Below, one piece after another: positions 1-64,000 of a stretch of 64,000 nucleotides of DNA. The notes under the pieces were generated by a model that saw nothing but the letters and a program-made list of their open reading frames with translations, ran no database searches and was not told where the DNA came from. Numbering within the stretch: position 1 is the stretch's first letter; each line of letters starts with the position of its first letter. A program made the translations under genes and the position numbers. The DNA comes from Eubacteriales bacterium (GTDB lineage Bacteria > Bacillota > Clostridia > Oscillospirales > CAG-272): assembly GCA_045540335.1 (NCBI GenBank), contig JAZQHC010000036.1, positions 22,092 to 86,091 of the forward strand, written 5' to 3'.

Positions 1-707
1 TCAACCACGCCTTTTATTACAGCCCCGTGGCAAATTTTATAATCACCCTTCGTTTTTATACGCACCTCGTACGCATCGTCAAGGCTGTAATCGTTTGAAT
101 TAAGAAGCCTGTCTGTGTATAATATAAGCGCGTTATCCGCAGGAAGTCTGTTTAATCCGTCGGGCACGGCAGAAAAGCCCTTCGTTTCGTTTTTAACGCA
201 TATTTCCGCCGTAGGGTCGCCCATAAGGGATACACCGCCTTCAGTCCAACCGAATGACCAGAAGCCCCCCTCAAACGGCGTTTCTTTTTCTATATGGCCC
301 GTTGATATTATTTCCCCGTCGTAAATATTGAATCCTCTGGGTGTAGTCATTGATTTTTTAACAACATCGTCGCTGCAGCCGCCGTATGACGTACCCTTGC
401 CTTGAATTCTCGCGTGTGCGTAAGACACCATCCACAAATCGCCGTTAATGGCTGCAACGGGCGTCATTTCGCCTTTTTCTGCCACCTTTTTGCACAAAGA
501 CGTAACAACGTCCAACTCGTTGGCATACGTCTTGCAGGGCATAACGTCGATTCTTAAGCGGTCGTCCTTCGGGTCGAATCGTATAATGTTTATTTTATTA
601 GGGCCGTAGGGCGAATCTGCGGGGGTTTGAACGAAGGTTCTGTAAACGCCCTCGCAAAGCTTTATAGTTTCGTTTTTGATCTGGCCTTGAAGCTGTATCG
701 GTTTCAT
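1..707 (-). CDS. phosphodiester glycosidase-like protein (DUF2233/NAGPA type), N-terminal part; 3' end lies beyond the window edge
   Basis: Not in the ORF track because it runs off the edge. Manual minus-strand translation from ATG 707-705 (SD GAGGGA upstream) is open to position 1: MKPIQLQGQIKNETIKLCEGVYRTF...AAINGDLWMVSYAH...GFWSFGWTEGG. The family resemblance is from memory only. Confidence 0.45.
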   Translation of the reverse strand, partial: MKPIQLQGQIKNETIKLCEGVYRTFVQTPADSPYGPNKINIIRFDPKDDRLRIDVMPCKTYANELDVVTSLCKKVAEKGEMTPVAAINGDLWMVSYAHARIQGKGTSYGGCSDDVVKKSMTTPRGFNIYDGEIISTGHIEKETPFEGGFWSFGWTEGGVSLMGDPTAEICVKNETKGFSAVPDGLNRLPADNALILYTDRLLNSNDYSLDDAYEVRIKTKGDYKICHGAVIKGVV

Positions 708-715
708 GATATCCC

Positions 716-1138
716 TCACTGTTTTTTCGTTATTTCGTTAAGCGCTTGTTTTAATATAGTTGAAGAGGTGCCCTTGGTATATGGAAAGTACACTATCTGA
801 ACGCCGTGCTGTGCAAACTGCTCTTCCAGTTGAGAAAACAATTCCGAGCCCTTCCAATCGTCCCCGACGAACATACGGTCGAACTTATATTCCTCCCACG
901 CGGCAAATTTATCCCTGTTGATTTGCGGAACTACCTTATCTACGTATTTTATAGCTTCTACTATTGCCGCCCTTTCCTCGTAGGCGATAACGGGCTTTTT
1001 GTTTTTATATTGCATAACAAGCTCGTCCGTACTGACACCAACTATGAGATAATCGCACATTTCTTTTGCTTTTCTTAATATGTTAAGATGACCTATATGA
1101 AACAGGTCGAAAACCCCGGTAGTATATCCTATTATCAT
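716..1138 (-). CDS. tagD: glycerol-3-phosphate cytidylyltransferase
   Basis: 140 aa. N-terminal GVFDLFHIGHLNIL (HxGH nucleotidyltransferase motif). Size and sequence are typical of TagD/TarD. ATGA overlap with the upstream gene. Confidence 0.9.
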   Translation of the reverse strand: MIIGYTTGVFDLFHIGHLNILRKAKEMCDYLIVGVSTDELVMQYKNKKPVIAYEERAAIVEAIKYVDKVVPQINRDKFAAWEEYKFDRMFVGDDWKGSELFSQLEEQFAQHGVQIVYFPYTKGTSSTILKQALNEITKKQ

Positions 1139-2286
1139 TTGAATACCGCCTTTTCTATTCTTTCAGCAACGCGCATACAAGCTTGCCCATCCTCATAGCT
1201 GCCGACACGCGCCAGAAAATCTTCTGTTTTTTTCTTGTAATCAACCATGTCAAGCTCTTCGACGGATCTTATCAATTCACTGTTATTCAAAGCACACGGA
1301 AAAGGAAGGTCTTCAATATTAAAATACAGCCCTCTTTCGTCGCTTGTATATTCCTTCAAATCGGGGGCATAAAGCAGGCAAGGCTTTTTTCTTACACACA
1401 TATCGAACATACACGACGAATAATCCGTTATAAGTATATCCGCCGCGCATAAAAGCTGCTGCATATCCGGGTATTCCGTACCGCTTAATGCGTTTTCGCA
1501 CGGCGGAGAAACCGATTTTGCAACGTTTGGATGAAGCCTGTAAACAAAAACCCAATCCGAATTAAATTTTCTTTTTAAAGAATCAAGCAAAGCCGCGGCA
1601 TCTATATTGTGAAGCGGATCACAATCCTTATCCCTGAAGGTTGGTGCATATAACACGATATTTGCATTTTTGATACCAAGTGCGTTTGAAACATTTTGCT
1701 TTATTTCACTGTTATCTTTAAACAAAATGTCGCTTCGCGGCGTTCCGCTTTTAAGTATTTCACCGTTATACCAAAAGGAATTTGCAAATATTTCCGTACT
1801 GAAATCGCACCCCGAAACGATAAGGTCGCACTTTGCAGAATCCTCCTCGGCAAGCTTTACGTACTCTTGCCCAAGAAATTCTGCCGCATCGCCCTCGATT
1901 TTTTTAAGCCTTACAGAGCTATGCCAGGTTTGTATGTAATACTGCCCTTTTCTTTTTTTGAAATGGTGTGCCGGGCCCGTTCTGATATTGGATATTATAA
2001 CCTTTGAGGTAGATATTTCCTTTAAATATTCAACGGAAAAATACGGCACGCAGCGAACGCCCTCGGGCAAGCCCTTCGGGGGGGCTTTTGCCCTATCATA
2101 CACCCAGACAATATCGTATTTATCGGGGTAATTCTCGCAAAGATACTCTATTATGTATTTCGGGCTGTCGCCGAAGCCTTTAAAAACGCTGTTCCACGCG
2201 ATGATCTTATTTTCCAAGGGATATTTTCCGTAAAGCCACGTATAAAAGCTGTGGCGCATTTTTTTGATATTCCCGATTACGGACAT
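1135..2286 (-). CDS. CDP-glycerol glycerophosphotransferase family protein (TagB/TagF-like)
   Basis: Motifs LYAPTFRD and ITDYSSCMFD are typical of the TagF family. Start moved to M13 (ATG 2286), which has the strong SD GAGGAAGGGAAG and lies 17 nt after the GT2 stop. Confidence 0.8.
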   Translation of the reverse strand: MSVIGNIKKMRHSFYTWLYGKYPLENKIIAWNSVFKGFGDSPKYIIEYLCENYPDKYDIVWVYDRAKAPPKGLPEGVRCVPYFSVEYLKEISTSKVIISNIRTGPAHHFKKRKGQYYIQTWHSSVRLKKIEGDAAEFLGQEYVKLAEEDSAKCDLIVSGCDFSTEIFANSFWYNGEILKSGTPRSDILFKDNSEIKQNVSNALGIKNANIVLYAPTFRDKDCDPLHNIDAAALLDSLKRKFNSDWVFVYRLHPNVAKSVSPPCENALSGTEYPDMQQLLCAADILITDYSSCMFDMCVRKKPCLLYAPDLKEYTSDERGLYFNIEDLPFPCALNNSELIRSVEELDMVDYKKKTEDFLARVGSYEDGQACMRVAERIEKAVFK

Positions 2287-2303
2287 ATTTTTTCTTCCCT
2301 TCC

Positions 2304-3338
2304 TCAGCGATATACCGTACATCGCAGCACCTTGCGTACGATGCGCACGAATATATTCTGAATGTTGTTGTGAAGATATTCGGATACCTTCGGTGACCTT
2401 ACCGTAAGATCCAAAAACATTTTTTGATCGGTAGGTAACGCTTTATAGGCTTTCGTTTTTCTGTATTTGGGAATTCTTTTTTTAACATCGTTTTGTATTT
2501 CGTAAAGATATTTCATATTCTCTTTATCAAAATCTGCAAAACAGGTAAACAGTATGCTTGTTGCGCACATACCTAAAAATTTTCCGTCAACACTGTTTTT
2601 ATGCAGTTGATAAACGCCGCGGTTAACGCAATCGTCAAATATCATTCGCGTTATGGCTATTCTTTCATATTTGCGTTTATCGTTTTTATTTCTCGTTGTG
2701 GAATTCGGACTTTGGTAATAGCAATAAAAGAATCCGTTTGTTTTTCTTACCGTTTGGGCGTACAGCGACGTCATATAATTGAACCACGCGTCTTCAAAAA
2801 ACAATTTTTCGGGAAAAAACAGTTCGTTTTGCAGAATAAATTCCCTTTTATATATCCTCGTCCAAAACATGCCGTTGCGGGAAAGATAATATTCGCGCTT
2901 TTCCTCTGTTAAAACGCCTACATCCTCATCCTTATACGGCAAAACGCATTTATCCGTAATATTTAAATTTTCATCAAACGTGCAAAAATCGCCGCCGCAC
3001 AGATCTGCCCCGTCTGCATATTCGTACAAGGCGCGGCACATATCTTCTTTTATAAAATCATCGCTGTCAACGAAAGCGAGATATTCGCCCTTCGCCTGCT
3101 TGATACCTACGTTGCGAGCACCGCCCTGACGGATATTTTCGGGAAGAAATACCCCCTTGAATTTTTCGGGATATTGCGCTTGATACCGTTTTATCACCTG
3201 TGCGCTGTCGTCAGTCGAGCAATCGTCCACCGCGATGATCTCGATTTCTTCAAGAGTCTGGGAAAGGCAACTTTGAAAGCACCTGTCCAAATACTGTGAG
3301 GTATTATGAACGGGAATTATTATGCTGACTTTTACCAT
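2304..3338 (-). CDS. family 2 glycosyltransferase
   Basis: VSIIIPVHNTSQYLDRCFQSCLSQT...IIAVDDCSTDDS and a DSDD motif (GT-A fold). SD GGAGGA upstream. Confidence 0.85.
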   Translation of the reverse strand: MVKVSIIIPVHNTSQYLDRCFQSCLSQTLEEIEIIAVDDCSTDDSAQVIKRYQAQYPEKFKGVFLPENIRQGGARNVGIKQAKGEYLAFVDSDDFIKEDMCRALYEYADGADLCGGDFCTFDENLNITDKCVLPYKDEDVGVLTEEKREYYLSRNGMFWTRIYKREFILQNELFFPEKLFFEDAWFNYMTSLYAQTVRKTNGFFYCYYQSPNSTTRNKNDKRKYERIAITRMIFDDCVNRGVYQLHKNSVDGKFLGMCATSILFTCFADFDKENMKYLYEIQNDVKKRIPKYRKTKAYKALPTDQKMFLDLTVRSPKVSEYLHNNIQNIFVRIVRKVLRCTVYR

Positions 3339-3484
3339 ACTTCCTCCGAACTGATATGTATTACTTTAATGATATCACACAATACACAAATAAGCAATAG
3401 TTTTTTTGTAAAACTTCACAAAAGCACTTGACTTTCACATTTCTCTATATTAAAATTAAAGAAAAGAAAAAGCGGAGATTTTTT

Positions 3485-4612
3485 ATGAAAATACTGATCT
3501 TAAACCACGGTTTACATATATCAGGCGTTTCGCGTGCATTGGTTAATTTTGCAAACGCACTTTGCGAAAACGGGCACGAGGTAACCATAAAAATCGAAAT
3601 AAACGACTTTACACTTGCAGATCAGCTTTTGCCGTCGGTAAAAAGGTCGCTTTTTTTAAAAGAGCCGCGCCCCCTCGGCATACGCGTAAAGGGCTTTCTT
3701 CGCTTTTACGAAAGGTGGAAAAAGCATTTATTAACACTTTCGCCCGAAAAGCAGTATAAAAAAGTGGTGAAAGAAAAATACGATGTCGAAATTGCGTTTA
3801 ACCGCGGTGCGGGGGTAAAAATAATTTCCGGTTCGCACAGCGATGCAAAAAAAATCGTTTGGGTGCACAGCGATTACATCAAGTGCGGCAACGCTTTTGC
3901 AGGATTCAAAACGGGAGAAGAAGCAATATCATCATACAGAAAGTTTGACAAGATATTTTGCGTTTCGCAAAAAGCTAAAGAATCGTTTGAAAAGGTTTTT
4001 AACATAACAGATACCACGCACGTTGCATATAACCTTTTTGATAACGAGAAAATAGTTTCTTTATCAAAGAAAGAAGCTTTTAAAAAAGAAAAATTTACTA
4101 TATGTGCCGTTGGCAGGCTTCACGATTCCAAAAACTATCCGTTGCTTTTAAACGTTTGCAAGCTTTTAAACGACCGCGGCGTTGCTTTTCAATGCTATAT
4201 TGTTGGCGGCGGTGCAGACGAGGATGCACTTTTAAAGCTGAAATCAGAATTGAAGCTTGATAACGTAATATTTGTCGGGCCAAGCGACAACCCATACGCA
4301 TACGTGGCGCAAAGCGACGTATATATAAGCACCTCTATATACGAAGGGCTTTCCACCACTACGATAGAGGCGTTGATATTGGGTAAGCCGTGCGTTGTTA
4401 CGAATTGCACGGGTATGGAAGAAATACTGTGCGAAAACGGTGAAAAATACGGTATTATTACCGAAATAAATGCAGAAAATATTGCAAACGAAATACAGCG
4501 TTTATACGAAAACCCCGAAATTATATCCCAAATGGCAGAAAAAGCAAAGCTGCGTTCTGCAAAATTCGAAAAAAACGAGCTTTTTCAAAACATATTAAAT
4601 TTGATGGCATAA
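3485..4612 (+). CDS. GT-B glycosyltransferase (GT4/GT1-like)
   Basis: MKILILNHGLHISGVSRALVNFAN... and a C-terminal EGLSTTTIEALILGKPCVVT motif. Start moved to M20 (ATG 3485) behind SD AGCGGAGA. Confidence 0.8.
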   Translation: MKILILNHGLHISGVSRALVNFANALCENGHEVTIKIEINDFTLADQLLPSVKRSLFLKEPRPLGIRVKGFLRFYERWKKHLLTLSPEKQYKKVVKEKYDVEIAFNRGAGVKIISGSHSDAKKIVWVHSDYIKCGNAFAGFKTGEEAISSYRKFDKIFCVSQKAKESFEKVFNITDTTHVAYNLFDNEKIVSLSKKEAFKKEKFTICAVGRLHDSKNYPLLLNVCKLLNDRGVAFQCYIVGGGADEDALLKLKSELKLDNVIFVGPSDNPYAYVAQSDVYISTSIYEGLSTTTIEALILGKPCVVTNCTGMEEILCENGEKYGIITEINAENIANEIQRLYENPEIISQMAEKAKLRSAKFEKNELFQNILNLMA

Positions 4613-4614
4613 AT

Positions 4615-4647
4615 AAAGATCGGCAGGAAATCTGCCGATCTTTTTTT
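4615..4647. terminator. bidirectional intrinsic terminator between convergent GT4 gene and htpG
   Basis: Stem AGATCGGCAG / CTGCCGATCT (4617-4626 / 4632-4641) followed by T7, with an A-rich left flank. Confidence 0.75.
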
Positions 4648-4656
4648 GCACTTACT

Positions 4657-6489
4657 TTATATATCCAACAGCATTGTAAAGCTTTCGTCCAAAAATTGCT
4701 TCAACTCGTCTGCGGTAAGCTGCCTTTGTGCGATAAGCGAAAGGGTATATATCTGCTTTGCCAGCGTTTGCGCTTTTTCGCTTCCGACCTCTGCAAATGA
4801 AGCAAGCCTTTTGATAAGCGCGCTGTTAACGTTAACGATAAGCGTAACGTCTGACGGCATATCGGGCATTCCCTCCATCTTATACATTTTCATCATATCC
4901 TCAAAGCGGCGCGTTTGCTCGTTAATATTCACAAGGGCGGGAGTTTTTTCATCTTTAAGGCATTCGTAAACGACCTTCAGATTTTCGTTATTGCTTACCG
5001 TTTTAAACAGCTGTGTAAGCTTTTCGTTTTCTTCCGCAACGCCGTCGCCCTTTAAAGCGGTGGCATCTGCATCTATACGTACGAACTTAACGCCTTGCCT
5101 GTCTGCCTCTACGGTGTGTATATATTGCGTATCAAGCATACGGTCAAGCAGAACGATCTGTATGCCCTCTGCGGCGAACATAGAAATATACTGCGCCTGT
5201 GCAGTTTTATCCGTTGCGTAATAAACGGTGTTTTCATGCTTTTCTTTTGCGGCTTCAAGGTATTCGTCAAGCGTAAAGAATTTGCCGTTTTCCGTTGCGG
5301 ATCTGTAAATTACGCATTTTTTGACCCTATCGTTAAATTTCTTATCGCGGATAGAACCGTATTCAACAAAGGTTTTAATATCATCCCAAAGAGATTGGTA
5401 CTGCTGCCTTTCGTTGTTGAACATAGAATTAAGCTTGTCGGCAACTTTTTTCACTATATGCGCGGATATTTTGGAAACGTATCCGCTGTTTTGCAAATAG
5501 CTTCTTGAAACGTTAAGGGGAAGCTCGGGGCAATCAAGCACACCCTTAAGCATCAGCATATATTCGGGTATAACCTCTTTTATATTATCGGCAACGAAAA
5601 CCTGGTTATAGTACAGCTTTACTTGCCCTTCAAGCGAATCGTATTCGTGGTTAAGCTTGGGAAAATACAATATGCCTTTGAAATTCAACGGATAATCTGC
5701 ATTGATATGGATATGGAAAAGCGGTTCTTTATAATCCGAAAATACCTTTGTGTAGAAGCTTTTATACTCCTCCTCGGTACATTCCGAGGGGGATTTTTGC
5801 CACAGGGGGGTAGTGTCGTTGATGGGGGCGTTATCCTCTTTTTCGTCGCCCTCAACGGCAAAATAGATATCTACCGGCATAAAAGCGCAATACTTGTTAA
5901 GTATTTCTTTAATTTTGCCTTCGTTAAGAAACCCTGCTTCTTCAGACGTTATTTTCATTATAACGTCCGTTCCCCTTTCGGTGCGGCTGCCCTCGGATAT
6001 TTCGTACTCGCCGTCGCAGGTACAAACCCACTTTACAGCAGGTGCGCCGGTGTAGGATTTTGTTTGAACGGTTACGGTATCGCTTACCATAAACGAAGAA
6101 TAGAATCCCAGCCCAAAGTGGCCTATTATGCCTTCCTTTGAAGTATCCTCGCCGTTGTTTTCGTACTTTTGAATAAATTCAACCGCACCCGAAAGTGCTA
6201 TTTGGCAGAGGTATCTTTCAAGCTCTTCCTTGGTCATGCCTATACCGTTATCCGAAACGGTAAGCGTGCCTTCGCCTTTGTCAAGCGTAACGGTTATTTT
6301 AAATTTATCGTCAATACCTTCTATCTGCCCAAGTGATGACAGCCTTTTAAGCTTGGTTACCGCATCTGACGCGTTTGAAACTATCTCGCGCAGGAATATT
6401 TCCTTTTCGGAATACAGCCATTTTTTGATTATGGGAAAAATATGTTCAATATCAACGGAAATACCGCCTTTTTTTACTTCTTCACTCAT
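4657..6489 (-). CDS. htpG: molecular chaperone HtpG (Hsp90)
   Basis: 610 aa. N-terminal FLREIVSNASDAVTKL (GHKL ATPase), full-length Hsp90 architecture. SD AAAGGAGGA. Confidence 0.95.
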   Translation of the reverse strand: MSEEVKKGGISVDIEHIFPIIKKWLYSEKEIFLREIVSNASDAVTKLKRLSSLGQIEGIDDKFKITVTLDKGEGTLTVSDNGIGMTKEELERYLCQIALSGAVEFIQKYENNGEDTSKEGIIGHFGLGFYSSFMVSDTVTVQTKSYTGAPAVKWVCTCDGEYEISEGSRTERGTDVIMKITSEEAGFLNEGKIKEILNKYCAFMPVDIYFAVEGDEKEDNAPINDTTPLWQKSPSECTEEEYKSFYTKVFSDYKEPLFHIHINADYPLNFKGILYFPKLNHEYDSLEGQVKLYYNQVFVADNIKEVIPEYMLMLKGVLDCPELPLNVSRSYLQNSGYVSKISAHIVKKVADKLNSMFNNERQQYQSLWDDIKTFVEYGSIRDKKFNDRVKKCVIYRSATENGKFFTLDEYLEAAKEKHENTVYYATDKTAQAQYISMFAAEGIQIVLLDRMLDTQYIHTVEADRQGVKFVRIDADATALKGDGVAEENEKLTQLFKTVSNNENLKVVYECLKDEKTPALVNINEQTRRFEDMMKMYKMEGMPDMPSDVTLIVNVNSALIKRLASFAEVGSEKAQTLAKQIYTLSLIAQRQLTADELKQFLDESFTMLLDI

Positions 6490-6522
6490 TAAAAAATCCT
6501 CCTTTTAATTGATGTATTTATT

Positions 6523-6552
6523 ATTATATCCCTTATTTTACCAAATTGTCAA
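6523..6552 (-). promoter_or_regulatory. sigma-A type promoter for htpG
   Basis: Minus strand reads TTGACA (6552-6547), 18-nt spacer, TATAAT (6528-6523). No CIRCE-like inverted repeat seen. Confidence 0.5.
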
Positions 6553-6697
6553 GCAAGGGGGTGGCTTTTTTACAAGTTTTATCAAAGGTTTTAAAAAAGG
6601 CTTAAAAATTCGCCTGTAAATGTATAAAACTGTTTGGAATGGTGACAATATTTCACAGAAGCCGAAAGGCAAATACACAAAACGGAGATATGAAGAT

Positions 6698-7438
6698 ATG
6701 GAAGAAAAGAAAAGATACGAAAAGCAAGCAAGAACGCTTTACGTCGTGCTTGCGGGAATGTTAGTCGTTATTATGGTACTGTCGGTAATAACCGCCGTAA
6801 ACAAAAGGAAGGATAAAAACCCTGCCCCTCTTGACAGCACTGCCGAAACTACCTACGGCAAAATTGAAACGAAGCCCGCTACGACAACGCGTACGCCCGT
6901 TGTAACTGCGCCCGTTGAAGACGTAACATCACCCGTAATAACAGACCGCCCCGTTGACGCCCCCCCCGAAGAAGACGAGCCGGTTTCCGCCCCGCGCGTA
7001 TATGTGTTGCCGACAGACGGAAACGTTATTAAAAGCTACTCGGTGGATCTGCCCGTTTACTCTGCAACCATGAACGATTACAGGGCGCACACGGGGATAG
7101 ATATTTTTGCAGAGGTAGGTATTCCCGTTTACAGCTTTACAGACGGCGTAGTAAAAGACGTTTACAACGACCCGATGATGGGCACTACAATATCGGTAGA
7201 TCACGGCGAAGGATTGGTATCATACTATCAAAATCTTGATGCACAAGCCGCAGAAGGTATTAAAGCGGGTGCGAAAGTATCTGCAGGTGATGCCTTGGGC
7301 TGCGTTGGGCAAACAACGCTTGTCGAGCTTTCCGACGCAAGCCATCTTCATTTTGAAATAAGAAAAGACGGTAAAAGCATCGACCCTGCCGAATATCTTT
7401 CCGCATTAAAACAGACATCTGCCCCCTCTGATGAATAA
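6698..7438 (+). CDS. membrane-anchored M23 (LytM-domain) peptidase
   Basis: TM helix LYVVLAGMLVVIMVLSVITAV, a Pro/Thr-rich linker, then HTGIDI...HLHFEI catalytic motifs. Start moved to in-frame ATG 6698 behind GGAGA. Confidence 0.8.
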   Translation: MEEKKRYEKQARTLYVVLAGMLVVIMVLSVITAVNKRKDKNPAPLDSTAETTYGKIETKPATTTRTPVVTAPVEDVTSPVITDRPVDAPPEEDEPVSAPRVYVLPTDGNVIKSYSVDLPVYSATMNDYRAHTGIDIFAEVGIPVYSFTDGVVKDVYNDPMMGTTISVDHGEGLVSYYQNLDAQAAEGIKAGAKVSAGDALGCVGQTTLVELSDASHLHFEIRKDGKSIDPAEYLSALKQTSAPSDE

Positions 7439-7481
7439 AAAAACAACGGGCCGTTGCCATAGCAACGACCCGTTTGTTTCA
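7439..7481. terminator. bidirectional terminator between convergent M23 and MATE genes
   Basis: Long hairpin AAACAACGGG-CGTTGC...GCAACG-CCCGTTTGTTT flanked by an A-run and a T-rich tail. Confidence 0.7.
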
Positions 7482-8843
7482 TTATATTACTTTAAAGCTT
7501 TTCCATTTTCCTCTTACAAATCGCACCGTAAAGAACAGAATACGGGCTACCCAGTCTGCATACATAGCGTACCATACGCCTTCAATACCAAAGCCGAAGT
7601 AATAGCATAACAAATAGCACAGTGCAACGCGGCAAACCCACATAGACGACATTGATACCGCCAATGTAAACTTCACGTCGCCTGCGGCGCGCAAGCAGTT
7701 TGGAAGTGTAAACGCCAACGGCCACATTACAGAAGAAATAAGGCAGAATAAGCGTATTATTTCAACTGCATCCTCTGCTGCGCGCGGCGTTATTTTCGAA
7801 TACAGTGAAACGATGTTCGGTGCGAATATAAATATAATTACGTTTAAGGCATTCATCAGCAAAAACGTAAGCAGAAGCATTTTTTTCGTGTACTTTTCAG
7901 CAACTCGCGGCATTTTTGCACCCATTGCCTGCCCTACTATCGTTACCAGCGCCAAGCCGATAGCCGAGCCGGGAATATTGGAAACCATTGACACAGTACC
8001 CGCAACAGAGTTTGCCGCAATAGCGGAAGTGCCGAGAAAAGCCACTACGCGCGAAACCATCAATTTACCTATTTGAAACATGCCCCCCTCGATACCGTTG
8101 GGCACGCCGATATACAAAATACGCCGTATAAAGGCAAAATCCAACCGAAAACTAAGCATATTGCTTGCATACACGGGGTTGCGCTTGTTTTGCGCCAGCA
8201 CAAACATTACAACGCCGCCCAATACCCTTGAAATAAGCGTTGCAAACGCCGCACCGAAAACGCCCATACCGCAGCCGTAAATAAATATTGCGTTACCTGC
8301 GAGGTTTACGGCGTTCATAATAACAGATACAACCATCGTAACGCCGCTTTTACCGATGGACCTATATATTGCCGAGCCTGAATTATACAACGCCAAAAAC
8401 GGATACGAAACCACCGATACGTAAAAATACGTTTTACAGTTTTGCATAACCGATTCTTCTACCGAACCGAATATTGCACTTAATATAGCAGGGCAAAAAA
8501 TAAGGCAAAGTGCCATAATGGCAACGGAAACGTACAAGCTGATAAGTATCAGCTGCTTTGCCGCCTTACAGCCGTTTTCCCTTTCGTTTCTGCCGACATA
8601 TTGTGAAATAACGACTGCACCGCCCGTTGACAAAGCCGCAAACGTCTGTATAAGCAAAACGTTTATCTGGTCAACCAAGGAAACGCCCGATATTGCCGCT
8701 TCGCCGCCGCTTGATACCATAATAGTATCTGCCAAGCCTATGGTTATTGCTAAAAATTGTTCTATTATAAGCGGTATCAAAAGCCGCATTATATACCCTT
8801 TAGGAAACAGGGTGCTTTCTGTAACTTCAGACGAGCCTGACAT
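7482..8843 (-). CDS. MATE family efflux transporter
   Basis: 453 aa, about 12 TM segments, typical MATE N-terminus (LLIPLIIEQFLAITIGLADTIMVS). Confidence 0.85.
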   Translation of the reverse strand: MSGSSEVTESTLFPKGYIMRLLIPLIIEQFLAITIGLADTIMVSSGGEAAISGVSLVDQINVLLIQTFAALSTGGAVVISQYVGRNERENGCKAAKQLILISLYVSVAIMALCLIFCPAILSAIFGSVEESVMQNCKTYFYVSVVSYPFLALYNSGSAIYRSIGKSGVTMVVSVIMNAVNLAGNAIFIYGCGMGVFGAAFATLISRVLGGVVMFVLAQNKRNPVYASNMLSFRLDFAFIRRILYIGVPNGIEGGMFQIGKLMVSRVVAFLGTSAIAANSVAGTVSMVSNIPGSAIGLALVTIVGQAMGAKMPRVAEKYTKKMLLLTFLLMNALNVIIFIFAPNIVSLYSKITPRAAEDAVEIIRLFCLISSVMWPLAFTLPNCLRAAGDVKFTLAVSMSSMWVCRVALCYLLCYYFGFGIEGVWYAMYADWVARILFFTVRFVRGKWKSFKVI

Positions 8844-8878
8844 ATATCCCCCTTAAAATGTTAACAGTTTACATGGAT

Positions 8879-9077
8879 TATAACAATTCAATTTACAACA
8901 TTTATACCTTTAAAAAGGTTTTTTTTGTTAATAAAATTTTTTAAAGCACAATTGTTATATCAAAAACGTTTTCTTTAAAGTGACAGTTATGTGAAAAAAC
9001 TGATTTTTTTGTGAAAATGAACAAATTTTCATTGACAAATGAGTTTTTTTGTTATAAAATACACAATGTTATAAAAC
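8879..9077. promoter_or_regulatory. TGTTATAA-type repeats in MATE/marR divergent region (candidate MarR operators)
   Basis: TTATAACAATT (about 8879) and AATTGTTATA (about 8950) form an inverted pair. TGTTATAAAA occurs twice (about 9050 and 9067), overlapping the marR -10 region. Confidence 0.35.
9032..9060 (+). promoter_or_regulatory. sigma-A type promoter for marR
   Basis: TTGACA (9032-9037), 17 nt, TAAAAT (9055-9060), 36 nt upstream of the ATG. Confidence 0.5.
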
Positions 9078-9096
9078 AAGGAAGGGGTTAACCAAA

Positions 9097-9528
9097 ATGG
9101 ATTCCAAAACAACGCCTGAAATCATTATTTCAACGATATCGCAAGTTGAAAAAAACTATTCGCAATTTGTAAAAACGCGCTTTAACGCCGTTAAGCTTAA
9201 GGGCGTTTATTGCAAGCTGCTTTCTGCCTTGGCAGAACAAGACGGCGGTACACAACTTGACCTTGTTAATAAAACGGGAATCAAAGCACCTACTGTAAGC
9301 ATTACGTTGCGCGAAATGGAAAAATTGGGCTACGTTACACGCCACACAGACGATAGCGATTTAAGAAAAACGCACGTTTTCCTTACAGACAAAGGTAGGC
9401 AGGCAAATGAAATAGGCGAAAAAACGATAGCAGATGCCAACTGTGCCGTTGTAAACAATATTTCAGATGAAGATCTTCAAAGCTTTATAAGAGTTCTTAA
9501 CGTTATCAACAGCAACGTGAAAAAGTAA
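9097..9528 (+). CDS. MarR family transcriptional regulator
   Basis: 143 aa. Winged-helix region LDLVNKTGIKAPTVSITLREMEKLGYVTRHTDDSDLRKTHVFLTDKG. Divergent from the MATE exporter. Confidence 0.85.
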   Translation: MDSKTTPEIIISTISQVEKNYSQFVKTRFNAVKLKGVYCKLLSALAEQDGGTQLDLVNKTGIKAPTVSITLREMEKLGYVTRHTDDSDLRKTHVFLTDKGRQANEIGEKTIADANCAVVNNISDEDLQSFIRVLNVINSNVKK

Positions 9529-9538
9529 ATACAAATAA

Positions 9539-9580
9539 TATATTCCGTAAGGTATTCAAGCGGAATATATTATTTTTTTT
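9539..9580 (+). terminator. intrinsic terminator after marR
   Basis: Stem TATATTCCG / CGGAATATA followed by T8. Confidence 0.75.
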
Positions 9581-9663
9581 AATTATTTTAATTGTTTCAT
9601 AAACAATACGCGTTTTTTTTGATGTATAATTACGGCGTAATACAAGAAAAGAGGTATTTTAAT

Positions 9664-10332
9664 ATGCTTAAAAAATTACTTTGCGCTATCATTATCGGTG
9701 CAATGGCAGTATGCTGTTACGCTTGCGGCGGCGACGGTGCAACCACAACGAATGCAAACACCTCAAGTGCCGATACAAACGCACAAACAAGCGCATCGGA
9801 AAACGAACAATCTACCGATGCACAAACAGACGCCCAAACCGTTATAATCGAAGAAACGGCAGACGTTTCTGCTGTTGAACTGCTTGAAGCCGTTCTTAGC
9901 AGCATTGAAAATCTGCCCGACGGCGTAAGATATGATTCTGCAGATAATGCAATACCCGCTATCAACTTTTGTTCCTTATTCGGCGGCGAAATCGAATTTG
10001 ACGATGATTTGAACCCCATTTATCCCGAAATAATGAATAAGATAGACAGCTACGCAATGCACATAGCAAGCGGCAAAAGCCCCATTTGCGTTGATGTTTT
10101 TAAGCTTAAAGACGGGCAAGACAGAAGCGCCGTTACAGCTATCTGCGAAAAGCACCACCAACAAATAAAGGATATGATGTTTGGATACGACCAGGAAGGC
10201 GTGATGGAACAGGTTGAAAACGCCAAGGGCCAGGTGGTTTACGCGAAGGGAAAATACGTTGTTATGTTAAGCGTGCTTGATCCTTCTGCGGCTATTGCCA
10301 AAATTGATGCTAAATTGCTTCCCGCAGAATAA
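9664..10332 (+). CDS. lipoprotein (DUF4358-like)
   Basis: Start moved to M25 (ATG 9664) behind AAGAGG. Signal peptide MLKKLLCAIIIGAMAVCCYACGG with a Cys lipobox, a Thr/Ser/Gln-rich linker, and a C-terminal domain resembling DUF4358 (from memory). Confidence 0.55.
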   Translation: MLKKLLCAIIIGAMAVCCYACGGDGATTTNANTSSADTNAQTSASENEQSTDAQTDAQTVIIEETADVSAVELLEAVLSSIENLPDGVRYDSADNAIPAINFCSLFGGEIEFDDDLNPIYPEIMNKIDSYAMHIASGKSPICVDVFKLKDGQDRSAVTAICEKHHQQIKDMMFGYDQEGVMEQVENAKGQVVYAKGKYVVMLSVLDPSAAIAKIDAKLLPAE

Positions 10333-10357
10333 TACACAGCGATAAAAATAAAAAACA

Positions 10358-10390
10358 AAGGCACACTTTTAAGTGTGCCTTAATATTTTT
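10358..10390 (+). terminator. intrinsic terminator
   Basis: Stem AAGGCACACT / AGTGTGCCTT followed by a T-rich run. Confidence 0.75.
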
Positions 10391-10498
10391 GCCTCAAAAG
10401 GATATCGCGCGGATGTCGTGTACATGATTTTATACACCGAAGGTTTTGTTTGTATTATTCGTTTTATTTAAATAACACGGCTGAACGATATCTTTATA

Positions 10499-11392
10499 TT
10501 ATTCCAAGCTTTTATCAAGCCATTCGTAACCGGGAAGCGAGGTAAAGGTTTTGTCTATTGCGTATTCTTCGCCGTTGAATCTGACGATAAAATCAGGTAT
10601 ATACGTTGCTTCGATACCTATATTATAAACAACGTCGTTAAATAAACCGCTGTCGCTTATATATTCACTGCCGTCGGTATCGGATATTTCAATCGTACCG
10701 TCTTTATTTTCGAAAGGAATAAATATAAGACATTGTACGGAATAAAAGCCTTCTTCTTCAGCTTTATCTTGATACATATATACAAACGCCGTTTTTTCGG
10801 GCATATCGTAAGAAATACAGCTGTTTATCCATTCATCTACGTCATCGCAATAAATGTCGTTAGCATCGCTTAACAAATCCTGCGAAACCGTTACTTCGGC
10901 TACTTGGTTTTGGCTGTACAACGCATTAAACCCAATCAGCGCGCCTATAAATACCAACGGAACGAGTACCACTGCCGCAAGCGTTATCCACACGGGCTTA
11001 TTTGTTGATTCGCTTATAGGCGGCGTTACCGAATACGAGGTATATTCCACGGGGGCGGCACAATGCGGGCACACGCGCCACGACGGCTGAAGTACGGCAC
11101 CGCACTGTTGGCAAACAGACTTTAATTTCGTACCGCACGAGGGGCAAACGACAAACCCTTTTTCAACCTGTGCGCTGCATTTTGCACATTTCATACGGCC
11201 GTTATCCTTGCGTATTATAAAGTAAATCACCAGCCCCAAATAAAGCGGCACGGCAAACACGAACACTGCCCACGCAAAGGCAGGCGCCATTTGCCTTTTT
11301 TTTGCATCTGAATACACAAATGCGGAAATTGCAAAATTAAGAATAAAAACAGCAAGAAAAAATACTACCGCAAAAATACTTATAACTGACAT
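10499..11392 (-). CDS. membrane protein with double zinc-ribbon and C-terminal extracytoplasmic domain (ECF operon gene 3)
   Basis: Two N-terminal TM helices. Four CxxC pairs (CAKC..CPSC..CQQC..CPHC), a third TM, then a ~140-aa domain. Overlaps the upstream ORF by 13 nt. Confidence 0.6.
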   Translation of the reverse strand: MSVISIFAVVFFLAVFILNFAISAFVYSDAKKRQMAPAFAWAVFVFAVPLYLGLVIYFIIRKDNGRMKCAKCSAQVEKGFVVCPSCGTKLKSVCQQCGAVLQPSWRVCPHCAAPVEYTSYSVTPPISESTNKPVWITLAAVVLVPLVFIGALIGFNALYSQNQVAEVTVSQDLLSDANDIYCDDVDEWINSCISYDMPEKTAFVYMYQDKAEEEGFYSVQCLIFIPFENKDGTIEISDTDGSEYISDSGLFNDVVYNIGIEATYIPDFIVRFNGEEYAIDKTFTSLPGYEWLDKSLE

Positions 11393-11664
11393 TTAATATC
11401 ACCCCTTATTTTATTAAACAATACAAAAACGACCAAGGCACTGAAAAGCGAAAAAACCGAAAATAAAACGCACGCAAACGTTAATTCAGGCATAAACGGA
11501 TACGCCATATACCCTAAAAGCAATACGGCGCTTTGCATTAAAACGACCGCCACAGCAATTATGGAAAAATATATGTGCAGCTGCCTTTTTTCCAATTCTG
11601 CTTTTATGATATCCTCGTCGATATAAGGCGGGGCGCCTTTATCAAAGCTGTATATCTGTTTCAT
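11380..11664 (-). CDS. small 2-TM membrane protein (ECF operon gene 2, possible anti-sigma component)
   Basis: 94 aa with two hydrophobic helices. Overlaps the sigma gene by 23 nt. No HxxxCxxC motif. Confidence 0.5.
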   Translation of the reverse strand: MKQIYSFDKGAPPYIDEDIIKAELEKRQLHIYFSIIAVAVVLMQSAVLLLGYMAYPFMPELTFACVLFSVFSLFSALVVFVLFNKIRGDIKCQL

Positions 11665-12139
11665 CAGACAATGCCTCCTTTAACAATTTTCTTGCCTTGT
11701 TTAATCTTGATTTAACCGTGCCCTGCGGCACACCAAGCGACAACGCGGTTTGCTTTACGTCCATATCTTCAAAATAGAACAAAATAACCGCAATTCGCAA
11801 TTTCGGCGGAAGGGTATCTATTGCACGGTGCAGATCCGAATAATCCTCTTCGCCGTCGCTTTGAACGTTTATAAGCACCTCGTCTTTTTCTTGCGAGGTT
11901 TTAAAATCGTTGTAAACAGGGCTTCTTTTATTTCGGTTGTACGCGTTTTTATAAATATTAACGCAGATAGAAGAAAGATACGGTAAAAAATCCTTCGTTT
12001 TATCAAACCTATCAATATTTTTAAACGCACGCAGCCAAGTTTCCTGATACAGATCGTCTGCATCGGCGGTATTACGGCAAAGCGTAACGCACAAGCCCCA
12101 CAAGCGTTTTCCGTACGTTTGTATGTATTCATTTATCAC
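11642..12139 (-). CDS. ECF (sigma-70 family group 4) RNA polymerase sigma factor
   Basis: 165 aa. Region 2 (DADDLYQETWLRAF) and region 4 (ALSLGVPQGTVKSRLNKARKLL). GTG start behind AAAGGAGGTG. Confidence 0.85.
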   Translation of the reverse strand: MINEYIQTYGKRLWGLCVTLCRNTADADDLYQETWLRAFKNIDRFDKTKDFLPYLSSICVNIYKNAYNRNKRSPVYNDFKTSQEKDEVLINVQSDGEEDYSDLHRAIDTLPPKLRIAVILFYFEDMDVKQTALSLGVPQGTVKSRLNKARKLLKEALSDETDIQL

Positions 12140-12244
12140 GCTGCCGCACCTCCTTTGCTTATATATACAATCGAAAAGGCAAAAAGGTTCGCTTTTTGTT
12201 TAAATATTTTTTTGCAGGTATTTTTTCGGCGGTTTTACCGTATA

Positions 12245-12652
12245 TCAGAATTCGTATCTTATTCCGTTATCAAACAAAACACCGTGCGTTAATTTTATTC
12301 GCAGTATAACGGTGTTGGGGTCATCTTCGTTTATATGACCGTTATCATACCAATCGGCAAAAGCCGCCCTTAACATATCGGCTGTTTTTTCGTTTTTTTC
12401 TGATTTTATATGACCCATATTTTCACCCGTTGCCCTTGCCGAAAACCAATCCCCGCTGATGGCAACGTTGGGGTTATTTTGTATGTGCTGCATTTTGTTT
12501 GATAAGGCGTACGTTACGGTATAAAAGCTGTCCGTACAAAAAACGGCGTCTATCGTTCGCACCCAGGGGCAGCCTTGTTCATCTACCGTTGCCAACGCCA
12601 TTAATGAATCCTTGCCGAATTTTTTATTTAATAAATCAATACAATTTTTCAT
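12245..12652 (-). CDS. pyridoxamine 5'-phosphate oxidase family protein
   Basis: About 135 aa. LMALATVDEQGCPWVRTIDAV is a PNPOx-like split-barrel pattern. Start moved to the ATG (M3) behind AGAGGG. Confidence 0.6.
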   Translation of the reverse strand: MKNCIDLLNKKFGKDSLMALATVDEQGCPWVRTIDAVFCTDSFYTVTYALSNKMQHIQNNPNVAISGDWFSARATGENMGHIKSEKNEKTADMLRAAFADWYDNGHINEDDPNTVILRIKLTHGVLFDNGIRYEF

Positions 12653-12687
12653 TTTCAACCCTCTATTATTATCGTATCCGTAACAAG

Positions 12688-12713
12688 CTCGGCAAAACGG
12701 TTGCTTTGCCGAG
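12688..12713 (-). terminator. terminator-like hairpin after mfd
   Basis: 9-bp stem CTCGGCAAA / TTTGCCGAG. The downstream U-tract is weak. Confidence 0.4.
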
Positions 12714-12719
12714 GTTTAA

Positions 12720-15700
12720 TTATTTTACGCTTGTATCTGCAGATTTTTTTGCCGCCTCGGCAGAAAGGGCGTTTTTAAGATACGCCAACGGTCTGTCGCC
12801 TTTTTTTATTTTATATACAACGCTTGGGCTGGCACCAGGCATTATAACCATTCTGTCGCGGCAGGCAGAAACTATATTTACCCAGGTTTGAAGTGCATCT
12901 GTTTCGGGCAAAAGCGTTATTTTTCCTTCGCTTTGTATTATTTTCCGTGCGCCAAGCTGTTCGCCAAGTGCGCGGATATACGAAACGTCAAGCAGGTTTT
13001 CAACGCTGGGCGGAAGATCGCCGAAGCGGTCAAGCATCTCGTCGGCAACGTCGTCAAGGTCGGCTTCGGTTTGAATATGAGATATTTTTTTATATATCTC
13101 GATTCTCGTTTGCGAGCTTTTTATATACGAATCGGGTATAAACGCAGAAAATTTCAGATCCACGGTACATTCCGTTTTCGGCTTTTTTACTTCCCCGCCG
13201 GATTCTTCAACAACGGCGGCGTTCAACAGCTTGATATACATATCGTACCCTACCGATTCGATATGGCCGTGCTGCTCTGCACCGAGAATATTGCCCGCGC
13301 CCCTTATTTCAAGGTCGCGCAGGGCTATTTTAAAGCCTGAACCGAATTCGGTATATTCGCGTATTGCGTTAAGCCTTTTTGAAGCTATTTCCGAAAGGGC
13401 AACATTGGGCTTATACGTAAGGTACGCGTACGCCCTGCGTGAAGAACGGCCTATTCTCCCCCTTATTTGGTGAAGCTGTGAAAGACCCATTCTATCTGCA
13501 TTTTCAATTATCAGGGTATTCGCATTGGGCACATCCACGCCCGTTTCTATAATCGTCGTGCAAACGAGAATATCCGTTTCGCCTTCGATAACGCTTTTCC
13601 ACACGTCGGAAAGCTCTTCTTTATCCATTTTACCGTGTGCAATGGCAATATTGGCATCAGGTGCCATTTGTGAAACCTTATACGCGGTACGCTGAATATC
13701 CTCTACATTATTATGAAGGTAGAAAACCTGCCCGCCGCGGCGTAACTCTTTTCGGATAGCCTCGGTTATTATCTCCTCGTCGTATTCGGTAACGTACGTT
13801 TGCGGCGGCATACGGTCGATGGGGGGCTCGTCAAGCACGCTCATATCGCGGATTCCGCCAAGCGCCATATTAAGCGTACGCGGTATAGGCGTTGCCGTTA
13901 GGGTAAGAACGTCGGCGTTTTCGGATATCATTTTAAGCTTTTCTTTGTGTGCAACGCCGAAACGCTGTTCTTCGTCGATTATTATAAGCCCCAGGTCGCG
14001 GAATTCAACATCTTGCGAGATAAGGCGGTGCGTACCTATAATTATATCTATATCGCCGCGCTTCAGCTTACGCAATATTTCAGACGTTTCCTTTGCCGTT
14101 CGGAAACGCGACAGTACATCTACGTTAAGGGCAAACCCCCTCATTCGGGCGCAAATGGTTTGGTAATGCTGCATTGCCAAAATCGTTGTAGGCACTAAAA
14201 CAGCAACCTGCTTCCCCTCTGCGGCGGCTTTAAACGCGGCGCGAAGGGCAACCTCTGTTTTTCCGAATCCAACGTCGCCGCAAAGCAATCTATCCATTGG
14301 GTGCGGGCTTTGCATATCGCGCTTGATGTCAGACGCGGCAGCAAGCTGGCCGTCTGTTTCTTCATATTCAAACGAAGCTTCAAACTGGCGCTGAAGGTCG
14401 TCATCTTTAGAAAAAGCGTAACCCTCTTTTTTCATGCGCTTTGCGTAAAGGGCAATAAGCTCCTTTGCCATTTCGCGCACCGCGGCAGAAACCTTTTTCT
14501 TTGCGCGGCCCCATTCGGTACCGCCCATTTTATTAAGCTTAACACTGCCGTCTGACTGGCGTTGCCCGATATATTTGCTTAATACGTCAAGCCTGTCGCA
14601 CGGAACGTAAAGCATTGCCCCGTCTGCATATTTAACCTGAAGAAAATCGCGCGAAACACCTTCAAAATTCGTAAGATTCTTCATTCCCTCGTACAAGCCT
14701 ATACCGTGAACGTCATGAACGACGTAGTCGCCTACGGTAAGGTCTGCATAAGACATTATTTTTTCCTGCGCGGATATTTTCTTTCCTTTTCTTGAGCCTT
14801 TAATACGGCTTATTTTAGAATATGCGCTTTGCGCTATATAAAGCGAAATACACGCAACGCGGCACGTTTCTATAATAAATCCCGTGTGGTTTTGCCCGTA
14901 CATGATAACGGCTTTGCCGTAAAGCTGGGATATCGAAGCATCAATACTGCCAAATTCGCACACGGGTGCGTCTATGCCCTCTTCGGCAAGCATGGAAGAA
15001 TAGTTTTTGCCTACCGTTTCGTTTTCACACAGAAGTATTACCGCGTAGCCGAAGCGAATATAATGCGCCACGTCTTCTTTAAGAAGCTCGGGCGAGGAAG
15101 CGTACGAAAGCTGATTTTTCGTTTTAAACGTATATTTTTCGTAATATTTGCCCTTATGCGTACCGAAAAAGTCAAGCGTAAGAGAAGCGGTAGATTCGAA
15201 AATATATTTACAATCGGCTTTAGATATACTGTATTTGGCGTATTTAGAAGCGATTTCCTCGCTTTCTACAACGTCTGTGGCAATTTGCAACGCCATTTTT
15301 TCTGCCGAATCAAGCCGTGCGTAAACGCCCGACGGATTATCTATAACCACAAGGCCTTTTTCGTTTTTTAAGCCGAAGTAATCAAACAGCGTTTCGGGGT
15401 TTGGATATACTATATTTATATATTTATCTATAAACGGCAGCTCTGCACCGCTTTCTATACAGTCAAGCTCGGCATTTAAAACCTTTTTTGCACTTTCGCT
15501 TTTCGTTTTTTTCAGTTGTGCGGATATGGCGTTTACAATAGCATATATACTTTCGTCGTTTGTTACTATTTCCCTTGCGGGAAATACGGAAAATTCACTT
15601 CTGTTTTCTATTCTTCTTTGGGTGATTATATCAAATATACCGATAGAATCTATTTCGTCACCGAAAAGCTCCATTCTGTGCGGATAATCTTCACCCGGAA

Positions 15701-16265
15701 CGAATATATCGCAAATGCCGCCCCTTATTGAAAACTGCGCTATATTATCAACGGCATCTACCCTTACGTATCCGCAGCTTACAAGGCTTTCGGCAAGCTC
15801 GGTAAGCGAGCATTCGTCGCCTACCTTAAACGTAAACGCCGATTTTTCAAAAATCCCCTTAGGCATGGTATATTGGCTTGCCGCATCGGGTGTGGCAATA
15901 ACGTAATCAAGCGTGCCTTTTACAACGCCGGCAAGGGCGCACAGACGGTTTTGCTCGTACTCGTGCGAGGCGGTTATATTATGAAGCATAAAGTCGCGCA
16001 CCGGGTAAACGGCGCAACAAAGGCCTGCGGAGGTAAGCCGATTATACGTCCGCAGGCAGTCCTTTTCGTCTTGTTGTATTATAAGCTTGGGCTGTTTTGG
16101 CAAATCATCTGCAAGGCAAGATAAAAATACCGTTTGTGCGCCCGCACAAAGTCCGCCGACAAGTATCGGCTTTGGCCGTTGTGATGCCATTTGCGCCCTG
16201 TAATCCAAAAGGCCCTTATATTCCCCTTCGGATTTTAAAAATTGTTTTAATAATTTCATTTTCAC
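12720..16265 (-). CDS. mfd: transcription-repair coupling factor
   Basis: 1181 aa. UvrB-homology N-terminus, superfamily-2 helicase motifs (GDVGFGKTEVA, DEEQRFG), TRG and C-terminal domains. Confidence 0.95.
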   Translation of the reverse strand: MKMKLLKQFLKSEGEYKGLLDYRAQMASQRPKPILVGGLCAGAQTVFLSCLADDLPKQPKLIIQQDEKDCLRTYNRLTSAGLCCAVYPVRDFMLHNITASHEYEQNRLCALAGVVKGTLDYVIATPDAASQYTMPKGIFEKSAFTFKVGDECSLTELAESLVSCGYVRVDAVDNIAQFSIRGGICDIFVPGEDYPHRMELFGDEIDSIGIFDIITQRRIENRSEFSVFPAREIVTNDESIYAIVNAISAQLKKTKSESAKKVLNAELDCIESGAELPFIDKYINIVYPNPETLFDYFGLKNEKGLVVIDNPSGVYARLDSAEKMALQIATDVVESEEIASKYAKYSISKADCKYIFESTASLTLDFFGTHKGKYYEKYTFKTKNQLSYASSPELLKEDVAHYIRFGYAVILLCENETVGKNYSSMLAEEGIDAPVCEFGSIDASISQLYGKAVIMYGQNHTGFIIETCRVACISLYIAQSAYSKISRIKGSRKGKKISAQEKIMSYADLTVGDYVVHDVHGIGLYEGMKNLTNFEGVSRDFLQVKYADGAMLYVPCDRLDVLSKYIGQRQSDGSVKLNKMGGTEWGRAKKKVSAAVREMAKELIALYAKRMKKEGYAFSKDDDLQRQFEASFEYEETDGQLAAASDIKRDMQSPHPMDRLLCGDVGFGKTEVALRAAFKAAAEGKQVAVLVPTTILAMQHYQTICARMRGFALNVDVLSRFRTAKETSEILRKLKRGDIDIIIGTHRLISQDVEFRDLGLIIIDEEQRFGVAHKEKLKMISENADVLTLTATPIPRTLNMALGGIRDMSVLDEPPIDRMPPQTYVTEYDEEIITEAIRKELRRGGQVFYLHNNVEDIQRTAYKVSQMAPDANIAIAHGKMDKEELSDVWKSVIEGETDILVCTTIIETGVDVPNANTLIIENADRMGLSQLHQIRGRIGRSSRRAYAYLTYKPNVALSEIASKRLNAIREYTEFGSGFKIALRDLEIRGAGNILGAEQHGHIESVGYDMYIKLLNAAVVEESGGEVKKPKTECTVDLKFSAFIPDSYIKSSQTRIEIYKKISHIQTEADLDDVADEMLDRFGDLPPSVENLLDVSYIRALGEQLGARKIIQSEGKITLLPETDALQTWVNIVSACRDRMVIMPGASPSVVYKIKKGDRPLAYLKNALSAEAAKKSADTSVK

Positions 16266-17174
16266 CTATTTCAATCTGAAAACCTTTACGGGCTTTAAGG
16301 CAGTTTCACCTTCAAAGGTATCTACCCTTGCAAGGGCGAAAAAGCCGCCGTCGTCATAAAGGCGAACGTAACTGCCGCAAGGAAAGTCGGTTTTAATCTT
16401 TTTTTGGTACAGCTGTTGCCCGTCGCGGCACAGTTTTAAGAAAAAGCCCTCGGGCTTGTATGAGGGAAATTGTGCAAAAACCTCTTCAGTCGGCATAAGA
16501 AGGCGCACGCGTTCTTCATAGGAAAGCCCTTCAAGCTTTTCTATCGTATGTGCGTTTTCTATTGAAAAGCTGCCGCTTTTCAACCTTCTTAACGATGCCA
16601 TAGCACCGCCGCAGCCAAGCGATTTTCCTATATCGGCGCACAAAGTGCGTATGTACGTGCCCTTACTGCACGTAACATTTAACGCATAGTCGTTATCTGA
16701 AATGTACTGTGCAGAAATGCTTTTTACGGTTATCTGCCTGCTTTCGCGCGGTATTTCTATACCCTTTCGCGCAAGATCTACAAGCTTTTCACCGCCGACC
16801 TTCAACGCCGAATACATGGGCGGTATTTGCATTATATCACCCTGAAAGGAAGAAACAGCGCGCAATACGTCGCTTTCCTTTGGAATATTTTCGCACACGG
16901 TAAGAATTTTACCGTCTGTATCCTCCGTATCGGTGGTTATGCCAAGGCGCATAGTTGCCAGATACGTTTTTTCATCGGCGGTAAGGTATTCGCCTGCCTT
17001 TGCCGCCCTGCCCACAAGCACGACAAGTACACCGGTAGCCATTGGATCAAGCGTACCGGTGTGACCTATTTTTTTCGTACCATACAGTTTTCTCATTTTG
17101 AAAACCACATCGTGGGACGTTATCCCCGCGGGTTTATCAACGGCGATAACGCCTTGAATTTCTTCTGTATTCAT
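16266..17174 (-). CDS. truB: tRNA pseudouridine(55) synthase
   Basis: 302 aa. GVIAVDKPAGITSHDVV...GHTGTLDPMATGVL catalytic Asp motif. Confidence 0.95.
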   Translation of the reverse strand: MNTEEIQGVIAVDKPAGITSHDVVFKMRKLYGTKKIGHTGTLDPMATGVLVVLVGRAAKAGEYLTADEKTYLATMRLGITTDTEDTDGKILTVCENIPKESDVLRAVSSFQGDIMQIPPMYSALKVGGEKLVDLARKGIEIPRESRQITVKSISAQYISDNDYALNVTCSKGTYIRTLCADIGKSLGCGGAMASLRRLKSGSFSIENAHTIEKLEGLSYEERVRLLMPTEEVFAQFPSYKPEGFFLKLCRDGQQLYQKKIKTDFPCGSYVRLYDDGGFFALARVDTFEGETALKPVKVFRLK

Positions 17175-18344
17175 TTAATTACTTCCGATTATTATTGTTT
17201 TGCCGCCGTAAGAACGGGCAAACCCTTCTGCCTCTTCAACGTTGCCGCAAAGCACTATCGGGCAGGAGATGTATGCAAGCTGCTCGCACAAAAGGGCGCT
17301 TTCGCCTTTGTTTATGTTAACAAGGCAATAGCCGTAGTCTTCTGCTTGAATTTCGGCATCCTCGTAAAGATAATCCGATATTTCAAGCGCAGGGGGCATA
17401 TTATCCCTGTCTATTTCGGCATATCGGCGCGTGTTGCACACGATATTTTCAAAATTAAAGTCAGCAGGGGCAACCTCGCCTATCGGCACGCTTTGCGTGC
17501 ATTGCTTTATTTTTTTTATATATTCCTTATTCGTGCCGCAACACCCACCCAATATTCCGATACCGTTTTGCAAAGCAGAAGGAATATACGAGGCAAACTG
17601 TTCTACCGTAAGGTCGAATCCATCGCCCTTGGGAAGCCCTGCGTTTGGCTTTGCAATAAGCGTTACGCCAAGCCTGCGCGCAACGGGCGCGGCTTTTTTT
17701 AATATATCTACTATCAAATCGGGGCCAAACGAGCAGTTAAGCCCGAAAGCGGTAACACCAACGCTTGCAAGCATCATTAACGAGGGTATAACCTCATCCC
17801 CGCAAAGGGTTTTTCCGTTTTTATCTACCGTTAAAGTAACGAAGACGGGCTTTTTTGACACTTCCTTTACCGCAACTGCACACGCCTTTGCTTCAAGTGC
17901 GGAAATAGCAGTTTCCGCCGTGAAGAAATCTACATATTCTTCCATACCCAAAACTGCCTGCTTATACTCTTCTACGGCAAATTCAAACGTATCGTCGCCC
18001 ATTGGGTAAAACATTGCACCGCACGGCGCTAAAGAACCGCCAACCAGCCTGTCTTTTGCTATATCGCGCGATATTTTTGCAACCCTTTGGCATATTTCGC
18101 GTGCAGAATATTCTGCACCGTTTTGCTGAAGATTACGGGGTGTTGCGCCGAAGGTACAAGCATATACCGCATCAGCGCCTGCGTCATAATACCCGTTTTG
18201 TATTTCTGCCAACGCATCGGGGTTATCAAGCACCCAAGCTTGAACGCTTACCCCTGCGGGCATACCTTTTTTTATCAGCTCTGTTCCTGTTGCACCGTCA
18301 AGCACGAGTGGCAGCTTGAATGGAAATTTATTACTATTGCCCAT
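17175..18344 (-). CDS. homocysteine S-methyltransferase family protein with extra C-terminal domain
   Basis: Pfam S-methyl_trans-like region with Zn-ligand motifs LNCSFGP and GGCCGT, followed by ~110 unassigned residues. Start moved to M22 (ATG 18344), 1 nt after the cysS stop. Confidence 0.8.
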   Translation of the reverse strand: MGNSNKFPFKLPLVLDGATGTELIKKGMPAGVSVQAWVLDNPDALAEIQNGYYDAGADAVYACTFGATPRNLQQNGAEYSAREICQRVAKISRDIAKDRLVGGSLAPCGAMFYPMGDDTFEFAVEEYKQAVLGMEEYVDFFTAETAISALEAKACAVAVKEVSKKPVFVTLTVDKNGKTLCGDEVIPSLMMLASVGVTAFGLNCSFGPDLIVDILKKAAPVARRLGVTLIAKPNAGLPKGDGFDLTVEQFASYIPSALQNGIGILGGCCGTNKEYIKKIKQCTQSVPIGEVAPADFNFENIVCNTRRYAEIDRDNMPPALEISDYLYEDAEIQAEDYGYCLVNINKGESALLCEQLAYISCPIVLCGNVEEAEGFARSYGGKTIIIGSN

Positions 18345-18345
18345 T

Positions 18346-19737
18346 TTATACCCTTTTGTATTTAGTGCCGTTGGGCGTATCTTCAAGAATGATGCCTTTA
18401 TCTGCAAGCTCTTTTCTTATGCTGTCTGCAAGGGCGTAATTCTTCGCCTTCTTCGCCTCTGCCCTTTGAGCAATTTTTTCAAGTATTTCAGAATCGTCGT
18501 CTTTGGATTCTTTCTTGTTGATACCCAAAAGCACCGTTAATTCGTTTAACACACCGTAAACGTACTGTGCCGTTTGTTTTGAAACACCCGATTGACCGTT
18601 TATAAGGGTATTGGCATCTTTAACCAGCTCGAATATTGCGGAAATACCGTCGGCGGTATTCAAATCGTCATCCATAGCTTTAATAAACTGCTCGCGCCTT
18701 TCGTCTGCAGATGCACAAACGCCGTTATCAAGCTCGCCTTCGGGGGCGTTGTTTATGTAAAATTTAAGGTTATCCTCGCAGTTGTGTATTCTTTCCAATG
18801 CAGATGCTGAAGAAGAAAGCACCTCGGCAGAATAGTTAACCGGCTTTCTGTAATGCGCAGAAAGCAGGAAGTACCTTATAACGTCGTAACCGTATTTTTC
18901 CGCAACGTCGCGCACGGTGAAAAAGTTGCCCAAGGATTTAGACATTTTTTCGTTATCTACCGAAATAAATCCGTTGTGCATCCAAACGTTTGCAAACGTG
19001 CATCCGCACGCCGCTTCGGATTGTGCTATTTCGTTTTCATGGTGGGGGAAGGCAAGGTCTTTACCGCCGCAATGTATATCTATCGGCTGACCGAGATATT
19101 TACGAACCATTGCAGAGCATTCTATATGCCATCCCGGGCGGCCCTTGCCCCAGGGGCTATCCCACGAGGGTTCGCCGGGCTTTGCCGCTTTCCACAATGC
19201 GAAATCAAGCGGGTCGCGTTTTTGTTCGGAAACGTCTATTCTTGCGCCTGCCTCCAATTCGTCAATAGGCATATGGGAAAGCTTGCCGTACTCTTTGAAT
19301 TTTTTGGGCTGGAAATAAACGTCGCCGTTTGATTCGTATGCATAGCCTTTTTCAATAAGGATATTTACTATTTCGATTATGCCGTCTATATTTTCGGTTG
19401 CCTTGGGGTGGATAGTTGCCTTTTTAATTCCCAAGCCTTCGGCATCGGTAAAATATTCTTTTATATACTTTTCGGCAACCTCGGAAGAGGATATCCCCTC
19501 TTCGTTTGCTTTTTTGATTATTTTATCATCAACGTCGGTAAAATTCTGTGCGAAGGTAACCTTATAGCCTCTGTATTCAAGATATCTGCGCAGCATATCG
19601 AAAACAACGAAGCATCTTGCGTTGCCTATGTGGAAAAAGTTATACACGGTAGGACCGCAAGCATACATTCTTACGTGGCCTTCTTCTATGGGAATAAGTT
19701 CGGTTTTTTCCCCTGTCATTGTGTTAAAAAGCTTCAT
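18346..19737 (-). CDS. cysS: cysteine--tRNA ligase
   Basis: 463 aa. HIGN (HIGH) and KMSKS motifs present. Class I aaRS architecture. Confidence 0.95.
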   Translation of the reverse strand: MKLFNTMTGEKTELIPIEEGHVRMYACGPTVYNFFHIGNARCFVVFDMLRRYLEYRGYKVTFAQNFTDVDDKIIKKANEEGISSSEVAEKYIKEYFTDAEGLGIKKATIHPKATENIDGIIEIVNILIEKGYAYESNGDVYFQPKKFKEYGKLSHMPIDELEAGARIDVSEQKRDPLDFALWKAAKPGEPSWDSPWGKGRPGWHIECSAMVRKYLGQPIDIHCGGKDLAFPHHENEIAQSEAACGCTFANVWMHNGFISVDNEKMSKSLGNFFTVRDVAEKYGYDVIRYFLLSAHYRKPVNYSAEVLSSSASALERIHNCEDNLKFYINNAPEGELDNGVCASADERREQFIKAMDDDLNTADGISAIFELVKDANTLINGQSGVSKQTAQYVYGVLNELTVLLGINKKESKDDDSEILEKIAQRAEAKKAKNYALADSIRKELADKGIILEDTPNGTKYKRV

Positions 19738-19750
19738 ATTCTACCTCGAT

Positions 19751-20497
19751 TTAAATTTCAGTTTTTTCTTCCAAGCGTTTTTCAAGCTCGTCTATTCTTT
19801 CGCGCAGGCGTGCAAGCTCTGCCGAAACGGGGTCGGGAATGTGTATTTGGTCAAGGTCGGCACCTTGCTGTGCTTGATCAGGCTTTTTGGCAACCGCTTT
19901 AGCGGGAATGCCTACCGCCGTTGTATCTGCAGGCACTTCATGCAGCACGACAGCACCCGCGGCTATCTTCGCATTATCGCCTACGGTAAACGGGCCAAGC
20001 ACCTTTGCACCCGCACCAACCATTACGTTATTGCCCAAGGTTGGGTGGCGTTTGCCTACGTCTTTACCCGTACCGCCAAGGGTAACGCCTTGATATATGG
20101 TACAGTTATCGCCTATTTCGGCAGTTTCACCGATAACGACGCCTGTGCCGTGGTCGATAAACAGCCCCTTGCCTATCGTTGCGCCGGGGTGTATTTCTAT
20201 ACCCGTGGCAAACTTCGCCGCCTGGCTTATCGCCCTTGCCGCAAAGGGGTGTTTTTTGTTTATTTTATGCGCTACGCGGTGCGCCATTACTGCGTGCAAG
20301 CCGGAATACAGCAGCAAAACCTCTGATTTACTCGTTGCCGCAGGGTCTCTTTCCATAATAGACGCGATATCGTCGTTTATATCAAGCACGGTATCTGCCA
20401 TTGAATCTATAAGATCAAGTGCGGCATTGCCGTATTTTACCGCTTTGTGCATTTTTGCAGATGCACTTGATAACGGATTTTTTTTAGTTTTTTTCAT
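19751..20497 (-). CDS. cysE: serine O-acetyltransferase
   Basis: Left-handed beta-helix hexapeptide repeats (GATIGKGLFIDHGTGVVIGETAEIGDNCTIYQGVTLGG). Start moved to M9 behind GGAAGAGGAA. Unusual ~45-aa C-terminal tail ending ...EEKTEI. Confidence 0.9.
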   Translation of the reverse strand: MKKTKKNPLSSASAKMHKAVKYGNAALDLIDSMADTVLDINDDIASIMERDPAATSKSEVLLLYSGLHAVMAHRVAHKINKKHPFAARAISQAAKFATGIEIHPGATIGKGLFIDHGTGVVIGETAEIGDNCTIYQGVTLGGTGKDVGKRHPTLGNNVMVGAGAKVLGPFTVGDNAKIAAGAVVLHEVPADTTAVGIPAKAVAKKPDQAQQGADLDQIHIPDPVSAELARLRERIDELEKRLEEKTEI

Positions 20498-20525
20498 ACT
20501 GACCGTTCCTCTTCCAAACAAGTCT

Positions 20526-22154
20526 TTATTCCCACGTGGGAAGCTGTATGCCGTTTTCTATCAGCCACAAGGGTGAAACGAATACGTCGCCGACTGAAAC
20601 GCTGCAATGGATCCTATCGTCTTCCCCAAAGCCGCTTTCATCGCCCTTGGCAATTTCATCGCCTTGTTTTACCTCGTCACCTACGGTAACGTCTGACACG
20701 TCAAGCCTTGCGTACCACGAACGTACACCGCAGCCGTGGTCGATAACTACAACGCCGCCCCAGATCTCGCTTTCTGCGGCAAAAACTATCTTACCGGACG
20801 CCATTGCCGTTGCACTGTCGCCCTTGTACAAGCGTGAATCAATGCCTATATGGAAGTATTCCGTTTTTTCGCCGCGGAAATATATGGGGTTGCCGTAGCC
20901 GGTTTTATAATCTTGCCTTTCGGTGGGGAAAAGCATTTTATCTTCTGCGTGCCATTCGCTGTATGATTCGTATTCGCAAACGGAGGATATCAACGTTTTT
21001 AAAGCGTTAACGTTTTCTTCCGTTATATATTTCTCGATAGTAGAGCTTTTCAAACTAAAGTTCTTATCGTTATATTCTCTGTCTGTAACGGTGATAGTAT
21101 ATGTTGACCTTTTTTCACCGTATTCCAACGATACCTCGTACGTACCCGGATTTGTAGCGTACGTCGTTGGTATGATAGCATACGAAACGTCGCCTATCGT
21201 ATAGAATTTCGGACTTTCGCAAAGCTTCGGGCTGCTTTCGAATTTCAGCTTTGAAACGTCTGTATTTCTTGCCGCCAAAACTGCAACGCCGCCCTTTTCA
21301 ACGTAGGGCTGGCCGGTTATTTCAAGCGTGGTAGTCCATATTTTGAAGTCGGCAGATGCTTTTACGGTACAAGCAAAGCGGTATTTACCGTTGCCTACGC
21401 CGTTTACGCCGTCTTCCTCTCTCCATTGTACTTCTATTTCAAACGTATATTTCGTCGTTTCGTTGGGGTAAACACCCGTAAATTCTGCAAACGGGCGTTT
21501 TACGCTTTCGCCGTTTTCCGGCGTTACGGTAACGTAAACGTCTGCATCAAGCGGCTTTCTTGAAAACAATATTCCAAGGTCGCCCGAATACACCGTACCG
21601 ATATTTTTCACCTCTTCGGTAACGGGCACTTCAGACTGAACGTACTCGTCTTTAATATTCTTATACCGCCACGAAAATTCGCACGGGTCTATCTTCACAC
21701 CGCCTACCGTAAGTGTAGGTATTTCCCACGTGTAAAGAAATGCTGCCTCGTTCAACGCGGCAAACGCCCTGCCGCTTTCGGTAGGTATTCTGTAAGGCAC
21801 CTCGTCTGCTGTGTTGTAATAATATATTTCGTTCATTTTTTGAAGATTCATGTAAACGGAATACGTTTCCGACGTATTTTTACCGTTCAACGTAATCTTG
21901 AACATGGGGAACATCAAAACCTCTTCGGGAATGCTTTGCACCTGCTCGCCCAAAAGAAATTTCGAAACAACGTCAAGCTTTGCTTTTTCGTTTATAGTTA
22001 CGGGGGTTATACCCGTAGGCTCTATCACGGCGGATTGTATCATATTAGGCGATTCCGCCAGGGTGGTGAAAGGCGGATTGTATGATATAAAAGCCACAAC
22101 GGTAGGGATAAATAAAATTACTACCATTACCGCAACCAAAAATTTATTTTTCAT
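20526..22154 (-). CDS. membrane-anchored M23 peptidase with large N-terminal ectodomain
   Basis: 542 aa. N-terminal TM. C-terminal HIGIDS...VVVIDHGCGVRSWYARL...HCSV LytM-type motifs. The ~400-aa middle region is unassigned. Confidence 0.75.
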   Translation of the reverse strand: MKNKFLVAVMVVILFIPTVVAFISYNPPFTTLAESPNMIQSAVIEPTGITPVTINEKAKLDVVSKFLLGEQVQSIPEEVLMFPMFKITLNGKNTSETYSVYMNLQKMNEIYYYNTADEVPYRIPTESGRAFAALNEAAFLYTWEIPTLTVGGVKIDPCEFSWRYKNIKDEYVQSEVPVTEEVKNIGTVYSGDLGILFSRKPLDADVYVTVTPENGESVKRPFAEFTGVYPNETTKYTFEIEVQWREEDGVNGVGNGKYRFACTVKASADFKIWTTTLEITGQPYVEKGGVAVLAARNTDVSKLKFESSPKLCESPKFYTIGDVSYAIIPTTYATNPGTYEVSLEYGEKRSTYTITVTDREYNDKNFSLKSSTIEKYITEENVNALKTLISSVCEYESYSEWHAEDKMLFPTERQDYKTGYGNPIYFRGEKTEYFHIGIDSRLYKGDSATAMASGKIVFAAESEIWGGVVVIDHGCGVRSWYARLDVSDVTVGDEVKQGDEIAKGDESGFGEDDRIHCSVSVGDVFVSPLWLIENGIQLPTWE

Positions 22155-22179
22155 TTCAAGCCTGCCTTTCTTATCTTTT

Positions 22180-22938
22180 TCACGCGTTTTGCAGCATAAT
22201 ACGCGCTTCCGTGTTTATTTTTCCATCTTCCCTTACGGTGCGGAAATATATTTCGTTTTCTTTTCTGCCGGAATAAACCTTGATAACCTCGCCCAAGGGT
22301 GCTTCTGCGGCAAAATTTATAAGCATACCCGAAATATACATTCCCTTTTGGCCTGTGCCGCGCACGTATGATAATTCGGGCAAAAATGACATATACATAT
22401 CGGGGTAATTGGTGTTGTTCATATGACCGTTAAGGTCGATATCCGAATAAAGTATCGTTTTTTCCCCTGCGTAGTGCATTTCCACATCGTCGGGAACGGT
22501 AAACCTTTTAGGTACGGATATACTGCAAACGTCGTCATCGTGCGTTTGGTCGTTGGCATATTCGCTTACGCGAACTATTTTACTTGCATTTTCGATAATT
22601 GCCCAGTTTGCTGCCCCCTCTGCCACGAGAACGTCCTTGCAGAAAACCTTATACAATCTTTCGATTACAACGCCCTTTTCTTCTTTTACCCAGCTTTCAA
22701 CGCGTATTTTATCATACGCGTGAAGCGGCGAAAACACCGCCATATTCATTTTACAAAGTATGAAGCCCCTTTTGCGGGCAGCCATCTCGTCTATCGTTTT
22801 TTCGCCGTTGGGCATAACACATCTGCGAAGGTGCATATCTGCACATTCCTGCATTCGTTTAAGAATCGCGGATGCCTTCATGTTGCAGAAGGCATCCTCA
22901 TCGTGAACGCTTACAATAAAATCAGATATTTCTTTCAT
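22180..22938 (-). CDS. acyl-ACP thioesterase family protein
   Basis: 252 aa. Double hot-dog size and pattern typical of bacterial FatA-like thioesterases. 1-nt overlap (TGATG) with the fba stop. Confidence 0.7.
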   Translation of the reverse strand: MKEISDFIVSVHDEDAFCNMKASAILKRMQECADMHLRRCVMPNGEKTIDEMAARKRGFILCKMNMAVFSPLHAYDKIRVESWVKEEKGVVIERLYKVFCKDVLVAEGAANWAIIENASKIVRVSEYANDQTHDDDVCSISVPKRFTVPDDVEMHYAGEKTILYSDIDLNGHMNNTNYPDMYMSFLPELSYVRGTGQKGMYISGMLINFAAEAPLGEVIKVYSGRKENEIYFRTVREDGKINTEARIMLQNA

Positions 22939-23867
22939 CAGATCTTGCCGTTAGAGCCAAGAACGTTGATAAGCTTATGGCGAACAAGCTCTTTAATTTC
23001 TGCCCTTGCAACGCCAAGATAGTTTCTGGGGTCGAACACTGCGGGGCTGTTTGTAAATACCCTGCGGATACCTGCCGTCATAGCAAGGCGAATATCAGAG
23101 TCCATATTTATCTTACAAACTGCGCTTGCAGCTGCTTTGCGAAGCATTTCTTCGGGAATACCCTTTGCGCCGCCCATAGAACCGCCGCACGCGTTGATTT
23201 CGGCAACAAGCCTTTCATCTACGCTGGACGCGCCGTGAAGAACGATGGGGTAACCGGGCATTATTTTCGTGATTTCTTCAAGTATATCGAAGCGAAGCTT
23301 TGCTTCACCCGAGAATTTGAACGCGCCGTGGCTTGTGCCGATAGCGATAGCAAGGCTGTCAACGCCCGTTCTGGAAACGAATTCTTCAACCTCGGAGGGC
23401 TTTGTGTAAGAAGCATCCTCTGCGGATACGTTTACTTCGTCTTCAATACCTGCAAGCTTACCAAGCTCGCCTTCTACTACCACGCCTCTTTCGTGCGCGT
23501 AATCAACGACCTTTTTGGTAAGTGCAATATTTTCTTCAAATGATGCGTGCGAGCCGTCTATCATAACGGAAGAAAAGCCTGCATCAATACATTCCTTGCA
23601 CGCTTCGAAGCTTGCGCCGTGGTCAAGGTGAAGCGCAAGGTCGATACCTGTTGTTTTCATAGCGGCATTTACCATGCCCATAAGATATTCTTTACCTGCA
23701 TATTTCATCGCGCTGGAGGAAACCTGCAAAATAACGGGCGATTTTTCTTCTGCACACGCTTCTGTAACAGCTTGGATTATTTCCATATTGTTAATATTGA
23801 ACGCGCCGATAGCATATCCGCCGTCATATGCTTTTTTAAACATTTCTTTAGTTGTAACAAGTGCCAT
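22938..23867 (-). CDS. fba: class II fructose-1,6-bisphosphate aldolase
   Basis: 309 aa. YAIGAFNINNMEIIQAV, LHLDHG and HGASS motifs. Confidence 0.95.
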   Translation of the reverse strand: MALVTTKEMFKKAYDGGYAIGAFNINNMEIIQAVTEACAEEKSPVILQVSSSAMKYAGKEYLMGMVNAAMKTTGIDLALHLDHGASFEACKECIDAGFSSVMIDGSHASFEENIALTKKVVDYAHERGVVVEGELGKLAGIEDEVNVSAEDASYTKPSEVEEFVSRTGVDSLAIAIGTSHGAFKFSGEAKLRFDILEEITKIMPGYPIVLHGASSVDERLVAEINACGGSMGGAKGIPEEMLRKAAASAVCKINMDSDIRLAMTAGIRRVFTNSPAVFDPRNYLGVARAEIKELVRHKLINVLGSNGKI

Positions 23868-24032
23868 TTTTTTACTCCTTACTTTAAAATAACATTATTG
23901 ATAATATTATACGCAATAAATAAATACAAATCTATATTTTTTACTTAATTTGAAATGTCAGATATTAACACTTTTTTAACTGTTTTTTTACTTTTGACCT
24001 TTGCATTTCAAAGGAAAAAGCTCTGTTTTGCC

Positions 24033-24066
24033 GCAAAAAACCGCAGAAAAAAGATTCTGCGGTTTT
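24033..24066 (-). terminator. intrinsic terminator after DUF2156-like gene
   Basis: Minus strand reads AACCGCAGAA-loop-TTCTGCGGTT followed by TTTTTTG. Confidence 0.75.
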
Positions 24067-24076
24067 AATTTATTCG

Positions 24077-24955
24077 TTATATGGTATCGCCGTCGATGCG
24101 TACTGTATATTTTTTTACCATATCACACGGGTGGTACGCCAGCTTTGCGCGCCGAAGCCCTTCGTTGCCCATATCCTCTTCCCTGTTGACGTACAGCACG
24201 CCGTTTACGGCGTTGTGACTTGTAAACTCGCGCACTATCATCTGGTGTGCGCCGCGTATTTCCTGCAATGCTTTTTCGATACGCACGAACAGCGTATCGC
24301 CCTTTACCTCGCCTATTGCAAAGGCAAGTATATTGCCGTTTTTATCTGCCAATGCACCCGCCGATTGCCCGTATATATCAAGGTTTAAAAGTATTTCGGG
24401 GATTTTTCTGTGCTCTTCCTCAAGCATAGGTGTTTTCGGCTTCGATTCAAACAGGGCGTTTGCAAATGCTATAACGCGCGCGGCATTTTCCCCCGTGACG
24501 GGGAAATACTGCCAGCTTGGGTTATTTTTTTCGAAATAATTTGCGTGGTTGCGCTGGCCGTTATACCTTCTGCCTGAAAACGTTTTCAAATCCTCTGCGT
24601 TATACAAATATTCCCACCAATCGGGTATTGGCGTTGCAGTTGTTGAAAAATTCGCGCACAGGTGTGAAAGGCCGCCGCTGTCTGTTATAAGCGAAACGCT
24701 TTTAAATTCACCTATAAGGGCGTTTATACAACCGTTTACGTCTTTTCCAACAGGAAGGTCGAAATACGTATTACCGTCGGCAAAGGTACTTTTTATAACA
24801 AGCGTTTCGTTATAAATACAGTATTCGTATGCGAAGAAATCGCGCCATATCAGCGCATTTCCGGCGGTTTCATCAGAAGAACGGCTTTTCGTTTGCGAAA
24901 AAAATCCGCGAAGCATTTCTGCATTTTGCAATTCTATCGGTTTAAAGGCAAGCAT
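24077..24955 (-). CDS. stand-alone DUF2156 (MprF C-terminal / LPG-synthase-like) domain protein
   Basis: 292 aa. The N-terminal pattern MLAFKPIELQNAEMLRGFF...NALIWRDFFAYEYCIYNETLVIK matches my memory of DUF2156 proteins. No TM domain. Confidence 0.5.
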   Translation of the reverse strand: MLAFKPIELQNAEMLRGFFSQTKSRSSDETAGNALIWRDFFAYEYCIYNETLVIKSTFADGNTYFDLPVGKDVNGCINALIGEFKSVSLITDSGGLSHLCANFSTTATPIPDWWEYLYNAEDLKTFSGRRYNGQRNHANYFEKNNPSWQYFPVTGENAARVIAFANALFESKPKTPMLEEEHRKIPEILLNLDIYGQSAGALADKNGNILAFAIGEVKGDTLFVRIEKALQEIRGAHQMIVREFTSHNAVNGVLYVNREEDMGNEGLRRAKLAYHPCDMVKKYTVRIDGDTI

Positions 24956-24964
24956 ATATCTAAC

Positions 24965-26827
24965 TTATTTTTTATACGTAATTATTGCAGAAGAATATTT
25001 TTCTTCAAGCGTAATTGTGATATCCTTTCCGCTTACAAAGGTGTTTTTACTGTCAAAATCGTAAAATTTATATTCGCCTTGCAGCTCTTTAAGGGATATC
25101 TGCGCTTGTGCGCAAGGTGAATCGGCGCGTCTGAACGCCATTATTACGCCCTCGTCCTTCGCCGGGTCGTGGTATTGCCAGATAACCCACGATGTACTGT
25201 CAAGCCCTGATGATGCGTGGTTGTGGAAGTGGTGTATAAAGTAATCCCTTATAGATTTATACTCCTTACAAATACCTGCAAGCCACTTAACGTCTTCATC
25301 GCTCATTGCGTGGAAAACAGTTGCGTAGCATCCCATACCCCAGCTGGTGGAATACGTGCTTCTTGCCGCGTACGTATCGCCCTTCTTTTTGGTGGTACAG
25401 CCCGTGCAGGGTATCAGCCTTGAAGCATTTGTGTTATGGGTATTCGTAACGTCGGGGTTGGGGTTGAATACGCATTGATAATCCGTTCTGAAAAACGGAA
25501 TCGTTCTTTGAAGCGTTTCAATATCTATTCTTCTTCCGCCTGAAGCACAGTTATCTATTATAAGGTTCGGAAATGCTTCAAGCAATCTGTCCCACACCTC
25601 GTACAAGCCAAGCGTATGGTAAATTTCCGTTATACCGCGCCTGTCGGGCTCGTCTGCCTTTGCCCAGAAAACGTCGGGCGTGCAGTTAAAGTCTTGCCTG
25701 TAACATGAAATATCAAGTGTTTCAATGTGCTTTTTCAAAACCTCGAAATAGTAATCGCGCACTTCCTTTTTTGAAAAATCGGCAAGCAGATAGCCTTGGT
25801 CTGCATCTATAAAATATTCGGGGTGTTGCTGTGCAATGGGTGTTACGGCGGTTGCCTTTTCAAGGTCGAACCAAAGCATAAAGCCTGCGCCTGCCTGCTT
25901 TGCGTTGCGGCAAACCTCTTTAAATTCGTCGGGGTGGGCATCAAGCTTTATTTCCCAGTCGCCTACCTCTTCTGCCCAGATGCTGTCAAAGTTGCAATCG
26001 CTTTTCGCTTTTTTGCCGTTCCACGCTGCATCTACCCAATAATGGTCAAAGCATACGCCGTTTTCGCGGAATCTGTTTATGCGGTTTATCATTTCTTCGC
26101 TGGAAAGACCGCCCCAGAACAGATTTGCAAATATACCGTGGTTGTTTTTAACTACGTTTTTGGGCGTATAGTTTTCGCGCATAAGGTCGCGGAATTTATT
26201 ATATTTATCGTCGTTTTCGTTATACTCCATAACGAGTATTGAAGCGCCCCTTACCTTTTCGCCCGGCTTAAGGTAAAAATCCGCATAGTGAAGGCCTGCC
26301 TTCATACAAACGCCTTCTTTTTGATTTTGAAATTCGGCAATCCAGCTTCCCGTCCAACCGATGGCGGCTATATATCCCTTGCCCTTGCAAGCGATTTCAA
26401 AAAACGGCATTATTTCATCAGACCCTCTGCCCTCGCCGTTTTCGTACGAATGCTTTACGTTTGCGCCGTGAAAATAATCGGTATGAAAAGAAAATTCCTG
26501 TGCAGACCTTTCGTCGTCGTAAGAATACGCCTCCCCTTCTACAAGGCCCTGCATCCAAACTATCTTGGGTGCTTCATCCGTATAGCGGAAGCCCATAAAT
26601 TCGTGAACGTATTCGGGCAACGGAAGCACTACGTCGCAATCGCGTATTTGCGAAAGCTTTTCGCTGTTTTCCGATGAAGTATTTTCATACCACACGACCC
26701 ATTCAACTGCGTCGAATTTTTCGTGCTTTTTAGTAACTACCGTCGTTTTTATCGGGCCGTTACCGTTTTCGTACGGTTTTCCGCCGTACAGAAAAGAAAA
26801 CTGCGGTTTTATCATATAATTCTCCAA
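24965..26827 (-). CDS. glycoside hydrolase, GH36-like (alpha-galactosidase clan GH-D)
   Basis: 620 aa. CYRQDFN (KWD-type nucleophile region) and IDNCASGGRRID (SGGGRxD-type acid/base region). Confidence 0.65.
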   Translation of the reverse strand: MENYMIKPQFSFLYGGKPYENGNGPIKTTVVTKKHEKFDAVEWVVWYENTSSENSEKLSQIRDCDVVLPLPEYVHEFMGFRYTDEAPKIVWMQGLVEGEAYSYDDERSAQEFSFHTDYFHGANVKHSYENGEGRGSDEIMPFFEIACKGKGYIAAIGWTGSWIAEFQNQKEGVCMKAGLHYADFYLKPGEKVRGASILVMEYNENDDKYNKFRDLMRENYTPKNVVKNNHGIFANLFWGGLSSEEMINRINRFRENGVCFDHYWVDAAWNGKKAKSDCNFDSIWAEEVGDWEIKLDAHPDEFKEVCRNAKQAGAGFMLWFDLEKATAVTPIAQQHPEYFIDADQGYLLADFSKKEVRDYYFEVLKKHIETLDISCYRQDFNCTPDVFWAKADEPDRRGITEIYHTLGLYEVWDRLLEAFPNLIIDNCASGGRRIDIETLQRTIPFFRTDYQCVFNPNPDVTNTHNTNASRLIPCTGCTTKKKGDTYAARSTYSTSWGMGCYATVFHAMSDEDVKWLAGICKEYKSIRDYFIHHFHNHASSGLDSTSWVIWQYHDPAKDEGVIMAFRRADSPCAQAQISLKELQGEYKFYDFDSKNTFVSGKDITITLEEKYSSAIITYKK

Positions 26828-26985
26828 TCCTCCGCATATGCGGTAAATGTAAATAGGTATTTTATAAAGGTTTTATGTTCGTATATAATCAAAGCACAGC
26901 GCGAAGCAAAACACCGTGTTGCGGCTTGTTTTCCCGTGTTGAAGGGTTACTGAACAGTCAGCTTGCATATTGCAGGCAACATAAT

Positions 26986-27021
26986 AACCGCCCTTGGAGT
27001 ATAGCACACACAAAGGCGGTT
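26986..27021 (-). terminator. terminator-like hairpin after IMPase-HAD gene
   Basis: AACCGCCCTTGG / CAAAGGCGGTT stem with one bulge and a moderately U-rich tail on the minus strand. Confidence 0.5.
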
Positions 27022-27030
27022 TGTCAACAT

Positions 27031-28464
27031 TTACAAGTAAAGTATATCTTTAAAATCTTTTACGCAGGCAAGCGCCCCGTCGTGCTTGATACCGCCTATT
27101 GCGATAACCTTCATACCCGCGTTTAACGCCGCGTTTATCCCCGCAGAGGAATCTTCAAATACGATAGTTTCCTCGGGCTTACAGCCGCAAAGCTGTGCGG
27201 CAAGCAAAAACAAGTCGGGTGCGGGCTTTTTCGGCAAAGGAAGCGACCCGTCGCACAATGCGTTGAAGTATTTCAGCAAGCCCAATTCTTCTGATATTTT
27301 CTTTGCAAAAATACTTGAAGAAGCAACGGCACATTTTATTTTTCTGCCGTTTAAAAATTGCAAAAATTCCTCTACGCCGCCTATTTTATCCTTTTCGGAA
27401 AGGTTTGCCGTTATTTCGGTATAAACGCGCTCTTTCGTGTCGCCTACGATGCGCTTTTCTTCATCTGTAAGGGGCTTTTGCGATTTATTCGCAATGTAGT
27501 TTACTATATAATCTCTGCCCGTGCTTTTCAAAGGCAGATATTCTTCATCACCGATAACTACGCCGTGCGGTTCGCCGCCTTTATTCCACGCTATCAGATG
27601 GTATTTTTCGGTATCAACCACTACGCCGTCGAAATCGAAAATGCAGCACTTGAATTCGTGGGTGTTGCCGTTTTTATCCTTTATACGCACACAGTCGGAA
27701 AAGCCTTGCCTTATCAATTCCGCAAGCTGTTCATTTGCGCAGGCAACCGCACCGCTGTCGCCAAATCGGTATTTTTCACCTTGCAAATTGGTTACCACGG
27801 CGCCCGCCTCTTGACAAATAACGACGCCCGGCGCTATATCCCAAAGATTGGTGGTGATAACCACCGTACAATCCGTTTTGCCTTGTGCAACGTATGAAAA
27901 ATCGTAGCAAGCCGCGCCAAACATCCTTATTTTTGCGATTCGCGGATATAGATATCCCATGCAATCGTGCTGGGCAGCGGCAATTTCCCCGTTCATGTGG
28001 GAATAATCCCCTATGCTGGCTATCGCGTTATTAAGCGTTACCGATGAATTTACGCGTATGGCTTCCCTGTTGCAAAACGCGCCGCAGCCCTTTGATGCGT
28101 AAAACATCTTATCCTCCCACGGAAGATATATAACGCCAAGCACCGCCGTTTGGTCTTCAAACAAGGCGCATTGCACGCCATGTATCGGTATATCCCTTGC
28201 CATATTACACGTTCCGTCTATGGGGTCTATTACCCATGTTCTGCCGCACAGCTTTTGCGTGGGGGCTGTTTCCTCGCCGTGGATATTGTCGTTTGGAAAA
28301 TGCGCTTTTATCACGTCGGACAGGTATTTTTCTATATTAACGTCAAGGTCGGTAACAAGGTCGAAACGGGATTTTTGCGTTACCGTTCTGTTGCCGTTTG
28401 CCAACGTTTGGTACGCATATTTTATTTTTTCGGTTATTATTTCAATTTCGTGCGAGTAGTTCAT
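27031..28464 (-). CDS. fusion protein: inositol-monophosphatase-family domain + HAD-IA (beta-PGM-like) phosphatase domain
   Basis: N-terminal half has HGEE, WVIDPIDGTCN and WDIAPG (IMPase signature). C-terminal half has FDFDGVVVDT, ASSS and FEDSSAGI (HAD motifs I-IV). 2-nt gap after trpB. Confidence 0.75.
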   Translation of the reverse strand: MNYSHEIEIITEKIKYAYQTLANGNRTVTQKSRFDLVTDLDVNIEKYLSDVIKAHFPNDNIHGEETAPTQKLCGRTWVIDPIDGTCNMARDIPIHGVQCALFEDQTAVLGVIYLPWEDKMFYASKGCGAFCNREAIRVNSSVTLNNAIASIGDYSHMNGEIAAAQHDCMGYLYPRIAKIRMFGAACYDFSYVAQGKTDCTVVITTNLWDIAPGVVICQEAGAVVTNLQGEKYRFGDSGAVACANEQLAELIRQGFSDCVRIKDKNGNTHEFKCCIFDFDGVVVDTEKYHLIAWNKGGEPHGVVIGDEEYLPLKSTGRDYIVNYIANKSQKPLTDEEKRIVGDTKERVYTEITANLSEKDKIGGVEEFLQFLNGRKIKCAVASSSIFAKKISEELGLLKYFNALCDGSLPLPKKPAPDLFLLAAQLCGCKPEETIVFEDSSAGINAALNAGMKVIAIGGIKHDGALACVKDFKDILYL

Positions 28465-28466
28465 AA

Positions 28467-29705
28467 TTAAAGCTCAAATCCTTCGCCGTATCCGTAATGC
28501 TCTGCAACGTAGTCAACGTCTTTATCACCTCTGCCCGACAAGCAAACAAGGATAGAGCCGGTGCCATGCTCTTTTGCGTATTTCATTGCGTATGCAACTG
28601 CGTGCGAGCTTTCCAAAGCGGGTATAATACCCTCGTATCTTGACAAAGCAAAGAACGCTTTAACTGCTTCTTCATCAGTAGCCGTAACGTAATTTATTCT
28701 TCCGCATTCGTGCAGATATGCGTGTTCCGGTCCTACGGAAGGATAGTCAAGACCGCTGGCAATAGAGTAAACGGGGGCAGGATCGCCTTTTTCGTCCTTC
28801 AGCATGATGCTTTTAAAGCCGTGCATTATACCCGGCTCGCCGTAAGACATAGACGCCGCATGGTCGCCGTAGGTGCTGCCTTTACCCAAGGGTTCAACGC
28901 CGTATATTTCAACAGGGTCTGCAAGGAAGCCCGTAAACATACCGATAGAGTTAGAACCGCCGCCTACGCACGCAGTTACGGCGTCGGGCATGATACCCGT
29001 CATTTCAAGAAACTGTTCTCTTGCTTCGATACCTATAACAGACTGAAAATCCCTTACAACCAACGGGAACGGGTGCGGACCGAGAACAGAGCCGATGCAG
29101 TAAATAGCATCTTTATATTCGTTCATATAAGCGTCAAACGCATCATCAACAGCTTCCTTCAAGGTCTTCAAGCCGTGCGTTACGGGTATAACCCTTGCGC
29201 CGAGCATCTTCATTCTTGTAACGTTGGGCGCTTGCTTTGCAATATCAACCTCGCCCATGTATATATCACATTCCAGCCCGAAATATGCAGCTGCAGTAGC
29301 AAGCGCAACGCCGTGCTGACCTGCGCCCGTTTCTGCAATTATTTTTTTCTTACCCATGTATTTTGCAAGCAAGCCTTCGCCCATGCAGTGGTTAAGCTTG
29401 TGCGCGCCCGTATGGTTCAGATCCTCGCGCTTAAGGTATATCTGGCAGTTACCAAGCTTGTTTGAAAGCCTTTCACAGTGATATACCGGGGTGGGCCTGC
29501 CTTGAAACTCTTTCCTTATACGGCGCAATTCGCTTATAAATTTTGCGCTGTGGCATATTGCTTGATACGCATCGCTTATTTCTTTAAACGCAGGCTCTAA
29601 TTCTTTAGGAAGATACGCGCCGCCGTAATTACCGAAAAAGCCGTCTTTAGTGGGAAATTCTTTTGAATATGTTAAAAAATCTTTGTATGTTTTCTTTGTT
29701 TGCAT
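28467..29705 (-). CDS. trpB: tryptophan synthase beta chain (stand-alone)
   Basis: 412 aa. [13 protein letters not shown] (PLP lysine), [30 protein letters not shown]. No trpA or other trp genes in the window. Confidence 0.9.
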
Positions 29706-29837
29706 GATATTTCTCCTTATTATTTTATATTACGTATTATTCAGCATCTGTTTTACACAACGGCAAGACGCCATCGCTTTGATAAAATAAACATTTTAAG
29801 CCTTCCGTTTTGAAATTTATTTATAGCGGCATTAAAG

Positions 29838-30105
29838 TAAAAAAGCCCTTGTCCGAAATAGGACAAGAACTGTAAAATTCCTGCGGTACCACCTAAATTG
29901 ACGAAAATCCGCCCTCTTTGCCGCATACGTCGTATATGCGCACCCGTTTAACGGTGGGTTGCCGTCGGCCATTACTTGCAAATGCGTTCCTGCCGCCCTC
30001 ATAAGCCCATTCGCGTTTCGTTAAGCCACGGCTTGCACCTACCGCCGCATCTCTGTTGACCGCTTGAAACGTTACTTTTCTTAATCAAAGGTTTTCAATA
30101 TACTA
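29838..30105 (-). promoter_or_regulatory. T-box riboswitch leader, tRNA-Trp specificity (UGG)
   Basis: Minus strand carries Stem I AGAGA (about 30054-30050), an AGUA box, and a specifier loop GAA-UGG-G (UGG 30009-30007). It also carries the T-box AAUUUAGGUGGUACCGCAG (29899-29881) and the terminator CTTGTCC/GGACAAG + U6 (29838-29870). Confidence 0.85.
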
Positions 30106-30111
30106 CCCACA

Positions 30112-30140
30112 ATTATACACGAGGCGATAAATTTTGTCAA
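30112..30140 (-). promoter_or_regulatory. consensus sigma-A promoter driving the Trp T-box leader
   Basis: Minus strand reads TTGACA (30140-30135), 17-nt spacer, TATAAT (30117-30112). Confidence 0.75.
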
Positions 30141-30210
30141 TACCCTATATGGAATTTTATTATTGTTAAAATTTGAAGCCAATGTTTACAAATATAATTA
30201 TAATATTGTA

Positions 30211-30239
30211 TTGACACGTGCGCACTCAAATGGTAATAT
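30211..30239 (+). promoter_or_regulatory. sigma-A type promoter for marR-ABC operon
   Basis: TTGACA (30211-30216), 17 nt, TAATAT (30234-30239). Confidence 0.5.
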
Positions 30240-30274
30240 AATTAGGTTGCTAACAAAGATAAAGGGGTGTAAAA

Positions 30275-30763
30275 ATGTCTTCACCAAACGAACACGTAGG
30301 CAAACGCATCACCAACGTTGCAAACCGTCTGCGCAGATATCTTGATAACGAAACGTCACGGCACGGGGTAACGCGCGTGCAAGCGATGATACTGCGCTTT
30401 TTGTTGCAAAACAGCAGCAGCCCCGTATATCAGCGCGATATCGAGCGCGAGTTTGGCATACGCCGTTCTACCGTTACAAACGTATTGCAGCTGATGGAAA
30501 AAAACGGTCTTATCTGCCGTTTTTGCGACGAAAAGGATGCCCGAATGAAGCGAATAACGATAACCGAAAACGGCATATCTGCAAACGCACGCGTAAAGGG
30601 CACTGTAAACGGGCTTGAGGCAAGCCTTTTGTCATCTCTTAACGCAGATAAAAAGCAACAGCTGTTTGAATTGCTTGAAATCGTAGAAAATACACTTATA
30701 GAATTGGAATCACAAGGAAAGGATGGTGCTGTAAATGATCAGACGGCTTTCAAGGTACATTAA
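30275..30763 (+). CDS. MarR family transcriptional regulator
   Basis: 162 aa. Winged helix QRDIEREFGIRRSTVTNVLQLMEKNGLICRFCDEKDARMKRITITENG. Confidence 0.85.
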   Translation: MSSPNEHVGKRITNVANRLRRYLDNETSRHGVTRVQAMILRFLLQNSSSPVYQRDIEREFGIRRSTVTNVLQLMEKNGLICRFCDEKDARMKRITITENGISANARVKGTVNGLEASLLSSLNADKKQQLFELLEIVENTLIELESQGKDGAVNDQTAFKVH

Positions 30764-32477
30764 AGGATTTAAATCCGTAACGATGCTTACACCGCTTTTT
30801 ATGATTTGCGAGGTTGCGCTTGAAATCGCAATACCGTATCTTATGGCGATCATAATTGACGAGGGCGTTGAAAAAGGCGACATGGCGCTTATTGTAAAAA
30901 CGGGCATAACAATGATAGTTATGGCAATGGCTTCGCTTGTGTTCGGCGCGTTCGGTGCGATATTGGCTTCGAAGGCTTCGGCAGGCTTTGCAAAAAATCT
31001 GCGCTTTGCTGTTTTTTCAAAAATACAGAATTTTTCATTTGCCAACACGGATAAATTTTCAACCGCAGGCCTCGTTACCCGCATAACGACTGACGTTAAC
31101 AACGTACAAATGTCGTTTCAAATGATGATAAGAATATGCGTTCGCGCGCCAATTATGCTGATAATGGCGCTTATTATGGCGTTTTCGATCAACGCCAAGC
31201 TATCGATGATATACGTCGGAGCAATAGCGTTTTTGGGAACAATACTGTTTACCATTGCCGTAAAATCGTTTCCGAGGTTTAAGTTCGTATTTGAAAAATA
31301 CGACAAGCTGAACGAAAGCGTTCAGGAAAACCTTACGGGTATGCGTGTGGTTAAATCCTACGTAAGAGAAAAGCATGAAACCGAAAAATTCCACAAGGCG
31401 TCCGGATTTATATACAAATGCTTCGTTAACGCCGAAAAGTTAGTTGTTATGAACGGCCCCGTTATGAACCTTACGATGAACACGTGCATGGTGCTTATCG
31501 CGTGGATAGGCGCACACATTATCGTTAATTCAGGCGGAGACGATATGACTACGGGCAATCTTACCAGCTTTCTTTCATATACGATAAACATTCTTATGAA
31601 TCTTATGATGATATCCATGATTTTCGTAATGATGACGATTTCCAAATCCTCGGCAGAGCGTATAGTAGAGGTTCTTGACGAAAAGCTTGATATAACCGAC
31701 CCGACAGACCCCGTAACAGACGTTAAAAACGGCGAAATAGTATTTGAAGACGTTTGTTTTTCATACTCTAAAAACGAAAACAACCTTAATTTAGAGCATT
31801 TAAGCCTTACGATTCCGTCAGGTGCAACGGTAGGGGTAATAGGCGGCACGGGAAGCGGAAAAACAACCTTCGTTCAGCTTATTCCGCGCCTTTACGACGT
31901 AACAAGCGGCAAAATAACCGTTGGCGGCGTTGACGTGCGCAATTACAGCTTGCGCGCACTGCGCGACAGCGTATCTATGGTATTGCAGAAAAACGTTTTG
32001 TTTTCCGGCACGATAAAAGAAAACCTGCGTTGGGGCAACAAGGATGCAACAGACGAACAGATGCAAAACGCGTGTATATCGGCACAGGCGCATGATTTTA
32101 TCATGTCGTTTCCCGATGGATACGATACCGTTATAGCGCGCGGCGGCACGAACGTATCAGGCGGGCAAAAGCAAAGGCTTTGCATTGCAAGGGCACTTTT
32201 GAAAAACCCCAAGGTTCTTATTCTTGATGACTCTACAAGTGCGGTAGATACGGCAACCGATGCAAAAATACGCCAAGCGTTCGTACAGTACATTCCCGAC
32301 GTTACGAAGATAATAATTGCGCAAAGAATTTCTTCTGTTGCCCACGCCGATATGATAATCGTGCTTGACGAGGGCAAAATAAACGGCATCGGCACACATG
32401 AAGAGCTGTTGCAAACGAACACCATATACAAGGAAGTATATGATTCGCAAATGAAGGGGGCTGATTTCGATGAATAA
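30735..32477 (+). CDS. ABC exporter, fused permease/ATPase subunit (heterodimer partner 1)
   Basis: 580 aa. 6-TM domain plus NBD with GGTGSGKTT (Walker A), SGGQKQRLCIARAL (signature) and ILDDSTSAVD (Walker B). Confidence 0.9.
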   Translation: MIRRLSRYIKGFKSVTMLTPLFMICEVALEIAIPYLMAIIIDEGVEKGDMALIVKTGITMIVMAMASLVFGAFGAILASKASAGFAKNLRFAVFSKIQNFSFANTDKFSTAGLVTRITTDVNNVQMSFQMMIRICVRAPIMLIMALIMAFSINAKLSMIYVGAIAFLGTILFTIAVKSFPRFKFVFEKYDKLNESVQENLTGMRVVKSYVREKHETEKFHKASGFIYKCFVNAEKLVVMNGPVMNLTMNTCMVLIAWIGAHIIVNSGGDDMTTGNLTSFLSYTINILMNLMMISMIFVMMTISKSSAERIVEVLDEKLDITDPTDPVTDVKNGEIVFEDVCFSYSKNENNLNLEHLSLTIPSGATVGVIGGTGSGKTTFVQLIPRLYDVTSGKITVGGVDVRNYSLRALRDSVSMVLQKNVLFSGTIKENLRWGNKDATDEQMQNACISAQAHDFIMSFPDGYDTVIARGGTNVSGGQKQRLCIARALLKNPKVLILDDSTSAVDTATDAKIRQAFVQYIPDVTKIIIAQRISSVAHADMIIVLDEGKINGIGTHEELLQTNTIYKEVYDSQMKGADFDE

Positions 32478-34359
32478 TCAAAAAATGAGAAGAAGAAACC
32501 CCGTTCCAACCATATTGCGAGTATTAAAATACGTTATTAAAGATTACCCGTTTGCTTGCGTTATAGTATTGCTGTGCCTTATTGCAAGCGCGGTTACGAC
32601 CGCATACGGCACGATGTTCTTTAAACTGCTTATTGAGGATTATATCGACCCGATGCTTAAGGGCGTTCCCGATGCACCCACGTTTGACGACCTTGGGCGC
32701 GATATACTTAAGGTTGTCGGAATGTACGCCTTGGGCGTGCTTTCGGTATTCGGTTCTAACAGGCTGATGGTAAACATCTGCCAAGGCACTTTGAAAAAAA
32801 TAAGGGATAGCTTGTTTGAGCATATGCAAACACTTCCTGTTGGGTATTTCGACAGAAATTCCCACGGCGATATAATGAGTATCTATACAAACGATACGGA
32901 TACCCTGCGCCAGCTTATCAGCCAAAGCATACCAAACCTGATATCGTCAACCGCTTCCATCATTTCTTCTGTCGTATCTATGCTGATACTGTCGCCATTG
33001 CTTACCGCCGCGGCGATATCGGTAGTTATATTTGCGGTTATATTTACAAGAATACTCGGCGGCAAAAGTGCAGGCTTTTTCCGCGCTACGCAGAAAAATA
33101 TCGGCGCGTTAAACGGCTATGTTGAAGAAATGGCAGAGGGGCAAAAGATAGTAAAGGTATTCAACCACGAGGATGAAGCCATAGAGGAATTCAGCCGCCT
33201 TAACGATGAATTATACGTTACCACCAAAAACGCAAACGGCTTTGCAAACGTGGTAATGCCGATAATGGGCAATCTTGGCTATCTTAACTACGTTTTCGTT
33301 GCCATAGTAGGCGGTTATATGGCGATAAACGGCGTGGGCGGATTTACGCTTGCAAGCCTCGTACCGTTTTTACAGTTTACAAGAACGTTCAATATGCCTA
33401 TTTCGCAGGTTTCACAGCAGATAAACTCCATTATCATGGCAGTTGCCGGTGCAGAAAGAATATTTGCCCTGCTTGACGAGCCGGCCGAGGAAGACATCGG
33501 CTACGTTACCCTTGTAAACTGCAAGGAAGAAAACGGCAAGATAGTAGAAACGAAGGAACGCACAGGCAAATGGGCTTGGCGCCATCCGCATTCAGCAGAC
33601 GGAAGCGTTACCTACACGCCCCTTAAGGGTGACGTAGTATTTGAAAACGTTGATTTTGGATATACAGATGAAAAAATCGTTCTTCACGATATAAATCTAT
33701 ACGCACGCCCCGGTCAGAAGGTGGCGTTCGTAGGCGCAACGGGCGCAGGCAAAACCACTATAACGAATCTGATAAACAGATTTTACGATATCCAAAGCGG
33801 CAAAATAAGATACGACGGCATAAATATTGAAAAAATAAAAAAGGCAGACCTTCGCCGTTCTTTGGGCGTGGTTCTTCAGGATACGCACCTTTTCACGGGA
33901 ACGGTTGCCGACAATATAAGATACGGCAGACTTGATGCCACCGATGAAGAAATACGCGCGGCGGCAAAGCTTGTAAATGCCGATTACTTTATCAGTCATT
34001 TGCCTAACGGATACGATACGATGCTTACGGCAGACGGTGCAAGCCTTTCGCAAGGGCAAAGGCAGCTTTTATCCATAGCAAGGGCAGCCGTTGCCGACCC
34101 GCCCGTTTTGATACTTGACGAGGCAACGTCAAGCATTGATACCAGAACGGAATCTATCGTAGCTGCAGGTATGGACAGTCTTATGAAGGGCAGAACCGTA
34201 TTCGTTATCGCACACAGGCTTTCCACCGTGCAAAACGCAGACGTTATAATGGTGCTTGAACAGGGCAAAATTATAGAACGCGGCACGCACGACGACCTTA
34301 TTGCCCAAGAAGGCAAATACTACACCCTTTACAGCGGAAACGCAAAGGATAAAAAATAA
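32470..34359 (+). CDS. ABC exporter, fused permease/ATPase subunit (heterodimer partner 2)
   Basis: 629 aa. GATGAGKTT, LSQGQRQLLSIARA, ILDEATSSID. 8-nt overlap with partner 1. Confidence 0.9.
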   Translation: MNNQKMRRRNPVPTILRVLKYVIKDYPFACVIVLLCLIASAVTTAYGTMFFKLLIEDYIDPMLKGVPDAPTFDDLGRDILKVVGMYALGVLSVFGSNRLMVNICQGTLKKIRDSLFEHMQTLPVGYFDRNSHGDIMSIYTNDTDTLRQLISQSIPNLISSTASIISSVVSMLILSPLLTAAAISVVIFAVIFTRILGGKSAGFFRATQKNIGALNGYVEEMAEGQKIVKVFNHEDEAIEEFSRLNDELYVTTKNANGFANVVMPIMGNLGYLNYVFVAIVGGYMAINGVGGFTLASLVPFLQFTRTFNMPISQVSQQINSIIMAVAGAERIFALLDEPAEEDIGYVTLVNCKEENGKIVETKERTGKWAWRHPHSADGSVTYTPLKGDVVFENVDFGYTDEKIVLHDINLYARPGQKVAFVGATGAGKTTITNLINRFYDIQSGKIRYDGINIEKIKKADLRRSLGVVLQDTHLFTGTVADNIRYGRLDATDEEIRAAAKLVNADYFISHLPNGYDTMLTADGASLSQGQRQLLSIARAAVADPPVLILDEATSSIDTRTESIVAAGMDSLMKGRTVFVIAHRLSTVQNADVIMVLEQGKIIERGTHDDLIAQEGKYYTLYSGNAKDKK

Positions 34360-34382
34360 AAGCACAAGCCTTATAAAAGCAA

Positions 34383-34425
34383 CCCCGACAGGCGTTAAGC
34401 ACGCGTTCTGTCGGGGATATTTTTA
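34383..34425 (+). terminator. intrinsic terminator after ABC operon
   Basis: Stem CCCCGACAG / CTGTCGGGG followed by ATATTTTT. Confidence 0.75.
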
Positions 34426-34431
34426 TATAAA

Positions 34432-34466
34432 ATACGAAAAGCACCCTTGCTGCGTGGTGCTTTTTC
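34432..34466 (-). terminator. intrinsic terminator after anti-sigma gene
   Basis: Minus strand reads AAAAGCACC-loop-GGTGCTTTT followed by a U-rich stretch. Confidence 0.5.
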
Positions 34467-34510
34467 GTACTTTTTAGGAAGATTTATAAAGAAGAATTCC
34501 GTTGTTTTCG

Positions 34511-34795
34511 TTACTTTTTTGCCCTTACGCGTTCAATTACAAGCACTGCGGCAAGCATCGCAAGGGAAGATACCGCTACCGTTGCGGTTTTTTGGCGTCT
34601 TATTCTTTTGGCAAGCAGTTGATAATCGCCGTGGTGCGGGGGGCAAACGTAGCCCGTATGCACGGGTGCATCGCGGTAAAAGCCGCGGCATACTTCACAA
34701 GATTTTATATGGTCTTCTATTATTTTTTTCGTTTGTCTGCTGGCGCAGCCGTCTTTATACACGCCGCACAGATCTTGTATTAAAGCACATATCAT
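34511..34795 (-). CDS. zinc-binding anti-sigma factor (ZAS, zf-HC2 type)
   Basis: 94 aa. DHIKSCEVC gives HxxxCxxC. C-terminal TM VAVSSLAMLAAVLVI. ATGA overlap with the sigma gene. Confidence 0.65.
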   Translation of the reverse strand: MICALIQDLCGVYKDGCASRQTKKIIEDHIKSCEVCRGFYRDAPVHTGYVCPPHHGDYQLLAKRIRRQKTATVAVSSLAMLAAVLVIERVRAKK

Positions 34796-35271
34796 TTCAT
34801 CAATTCCTTTTTCAGCATTTCTTTTGCGCGGTGAAATATCACCTTTGCGCTTGATTCACCTATTTTCAGATACGAGGCTATCTCGCTATACGGCAGCCCG
34901 GCATACACGCGTAAAAACACAACGTCGCGGTATTTTTTCGGCAAAGCCTGAACAGCGTTACGAACCGTTGTGGATTCGTAATTGCTTATCATGATATCCT
35001 CGGGATTTTCTTCGTTGCTTTGGCCTGCAAGCTCAAGCCCGACAAAGGTTACCTTATGCTTTCGCAAATAATTGAAATACGTGTTTTTGGCTATTGCGGC
35101 AAGCCACGTAAACATCTCGCAGCTGCCGTTATATTTTCCGAAAGAAACGTACGCGCGGTAAAACGTTTCCTGCGTCATTTCTTCGCACAGGCTGGAATCA
35201 CGGCACAGATTATAAAGAAACGCATACACACGCGGAAAATATTCGTTATATACTGTTTCGAATCCGTTCAT
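34792..35271 (-). CDS. ECF sigma-70 family sigma factor
   Basis: Region 2 (CEEMTQETFYRAY) and region 4 (YSEIASYLKIGESSAKVIFHRAKEMLKK). Start moved to M16 behind GAAGGAGGG. Confidence 0.85.
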   Translation of the reverse strand: MNGFETVYNEYFPRVYAFLYNLCRDSSLCEEMTQETFYRAYVSFGKYNGSCEMFTWLAAIAKNTYFNYLRKHKVTFVGLELAGQSNEENPEDIMISNYESTTVRNAVQALPKKYRDVVFLRVYAGLPYSEIASYLKIGESSAKVIFHRAKEMLKKELMK

Positions 35272-35333
35272 GCCGCCCTCCTTCTTTTCTAATCGGTTAA
35301 TACCAAAAAAACGCAAAAGGTTACAAAAATATT

Positions 35334-35365
35334 TAAAAAAAATTCCCGTTTGGGAATTTTTTTTA
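35334..35365. terminator. bidirectional terminator downstream of metA
   Basis: A7-AATTCCC-loop-GGGAATT-T8. Confidence 0.75.
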
Positions 35366-35448
35366 AAATACTGCGGGCATTCGGCAACGGTAAATTTGTG
35401 CCGAATACCCTGCTACACTTTTTAAATTATATACCTTATTATACGAAA

Positions 35449-36363
35449 TTACAAATTTTCAAGGTTGTACGGCGTGCGCTGATATACGAAGTAGTTCAAC
35501 CAGTTGGAAAACAGCAAATGCGCGTGCGAGCGCCACTTGTTCGGCGGGCGCTTCGTTTCATCATCATCGGGAAAATAGTTGTACGGCTTTTCTATTTCAA
35601 GCCCTTTATTTTTATCGCGGAAATATTCAAGTGCAAGCGTATCGTAATCGTATTCGCAATGCCCCGTTATAAAAAAGCGCGAGGCTGAATCGTCGCATAT
35701 TAAAAACGGCCCTGCTTTTTCAGACGTTGCCAGCACCTTAAGGTTAAACGCCGCTTCCATATCGTGCATATCTATTTCCGTATGGCGGGAATGCGGTGCA
35801 AGAAACGTTTCGTCAAATCCGCGCACCATCGGGTGAACGGGTACAAGCACCTTATGTTCAAATATGCCAAACATCTTTTTATCAAGCATATGCTTGTTTA
35901 TGCCGTAATAGTAGTACATTGCTGCCTGCGCCGCCCAGCAGATAAATATCGTAGAGCAAACGTTTTTTTCTGCCCATTTAAATATCCTGCACAGCTCGTT
36001 CCAATACTTAACCTCTTTAAAATCAAGGTTTTCCACGGGCGCACCGGTAATTATCAGCCCGTCAAACTTGCGGGTGTAAACATCGTCGAAATCGGCGTAA
36101 AAAAGCCCCATATGCTCTTCAGAATAATTTTTTGATTTATGCCTGTCAACGCGGATAAGCGTAAGCTCGACCTGCAGGGAGGTGTTTGAAAGCAAGCGTA
36201 CAAGCTGTGTTTCCGTTACCTCTTTTGTAGGCATAAGATTCAATACCGCTATTTGCAAAGGGCGAATATCCTGATGTTCTGCCCTTAATTTATTCATAAC
36301 AAATATATTTTCACTTCTTAAAACTTCTGCCGCGGGAAGCCCGTCGGGTATCTTAATAGGCAT
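35449..36363 (-). CDS. metA: homoserine O-acyltransferase (MetA family)
   Basis: MPIKIPDGLPAAEVLRSENIFVM... is a typical MetA N-terminus, with the catalytic Cys region STIFICWAAQAA. Start moved to the ATG (M3) behind AAGGAGG. Confidence 0.9.
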   Translation of the reverse strand: MPIKIPDGLPAAEVLRSENIFVMNKLRAEHQDIRPLQIAVLNLMPTKEVTETQLVRLLSNTSLQVELTLIRVDRHKSKNYSEEHMGLFYADFDDVYTRKFDGLIITGAPVENLDFKEVKYWNELCRIFKWAEKNVCSTIFICWAAQAAMYYYYGINKHMLDKKMFGIFEHKVLVPVHPMVRGFDETFLAPHSRHTEIDMHDMEAAFNLKVLATSEKAGPFLICDDSASRFFITGHCEYDYDTLALEYFRDKNKGLEIEKPYNYFPDDDETKRPPNKWRSHAHLLFSNWLNYFVYQRTPYNLENL

Positions 36364-36558
36364 AGCCACCCTCCTTATACGATATTACCGTATATTTTAC
36401 CACACAATAGAATCTATTTCAAGAGAAGATTCGGAAATTTAGAAAAAAACATTGAAATATACACAGAAAACCTATAAAATTTAAAATGAAAATTTTTATA
36501 CCGACTGTGCAATAAAATACCCTTTCGGTGCATTTATTATATGACAGGAGAAAATACG

Positions 36559-37143
36559 ATGTTGTATATCAAGGAATTTTCGTCGCCGAAAACAGCCGAA
36601 TACAGCAATACCGAGCGAAATGTATTGTTAGAATCGTACATTGCAACCGCCGCCGCAGGCGACACGGCAGGCATTGCAAGCTTGTATGAAGAAACGAAAA
36701 GCGCGGTATATGGTTTTGCCTTGTCTATTTTGAAAAACACCTTCGATGCCGAAGACGTTATGCACGACACGTACATTCAGGTATTTACAAACGCTTCCCT
36801 TTACAAGCCGAAGGGCACCCCCATGCCGTGGATATTGCAGATAACGAAAAATCTTGCATTTATGCTTTTGCGAAAGAAAAGCAAGCTGCAGCTATCGCAG
36901 GTGCAAGACGGTGATATTTCAGATTTTGCAGACTTTACCCAAGATGTGTGCGACGGCGTTTCCGTAACAAGCGCGATGCTGTCCCTTGGGCAAACCGAAA
37001 GGCAGATAGTAACCCTGCACGCCGTGGCAGGCTTGAAGCATAAAGAAATAGCGCGCGTGCTTGACATACCCTTGGCAACGGTGCTTTCAAAATACAATCG
37101 AGCCGTAAAAAAACTTAAAAAAATACTGGGAGATGAAAGCTGA
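36559..37143 (+). CDS. ECF sigma-70 family sigma factor
   Basis: Region 2 (AEDVMHDTYIQVF) and region 4 (HKEIARVLDIPLATVLSKYNRAVKKLKK). Start moved to M7 behind AGGAGA. Confidence 0.85.
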   Translation: MLYIKEFSSPKTAEYSNTERNVLLESYIATAAAGDTAGIASLYEETKSAVYGFALSILKNTFDAEDVMHDTYIQVFTNASLYKPKGTPMPWILQITKNLAFMLLRKKSKLQLSQVQDGDISDFADFTQDVCDGVSVTSAMLSLGQTERQIVTLHAVAGLKHKEIARVLDIPLATVLSKYNRAVKKLKKILGDES

Positions 37144-38930
37144 TGTCGGAAAAATTCGAAAAAAAATTAAAACAGGAAATAAACGATATTACCCCCGATA
37201 TTATTGACAAAGTGTTATCATCTTGCCAAGAAAAGAAAGGGGCAACCAAAATGATGCAAAAGAAAACGAAAAAGAATTATTCCGTTATTGCCGCAGCGGC
37301 TGCCGTAGTATTGATATTCGGTGCAGCCTTCGGTGCTTTCGTATATAGCGGAAACAACGCAATAGATACGGTAGTTTCTATTGATGTAAACCCCGGCGTA
37401 CAAATAACCGTAAACAAAAACGAAAAGGTTTTATCCGTTACAGCAACAAACGACGACGGCGTTCAGATACTTAAAGACCAAAACTACAAGGGCCTTCCCA
37501 TAGAAAACGCGTTAGACAGTATCGTTACGCAGCTTACCGATATGGGATACGTTGATATAAACAAAAACTCCGTTTTGGTAAGTGTTAAAAGCGGCGATAA
37601 GGAAAAATGCGAGCAAATGCGCCAAAGGCTTTCACAATGCGTGAAGGAATGCTTTGCTGAAAAAGGTGCAGATGCCGCTATATTAAGCCAATCCGTAACA
37701 GAATCATCAGACGTTTCGGGTCTTATGCAGGATTACGGTATTTCCGAAGGAAAAGCGTTGCTTGTTGACGAAATATTAAGCCAAAACAACCTGCTTACAG
37801 CAGATGAAATTGCAAATCTTCCCGTAAACGACCTTAACCTTATAATCTGCACAAACGATATGCAGCTTAAAAAGACAAACTGCACAGGCACACCCGCAGA
37901 CAAAGGCTATATAGGTAAAGACGCGGCAAAGGCTGCAGCCCTTTCCGATGCGCGCATAAGCGAAGCAGACGTACAGAAAATAAAAGTAAAAATGGATTGT
38001 GAAGACGGCATAATTACCTACGAGGTTGAATTTACCGTAAACGGCACCGAATACGAATACGAATTAAACGCAATAAACGGCGAAATAATCGATATTGATA
38101 TTGAAAAAGACGACGATGACGACGGCAAAAAAGACGATATCTCCACCCCACCTGCAGACATTATAACAAAGGAAGATGCCCTTAAAACGGCACGCGAAAA
38201 AGCGGGCGTAAGCGCAGATGATATCATTCACGAAAAAGCGTCGTTAGATAAAGACGACGGTGTTTATGAATACGAAATAGTTATTAAAACAGAAACGACA
38301 AAATATTCGTATGAAGTAAACGCATCAAACGGGCAAATAATTTCAGAAGCGATAAAAACGCTTCACGCCGGCAACGGTACAGGCAATGGCAACAGTGCAG
38401 GTAACGGAAACGGTGCCGGTAACGGTAATGGCAACGGTTCTGGAAATAAGCCCTCGCAAAATACGCATTTACAGGATTCATATATAGGCAAAGGAAAGGC
38501 CTTGAATATTGCATTGCAAAAATTCAATCTTTCATCAAACGACGTGATAAAAAGCAAAATAGGCCTTGATGAAGACGACGGCATAGTTGTATATGAAATA
38601 GATATAACGACTGCAAGCGTTAAATACGAGGTGTCGCTTAACGCTTTAACGGGCGAGATTACCGAGTTTGAGCATAAGGATATAAAATCAAACGATTCGC
38701 AAATCCAACCCCCGCAAGAAAATCTTATCAGCGAAGCAGATGCCTATAACGCGGTAATAGCACACTTCGGCATATCCGCACAAGACGTAATATCAAGCAC
38801 TGTAAAGCTTGATAAAGACGATGGGGCTTATGAATACGAGGTGGAAATAAAAACAGCCGATTTTGAATACGAGGCAAGCGTAAACCCTTCAAACGGCAAT
38901 ATAATCAAAGCGGAAAAAGATAACGACTGA
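37143..38930 (+). CDS. single-pass anti-sigma-like protein with four PepSY-type repeats
   Basis: 1-nt overlap (TGATG) with the sigma gene. Short cytoplasmic N-terminus, TM at aa 47-68, and a ~180-aa juxtamembrane domain. Then four ~65-aa repeats ending in DDG.YEYE..........N..G.I patterns. Confidence 0.7.
   Translation: MSEKFEKKLKQEINDITPDIIDKVLSSCQEKKGATKMMQKKTKKNYSVIAAAAAVVLIFGAAFGAFVYSGNNAIDTVVSIDVNPGVQITVNKNEKVLSVTATNDDGVQILKDQNYKGLPIENALDSIVTQLTDMGYVDINKNSVLVSVKSGDKEKCEQMRQRLSQCVKECFAEKGADAAILSQSVTESSDVSGLMQDYGISEGKALLVDEILSQNNLLTADEIANLPVNDLNLIICTNDMQLKKTNCTGTPADKGYIGKDAAKAAALSDARISEADVQKIKVKMDCEDGIITYEVEFTVNGTEYEYELNAINGEIIDIDIEKDDDDDGKKDDISTPPADIITKEDALKTAREKAGVSADDIIHEKASLDKDDGVYEYEIVIKTETTKYSYEVNASNGQIISEAIKTLHAGNGTGNGNSAGNGNGAGNGNGNGSGNKPSQNTHLQDSYIGKGKALNIALQKFNLSSNDVIKSKIGLDEDDGIVVYEIDITTASVKYEVSLNALTGEITEFEHKDIKSNDSQIQPPQENLISEADAYNAVIAHFGISAQDVISSTVKLDKDDGAYEYEVEIKTADFEYEASVNPSNGNIIKAEKDND
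37905..38918 (+). repeat. four in-frame PepSY-like domain repeats
   Basis: Repeat units at about 37905-38102, 38160-38351, 38478-38672 and 38721-38918 (aa 255-320, 340-403, 446-510, 527-592). Confidence 0.7.
38367..38447 (+). repeat. imperfect GGY-AAY tandem tract encoding (Gly-Asn)n linker
   Basis: Encodes GNGTGNGNSAGNGNGAGNGNGNGSGN between PepSY repeats 2 and 3. Confidence 0.85.
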
Positions 38931-38931
38931 T

Positions 38932-38985
38932 AAAAAAACAGCTACCGTACGAAAGAAACGATTCTTTCGTACGGTAGTTTTTTTA
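38932..38985. terminator. strong bidirectional terminator between convergent operons
   Basis: 16-bp stem CTACCGTACGAAAGAA / TTCTTTCGTACGGTAG flanked by A8 and T7. Confidence 0.9.
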
Positions 38986-38988
38986 AAA

Positions 38989-40068
38989 TCAATCGGGCAG
39001 CTTCATATCGCCGTCGTGTATTTTGCCCGACCTGCGAAGAAGCTCTGAAAACAAAAGGCTTAACCCCGCAGGTAAAATAAAATACATCAACGCTATTTTT
39101 ATAAGCACCTCTGTTGTGCTTGCGCCTGCGGCAGTCATATCTGCAAACGACAATATCGGCCCTACAAGCCCTGCCGTGCCCATGCCCGAGCCTGCCGCAG
39201 AGTTAGTCATTTTAAAAAGCATTGTAGAAAGCGGACCTAATATGGCACTTGCAAGTATGGGCGGAAGCCAAATTACAGGCCTTTTAATTATATTGGGCAT
39301 TTGAAGCATGCTTGTACCCAAGCCTTGCGCCAGCAAACCGCCCATTTTATTTTCTCTGTAACTGATGACGGCAAAGCCTATCATGTTTGCGCAACAGCCG
39401 ACCGTAGCCGCGCCTGCCGCAATTCCCGAAAGATTAAGTATAACGCCGATAGCAGCCGAGCTTATCGGCAGTGTTAAAAACATACCCATCAATACGGAAA
39501 CGATTATTCCCGTTAAAAACGGCTGCGACTGCACGCCGTATTCTACAAGGCTTCCAAGCCACGTATTAAAGCTTGCAATCGGTTCACCCGTTATCATACC
39601 GGCAAATCCGCCAAGCGACACAGCCACAAGCGGCGTAAGAATAATGTCTATCTTCGTGCGGCCTGCAACAAGACCGCCAAGCTCGATACACACGTACGCG
39701 GCGATAAACGCGTTCAACGGATCGCCCGCACCGGATAAAGCAATATTCTGCATTGAAGGTATCTTCGAGGCAAACGCACCGATAAATCCGCATGCCGCCG
39801 CCGAAAAAATAACAAGGGGCTTTGCATTAAGCTTTACGGCAACGCCACAGCCGATACCTGCACCCGTAGCAACCTGTGCCACAGCGCCTATATTAGAAAG
39901 TATAACGCCTGTTTGCCCGGGGATATATACGCCAAGCTGTTTTAATATAGTACCTATTATCAACGTAGAGAAAAGGCCCAACGCCATACCGGAAAGCCCG
40001 TCTATAAACAGCCTGTTTAAATAACTTTTCAAAAGCCCCCACGGGGTTCTGCTTTTTTTCTTTGCCAT
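38989..40068 (-). CDS. polytopic membrane protein, PTS EIIC-like (PTS_EIIC_2 type) permease
   Basis: 359 aa, about 10 TM, Gly/Ala-rich helices. The N-terminus LNRLFIDGLSGMALGLFSTLIIGTIL resembles the stand-alone EIIC_2 family (from memory). Confidence 0.55.
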   Translation of the reverse strand: MAKKKSRTPWGLLKSYLNRLFIDGLSGMALGLFSTLIIGTILKQLGVYIPGQTGVILSNIGAVAQVATGAGIGCGVAVKLNAKPLVIFSAAACGFIGAFASKIPSMQNIALSGAGDPLNAFIAAYVCIELGGLVAGRTKIDIILTPLVAVSLGGFAGMITGEPIASFNTWLGSLVEYGVQSQPFLTGIIVSVLMGMFLTLPISSAAIGVILNLSGIAAGAATVGCCANMIGFAVISYRENKMGGLLAQGLGTSMLQMPNIIKRPVIWLPPILASAILGPLSTMLFKMTNSAAGSGMGTAGLVGPILSFADMTAAGASTTEVLIKIALMYFILPAGLSLLFSELLRRSGKIHDGDMKLPD

Positions 40069-40122
40069 ATTTCCTCCGTAAATCTACCGTTTTAACGTGC
40101 GGTACATAGCACAAACGGAAAT

Positions 40123-40557
40123 TTACATTTTATAGATATCCTCGCCTTTAAGCAAGGCTGCCCCTGCGTTGATAAGTAATTTTTCAGCCAATTCCGTAGG
40201 AGTTGCACTTATAATAATGCACGCGTGCTTTTCATCGCCGGGGGTAAGAAAAGCGTACATATAATCTATACTTACGCCTGCACACGCCAAAAACTGCATC
40301 GCCTCGGAAAAGCTGCCGGGTCTATCCTCTATTTTTACTGCCAGCACTTCTGTAAGTGCAGTCATCAAGCCTGCTTTGCGGCAAACCTCGTCTGCCTTGT
40401 CGGGTTCGTTAACTATCAAGCGCAAAATACCGAAATCCGTCGTATCTGCGATAGACAGCGCGCGGATATTTATGCCCGCACTTGCCAAAACACGAGTGAT
40501 TTCCGCCACCCTGCCCGATTTATTTTCCATAAATATTGAAAGCTGCTTAACTCTCAT
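40123..40557 (-). CDS. tandem ACT-domain protein
   Basis: Start moved to M19 behind GGAGGA. Two ACT-like units (LSIFMENKSGRVAEITRVLASAGINI... and VKIEDRPGSFSEAMQFLACAGVSI...). Confidence 0.75.
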   Translation of the reverse strand: MRVKQLSIFMENKSGRVAEITRVLASAGINIRALSIADTTDFGILRLIVNEPDKADEVCRKAGLMTALTEVLAVKIEDRPGSFSEAMQFLACAGVSIDYMYAFLTPGDEKHACIIISATPTELAEKLLINAGAALLKGEDIYKM

Positions 40558-40576
40558 AACATCCTCCGTTATTTTA

Positions 40577-41761
40577 TTATTCTGCCGAGGGGGTCGGGTT
40601 AAAGAAATCACCCAAGCCTACCCCGCCTGCGTTATACATTACCATAACAATATCTGCCCCGATCTTCGTTGCATATTCTGCTGCGGAAAAATCTTCAATG
40701 TGGCGAAGGTCAAGAATGTGTAATTCTTTGCACGCCAAGGCAAGATAAGGCGACGTAACGCGCGAAAAACTATCCTTTATAAGAACTATTTTTTTATCGT
40801 TTACTGCTTTATGGTTCGTTATTATCTGCAGGTCGTGGTCGGCGTTAAGATATACGCTGTAATTTAATCTGCCGAACCTGACGTCAGGTGAAAAGCTTTC
40901 AAAACAGAAAACAGATTCGTAAAACGTGCCGCTTTTTTCTTCACCGCTTGTATTAACAGTCATTTCCGTATCGAATTTCGGATATATCAGCGTAAAATCA
41001 TCTACGGGGGTATAAATACGGCCAACGCGCGAGCCCTGCGAGCCTACGAAGCATTGTTCGTACGTTTCTTGCGTATAGTTATCGAGATTCGTTACTTGTT
41101 CGTCAAACACGAAGCCATAATCGTTTTTCAATTTTTCGCAAATTTTTTGGTGTGCAAAAAATCCTGCTTGGGTAGTCCAATGGTGGTCGGTTTTAAAAAA
41201 CAAATCGTAATGGTCATACCCTGCGTCGTGTATTTCTTTTTCAAAATCTATATAATCTATATCTGATTTTGATAAAAGCTGCATAAAATTCGATATATTT
41301 CTGAAGCCGCTGTATGTACCCGTGTGCAACTGGCTATCGTCTAACCTGCATACCTTTTCAGGCACTTGAAGATACAGAAAATCTATGCCGTTATTGCTTA
41401 AATAATCTTGAAAAACCTCAAGCTCTTCCAATTCGGCCGTTCCTTCAATTGCATTTTCTTCAACTGCACCGTTTGTAAGATATCCGTTTTTAAGCCTGGT
41501 AATATCAGCACCTATATCGTAAACGTAGTTTTTACCGGTTATACCGTGGTATGCACCGTTAAGGTCGATATAACTATCTCTTAAAGGGGAGTTGACAGCG
41601 TCCCTATCCTTAACGAACAAAAATATATCTTTAAGCAGCGAAAGCGATAAAGGTCTGTCTTCAAATTCTCTTACGGCGTTTTTCGTCGTATTTACACCGT
41701 ACATAACGGCAGATATACCGAGAAAAACCGTAATGAAAACAGCAAATATTTTATATTTCAT
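40577..41761 (-). CDS. AlgJ/AlgX-type (DHHW motif) SGNH-like O-acyltransferase, membrane-anchored
   Basis: 394 aa. N-terminal TM. LQVPEK and FFKTDHHWTTQAGF motifs. Lies 15 nt downstream of the MBOAT gene. Confidence 0.7.
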   Translation of the reverse strand: MKYKIFAVFITVFLGISAVMYGVNTTKNAVREFEDRPLSLSLLKDIFLFVKDRDAVNSPLRDSYIDLNGAYHGITGKNYVYDIGADITRLKNGYLTNGAVEENAIEGTAELEELEVFQDYLSNNGIDFLYLQVPEKVCRLDDSQLHTGTYSGFRNISNFMQLLSKSDIDYIDFEKEIHDAGYDHYDLFFKTDHHWTTQAGFFAHQKICEKLKNDYGFVFDEQVTNLDNYTQETYEQCFVGSQGSRVGRIYTPVDDFTLIYPKFDTEMTVNTSGEEKSGTFYESVFCFESFSPDVRFGRLNYSVYLNADHDLQIITNHKAVNDKKIVLIKDSFSRVTSPYLALACKELHILDLRHIEDFSAAEYATKIGADIVMVMYNAGGVGLGDFFNPTPSAE

Positions 41762-41776
41762 TCCATTTTCCCCCTA

Positions 41777-43171
41777 TCAGAAATTAAAGTAAATAAACGG
41801 GTTGTACGAGCCTTTGACTATACAGCTTACCGCTACTATAAACACAACTGCCAACGACAAAGGATACACGGCATCCGCTATCTTCGATGATTTTATTTTT
41901 TCGGGCAGATACTTGAAAACGGGAATACTGAATAAAATTGCAAATATAAATTCAAATTTGTTTTCCGACAGGTAGAATACGGCATGGTCGCAAATGATAC
42001 CCGAAGCACCTATACCGAACATATTCTTCATATATTCAAACGCTTGGGTTATCGTTTCTGCTCTGAAAAGCACCCAGCCCATAATAACGAAAAACAGTGT
42101 GTAAACCACGCCGAAGCCCTTCAGCTTTTCGGCAAAGCCCGTTAATTTTTCTATGGTTATCAATGCAAAATACATCAAGCCCCACAAAATAAACGTCCAG
42201 TTTGCGCCGTGCCATATGCCGGTTAAAAACCATACCGCGAACAAATTCATCACAAGGCGCGATTTTGTTTTTACGCGGCTGCCGCCGAGGGGAAAATATA
42301 CATAATCCCTGAACCACGAGCCCAACGATATATGCCATCTGCGCCAGAATTCGGAAACAGAGCGTGAAATATACGGATAATCGAAGTTTTCAAGAAAATG
42401 AAAACCGAACATCCTGCCAAGTCCGATAGCCATATCCGAATATCCAGAAAAATCGTAGAATATCTGGAACATATACGCAATAGCGCCTACCCATGCAAAC
42501 ACAACGCTTCTTTCATTTGCGCCAAACGCGGCATCTGCCGCTATTGCCAATACGTTTGAAAGCAGAACCTTTTTGCAAAAGCCGACAGCAAAGCGGCAGA
42601 TACCCTGCGAGAAATCCTCTATCGTTTCCGTGCGGTTATGTATTTCATCCGCAATGGTCTGATAACGAACTATGGGGCCTGCTATCAGCTGTGGGAAAAA
42701 CGATATGTACAGCGCAATATTCATAGGATTTTTTTGTACCTGGCCGTTACCCCTGTAAACATCTATAACGTACGACATAGCCTGAAACGTGAAAAACGAT
42801 ATTCCTATCGGCAGCGCGATAGAAGTTACGGGTACAGAAACGCCCAGCTTGTTTATGTTATCAAGCGTAAAATTGAGATATTTGAAAACGAAAAGTATCC
42901 CAAGGTTAACGACGACTGCAAGCGCTACGGACAGCTTTCCCACTTTCGGCTTTTGCCTGTTTTTATCAGCCAAAAGAGCAAGCAGCCAGTTTACGATTAT
43001 AGAGCCTATCATTACCAGAACAAACTTCGGTTCTCCCCATGCGTAGAAAAACAAGCTTGCAACGGTAAGCACAAAATTCTGCATAGCCCTGTTTTTTCTG
43101 AAGCAAAGATAATACAAGGCAAGAACTATAGGTAAAAACGCAAAAATGAATATAAGGCTTGAAAAAAGCAT
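41777..43171 (-). CDS. MBOAT family O-acyltransferase (AlgI/DltB-like)
   Basis: 464 aa, polytopic. WRRWHISLGSWFRDYVYFPLGGSR contains the conserved MBOAT His. Confidence 0.9.
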   Translation of the reverse strand: MLFSSLIFIFAFLPIVLALYYLCFRKNRAMQNFVLTVASLFFYAWGEPKFVLVMIGSIIVNWLLALLADKNRQKPKVGKLSVALAVVVNLGILFVFKYLNFTLDNINKLGVSVPVTSIALPIGISFFTFQAMSYVIDVYRGNGQVQKNPMNIALYISFFPQLIAGPIVRYQTIADEIHNRTETIEDFSQGICRFAVGFCKKVLLSNVLAIAADAAFGANERSVVFAWVGAIAYMFQIFYDFSGYSDMAIGLGRMFGFHFLENFDYPYISRSVSEFWRRWHISLGSWFRDYVYFPLGGSRVKTKSRLVMNLFAVWFLTGIWHGANWTFILWGLMYFALITIEKLTGFAEKLKGFGVVYTLFFVIMGWVLFRAETITQAFEYMKNMFGIGASGIICDHAVFYLSENKFEFIFAILFSIPVFKYLPEKIKSSKIADAVYPLSLAVVFIVAVSCIVKGSYNPFIYFNF

Positions 43172-43217
43172 TTTATCCCTCTTTTTTACACTACTGTGTT
43201 TTACTTTTGTTTATACG

Positions 43218-43793
43218 TTATTCAGCGCAGTTATAACCGTCTTCAAACGCTTTTACGTTTGTTTGCTTTGTTTTTTCGGGAACGGTTGACAATATTTTAT
43301 CTATCCATATCTGCTTGTCGATATGCAAAAACTTTGCAGCCATACCGAGAAGCGCCATATTTACCGCCTTTGCAGAGCCTGCATTTTCCGCAATGGAAAG
43401 TGCGTCTGCACAAATCGTTTTTATGCCCGTTAAGCGTATTTTTTCAATTACGTTATCGGGGTAAGAGGCTTTGCCCGTTATTACAGGCATAGGGTCTATC
43501 TTTTGCGTGTTGGTTATCAAAATTCCGTCGGGCTTAAGGTACGACAGCCAGCGTGCGGATTCAAGCTGTTCAAACGAAATAAGGATATCCGCTTCACCCT
43601 TTTCGATAACGGGTGAAAACACCTCTTCCCCGTATCTTACGTATGTAACAACGCTTCCGCCCCTTTGTGACATACCGTGAACTTCACTTACCTTTACGTC
43701 GTAATCCATGTCGGTAAATACTGCACCCATGATTTTAGAGGCAAGCAGCGTTCCTTGACCGCCCACGCCTACGATAAGTATATTTTTAACCAT
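43218..43793 (-). CDS. iorB: indolepyruvate:ferredoxin oxidoreductase subunit beta
   Basis: MVKNILIVGVGGQGTLLASK is a typical IorB start. Start moved to M25 behind AAAGGAG. An alternative ATGA-overlap start exists at 43811. Confidence 0.85.
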   Translation of the reverse strand: MVKNILIVGVGGQGTLLASKIMGAVFTDMDYDVKVSEVHGMSQRGGSVVTYVRYGEEVFSPVIEKGEADILISFEQLESARWLSYLKPDGILITNTQKIDPMPVITGKASYPDNVIEKIRLTGIKTICADALSIAENAGSAKAVNMALLGMAAKFLHIDKQIWIDKILSTVPEKTKQTNVKAFEDGYNCAE

Positions 43794-43807
43794 CGTTTTT
43801 ACTCCTT

Positions 43808-45544
43808 TCATCTTTCGATTGCGCCAAGCTTGCACGCATACGTGCAAACGCCGCATCCGAGACATTGATTCGGGTCGATAACGGCTTTGTTTTTACCGTT
43901 TTCACCCTTCTTTACGGATATTGCGGGGCAACCGCAGGACAAACACATTTTGCACCCGATACATTTATCGTTAACCTTAAGGGGCGCAGGGTGCTTTATG
44001 CCTTTAAGCAACGCACACGGACGGCGCGAAATAATAAGCGACGGTTCGTTTGCGTTCATTTCCTCTTCTACCACTTTTCTTACACCGTCAACATCGAAGG
44101 GGTCAACCACCTGTATGCGTTTGATGCCTATCGCCCTTGCAAGTGCCTCTATATCTACTGCAGAGGTGGGGTCGCCTTTTATGGTAAGACCGTTTGCAGG
44201 GTTGTTTTGGTGGCCCGTCATACCGGTGATGGAGTTATCCAACACAACAACGGTGGAAAAGCCTTTGTTATATACGATATCTATCAATCCCGTAATACCC
44301 GAATGGATAAACGTTGAATCGCCTATAACGGCAAGCGAATTTTTACTTTCTGTACCGAGTGCCTTGTTGTATCCGTGAAGTGCGGAAACGGAAGCACCCA
44401 TACAAATACAAGCGTCAACACCCGATAACGGTGCAGAAGCGCCAAGCGTGTAACAGCCTATATCACCGCTTACGTACGGATTATATTTTTTAATTGCGTA
44501 ATAAAATCCTCTGTGGGGACAGCCGGCACACAAAACGGGCGGGCGGGCGGGAATTTCTTCCGGGAATTCTACCATTTGCGCTTTTTCGCCGCTTACTGCC
44601 GCTTTTACGGTTGCCTGCGAAAATTCGCCAAGCATAGAGAATATCTTTTTACCCGTAACGGCGATGCCGTTTTTAAGGCAATGGTCTTCTATAATACTGT
44701 CAAGCTCTTCAACAACGTACAATTCATCTACCTTTGATGCAAAATCCTTGATAATATCAACAGGCAGAGGATTTACCATACCAAGCTTCAGATAGCTTGC
44801 TTCGTTTCCAAACGCTTCCCTTGCATAGTTGTACGTAGTGCCGGCACAAATGAAGCCCTTTTTGGTTGAAAAATATTCAACCTTATTGATGGGGCAGTTT
44901 TCTGCCCATTGTGCCATTTCCGCCATGCGTTTTTCAACGTGAACGTGGCGCGGGCGTGCCATTGCAGGCATCATTACGTGCTTCATTACGTCTTTTTCGT
45001 ATTTTACGGTTTCACGTTCTTCCCTTTCGCCAAGCTGTACCAAAGAACGAGAGTGCGATATTCTTGTAGAAAGGCGAAGCAAAACGGGTGTGTCGTATTT
45101 TTCTGAAAGCTCGTATGCCAAAACCGTAAAATCACGGCATTCGGCAGAGTTTGACGGCTCTAACATAGGAACCTTTGCACCTATTGCATGGCGGCGGGAA
45201 TCCTGCTCGTTTTGAGACGAGTGCATACCGGGGTCGTCTGCAACGGCACACACAAGGCCGCCCTTTACGCCTATGTAAGACATTGTGTAAAGCGGGTCGG
45301 CGGCAACGTTCAAGCCGACGTGCTTCATAGCGCAAAAGCTTCTTACCCCGCCGATAGATGCGCCCGAAGCAACTTCAAACGCTACCTTTTCGTTGGGCGC
45401 CCATTCGCTGTACATTTCTTCATATTTTGATGCAACCTCTGTAATTTCCGTGCTGGGTGTACCCGGATATGAGGAGATTACCTTTACGCCTGCCTCGTAA
45501 AGACCGCGGGCAACCGCCTCGTTGCCTAAAAGCAATGTTTTCAT
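43808..45544 (-). CDS. iorA: indolepyruvate:ferredoxin oxidoreductase subunit alpha
   Basis: 578 aa. TPP-binding GDSTF..GITG region and two C-terminal 4Fe-4S motifs (CIGCKMC..CGCP; CLGCGVCTYAC). Confidence 0.9.
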   Translation of the reverse strand: MKTLLLGNEAVARGLYEAGVKVISSYPGTPSTEITEVASKYEEMYSEWAPNEKVAFEVASGASIGGVRSFCAMKHVGLNVAADPLYTMSYIGVKGGLVCAVADDPGMHSSQNEQDSRRHAIGAKVPMLEPSNSAECRDFTVLAYELSEKYDTPVLLRLSTRISHSRSLVQLGEREERETVKYEKDVMKHVMMPAMARPRHVHVEKRMAEMAQWAENCPINKVEYFSTKKGFICAGTTYNYAREAFGNEASYLKLGMVNPLPVDIIKDFASKVDELYVVEELDSIIEDHCLKNGIAVTGKKIFSMLGEFSQATVKAAVSGEKAQMVEFPEEIPARPPVLCAGCPHRGFYYAIKKYNPYVSGDIGCYTLGASAPLSGVDACICMGASVSALHGYNKALGTESKNSLAVIGDSTFIHSGITGLIDIVYNKGFSTVVVLDNSITGMTGHQNNPANGLTIKGDPTSAVDIEALARAIGIKRIQVVDPFDVDGVRKVVEEEMNANEPSLIISRRPCALLKGIKHPAPLKVNDKCIGCKMCLSCGCPAISVKKGENGKNKAVIDPNQCLGCGVCTYACKLGAIER

Positions 45545-45557
45545 ATTATTATTTCCT

Positions 45558-46754
45558 TTACTTTAATATTTCTTCTATATTGGCTTCGCTTAATAAATGT
45601 ATTACGTAATCAGGTGTGTGTGCTTCAAACGCTTCTTCATCTATGCTGTGCTGCCACATTGGCTGCATATATACGGATGAAAAATCGTCGCACAGAAATT
45701 TCATTATACCGGTGGAAAAAGAATCACGTACGAACAAGCAATCGGGGTATTCGGTGTTTTCCGTTTTTACCGTATATGCAGTGCGTATATGCGCGCCCTG
45801 AAGCGCGTATGGCTTTACCTTTTCGTATAACGGATTTTCGTTTGTAAAATTCGGGGTGAGAAAATAGGCAGCCTCTGCATAGGCTTCTTTACCGTCGGGT
45901 ATAAAATTTCCCGCTATGCAGGATACGCTTTCTATTTTAAAATCATCTTCCGTATGCGTTTGTATATGCGGAAAATCTGCCTTTATTATCTTATGAAGCT
46001 CGCAATATGCGGCAAACGATGCATATTCTGTCCAATGGGTGTCCGTTTGATATACAAGCGGATATCCTTTATTCTTCGCTTGCACAAGCACGTCTGTAAG
46101 GTCTATATACGTTATATCGGCAGATTTCAGGGCGTTGCCCAACTGCGTTCTTAACGATACTGAACCCTTTTTAAGGTGCTTAGGCGCATATTCTTCGTAT
46201 AATGTCTGCGGATTGGGAACAACGGCAATTATCAATTTTGAATTATGGGATTTTACGTATTCGTTTCTTTGCTTCAGGATTTTCACAAGATACCGAAGTG
46301 CGTTTTCGTCTAACGCGCTTTCGCCCGTATAATCTTCTATATGCGATTTTAAAAACAACTGCGAATTTTCCCCTGCGTAAAAATCAACAAATTCTTTATT
46401 ACAAGTGCCGCCTACCGTTACTTTTGCACTCGCGTTACCGCAAGATATTAAATATTCGGTATTTTTATTTTCTTCTGCCGTAACGGATACGAAAAACACA
46501 CCGTTTCTTGCCTGTGCGGAATACTTATTTTCTCCGCACACGGCAAAAACCGTATTTTTCGAGCACATACCGCCTATTACCGCCGTTTGTTTATCCACAT
46601 AGTAAACGCCGTTTATTAAAAGCGTATCTTCTTCTTTAACCGTGGTTTCATTATCTTGGCTTTGTACATCAGACGTATCCGTGCCGTTTTGCACGTTTTG
46701 TGTACATGCACACAAGAAAATTAAAAGCACCAACAGAAAAACCAGCCTTTTCAT
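45558..46754 (-). CDS. AlgJ/AlgX-type (DTHW motif) SGNH-like acyltransferase lipoprotein
   Basis: 398 aa. Signal peptide with lipobox (LLIFLCAC). VVPNPQTLY and YQTDTHWTEYASF motifs parallel the 40577-41761 paralog. Confidence 0.65.
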   Translation of the reverse strand: MKRLVFLLVLLIFLCACTQNVQNGTDTSDVQSQDNETTVKEEDTLLINGVYYVDKQTAVIGGMCSKNTVFAVCGENKYSAQARNGVFFVSVTAEENKNTEYLISCGNASAKVTVGGTCNKEFVDFYAGENSQLFLKSHIEDYTGESALDENALRYLVKILKQRNEYVKSHNSKLIIAVVPNPQTLYEEYAPKHLKKGSVSLRTQLGNALKSADITYIDLTDVLVQAKNKGYPLVYQTDTHWTEYASFAAYCELHKIIKADFPHIQTHTEDDFKIESVSCIAGNFIPDGKEAYAEAAYFLTPNFTNENPLYEKVKPYALQGAHIRTAYTVKTENTEYPDCLFVRDSFSTGIMKFLCDDFSSVYMQPMWQHSIDEEAFEAHTPDYVIHLLSEANIEEILK

Positions 46755-46772
46755 TACAGAACCGACCTTTGA

Positions 46773-48095
46773 TTATTGATTTCTTAAATCTACTACCCTT
46801 TTTGCTTTTCCAACGAATCTTTCTATGCTTTTCGGTTCTGCTAAAGTAACCTTTATTTCAATACCGAGGATAGCCTTGATTCTGTCGTGTACCTTTCTTT
46901 GAAGGGCTTCCAATTCGCCGTAGCGTGCCAGCAGGCTTCCGTCTGCCAATTCAACCTTAACCTCAAGGTTGTCTGCGTACCCTTCTCTGCGTACGATAAG
47001 CTGGTAGTGGGGGGATATCTGCGACATACCTATCAACGCGCTTTCCACCTGCGTGGGGAATACGTTTACACCCCTTATTTTAAGCATATCGTCGCTTCTG
47101 CCTATTATCTTGCTCATCCTTGCGGTGGTTCTTCCGCAAAGGCACGTTTCGTAGTTTATGTTCGTTATATCCTTCGTTCTGTAACGAAGCATTGGTATGC
47201 CCTTTTTGGTAAGGTTTGTTACCACAAGCTCGCCCGTAGAGCCCTTAGGCATAACATCGCCCGTAGTTGAATCTATTATTTCGCACAGAAAATGGTCTTC
47301 GTTTATATGCAAGCCGTTTCTGTAAATACATTCGCCCGACATACCGGGGCCGTTAAGCTCGCTCATTCCGTAGTTGTCGGTCGCAAAGAAGCCGTTGCCC
47401 CACTTTTGTTCTACCTCGTTACGCATTTCGGGGGTGCAGCCCTCGCTTCCGAGAAGGCCCAATTTAAGCTTATAATTATCCATGGGAAATTCGATACTTC
47501 TTTCGCGTGCCGCCTCTGCAAGGTATATACAGTACGAGGGCGTTGCCACGATGGTATCCGTACCGAAATCGCGCATAAATTTAAGCTGCTTTTCCGTATT
47601 GCCCGACGAGGTGGGAACAACGGTTGCCCCTATTCTTTCAAGCCCGTAATGCAAGCCAAGCGCACCTGTAAACATACCGTATCCAAAGCATATCTGAACG
47701 ATACTTTCATCCGTTGCGCCTGCGGCAACGACAAGGCGTGCCATCTGTTCTGCCCAGTTATCAAGGTCTTCCCTTGTGTAGCCCACTACCGTGGGGTTGC
47801 CCGTAGTACCTGATGATGCGTGGATACGCACGATATCCTTCATAGGTGCGCCGAACATTTTGAAGGGGTAATTATCCCTAAGGTCCGTTTTGGTTGTATA
47901 GGGAATATATTCAATATCGGACAGTGTTTTTATCTTATCCGCCGTAACGCCTGCCTTTTCCAGTCTTTCGTGGTAAAATGGCACGTTGTTATAGCAATAA
48001 TCAACCATTGCCTTCAGGCGTTGAAGCTGTAAGGCTTCCAATTCTGCGCGGGGCATACACTCCGCGTCTTTATTGTAGATATTTATTTTTGACAT
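46773..48095 (-). CDS. paaK: phenylacetate--CoA ligase family (PaaK-type aryl-acetate adenylating enzyme)
   Basis: 440 aa. HASSGTTGNPTV (AMP-binding P-loop), YGMSE, and a C-terminal ACT-like lid typical of PaaK. Confidence 0.85.
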   Translation of the reverse strand: MSKINIYNKDAECMPRAELEALQLQRLKAMVDYCYNNVPFYHERLEKAGVTADKIKTLSDIEYIPYTTKTDLRDNYPFKMFGAPMKDIVRIHASSGTTGNPTVVGYTREDLDNWAEQMARLVVAAGATDESIVQICFGYGMFTGALGLHYGLERIGATVVPTSSGNTEKQLKFMRDFGTDTIVATPSYCIYLAEAARERSIEFPMDNYKLKLGLLGSEGCTPEMRNEVEQKWGNGFFATDNYGMSELNGPGMSGECIYRNGLHINEDHFLCEIIDSTTGDVMPKGSTGELVVTNLTKKGIPMLRYRTKDITNINYETCLCGRTTARMSKIIGRSDDMLKIRGVNVFPTQVESALIGMSQISPHYQLIVRREGYADNLEVKVELADGSLLARYGELEALQRKVHDRIKAILGIEIKVTLAEPKSIERFVGKAKRVVDLRNQ

Positions 48096-48114
48096 TATCG
48101 GTTCTCCCTTCGGA

Positions 48115-49629
48115 TCACTTTACTTTTACAGAATAAAATTCTTCGTTTACTTCTTTCGTTTTGTTTATACCGTTATATATCAGTGTACCTGCCGCGCACA
48201 AAACGAAGGACAATATCATTGAAGCACACGCAAAGTGTGCGCCCATTGCGGAAATAGCCACGGGTGTGCCGAAAATATTCAAAGAAGCGGAAAAACCGCC
48301 CAGCTTGCACACCAATGGGGGCAATGCGGTGCAAAAGCCGCCTATGATACCGCACCAAGCACCTACACGGTTAAGCTTTTTCCAGAAAAGCGATAAAATA
48401 TACGGTGCCATAAACGAGCCTGAAATAATCCCCCACGAATACGACATCATATCAAGTATGGGCGTATCAGTAAAGGCAATAATGAAAGACATTACGATAA
48501 ATATAATCGAAAGTGCCTTGCATATTATACCAACCTTAAACGGCGATGCTTTTTTTGCAATATACGGCTGTACGAAATCCATCGTAAGCGTCGTAGATGC
48601 CGTTATCGTAATTGAAGAAAGCGTAGAAACGGATGCGGATATCAAAAGCACCACAACGATGCCCAGAAGTATCGTGGGGATTTCTGCCACGTCAAGCATA
48701 TTGGGAATAACGTAATCCTTACCGCCTTCGGGCAATTCGTTAAAGAACAAGCGCGAAAGCGAACCTATAAAGTATCCGCCGCCTGCGATAATAAGGCAAA
48801 ACAGCGTTGATATTATCGTACCGCGCTTTACCTCCGCCTTATCCTTTATGCCGTAGTATTTATGTACCATTTGCGGCAATCCCCACGTGCCGAATGAGGT
48901 CATTAAAACAGTACCCCACAAAGCAAGATGATTTGCCGCTGTAAGATTAAGCTCTTCCGTTTTTTGTACGATAGCCTGCATGCCGTTAGCAAAGCCGCCT
49001 ACCTGCTGCGTTCTGAATATTACCACAATAAGCGCGATAACACCGCCTATCATTATAAACCCCTGCAAAAAGTCTGCCTTTAAAGTTGCCGCGTATCCGC
49101 CAAGCACAACAAGTATTGCTGCCACGCACGCTATAAGCACACAGCACAGCACGTCGGGAATACCCAAAACTACCGAGCAAATGCTTGTAAGGCCCTTATA
49201 AACAGAAGCGGAATACGGAATTAAAAATATGAAAATAACAAAAACGCAAAACTGCTTCATCACGTTGTCGTTAAAGCGTTTATGGAAAAACTGCGGCATC
49301 GAGCGTATATCGTGCCGTTTGGTTATATCCCTCGTTCTGTTAGCAAGCACGAGCCACGCAAACAAAGCACCGAAAATCGCATTGCCGACACCGGGCAGAA
49401 CGCCCCAGATACCGTAATCCCATCCTGTCGAGCCTGCATATCCTATAAACATTACGGCTGAAAAATACGCCGTACCGTACGAAAAGGCGGAAAGCCACGC
49501 ACCTGCATTACGCTTGCCGACAGCAAAGTCGTCTGCGTTTTTGGCAGAACGGCTAGATAAAACGCCTACTATTATCATCACCGTCAAATAGATTGCGATG
49601 GTGATATATATCACCGTTTCCTTACCCAT
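48115..49629 (-). CDS. sodium:solute symporter family transporter
   Basis: 504 aa, about 13 TM, SSF-like N-terminal pattern (DDFAVGKRNAGAWLSAFSYGTAYFSAV). Confidence 0.8.
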   Translation of the reverse strand: MGKETVIYITIAIYLTVMIIVGVLSSRSAKNADDFAVGKRNAGAWLSAFSYGTAYFSAVMFIGYAGSTGWDYGIWGVLPGVGNAIFGALFAWLVLANRTRDITKRHDIRSMPQFFHKRFNDNVMKQFCVFVIFIFLIPYSASVYKGLTSICSVVLGIPDVLCCVLIACVAAILVVLGGYAATLKADFLQGFIMIGGVIALIVVIFRTQQVGGFANGMQAIVQKTEELNLTAANHLALWGTVLMTSFGTWGLPQMVHKYYGIKDKAEVKRGTIISTLFCLIIAGGGYFIGSLSRLFFNELPEGGKDYVIPNMLDVAEIPTILLGIVVVLLISASVSTLSSITITASTTLTMDFVQPYIAKKASPFKVGIICKALSIIFIVMSFIIAFTDTPILDMMSYSWGIISGSFMAPYILSLFWKKLNRVGAWCGIIGGFCTALPPLVCKLGGFSASLNIFGTPVAISAMGAHFACASMILSFVLCAAGTLIYNGINKTKEVNEEFYSVKVK

Positions 49630-49663
49630 ATCAAACCTCTCAAAACCTATGTATATTTAAGTA

Positions 49664-50212
49664 TTATCTTCCTTTTTTGTTTTTCTTTTGCGGCAAAAGC
49701 GCAATTCCCTGATAACCGAGATAATACGTAAAGAATATCACAAAAACAGAGAAAAGCGGCGTTATCGTATATGAAAACGGGTTTGAATTTATATCCGCGC
49801 CGTTGATAACTATGTTTTTGAAAATACCCATATAAAAGCCCTGTATCACGCGCAAGCCTGCGTTGGCTACCGTATATACACCCTCTGCCTTTTCACCGAT
49901 AAAGTAGGAAACAAGCGTTATTACCGAAAGTATAAAGTTAGGTATATTTGCCGCAAGGCCGATATAAACGGGCTTGGCAAAATTTTTTCTTGCCCTGTGG
50001 GCATCTACCCTTATACGGTCCTTACCGCCAAGCGTCCACATAAAATCGTACACAATGAACATATAAAGCAAAACACCGGCCAACCCCGCACAAAACATTA
50101 AAACATCGTTTTCAAGGGTTGCCCCAACGGTAATTATACCGAATATAGACATTGCAAACTGTGTTAAGAATAACTTCAGGGCATCATACCCCGAGGATTT
50201 AAAAAAAGACAT
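49664..50212 (-). CDS. hypothetical 5-TM membrane protein
   Basis: Start moved to M11 behind AGGAGGA. Hydrophobic helices throughout. No family recognised. Confidence 0.5.
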   Translation of the reverse strand: MSFFKSSGYDALKLFLTQFAMSIFGIITVGATLENDVLMFCAGLAGVLLYMFIVYDFMWTLGGKDRIRVDAHRARKNFAKPVYIGLAANIPNFILSVITLVSYFIGEKAEGVYTVANAGLRVIQGFYMGIFKNIVINGADINSNPFSYTITPLFSVFVIFFTYYLGYQGIALLPQKKNKKGR

Positions 50213-50336
50213 TATTCCTCCTGTTGATTGCCGTATCAGCAAAAATATTTACACTTATACATTATAAAACATTTTATATATATATGTACAGAAATAAACG
50301 ATTAACAAAATTTAAATATAAATCAAATATCGCGCT

Positions 50337-51554
50337 TTATTTTCTTTTTCGTTTAAATAAGCAAAGCGCCATTACCAACGGAAAGAATATCGAACAGGCA
50401 ATACCGCACTTTAAAGCTATTTGCTCTGCCCCCATATTTGCAAAAAATACCGCTTGCGACAGCGTTTCGGTATGCTTTATCGCCGCATCAGACACGGCAC
50501 CCGCTATCCATGGGCCTACCGAACAACCGATATCGCCCATTACCGAAAGCAGTGCGAACATCGCCGCACCGCCTTTTGGAAAATCCTCTCCCGCGGCGGC
50601 AACGGTACCGGGCCACATCAAGGCAACGGAAATACCGCACAAAGCACAAGCGATAAGCGAAACTACGCCGTTATTAACGAAGCATATCAAAGCGTACGAC
50701 ACAACGCACAGGTATGCAGATGCAAAAAGCACTTTTTTTAAATTTATTCTTTCGCCGAATACGCCGTAAAGCGTTCTGCACACTGCCATACACAAGGCAA
50801 ACGCGCACATACCGAACAGGTCGCCTGCAAGCTTTGGCATTTGCAGCCCTTTTTCTGCAAAAAAAGATACCCACTGCGCTATCGTTTGTTCTGCCGCACC
50901 CGAGCATACCATAACCACCATAGCCACCGCAAAGCCCTTTGCCGTTACTATTTTACCAAGCGAAACGTTTTTTTCCGAAGGTGCGATTTTCGGCAGCGGA
51001 ACCTTAAAAAACATAACAAGCGCGATTATCGGAACAGACGCCCACGCTATCGGTATAATATTTGCGCTGTTTTGAAAAAAGTGCAAGCACAACGTGGATA
51101 TAAGGCAAACGCAAACGTGTCCCCAGCAATAAAACGAATGCAGCAGCGGTATTTCCACCTTCGTATTCGTATCGGGTATTTCTGATACCACGGGGTTAAG
51201 CAGCACCTCTATCAAGCCGCCGCCGACGGAATATATCACCACGGCAACCACAAGCCCTATATACGGGCTGAATAAGGTTGGAAAAACGACAAGCCCGCAT
51301 AACCCCGCGGCACACATGGCGTGTGCCGCTATAAGCTGGGCGCGCAACGGCAATCTGCCCGACAGCCTTACACAAACAACGTCGGTGCATATCTGAACGC
51401 CGAAATTTATAAAAATAAGCCGCCCCAACTCTTCATACGAAAGGCCCAGACTGTTTTGAAAAGATACGAAAAGCAATGGGGCAAGATTTATAACGATCGC
51501 CTGCGTAAAAAAGCCGAGATAGCAGGCGATCTTTGTATTTTTAAAACTTTTCAT
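50337..51554 (-). CDS. MFS transporter
   Basis: 405 aa, 12 predicted TM, two 6-helix halves. ATGA overlap with the SDR gene. Confidence 0.8.
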   Translation of the reverse strand: MKSFKNTKIACYLGFFTQAIVINLAPLLFVSFQNSLGLSYEELGRLIFINFGVQICTDVVCVRLSGRLPLRAQLIAAHAMCAAGLCGLVVFPTLFSPYIGLVVAVVIYSVGGGLIEVLLNPVVSEIPDTNTKVEIPLLHSFYCWGHVCVCLISTLCLHFFQNSANIIPIAWASVPIIALVMFFKVPLPKIAPSEKNVSLGKIVTAKGFAVAMVVMVCSGAAEQTIAQWVSFFAEKGLQMPKLAGDLFGMCAFALCMAVCRTLYGVFGERINLKKVLFASAYLCVVSYALICFVNNGVVSLIACALCGISVALMWPGTVAAAGEDFPKGGAAMFALLSVMGDIGCSVGPWIAGAVSDAAIKHTETLSQAVFFANMGAEQIALKCGIACSIFFPLVMALCLFKRKRK

Positions 51555-52372
51555 TTTTTATCCTCTTTACCGAAGACGTCGGAAAATAAGCCCGTTTTCA
51601 GGGCAGAAAGTACCCCCTTGTAAACCTTGCCCGAAAACGCCGGGCAGATATTTGAAAACGCCGTCATACACACGGCGTCAACGCTTGGAAACATCAACGG
51701 TACGCCAAGCTGCACGCCGTTTACTATGCGCCTTGCTATAACGCTTTTATCTGTTGAAATAAGGTCTATCAACGGGTGGCCGTCTTGCTTTTGATGGCGC
51801 ATTATGTCGGTTTTAGAAAATCCCGGGCAAACGAGGGATACGAAAATATCCTCTTCCTGCGCAAGGGCGCGCGTAAAATCCGCCAGCGCCGCCTTGCTTG
51901 CAGAATAAGCGCACGTGCCCGCCAAGGGCGAAAACGCCGCACTGCTTGAAACGTTTACGATACACCCCTTTTGTGCTTTAAGCATGGGCAAAAACACCTC
52001 GCACCCGTAAACCGCAGACATAAAATTTACGTTCATAACGGCTTGTACCTTGTCGGAATCGGTATTTTCAAATCTGCCGAACGGCGGAAGCTGACCTGCG
52101 CAATTTATCAGCACTTGAACGCGTATGCCGTTTTTTTCTATCCGGGCAAAAAGCCTTTGCCATTCTGATTTTTCTGAAACGTCAAGCAAAAAAAACTTAA
52201 AATTCGCCATTTTCTTGCCAAGCGACCTGCAAAAGCGAATCATTTTTTCGCGGCTTCTGCCGATACCGATAACCCTGCAATTATATTCGTTTATAAGTAT
52301 TTTCGCAATTTCGCCGCCGAAGCCGCCCGTTACACCCGTTAAAACAACGGTTTTTCCGTTAAGATCGTACAT
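51551..52372 (-). CDS. classical short-chain dehydrogenase/reductase (SDR)
   Basis: TGVTGGFGGEIA (TGxxxGxG), NCAG, YSASKAA (YxxxK). Confidence 0.85.
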   Translation of the reverse strand: MYDLNGKTVVLTGVTGGFGGEIAKILINEYNCRVIGIGRSREKMIRFCRSLGKKMANFKFFLLDVSEKSEWQRLFARIEKNGIRVQVLINCAGQLPPFGRFENTDSDKVQAVMNVNFMSAVYGCEVFLPMLKAQKGCIVNVSSSAAFSPLAGTCAYSASKAALADFTRALAQEEDIFVSLVCPGFSKTDIMRHQKQDGHPLIDLISTDKSVIARRIVNGVQLGVPLMFPSVDAVCMTAFSNICPAFSGKVYKGVLSALKTGLFSDVFGKEDKK

Positions 52373-52387
52373 ACTTACACCAATTAC

Positions 52388-52819
52388 TTACGCCAAGTGC
52401 GCTTTTAATAATTCCATCGCCTCGCAATAGCCTTGCAAGCCGTGCCCGGCGATAGTTTTTATGCACGCGCACGAAACGTATGAATGTTGGCGAAACGCTT
52501 CCCTTTTGGATATATCGGATATATGCACCTCTACCGTGGGGATACCTACCGCCTTCAGCGCATCGGGTATTGCAACGCTTGTATGCGTATATGCGGCGGG
52601 ATTTATTACGATAGCATCCGTTTTGCCGTACGCGCTTTGTATTTTATCAACTATATCGCCTTCGTGGTTAGACTGATATTCTTCAACCTCAACGCCCAAT
52701 TCGTCTGCCTTGTTTTTTATCATCGTTTGCAGATATTCATACGACTGCTTGCCGTATATATCCGGCTCTCTTTTTCCAAGCATATTTATGTTAGGGCCGT
52801 TTATAACGAGAAATTTCAT
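52388..52819 (-). CDS. aroQ: type II 3-dehydroquinate dehydratase
   Basis: 143 aa. MKFLVINGPNINMLGKREPDIYG...QSNHEG...INPAAYTHTSVA. Confidence 0.9.
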   Translation of the reverse strand: MKFLVINGPNINMLGKREPDIYGKQSYEYLQTMIKNKADELGVEVEEYQSNHEGDIVDKIQSAYGKTDAIVINPAAYTHTSVAIPDALKAVGIPTVEVHISDISKREAFRQHSYVSCACIKTIAGHGLQGYCEAMELLKAHLA

Positions 52820-52844
52820 ATATTAAACCTACCTTTAACCGCCG

Positions 52845-52880
52845 TTTGTGGGGACGCCGAAAAACCAGCGCCCCCACAAA
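52845..52880 (-). other. GC-rich stem-loop between thrS and aroQ (no U-tract)
   Basis: Arms TTTGTGGGGACGC / GCGCCCCCACAAA with one mismatch. Not followed by a U-run on the coding (minus) strand. Confidence 0.4.
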
Positions 52881-52887
52881 TCGTAGT

Positions 52888-54822
52888 TTATTTTATAACT
52901 TTATTTGCGTTTTCTTCTACTGCCCTTGCACGGAATTCATCAACCGTCATTACGCCGATATCGCCTGCTGCCCTTTCGCGTACGGAAACGCCGCCGCTTT
53001 GCATTTCTTTTTCACCGATAACAAGCATATACGGTATTTTTTCAAGCTGTGCCGCCCTGATCTTGTAGCCGATCTTTTCGTTGCGCTTGTCGCACGTTAC
53101 GCGCAAGCCCGCTTTTTTAAGCGTTGCACAAACCTCGTCTGCGTATTGCGCTTGATCGTCGCCGATGGGAAGTACCCTTATCTGCTCCGGAGAAAGCCAA
53201 AGCGGAAGTGCGCCTGCGTATTTTTCAAGCAAATACGCAATAGTACGCTCGTAGCATCCCAACGAGGTGCGGTGAATGATATACGGATACTGCTGTTGGC
53301 CGTTTGAATCCGTATAGGTCATATTAAACTGGCGTGCAAGCATCAGATCCACCTGTATGGTAACGACGGTATCCTCTTTACCGTGAACGTTACGCATCTG
53401 CACGTCAAGCTTCGGGCCGTAGAATGCGGCTTCGCCTGCCGCTTCAGTAAATTCCATACCGATATTGTTAAGTATATCGCGCATAAGACCCTCTGCCATA
53501 TCCCATTCTTCGGGCGTGCCGATATATTTTTCTTTATCGTTGGGGTCCCATTTGGAAAGTCGGTAAGAAAGGTCGCCTATAAGGCCAACGTCTGTCATAA
53601 CCTCTTTAAGAAGCTTTACGCAGTTTTTAAACTCTTCCTCCAGCTGGTCGGGGCGAAGAACAAGGTGCCCTTCAGATATTGTAAACTGACGCACGCGGAT
53701 AAGGCCGTGCATTTCGCCGGAATCTTCATTTCTGAACAGCGTTGACGTTTCGCCGTATCTTATAGGCAGATCTTTATAAGAATGCTTTTCTGCAAGATAT
53801 ACCTGATATTGGAACGGGCACGTCATAGGGCGCATTGCAAGCACCTCGCTATCCGATTGGGGATCGCCGAGAACAAACATACCGTCAAGATAATGGTCCC
53901 AGTGGCCCGAAATTTTATAAAGGTCGGATTTTGCCATAAGGGGCGTTCTTGTCATAACGTAGCCGTATTCGTTTTCTTCCTTATCCTGAACGTAGCGGTT
54001 CAATATTTGGAACAGCTTTGCTCCCTTCGGCATAAGGCAAGGTAATCCTTGGCCGATGTATTCGCTTGTTGTGAAATATCCAAGCTCTCTGCCGATCTTA
54101 TTATGGTCGCGTTTTTTCGCTTCCTCTACTGCGGCAAGATGGTCTGCAAGCTCCTGTTTAGAGGGGAACGCCACACCGTTTATACGCTGAAGCATCTTTT
54201 TAGAGCTGTCGTTATCGTGATACGCGCCCGTGCATTGGATAAGCTTTATCGCTTTTACAGCGCCCGTAGAGAAAAGGTGTGGGCCCGTGCACATATCAGT
54301 AAATTCGCCTTGGCGGTAGAATGATAAAACCGCATCCTCGGGAAGAGATTCGATCTTTTCTATCTTATAGGGCTGGTCTTTCATAAATTCCAGCGCTTCT
54401 GCGCGTGAAAGCACGAATCTTTCAATTTTAAGATTTTCTTTTACGATTTTTGCCATTTCGCCTTCGATCTGCTTAAGAATATCGGGCGTAAACGACGTTT
54501 CGCAGTCTATATCGTAGAAAAAGCCGTTTTCCGTTGAAGGACCTTTATCAAGCTTTGCCGAGGGAAACAGGCGCAAAACAGCCTGCGCAAGAATATGCGA
54601 AGCCGTATGGCGGAAAATAAGCTTTCCTTCTTTATCTGCGAAGGTAAGCATTTGTATTTCGCAATCCTCGTTTATAGGCTGTGTAAGCTCGGCAGGGATG
54701 CCGTTATATAAAGCGGCAAATACCGTTTTATCAATAAGGCCCGATGCTTTTGCGGCATCGTAGATAGTTACGGGAACGTCGGAAGAGAACATTTGCCCGT
54801 TTGAAAATTTTACGTTTATCAT
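52888..54822 (-). CDS. thrS: threonine--tRNA ligase
   Basis: TGS, editing, class II catalytic and anticodon-binding domains. Start moved to M11 (MINVKFSNGQ) behind AAAGGAG. Confidence 0.95.
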   Translation of the reverse strand: MINVKFSNGQMFSSDVPVTIYDAAKASGLIDKTVFAALYNGIPAELTQPINEDCEIQMLTFADKEGKLIFRHTASHILAQAVLRLFPSAKLDKGPSTENGFFYDIDCETSFTPDILKQIEGEMAKIVKENLKIERFVLSRAEALEFMKDQPYKIEKIESLPEDAVLSFYRQGEFTDMCTGPHLFSTGAVKAIKLIQCTGAYHDNDSSKKMLQRINGVAFPSKQELADHLAAVEEAKKRDHNKIGRELGYFTTSEYIGQGLPCLMPKGAKLFQILNRYVQDKEENEYGYVMTRTPLMAKSDLYKISGHWDHYLDGMFVLGDPQSDSEVLAMRPMTCPFQYQVYLAEKHSYKDLPIRYGETSTLFRNEDSGEMHGLIRVRQFTISEGHLVLRPDQLEEEFKNCVKLLKEVMTDVGLIGDLSYRLSKWDPNDKEKYIGTPEEWDMAEGLMRDILNNIGMEFTEAAGEAAFYGPKLDVQMRNVHGKEDTVVTIQVDLMLARQFNMTYTDSNGQQQYPYIIHRTSLGCYERTIAYLLEKYAGALPLWLSPEQIRVLPIGDDQAQYADEVCATLKKAGLRVTCDKRNEKIGYKIRAAQLEKIPYMLVIGEKEMQSGGVSVRERAAGDIGVMTVDEFRARAVEENANKVIK

Positions 54823-54845
54823 CGTTGTATCTCCTTTAATATAAT

Positions 54846-55415
54846 TTACCAAATTTTGTACGAGTCGTGAATTTCGGCAAAGCAGCTTTGTTCATATTCT
54901 TCAATGGGAAATTCGCGTACGTAATAGCCCTTATTCGTTGACAAATATACCTTTGCGACATTATCGCTTGCGGGAATGTCGTACTGCAGATTTGAGGCTA
55001 TAAAAATATATGAATCTATGTCTTCGTATATTTTGTCGATTATTGCACTTTTGCCCGAGGCTGTGTATTCGTCTTCAAAGCCGATACGATTACCGTCAGA
55101 TGTGAACGCGATACACTTGCCGTATTTATCAAAATTATAAAAATACGAGGTGTAGCCGTTGTCGTGCGCCTTGGAATAATCAGAAAACTCCACCGTTGCG
55201 GCGAATATTTCAAGCGGTTTTTTGCCGCCCTCCTCCGGGGCTTCAACGGTTTCTTCGTAATATTGCAATATTGCCGTTGCCTTTTCCTCTGTATATTTGG
55301 AATCGGGCTGGGGCAAGGGCGGTGAAAGCATTTGCAGCGCGATAAGCCCTGCAAGCTGTGCTGCAAAAAGCAAGCCGCAAGCAATCAATATAATTTTGTA
55401 TCCCTTTTCTCTCAT
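54846..55415 (-). CDS. hypothetical signal-anchored protein, first gene of the Thr T-box transcript
   Basis: 189 aa. SD AGAAAGGAA. TM KIILIACGLLFAAQLAGLIAL, then a Tyr/Glu/Asp-rich soluble domain. No family recognised. Confidence 0.6.
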   Translation of the reverse strand: MREKGYKIILIACGLLFAAQLAGLIALQMLSPPLPQPDSKYTEEKATAILQYYEETVEAPEEGGKKPLEIFAATVEFSDYSKAHDNGYTSYFYNFDKYGKCIAFTSDGNRIGFEDEYTASGKSAIIDKIYEDIDSYIFIASNLQYDIPASDNVAKVYLSTNKGYYVREFPIEEYEQSCFAEIHDSYKIW

Positions 55416-55511
55416 ACAACATTCCTTTCTGTCTTTGCTTTATATAAACCGCGGTAAATTTGCACCTCGGCAAGCAACTTTATAAAAGTGCGAATGGAAA
55501 CGGTAACGCAT

Positions 55512-55750
55512 AAAAAAACACCCCGAGAAAAGCACGGGCTTTAAAAAGCCGTGCCTTCTCGGGGCGGTTTTCCGCGGTTCCACCCGAATTTGTTTCTTGT
55601 TTTGCCTGTAACGGGGCATACCCGCGCCGCCATTTCCTGCGGCGTTTATGTAAGTCGGTACCTTTTTTGCTTTTTCTGCGTACCCTTTTCCAGCATACAA
55701 GGGTTTCTCTGGCCGCAGATACGGCACGGCTTCTTACATTTACCTTTCAA
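55512..55750 (-). promoter_or_regulatory. T-box riboswitch leader, tRNA-Thr specificity (ACC)
   Basis: Minus strand carries Stem I base AUGUAAG/CUUACAU, AGAGA (55710-55706) and specifier ACC (55659-55657). It also carries the T-box AAUUCGGGUGGAACCGCGG (55590-55572) and a 17-bp terminator stem + U7 (55564-55512). The 95-aa track ORF here is spurious. Confidence 0.85.
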
Positions 55751-55769
55751 CGATATATTTTAAGTTATA

Positions 55770-56195
55770 TTATTTTCTTTTTTTAAGATTGTACGAGGAA
55801 CGTGGATTAACGATCTCTCTCCAATCAAGGTCGCCGCGTTCAAGCGCGCATATCAGCACTTCCGCCGTGGCAATATTAGTTGCGACAGGTACGTTATGAA
55901 TATCGCACAAGCGTATAAGGTCAAGCGCTTCTTCCGTATTGGAAGCGGGCATGGTATCCCTAAAGTACAGCAATACGTCTATTTCATTATAGGCTATGCG
56001 CGAAGCGATCTGCTGTTCGCCGCCGTGCTCGCCCGACAAAAGCCTTTCTATTTCAAGCCCTGTAGCATCGGTAATATATTTACCCGTTATCCCCGTTGCA
56101 CAGAGATTATGTTTACTTAATATGCCGCAGTAAGCAATGCACAACTGCGCCATCAATTCTTTCTTCTTATCGTGTGCAATAATAGCTATTTCCAT
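55770..56195 (-). CDS. mgsA: methylglyoxal synthase
   Basis: 141 aa. IALIAHD-type start (IAIIAHDKKKELM), ATGITG, GGEQQI. Confidence 0.9.
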   Translation of the reverse strand: MEIAIIAHDKKKELMAQLCIAYCGILSKHNLCATGITGKYITDATGLEIERLLSGEHGGEQQIASRIAYNEIDVLLYFRDTMPASNTEEALDLIRLCDIHNVPVATNIATAEVLICALERGDLDWREIVNPRSSYNLKKRK

Positions 56196-56205
56196 TGCCT
56201 TCTCC

Positions 56206-57003
56206 TTATTTAGTCAAAATCTTTTTTCTCTTGATAGCTTTTACCCCTTTAAGAATAGGAATGTATCTTGCCCCTGTTTTATCTGCAATTATGCGGTCTG
56301 CAATATTTGAAAACGCCTTTTCTGAAATAAACGTATCCTCGCAGGCAAGCACGCCGCTTTCCTGCGCGTAAAACAAATTTCTGTCGTACGGAACGACCCC
56401 TAAAAGGGGCACACGCGTTTGGTCGATAATATCATTTATACCGCAACGGCGGTTTCGTTTGACCGAATCATAATCAAAATTATTAACTATCAATCTGGGC
56501 TTTACACCTGATTCAAAGCATATATCTGCGCTTTTTTGCGCACCCCTTAACGACGCGGGGGTATGGCATGCTACTATCATCGCTTCATCCGCCACGGCAA
56601 GGGCGCACGCAAGCGAATCGTTGTCTGCACCCGGGGTATCAAAAAATATGTAGTCTAACCGTTCTTCTTTTGCGATATTCCTGATAACCTCTGCAAACTT
56701 TTCGGGTACAAGCTTATCCTTGCAGTTGTACGGCGCGCCAAGAAAAAACAGATTTTCCTGATTTTTATCAACCACCATCGCCGTAGAATACGCACACCTT
56801 CCCGATATTACGTCGCTTATATCAAACATAACGGAATTTTCAAGGCCCATTATCAAGTCAAGCGCGCGCACATCAAAATCAAGGTCGCAAAGCAACACCC
56901 TTTGGCCGCGCTTTGCAAGCTGATACGCAACATTGGCGATCACGGTTGATTTTCCCACCCCGCCCTTCAGCGAAGCGGAAACAAATATTCTCGTTTCGTT
57001 CAT
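56206..57003 (-). CDS. MinD/ParA-family P-loop ATPase
   Basis: 265 aa. Deviant Walker A SLKGGVGKST. No minC or minE nearby. No SD in front of the ATG. Confidence 0.8.
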   Translation of the reverse strand: MNETRIFVSASLKGGVGKSTVIANVAYQLAKRGQRVLLCDLDFDVRALDLIMGLENSVMFDISDVISGRCAYSTAMVVDKNQENLFFLGAPYNCKDKLVPEKFAEVIRNIAKEERLDYIFFDTPGADNDSLACALAVADEAMIVACHTPASLRGAQKSADICFESGVKPRLIVNNFDYDSVKRNRRCGINDIIDQTRVPLLGVVPYDRNLFYAQESGVLACEDTFISEKAFSNIADRIIADKTGARYIPILKGVKAIKRKKILTK

Positions 57004-57096
57004 GGATTAAAGATTATCTTTCCGTAGAGATTTGGCGGGTCATACCGCCGAAAACCGATCTACACATTGCAATGGGGGTACTCCTTCCCCAAATTC

Positions 57097-57125
57097 ATTT
57101 TACCACATAACAAATCTTTTGTCAA
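57097..57125 (-). promoter_or_regulatory. sigma-A promoter with extended -10 for the MinD-like gene
   Basis: Minus strand reads TTGACA (57125-57120), 17 nt, TGgTAAAAT (-10 at 57102-57097). Gives a leader of about 87 nt. Confidence 0.55.
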
Positions 57126-57163
57126 TAAAATTATAAAAAAAAGTTAATATTTGGAAGGTATAG

Positions 57164-57487
57164 TTATAACGTGTAGTCCCTATTTACGGTAAGTGCGATC
57201 AAAAGCTGCACGTCGTCGTCTGCAGCGGCTTTATTTCTTCCTATTTTTCCGCATTTATCGCATTTGTGGACGATTATATACCCTTTTTTTGCATCGGGCA
57301 ACACCGATATCGGGCGCATAACGCCGCGGCACTCGTTCATACGGTCGCCGGGGTTTTCATCAACGTGAAGCGAGCATAAGCATTTTGGGCAATGATTGCG
57401 CGACGTGTATCCCAACGCGCTTACCTCTTCGTTACAGTTTACGCAAGTAAAACCGCTGTCGTTTTTAGAAAAACGCTTTGTTTGCAT
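57164..57487 (-). CDS. RNHCP domain-containing zinc-ribbon protein
   Basis: 107 aa. CVNC...YTSRNHCPKCLCSLHVD...HKCDKCG contains the eponymous RNHCP motif. Confidence 0.75.
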   Translation of the reverse strand: MQTKRFSKNDSGFTCVNCNEEVSALGYTSRNHCPKCLCSLHVDENPGDRMNECRGVMRPISVLPDAKKGYIIVHKCDKCGKIGRNKAAADDDVQLLIALTVNRDYTL

Positions 57488-57544
57488 AAAAAATCACCTT
57501 TTGCCGAACAATAAGCTCGGCTTGTTTTATCCGCTAATATAAAA

Positions 57545-57814
57545 ATGAGATTGAAATCAGTATATAAAGCCGTTATTTGCATTTGTATTTTGTTGTCGCT
57601 GTGCTGCGCGTTTTCTTCCGTATGCTTCGGCGCCGTGGCGAACGTACAAAACCACAACATGGAATCCCCCGAAACGTCATCGCAGCAGCCGCAGGCAATA
57701 TCAAACCAAGAAATGCAGCCGTACTCCGTACCGTTGTTGATAACGGTAGGGGTTATCCTTGCATCGGTATTTGCTTTGGTTATAGGCCTTGGCTTGGCAT
57801 ATAAAAGCAGATAA
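57545..57814 (+). CDS. putative small secreted/single-pass membrane protein
   Basis: 89 aa. Signal-peptide-like N-terminus, Gln/Ser/Pro-rich middle, C-terminal TM plus KSR. Coding-like codons but no SD. Confidence 0.4.
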   Translation: MRLKSVYKAVICICILLSLCCAFSSVCFGAVANVQNHNMESPETSSQQPQAISNQEMQPYSVPLLITVGVILASVFALVIGLGLAYKSR

Positions 57815-57831
57815 AGGCAAAAACACGGCAG

Positions 57832-58971
57832 TTATAGCAACGCATCGGGCATCAGGGCGTATGTTTTAAATATTTCAAAGCTGCAGCCCTCGCCCGTTAC
57901 GTCAAATTTACCGTACATATCGTCTTTTTTCGCACCAAGGGCTTTTTCTTCCAGATCGGAAAAGAAATTTTCGTTTATTTCTTTTTCATACGCTTTTTCC
58001 TGAAGGGGGTATTTTTTTATTATGTGAACGCCGTATGCACTTTCCACCCTGCGAACCTCGCCCTCTTTCATTTCAAGGGCGGCTTGAAGAAAATTCGCCT
58101 CGTACGAAGAATCCTTCGTAAGAAAGTACCCGTCTGTATAGTATGTCATTCCCTCGTCTTCGTTATATTCTTCTATAAGCTTTTCAAAATCCTGTGTTTG
58201 CGCCTGCTGATACAACGTATCTGCAAGGGCGTTTTTTTCTGCTTTTTCCGAATCGGTAAGCTTTTCCGTTTTGTAATATCCCGTAGAGGTATCTACGATT
58301 TTTTTACCATCGTCGTCAAGAACGTATTTGTCAACCGTATTTACAAGCACGTGTTTAACGCGTGCGTACGTGGCTTGATAGTACTGCTCTTTTTCTTCCG
58401 AGGTAAGCTTTTCCGCGCCTGATGTACCGTACAGATATTCTTCCACCATTGTTTTTTTCAATTCTATACGGTATATTTCCTCCAAGGCGGATATATTCAG
58501 CTTGTATTTTCCCAAAGCGTTATTCAGGGCAGAACGCGACCCTGCCCCCGTTATATCCTCGGCTATGCATTTATCAACGGCGATATGCAATTCTTCCCTT
58601 GCGTCTTCAGATTCGCCTATGCCGTATTCATCATACAGATGCATACAAACGACAAGCCTTTTCATATAATCGTCGGCACGTTGTTTCGTAAGGTCAAACA
58701 ACGTTTGCCCCTCGGCATCGTTTTGCCAAAAATCCTCTGTATAAGACGATTCTTCAACCATGCCGTATTCGATAAACGAGTTTAAAAACGTGGTTTTGTA
58801 ATACGCCATCCAATAGGAATACTGCTTTTCCGTTATGCCGTATTGCCCGTAAGATAACACGTATTCTTCGGCTTCCGAGCAGCCGCAAAGCAACGTAAAC
58901 AAGCATATTAAAGCAAGCAGTGCGCTTACTGTTTTTTTCACCGTATCAGAACACGTACGTCCAAGATTCAC
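57832..58971 (-). CDS. PrsA/SurA-like lipoprotein (parvulin-type PPIase-like C-terminal region)
   Basis: 379 aa. Lipobox LLCGC. C-terminal FLQAALEMKEGEVRRVESAYGVHIIKKYPL. Paralog of the upstream gene. Confidence 0.65.
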   Translation of the reverse strand: MNLGRTCSDTVKKTVSALLALICLFTLLCGCSEAEEYVLSYGQYGITEKQYSYWMAYYKTTFLNSFIEYGMVEESSYTEDFWQNDAEGQTLFDLTKQRADDYMKRLVVCMHLYDEYGIGESEDAREELHIAVDKCIAEDITGAGSRSALNNALGKYKLNISALEEIYRIELKKTMVEEYLYGTSGAEKLTSEEKEQYYQATYARVKHVLVNTVDKYVLDDDGKKIVDTSTGYYKTEKLTDSEKAEKNALADTLYQQAQTQDFEKLIEEYNEDEGMTYYTDGYFLTKDSSYEANFLQAALEMKEGEVRRVESAYGVHIIKKYPLQEKAYEKEINENFFSDLEEKALGAKKDDMYGKFDVTGEGCSFEIFKTYALMPDALL

Positions 58972-60091
58972 TGTATTCCACCTTATCTATTCTGTATTTG
59001 TCTATTACCTTTTGGTTTACGGATATTTGATCGAAATACCCCATTACCTTTTGTTTGAATTTTTCTTCTTCTATCAGCTCTTCAAAATTCTTAAAATCGC
59101 TTTCGTTTTCCGTATGGTCGTACCCCTCGTCGTCAAGCGGAAGGCGTTGCAAAAGGTGCAATCCGTAGCTTGAACGTATAAGCTGCACTTCGTTTTCAGC
59201 CATTTTCATTACCGTATCGGAAATATCCGAAAAATACGTATCGGACGAAGCCGTCTGTTTATTAAAGTAGTGACCGTAGATATATTTTTCAAACGAAAGC
59301 TCTTCGGTGTATTCTATAATAAGATCGTCGAAATTTTCGCCGTCTTTCGCGCGTTGCAAAAGACCTTGTGCAAGGGTAAACTTTTCATCCCATCTTTCGT
59401 CGGATATTTCTTCGGTTATGGCGTAGCCCTCGCTGTCGAACTTGATCTTTCCGTTTTCGTCATATACAAAATCAACGTCCATTATATAAAGATGCTTGTA
59501 CCTGTAATAATTATCGGTATAGTACGCATTTCTGTCTTCCTTGGTAACTATTTCTTTACCGCTTTCGCCGTAAAGGTAATCCTGCACTGCCTCTGCCTTT
59601 GCATTATTGATAAAGATATCGTACATATCGTTTATATCCAAGCCGAGGGCTTGCATCAGCTCGTCCTTGGCAAACTCCTCTTCCCCGCCTACGCCGAGAA
59701 TCAGCCCGTCAAGAATACTTTGCGCCTCTGCCTGTTTTTCTGCAGAAAGGGTAAGGCGATACTCGTCAAACAGATATTCTGCCACCAGCTTTGATTTTAT
59801 TGCAGTAAGGGAAACGTCCTGCAGATAATCGCTTACCGTTACCCCGTTTGATGATGACGCCCAAAATTCCTCCGTATCGTCCTCGCCAAAGGAATATATC
59901 CAATACGGGCGGTAGCAGGACATATAGTACGCGTATATCTCCTCTTCCATGGTAACGCCGCCTATCTGAAGTGCGTAATCGCCGAAAATCTTTTTTATCT
60001 GCGCGCAAGACGGCAACGCCAAGGCAACGGCGCACAATAAAACTGCGGCAACCGCCTTGCGAAGCGTTGCTGTGAATTTATACTTTCTCAT
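58946..60091 (-). CDS. PrsA/SurA-like lipoprotein paralog
   Basis: 381 aa. Lipobox ALPSC. C-terminal VMKMAENEVQLIRSSYGLHLLQRLPL. 26-nt overlap with the downstream paralog. Confidence 0.65.
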   Translation of the reverse strand: MRKYKFTATLRKAVAAVLLCAVALALPSCAQIKKIFGDYALQIGGVTMEEEIYAYYMSCYRPYWIYSFGEDDTEEFWASSSNGVTVSDYLQDVSLTAIKSKLVAEYLFDEYRLTLSAEKQAEAQSILDGLILGVGGEEEFAKDELMQALGLDINDMYDIFINNAKAEAVQDYLYGESGKEIVTKEDRNAYYTDNYYRYKHLYIMDVDFVYDENGKIKFDSEGYAITEEISDERWDEKFTLAQGLLQRAKDGENFDDLIIEYTEELSFEKYIYGHYFNKQTASSDTYFSDISDTVMKMAENEVQLIRSSYGLHLLQRLPLDDEGYDHTENESDFKNFEELIEEEKFKQKVMGYFDQISVNQKVIDKYRIDKVEYSESWTYVF

Positions 60092-60125
60092 ATTTTTTGC
60101 CTTTCAACAAAATTACACATTATAA

Positions 60126-60289
60126 GTGGTATTATACATCGTAAAGCCGATAATTTCCACCCATACGGTGTTAGATTTTATGTCGATTTTTTAAACTATT
60201 ATAAAATATATACTTTTACCCTGATTTCCGAACACAGTTTTCTTCATATCCGCGGTTGACTTTTTTAAAAATTAGGTGTATAATACCAC
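60126..60289. repeat. 13-bp perfect inverted repeat bounding a 138-bp promoter-bearing segment
   Basis: GTGGTATTATACA (60126-60138) and TGTATAATACCAC (60277-60289). Coordinates were cross-checked by counting from both flanking start codons. Confidence 0.85.
60256..60284 (+). promoter_or_regulatory. sigma-A type promoter toward 60338 ORF
   Basis: TTGACT (60256-60261), 17 nt, TATAAT (60279-60284). The -10 lies inside the right IR arm. Confidence 0.55.
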
Positions 60290-60337
60290 CGTACGCCATG
60301 TAAAAACGCAAGGGGGGGGATATTTATTAAAAATTGG

Positions 60338-61486
60338 TTGTTCGTGCTTAATCCGTTACACCCGTACCGCGACCATAATTCAAATCTGGTTCTGCGCCTG
60401 ATTCCTTATATGGACGTCAATGCAAAGATCTGTACGCTGAACGACTCTTACGAAAACAAAGGTCTTCCCAAAAAAATTGACGGATTTCCCATTTCTTTCG
60501 CAAAAAGGCACAAATGGTTTGAAAAAGCGGCGATGAAATTATTTAAACTGAAATTAGGTGAAAACACTGCGTTGGAATTTGTTTACAGCATAGAACATTC
60601 CTTATCAGCTCCGTTGATATTTTCAAAGCCCGATGTAATCTTTTCTGTATATCACCGTTTTCATCCTTATTTTTCGGCGTCATTGCTAAAACGGAATGCA
60701 CAAAAACTTTTGTTTTTACTTGATCCAACCGATGCCATGCTGGTTCTTGATGAAAGCGCGGATAAAGAATGGAAGTGGCACAAAAAATTACTTAAAAACT
60801 ACGACATTGTTTTCACCACACGCTTTATTAAAGACGCGATGGCAAAAAAAGGGTACGAATTGTATGCCAACCGCGTGGTTGAAGTGTCGTTTCCCATGGT
60901 TACGGGATTTTCAATCAAGCCCCAAAAAGAAAAGTCTGACGATCAAAAAATAACTTTGGCATTTCCGGGCAAGTTATATCCACACCTAAGGTCACCGGAA
61001 TATTTTTTAAAAATAGTCTCAAAGCTGGATAAGCGTTTCAAGGTGATATTTATGGGCTCGGGCTGCAAAGCGGTTATAAACAGCTTCTCTGTAAATACAG
61101 AAGCCGAGATAGTCGTTTTGGGCGCGCAAGAATATAACGTTGCACAACAAGCAATGGCTGATGCGGATATTTTGATAAATATCGGAAACTCTGTTCCTGT
61201 GCATATGCCGTCAAAAACGCTTGAATACATAAATACGGGCAAGCCGTTTGTTAATTTTTACAAATTAGACGATTGCCCAACGCTTTACTACACAAAAAGA
61301 TATCCGCTTTGCTTGAATTTCAGCGAGAAAAACGAAGATATCGATACAGTGGCAAAGGAATTTATTGATTTCTGCGTGCAGTCAAAGGGCAAGCAGCTTT
61401 CACAGGATTGGATATTTGAAAACTTCAAGGAATGTACGCCGCAATATATTGCAAAGCAAATAACCGATGCCTGCGCGGAATTATAA
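60338..61486 (+). CDS. hypothetical protein with GT-B glycosyltransferase-like C-terminal half
   Basis: 382 aa. ADILINIGNSVPVHMPSKTLEYINTGKPFV resembles the GT-B EX7E-region. The TTG start in the track is uncertain (the G8 SD-like tract is 18 nt upstream). Confidence 0.5.
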   Translation: MFVLNPLHPYRDHNSNLVLRLIPYMDVNAKICTLNDSYENKGLPKKIDGFPISFAKRHKWFEKAAMKLFKLKLGENTALEFVYSIEHSLSAPLIFSKPDVIFSVYHRFHPYFSASLLKRNAQKLLFLLDPTDAMLVLDESADKEWKWHKKLLKNYDIVFTTRFIKDAMAKKGYELYANRVVEVSFPMVTGFSIKPQKEKSDDQKITLAFPGKLYPHLRSPEYFLKIVSKLDKRFKVIFMGSGCKAVINSFSVNTEAEIVVLGAQEYNVAQQAMADADILINIGNSVPVHMPSKTLEYINTGKPFVNFYKLDDCPTLYYTKRYPLCLNFSEKNEDIDTVAKEFIDFCVQSKGKQLSQDWIFENFKECTPQYIAKQITDACAEL

Positions 61487-61568
61487 AAACGACAAGCTTA
61501 TATCTTCCAACAGATCCAACTAACACATCGGATATATAATCATTTCAAGTTTAACGAGGTTATCATCA

Positions 61569-62183
61569 ATGGAATACAGAACGAAAGTAATTATAATATC
61601 TTGGGTATTGATAGCACTTTCTTTGATACTTATAGTATTTTGCTTAGGTATGCTGTCGCACCAAAATACGGTTATTCCAAGCAGCAAAGACTCTTACGAC
61701 CGTACGATCGAGCTTTCGAAAACTTCAAGCCCAACGAAGATCATAGTCTATGGCGACGATTGTAAATTCAGAAAAGAGGTATCGTTTACGCAAATATCCT
61801 CAATAACGAAGGAAGCGTTCGAAAACAACAACGGATATGACTGCAAGATCGTCGTTATAAACGACATAAACAACAATGCAGAACTGAATAACGAGGATTT
61901 TGATATTTTAAAGGCGCACGTGCTTGAAGGCGAATACGATCTTTACTATTTCGGCAGCAGATATCTGGCGCGTTTTGCGGAAGCCGGCTTTGTCAGCACA
62001 CCGTTTTCAAATAATGCGGGCGGATTTAAGCTGGCGCACCGTAAAAACTCTTCAGACACAAAAATAACGGAAATAGTGTGGGCGCAAGAAGATAAAACCG
62101 CCTACGAAAAAGACGGCGGATACCTTGGGCAGCTTATATTTACGCATATAAGACACTCATATTACGAAAATGCATCAAATTGA
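61569..62183 (+). CDS. hypothetical signal-anchored protein
   Basis: 204 aa. TM VIIISWVLIALSLILIVFCLGML plus a soluble domain. No family recognised. AT-rich. Confidence 0.5.
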   Translation: MEYRTKVIIISWVLIALSLILIVFCLGMLSHQNTVIPSSKDSYDRTIELSKTSSPTKIIVYGDDCKFRKEVSFTQISSITKEAFENNNGYDCKIVVINDINNNAELNNEDFDILKAHVLEGEYDLYYFGSRYLARFAEAGFVSTPFSNNAGGFKLAHRKNSSDTKITEIVWAQEDKTAYEKDGGYLGQLIFTHIRHSYYENASN

Positions 62184-62207
62184 TTTTAAATAGCATTATT
62201 GTTTTGC

Positions 62208-62240
62208 AACAAACGGCACGTACTGCCGTTTGTTTTTTTA
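62208..62240 (+). terminator. intrinsic terminator
   Basis: Stem CAAACGGCA / TGCCGTTTG followed by T7. Confidence 0.8.
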
Positions 62241-62321
62241 TCGCAAATCCCCCTATGATGCGTTCTACCGTGGCGCGCCCTTGAATATAATGTTTTAACA
62301 CATCAAAAAGGGGATTTTTTT

Positions 62322-63506
62322 ATGAAAAATACGGAAATTGATCTTAAAGGCCTTAAAGTATCCGCGGGATTGAAAAAAATACGCAGCAGGACAAGGCTAT
62401 GCTACGTTGTATATCCGCTTGCATTTTTCTGCCTTGTTTTGGGCGTCATATTTGCACTTGAGGACGGCATCAGAGTGATTGCATCTTCGATTAAAAACGC
62501 AGACGGTACCGAAGATGCAACAAAAGGCACATCGGAATTATTGCTTGAGGAAACGAAGGCAGAAGAAACGGAAATACCAAAAGCTCCGCACCAAGAAATA
62601 CCGTACGTAATGGGTATAGACGACCTTGAACCGCTCGGTCTTTCCGAATACTACTACCTTAACCGAGACGTTTTGCCCGATGATATTTACGGATTTAATT
62701 ACAATTTAGTTCCGCAGGGGCACAAGGCAATAGTGCCGATATCGTTGGCGCGCGAATCCAACGGGGAGGAAATGTATATTAAAAACAAAACCGACTACGA
62801 CATAAACGCAGAAGACTACGTTGATTTTAAACTTCCCGAATACACCGAAACAGACGAATACACCGTATTGATAATCCACACGCACGGAACAGAAGCATAT
62901 ACCCCCGACGGCGTGCTTTCCGACGATCCGAACGACCCGTACTTTACACGCTCGGAGGATAACGAAGAAAATATGGTTTCCGTAGGTGCCGTAATGGCAG
63001 AAATATTTGAAAAAAACGGTATAAAAACGCTTCACCACACCGTTGCCGTTGATACCACGATAGACGATTATTCAAAAGCATATTCCGCATCTGCAAAAAT
63101 AATAAAGGATACTTTAAAAAAGTATCCTTCGATTAAATACGTTTTCGACGTTCACCGCGACGGCGTAATGCTTTCCACCGGCGAAAAGGCAAAAGCCGTT
63201 TGCCGCGTTGACGGAAAGCTTGCCGCCCAGGTAATGACCGTTGTGGGCAGCGACTTTCTCGGCCAAGACCACCCCAACTGGGAAAATAACCTTGCCTTTG
63301 CCGTACTGCTTCAAAACAGACTTGAAGAAGCCTACACCGACATATGCCGCCCCATAACCTTAAAGCAGGGCGCGTTTAACCAACATTTAAGCCCTATGGG
63401 ACTGTTATTGGAAATAGGAACAGACGGCAATACGCTACAGGAGGCAAAATATTCTGCCGAAATACTTGCACGCGAAATTTCCGCATTGATAACAAACGCA
63501 GATTAA
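62322..63506 (+). CDS. spoIIP: stage II sporulation protein P
   Basis: 394 aa. N-terminal TM. VLIIHTHGTEAYTP and FDVHRDG motifs typical of the SpoIIP amidase/endopeptidase family. Confidence 0.85.
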   Translation: MKNTEIDLKGLKVSAGLKKIRSRTRLCYVVYPLAFFCLVLGVIFALEDGIRVIASSIKNADGTEDATKGTSELLLEETKAEETEIPKAPHQEIPYVMGIDDLEPLGLSEYYYLNRDVLPDDIYGFNYNLVPQGHKAIVPISLARESNGEEMYIKNKTDYDINAEDYVDFKLPEYTETDEYTVLIIHTHGTEAYTPDGVLSDDPNDPYFTRSEDNEENMVSVGAVMAEIFEKNGIKTLHHTVAVDTTIDDYSKAYSASAKIIKDTLKKYPSIKYVFDVHRDGVMLSTGEKAKAVCRVDGKLAAQVMTVVGSDFLGQDHPNWENNLAFAVLLQNRLEEAYTDICRPITLKQGAFNQHLSPMGLLLEIGTDGNTLQEAKYSAEILAREISALITNAD

Positions 63507-64000
63507 AGCTGCATACCCTCGCCCATTAAAAACGAATATATAAATCTGTACAAATGCTCGGGATTTTCAAGGAAGGACCTTTCCATTCTTTTGGCTTGAA
63601 AATCAGTTTCGGCATTTACCGTAACGGAGATGACCTGTTTACCGCGTCGAAAAACCGAAAGACGGATATCCACCGTACCGTCTTGCGCGGGGGTCAGCTC
63701 CGTTTTAATTTTCGTTTTGCTTTTTTCAAACGACAAAAGGCGGATAGCGTTGCGTATCCCTCTTTCGCGTATATATCCCGCGATATCACCCTTAAGTGTT
63801 TTGGCTATAAACTCGCCCGCGGGGGTAATTTCGTACATATCGCCTTCTGTCTGACGTACGAAATTTGAAGCCTTAAGTTCTTCAAACTGGTCTATAAAAT
63901 CAAAATTGCTTACAAAATCGTCTTGCACGACGATATCGTTTATTTGTGAATACTTCAACGGATAATCAACGTAAAGCATCAAGGTAAGTATATAAAGGCG
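63503..64000 (-). CDS. DUF4364 family protein (5' end beyond window)
   Basis: The reading frame stays open upstream of the track start to position 64000 (..RLYILTLMLYVDYPLKYSQIND..). PadR-like winged-helix pattern of DUF4364 (from memory). Confidence 0.55.
   Translation of the reverse strand, partial: RLYILTLMLYVDYPLKYSQINDIVVQDDFVSNFDFIDQFEELKASNFVRQTEGDMYEITPAGEFIAKTLKGDIAGYIRERGIRNAIRLLSFEKSKTKIKTELTPAQDGTVDIRLSVFRRGKQVISVTVNAETDFQAKRMERSFLENPEHLYRFIYSFLMGEGMQL

Follow-up and report, generated by a model that had tools for sequence, protein, structure and literature searches.

What can be learned from the neighbourhood of an acyltransferase gene about the group that it transfers? In the 64,000-nucleotide stretch of bacterial DNA analysed here (the window), genes for the activation of aryl acids alternate with genes for the O-acylation of surface glycans, and our analysis makes it likely that these are two separable systems sharing one transcription unit: an ancestral aryl-acid operon and, nested within it, an O-acyltransferase island of the PatA/PatB type. 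The open reading frames of the window place ten genes between positions 38989 and 50242, all co-directional on the minus strand, with the following features.

50261..50290, minus strand: promoter-like site TGTACA-18-TATAAT, a consensus match and putative operon promoter
49664..50212, minus strand: gene 1, multi-pass (5TM) membrane protein of 182 aa, the first operon gene in the clade
48115..49629, minus strand: gene 2, SSF Na+/solute symporter (Pfam SSF, 3e-39), ancestral module
46773..48095, minus strand: gene 3, PaaK-type AMP-forming aryl-acetate-CoA ligase (TIGR02155, AMP-binding, AMP-binding_C_2)
45558..46754, minus strand: gene 4, lipoprotein with an AlgJ/AlgX-like SGNH transferase domain (Pfam ALGX, 5e-16), 'position A' of the island
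43808..45544, minus strand: gene 5, IorA, indolepyruvate (arylpyruvate):ferredoxin oxidoreductase alpha subunit (TIGR03336)
43218..43793, minus strand: gene 6, IorB, the beta subunit, true start MVKNIL... (NF005325), 5' conserved flank of the island
41777..43171, minus strand: gene 7, PatA/AlgI-class MBOAT (Pfam MBOAT, 1e-30)
40577..41761, minus strand: gene 8, N-terminally anchored DHHW-family SGNH O-acyltransferase, a PatB1 homologue (Pfam ALGX and DHHW)
40123..40557, minus strand: gene 9, tandem-ACT protein, true start MRVKQL (Pfam ACT_8, 1.5e-29), 3' conserved flank of the island
38989..40068, minus strand: gene 10, permease of the PTS_EIIC_2 family (PF13303, 1.4e-96), co-directional and before the terminator
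38940..38979, both strands: bidirectional intrinsic terminator with an 18-bp stem and T-runs on both strands, ending the transcription unit

With biologically sensible starts, the intergenic gaps measure 34, 19, 18, 13, 14, 46, 15, 19 and 54 nt, and a purine-rich Shine-Dalgarno-like motif precedes all ten starts, that of gene 4 being the weakest. Coordinates and gaps thereby reproduce exactly those of the preliminary description, all of whose family calls were confirmed by Pfam and NCBIfam, and its statement that no intrinsic terminator precedes the end hairpin also holds: the one at 38940-38979 is the sole strong one, and the minus-strand terminator-like matches inside the cluster have stems of 5-8 bp and all lie within coding sequence. 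At the other end, an AT-rich gap of 124 nt before gene 1 contains the promoter-like site (50290-50261), the number of promoter-like matches in the region being not above shuffle expectation. Further co-directional genes (aroQ-SDR-MFS, with gaps of 15 and -4 nt) continue upstream. In three related loci (L007, L008 and L010), the 5TM gene is preceded by a gene on the opposite strand, which supports it as the first in the operon. We infer that the aryl genes and the island genes are co-transcribed as one unit.

The older of the two systems emerges from comparison with outgroups. Gene 5 scores 710.8 bits against TIGR03336, over the cut-off of 650.9, and gene 6, whose start was chosen after its homologues, reaches 279 bits against NF005325 (cut-off 230); gene 3 stays at 503.6 bits under the 646.3 equivalog cut-off of TIGR02155, and its identity is 86-90% within the clade and falls to about 80% in the closest outgroups. 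Gene 2 falls below every NCBIfam equivalog cut-off and would be an importer of an aromatic acid or aromatic amino acid. Without the island, the aryl module forms one contiguous block in each of the nearest outgroups; L016, L095-L102 and numerous loci further afield show this order, and in outgroups and cassette-less relatives the ACT gene directly follows IorB (at 1-12 nt, or 72 nt). Judged by this gene order, symporter-PaaK-IorA-IorB-ACT is the ancestral unit, with gene 9 as its last gene, and the view that iorAB, paaK and ACT recur as a module is borne out in the outgroup loci. The ancestral operon would thus read [5TM]-SSS-PaaK-IorA-IorB-ACT. In it, the symporter would import an aromatic acid (phenylacetate, indoleacetate or 4-hydroxyphenylacetate), the ligase would convert this to aryl-acetyl-CoA, and IorAB would interconvert aryl-acetyl-CoA, CO2 and reduced ferredoxin with arylpyruvate, leading towards aromatic amino acids. 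Gene 9, with its tandem ACT domains, is probably a regulator that binds amino acids.

Because the ligase takes ATP to AMP and is accompanied by an importer, this module most plausibly runs in the assimilatory direction of reductive carboxylation, and the fermentation direction assigned to it previously becomes doubtful. In vitro, however, PaaK-type ligases work in both directions, and other gut bacteria use IOR for oxidation. A catabolic module, possible but in our judgement the less probable direction, would import aromatic amino acids, transaminate them and decarboxylate them oxidatively via IorAB, with the PaaK-type enzyme working in reverse or only in CoA recycling and aryl-acetates being released as fermentation products. 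The symporter's best NCBIfam match, far under its cut-off, is the proline symporter PutP, so that an amino-acid substrate is possible. Against catabolism stands the pairing of symporter and ligase, which follows a logic of uptake and activation; in the outgroup locus L102 the SSF gene and paaK share 4 nt. In the paa/pha clusters of Pseudomonas the phenylacetate permeases belong to the SSS family, and rumen bacteria form phenylalanine from phenylacetate by carboxylation. IOR-type enzymes have been linked to arylpyruvate oxidation and to the production of phenylacetate and indoleacetate in gut anaerobes (PMC13285125, PMC10809373). However, the ligase is AMP-forming, as its AMP-binding and AMP-binding_C_2 domains indicate, whereas ATP-conserving fermentative routes from arylpyruvate to arylacetate employ a phosphotransacylase and a kinase, or ADP-forming synthetases (PMC13285125). 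A precedent for assimilation is Methanococcus maripaludis, which is documented to make aromatic amino acids from aryl acids by way of IOR (cited in PMC4162585).

The second system is built around gene 7, which has about 80% identity throughout the clade. It carries the conserved histidine of MBOAT proteins in a WHG motif (residues 320-321) and ends in the hexapeptide FIYFNF (residues 459-464, nt 41780-41797), which fits the FxYxxF acyl-shuttle motif as defined in PMC12148441. PatA, a user of acetyl-CoA, auto-acetylates the tyrosine of this motif (PMC12148441), and gene 7 resembles PatA and AlgI in its fused C-terminal shuttle and direct acyl-CoA donor. The same motif sets it apart from the DltB class, with whose structures (6bug/8jem) it aligns across the histidine motifs while scoring only 165 bits against the DltB equivalog (cut-off 375). 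The parallel to dlt drawn earlier, with no carrier gene fitting in the gaps, thereby finds its explanation: with the motif fused to it, the MBOAT takes acyl-CoA directly and needs no carrier protein.

Both extracytoplasmic partners, as read from their motifs, retain their catalytic residues. Gene 8 possesses DHHW (192-195), the DSF serine (330-332) and DLRH (351-354), and its residues 114-387 match PatB1 (PDB 5v8e) at 1.5e-17, in an alignment that brings all three motifs into register; it thus shares DHHW, DSF Ser and DxR with Bacillus cereus PatB1, an O-acetyltransferase of secondary cell wall polysaccharide (PMC9487903). The partner gene conserved behind the MBOAT in L005, L007 and L008 is not its orthologue (42-45% identity). 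Gene 4 has DTHW (238-241) and the DSF serine (344-346), lacks the DxR block, and matches the AlgJ structure 4o8v at 1.5e-5. It is restricted to subclade A, found only 4 homologues in a word-based search, and is 54-59% identical in L001, L002, L005 and L006, where IorA is 86-88% identical; its GC3 is 0.40, as is that of gene 8. D-x-H-W and D-S are kept in 18/18 SGNH genes of the clade. The proposal that the MBOAT and the AlgJ/AlgX/DHHW proteins form the two halves of a glycan O-acylation machine thus agrees with what is known of such systems (PMC12148441, PMC9487903). By analogy with the PatA/PatB mechanism, gene 7 would accept an acyl group from cytoplasmic acyl-CoA, most simply acetyl-CoA, auto-acylate the tyrosine of its FIYFNF peptide on the outer face, and pass the acyl group to the catalytic serine of genes 8 and 4; the membrane-anchored PatB1/DHHW-type enzyme and the AlgJ-like lipoprotein would then esterify surface glycans. 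Acetyl is probably the group transferred by the island, and a glycan its presumable acceptor.

How did the two systems come to share an operon? The gene-by-gene interleaving of the two sets noted in the preliminary description is real. All five MAGs that represent the clade's species in GTDB show it, as do many metagenome contigs, and it is therefore neither a chance juxtaposition in one genome nor a one-off rearrangement. The absence of interleaving from close relatives had been named as an outcome that would speak against a joint pathway, and this is in part what we see: while 18 clade contigs contain the island, four (L017, L107, L108 and L110) have IorB followed directly by ACT, with IorA 96-97% identical to that of cassette-bearing species. 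One ACT protein, P0009, is found 100% identical with the island in L109 and without it in L108 and L110. Neither PaaK nor Ior occurs at the more distant MBOAT loci (0/6), and no MBOAT or SGNH gene was found at more than 80 outgroup PaaK/Ior loci; related MBOAT-SGNH pairs (48-61% identical) stand alone among unrelated housekeeping genes. From this distribution, the island was inserted once, in one narrow and uncultured gut Clostridia/Oscillospirales-like clade.

Within that clade its content is fluid. The SGNH partners fall into at least five deep lineages with 28-45% identity between them, in numbers of 1-4 per genome, and three island architectures adjoin one identical ACT protein, P0006. A 3' remnant of an MBOAT gene lies between partner genes, and dS forms a mosaic between L007 and L008. 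The dN/dS values of 0.04-0.15 for the MBOAT and its partners argue that the island genes are under purifying selection and functional. The island is hypervariable, nested in the operon and maintained there. It would have entered once between the conserved flanks IorB and ACT, with recombination gaining, losing and reshuffling its genes, so that one conserved MBOAT may serve changing partner transferases, probably with different acceptors. The null of two juxtaposed modules is thus favoured, with the refinement that the second is a hypervariable island kept inside the operon; we found no sign of a substrate common to the two sets. The AlgJ-like gene 4 was acquired independently and went in between paaK and iorA, not beside the MBOAT.

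The position of an acetyl-CoA-using island could itself have been selected, coupling the two systems in their regulation without any sharing of substrate. We consider this unlikely, albeit worth weighing. On this reading, aromatic-acid uptake and surface O-acetylation would be switched on jointly, for instance in response to conditions in the gut lumen or to the amino-acid status that the operon's regulator senses. The island has stayed inside the operon in both subclades despite extensive reshuffling, and gene 4, an SGNH gene gained independently, also came to lie there, so that co-expression with the aryl genes may bring a selective advantage; the purifying selection, the lack of a strong internal terminator and a number of promoter-like sites not above shuffle expectation point the same way. 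However, a search of the operon for a regulator, riboswitch or T-box found none, the presence/absence polymorphism within a species shows that coupling is not required, and some 120 nt before the MBOAT gene a promoter-like site (43321-43294, 10/12 match) leaves room for independent expression. The operon has also taken up unrelated sequence: L008 carries a gene for a CAP-domain lipoprotein, which suggests permissive intergenic sites rather than selected placement, and subclade B has spacers rich in palindromes.

Least probable by far is the integrated pathway originally proposed, in which aryl-acetyl-CoA from PaaK or IorAB would feed the MBOAT and yield phenylacetyl or indoleacetyl esters on the surface. 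It gains from the tight co-directional packing, kept inside the operon in all five species representatives, from the occupation of three different intergenic operon sites by island genes, from an MBOAT class that uses acyl-CoA directly and for which aryl-acetyl-CoA is a chemically admissible donor, and from the distant Lentisphaeria locus L014, where translational coupling of an SGNH-MBOAT pair to an AMP-binding ligase shows that dedicated ligases beside such pairs occur. These points are outweighed by the single origin, with no recurrence in the 6 outgroup MBOAT loci or the more than 80 PaaK/Ior loci; by the dispensability of the island in four clade contigs, some with an ACT protein identical to a cassette-bearing one; and by homologous MBOAT-SGNH pairs in genomes with neither PaaK nor Ior nearby. 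In-cluster and unlinked MBOATs show zero fixed differences, with 87 invariant columns, in a comparison of 6 vs 6 sequences and thus of low power. The characterised relatives PatA and PatB1 transfer acetyl (PMC12148441, PMC9487903), and our literature search gave no precedent for bacterial glycans bearing aryl-acetyl esters.

The EIIC-like permease had been counted as a member of the cluster; its family and co-direction stand, its membership of the conserved unit does not, since tblastn gave zero matches to gene 10 in related loci and the cluster in relatives stops at ACT. By this comparison, gene 10 is specific to this lineage. For gene 1, we replace the TTG start at 50242 by the ATG at 50212 behind AGGAGG, most likely the correct one as the resulting 182 aa match the 176-182 aa of its homologues. 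The protein has no match in Pfam, NCBIfam, PHROG or PDB and is absent from outgroup L102; a profile search finds 609 clusters, and a remote homologue lies in an unrelated gene context. It is conserved at 54-71% in L005, L007, L008 and L010. Like the island, the 5TM gene is clade-specific.

In our judgement, the cluster quite likely comprises a hypervariable island of PatA/PatB type for surface-glycan O-acyl (probably acetyl) transfer, which is nested in, and probably co-transcribed with, an operon for aromatic-acid assimilation, with IorB and the ACT protein as its conserved flanks. The ORF list of the window has ten co-directional minus-strand genes at 38989-50242, encoding a 5TM membrane protein (gene 1), an SSS/SSF symporter, a PaaK-type ligase, an AlgJ-like lipoprotein (gene 4), IorA, IorB, an MBOAT (gene 7), a DHHW protein (gene 8), an ACT protein and an EIIC permease (gene 10). 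With gene starts picked by Shine-Dalgarno motif and homologue length, each of the ten is preceded by a purine-rich motif, and the intergenic gaps are 34, 19, 18, 13, 14, 46, 15, 19 and 54 nt. The preliminary description had reported the same tight spacing and individual ribosome-binding sites, and its gaps were exactly recovered; for gene 1, the TTG start at 50242 gives way to an ATG at 50212 (182 aa). Its family assignments are all borne out by Pfam and NCBIfam, gene 1 having no family; gene 10 is indeed an EIIC permease (PTS_EIIC_2), but it does not belong to the conserved cluster, not being conserved in relatives. Also upheld is the claim that no strong terminator precedes the hairpin at the 3' end, as the remaining minus-strand terminator-like matches in the cluster are stems of 5-8 bp inside coding sequence. 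The features around the cluster are:

38940-38979, both strands: bidirectional terminator, an 18-bp hairpin and the sole strong terminator of the cluster
50337-52819, minus strand: genes for aroQ (type II dehydroquinase), an SDR and an MFS transporter, directly upstream of the cluster and co-directional with it, with gaps of 15 and -4 nt
29856-30097, minus strand: T-box leader (RF00230, 115 bits), 5' of minus-strand genes starting at about 29705, unrelated to the cluster and the sole Rfam match

Upstream of gene 1 lies a 124-nt AT-rich gap with a promoter-like site; another such site is at 43321-43294. In relatives, the 5TM gene is preceded by a gene on the opposite strand. This speaks for 5TM opening the unit, a position it already held in the preliminary description. 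No leader RNA or riboswitch for the operon was found in an Rfam gathering scan of the window and of the related loci L005, L007 and L017. The synteny with aroQ-MFS is retained in L005, and a shikimate-pathway gene thus adjoins the aryl-acid operon. On the far side, the plus strand carries at 36541-38930 the gene of an ECF-type sigma factor, overlapping by 1 nt that of an RsgI-like anti-sigma factor of 595 aa, in which a low-complexity (N-G)n linker accompanies three PepSY domains. These two genes converge on the cluster and have the bidirectional terminator in common with it.

Is the interleaving of the two gene sets a peculiarity of this genome? A query of species-representative genomes with the MBOAT yielded 11 loci, which were annotated by tblastn with the window proteins. 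Five of them (L005, L006, L007, L008, L010), with MBOATs 79-81% identical, have one common layout, 5TM-SSS-PaaK-[AlgJ-like]-IorA-IorB-[DHHW]-MBOAT-DHHW(x1-3)-ACT, which recurs in L001 and L002, two loci found via gene 4; all are from uncultured Eubacteriales, Clostridia or Oscillospiraceae MAGs of animal guts. Among these loci, identity is 83-90% for the metabolic enzymes and about 80% for the MBOAT, but only 31-59% for the SGNH partners. The interleaving is thus real and inherited. It is also narrow. The other six MBOAT loci are distant (36-61% identity), and an SGNH gene accompanies the MBOAT in at least five; in L009, the contig stops in an unassigned ORF just 3' of the MBOAT. Within the flanks examined, neither PaaK nor Ior was found near any of the six, the neighbours (GNAT, MCP, purF-like, DUF3048, radical-SAM) all being unrelated. 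Conversely, none of the 78 loci retrieved from metagenomes with PaaK as query has MBOAT or SGNH genes, and PaaK-IorA-IorB-ACT is contiguous in all of the nearest outgroups by ACT identity (61-63%), namely L095-L098, L099-L101 and L102, plus L016; in L102, the SSF gene overlaps paaK by 4 nt.

Within the clade, the island is facultative: the interval from IorB to ACT contains it in 18 contigs and lacks it in 4. In L017, whose IorA is 96-97% identical to those of L007, L008 and L010 and which shares their glmS/glmM synteny downstream, ACT follows directly after IorB, a junction repeated in L107. An ACT protein (P0009) that is 100% identical among L108, L109 and L110 stands after IorB in L108 and L110, and after a DHHW gene in L109. 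The preliminary description would have given up its hypothesis if close relatives had iorAB-paaK-ACT contiguous and the MBOAT set elsewhere; the contiguity of iorAB with ACT is found in part of them (L017, L107, L108, L110). A simple deletion of an L007-type island as the origin of the L017 junction does not fit the appearance of the two loci when compared.

Within the island, gene 7 matches Pfam MBOAT over the cut-off (1.4e-30), and its WHG histidine (residue 321) and WHISL histidine align with the His motifs of DltB structures. Its C-terminus, ...NPFIYFNF, contains at residues 459-464 the FxYxxF hexapeptide of the acyl shuttle, with Tyr461 as its tyrosine. Every one of the six clade MBOATs keeps it, as do four of the six outgroup sequences; in L012, it reads FIYSNF, which still fits FxYxxF. 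In PatA, the tyrosine of this motif is auto-acetylated from acetyl-CoA and passes the acetyl group on to PatB, its SGNH partner, and MBOATs with the fused motif use acyl-CoA, requiring neither a carrier protein nor DltX (PMC12148441). The catalytic histidine and the fused motif, with no need for a carrier, are shared with PatA/PatB and PatA1/PatB1, as is the adjacent extracytoplasmic SGNH partner with its N-terminal anchor. The preliminary description had been puzzled by a Dlt-like logic lacking a carrier protein; with the shuttle fused to gene 7, this puzzle disappears.

That partner, gene 8, starts 15 nt downstream of the MBOAT gene and has an N-terminal TM helix. It aligns with Bacillus cereus PatB1 (5v8e) over 270 residues (E = 1.5e-17), with DHHW (192-195), the serine of DSF (330-332) and DLRH (351-354) all aligned, so that the DHHW motif, the Ser nucleophile and the DxR oxyanion block of PatB1 are kept; its Pfam DHHW (PF14286) score is 25.3 bits for a cut-off of 25. 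PatB1 is the founding member of the DHHW family and a secondary-cell-wall-polysaccharide O-acetyltransferase (PMC9487903). Gene 4, the extra SGNH gene between PaaK and IorA, has a lipobox (LCAC), DTHW and the serine of DSF. The DxR block of the DHHW family was not found in it and its DHHW score (15.9 bits) is under 25, for which reasons membership in that family was rejected; it reaches 59.5 bits with ALGX, over the cut-off of 26.5, and matches AlgJ (4o8v) with E = 1.5e-5 over about 95 residues. By its motifs and profile matches, gene 4 should thus be filed as AlgJ/AlgX-like, not DHHW. The GC3 of genes 4 and 8 is 0.40, that of the aryl genes 0.44-0.52.

The catalytic residues are kept in all SGNH partners of the clade, yet these fall into at least five deep lineages with 28-45% mutual identity. 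Conservation (about 81%) is seen in the post-MBOAT partner of L005, L007 and L008 alone, and gene 8 of the window is not its orthologue. One identical ACT protein (P0006) occurs with three architectures: MBOAT-C-[57-aa MBOAT 3' remnant]-D-E, B-MBOAT-D, and a third with another DHHW lineage. Purifying selection acts on every gene compared between L007 and L008 (dN/dS 0.04 in the MBOAT, 0.07-0.15 in its partners), while dS is 0.03 for partner B, 0.70 for the MBOAT and 0.98 for ACT; this unevenness indicates recombination. For partner B (L007:8681-9874), the dS of 0.03 against 0.18-0.98 in its neighbours points to a very recent exchange between species-level lineages. The 57-aa MBOAT 3' remnant between two DHHW genes (L112:7404-7577 = L005:12663-12812; also in L113, L114, L116 and L118) retains the last TM helix, and its ...NPFIYFNF is intact. 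It is joined to the following SGNH gene by the same 12 nt that are found after the full-length MBOAT, and its start codon is a GTG, before which no clear Shine-Dalgarno motif is seen. It could be debris of a duplication or a stand-alone acyl-shuttle microprotein akin to DltX.

The operon is tolerant of unrelated insertions at other sites as well. In L008, and in this one species only, a co-directional gene for a 456-aa lipoprotein with a CAP domain (cysteine-rich secretory protein) lies between symporter and paaK (3248-4618). Subclade B has palindrome-rich, non-coding spacers of 244-442 nt between PaaK and IorA (L007:6023-6328, L008:5997-6329, L010:6173-6416, L017:1063-1504), at the site which in subclade A is occupied by the AlgJ-like lipoprotein gene. 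The L017 spacer contains two copies of an element of about 36 nt (GTAGGGACAGACGTCCTCGRCTGTCCGCATTAAACG), and such spacer elements may be REP- or MITE-like. No remnants of the gene-4 family were found in these PaaK-IorA spacers (240-440 nt) of subclade B.

As to the surrounding module, IorA (TIGR03336, 710.8 bits, cut-off 650.9) and IorB (NF005325, 279 bits, cut-off 230) are clear assignments, their genes being spaced by 14 nt. The AMP-forming ligase scores 503.6 bits with TIGR02155, under the equivalog cut-off of 646.3, and gene 3 was therefore rejected as a PaaK equivalog; by sequence, it is a member of the PaaK-like aryl-acetate ligases, with phenylacetate, indoleacetate and hydroxyphenylacetate as candidate substrates. 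Recently characterised fermentative routes from arylpyruvate to arylacetate conserve ATP via a phosphotransacylase and a kinase (PMC13285125), whereas the ancestral unit here has an AMP-forming ligase and a symporter. Together with the IOR-dependent route by which Methanococcus maripaludis incorporates aryl acids into aromatic amino acids, a precedent cited in PMC4162585, this leads us to infer that the module is assimilatory. It would then proceed from uptake through CoA activation to reductive carboxylation, the ACT protein likely serving as an amino-acid-binding regulator. Whichever way the module runs, aryl-acetyl-CoA is an intermediate. The PaaK-IorAB-ACT module of anaerobes, including the IOR route of M. 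maripaludis, has the same four genes in the same order, with the tandem ACT last, and is widespread and contiguous in relatives; here, envelope-acylation genes interrupt it at two or three intergenic sites, and a clade-specific membrane protein is encoded in front of it.

Does the island draw on this intermediate? The lack of a donor-pocket signal, the narrow and facultative linkage, and the hypervariable yet functional partners favour a self-contained island with a universal donor, acetyl-CoA as in PatA. Concerning the first, an alignment of the six in-cluster with the six unlinked MBOATs gave 87 invariant columns and, in a comparison of low power, zero fixed differences and only two near-fixed changes, both conservative; there is thus no hint of an altered donor pocket. 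Adaptive co-regulation of island and aryl module without a shared substrate is conceivable, and we hold it for rather unlikely; the layout is inherited across the clade, and the island is facultative there. The interpretation put forward in the preliminary description, that aryl-acetyl-CoA feeds the MBOAT for the esterification of a surface polymer, is very improbable: the families and the modules it recognized stand, but none of the current evidence is in support of the substrate coupling. In its furthest form, the MBOAT would use the aryl-acetyl-CoA pool from the surrounding PaaK and IorAB, and the variable SGNH partners would attach phenylacetyl or indoleacetyl groups, as esters, to various surface glycans. 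No relevant paper came up when the literature was searched for MBOAT in combination with indolepyruvate or PaaK. If true, aryl esters would be an aromatic acyl decoration without known precedent in bacterial envelopes and, importantly, would tie cell-surface chemistry to diet- or host-derived aromatic acids. Tight operon packing alone is a poor ground for inferring substrate channelling: conserved as the packing is here, the genes inserted are facultative, and their relatives function where no such neighbours are present.

If the island is indeed self-contained, the locus shows that a metabolic operon can be the conserved frame of a surface-modification island that is hypervariable, and that the SGNH transferases served by one PatA-type MBOAT can change. 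Envelope variation between strains of uncultured gut Clostridia would be easier to interpret in this light, and the acyl-Tyr shuttle model would extend to systems in which one MBOAT has many SGNH partners. PatA/PatB and PatA1/PatB1 are known for peptidoglycan O-acetylation in Neisseria and Campylobacter and for O-acetylation of the secondary-cell-wall polysaccharide in Bacillus cereus. In contrast, one MBOAT here stands with one to four very divergent partners of two SGNH subtypes, with turnover between strains, and the island is nested in a metabolic operon rather than lying alone or in a polysaccharide locus. An MBOAT with more than one partner of the AlgX fold recalls AlgI/AlgJ/AlgX(/AlgF) in alginate and WssH/WssI or CcsH/CcsI in cellulose O-acetylation, and gene 4, with its matches to the ALGX Pfam family and AlgJ 4o8v, has the D-x-H-W and Ser triad of AlgJ/AlgX. 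Unlike in those systems, there are no polysaccharide synthase or export genes and no AlgF nearby, the host is of Gram-positive type (lipoprotein, TM anchors), and the partners are not AlgJ/AlgX orthologues.

The 5TM gene in front (49664-50212, minus strand) encodes an unannotated membrane-protein family of about 180-200 aa, for which a profile search gave 609 clusters at 50% identity, with Q18, Y55, W59, G62, A88, N92, Y127, G129, Y163 and G166 near-invariant. Even a 61-sequence profile found no match in Pfam, NCBIfam, PHROG or PDB; weak Bac_rhodopsin matches in 7 of 61 family members (best 4e-5) are probably compositional, and the AlphaFold model (pLDDT 45.7) is too poor for use. A 193-aa protein between two ALGX genes of L003/L004 was considered as a homologue and rejected, as there is no homology. 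The presence of 5TM in this operon is restricted to the clade, and its sole word-searchable remote homologue has an unrelated context.

With Dlt (DltA, DltB, DltC, DltX, DltD), the cluster shares an adenylate-forming ligase, an MBOAT and an anchored SGNH-like protein in one operon, and the acyl-Tyr shuttle chemistry is probably common to both. However, gene 7 has extra C-terminal helices with the fused shuttle motif, absent from DltB, and the ligase is PaaK-family and CoA-forming, not DltA. No ORF for DltC or DltX fits in the gaps of the cluster, all of which are at most 54 nt. A Dlt D-alanylation system was therefore rejected, the absence of DltC/DltX and the PaaK-family ligase being joined by a DltB equivalog score (TIGR04091) of 164.8 bits, far under the cut-off of 375. 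A different arrangement of such genes is found in a Lentisphaeria MAG (L014:8712-12949), where an SGNH (ALGX/DHHW) gene and an MBOAT gene, the product of the latter ending in ...TFMYQQ and not in FxYxxF, are followed without a gap (stop 11476, start 11477) by a generic AMP-binding ligase. No carrier protein was found in the 350 nt available 3' of this ligase, and L014 is an independent ligase-MBOAT-SGNH triad.
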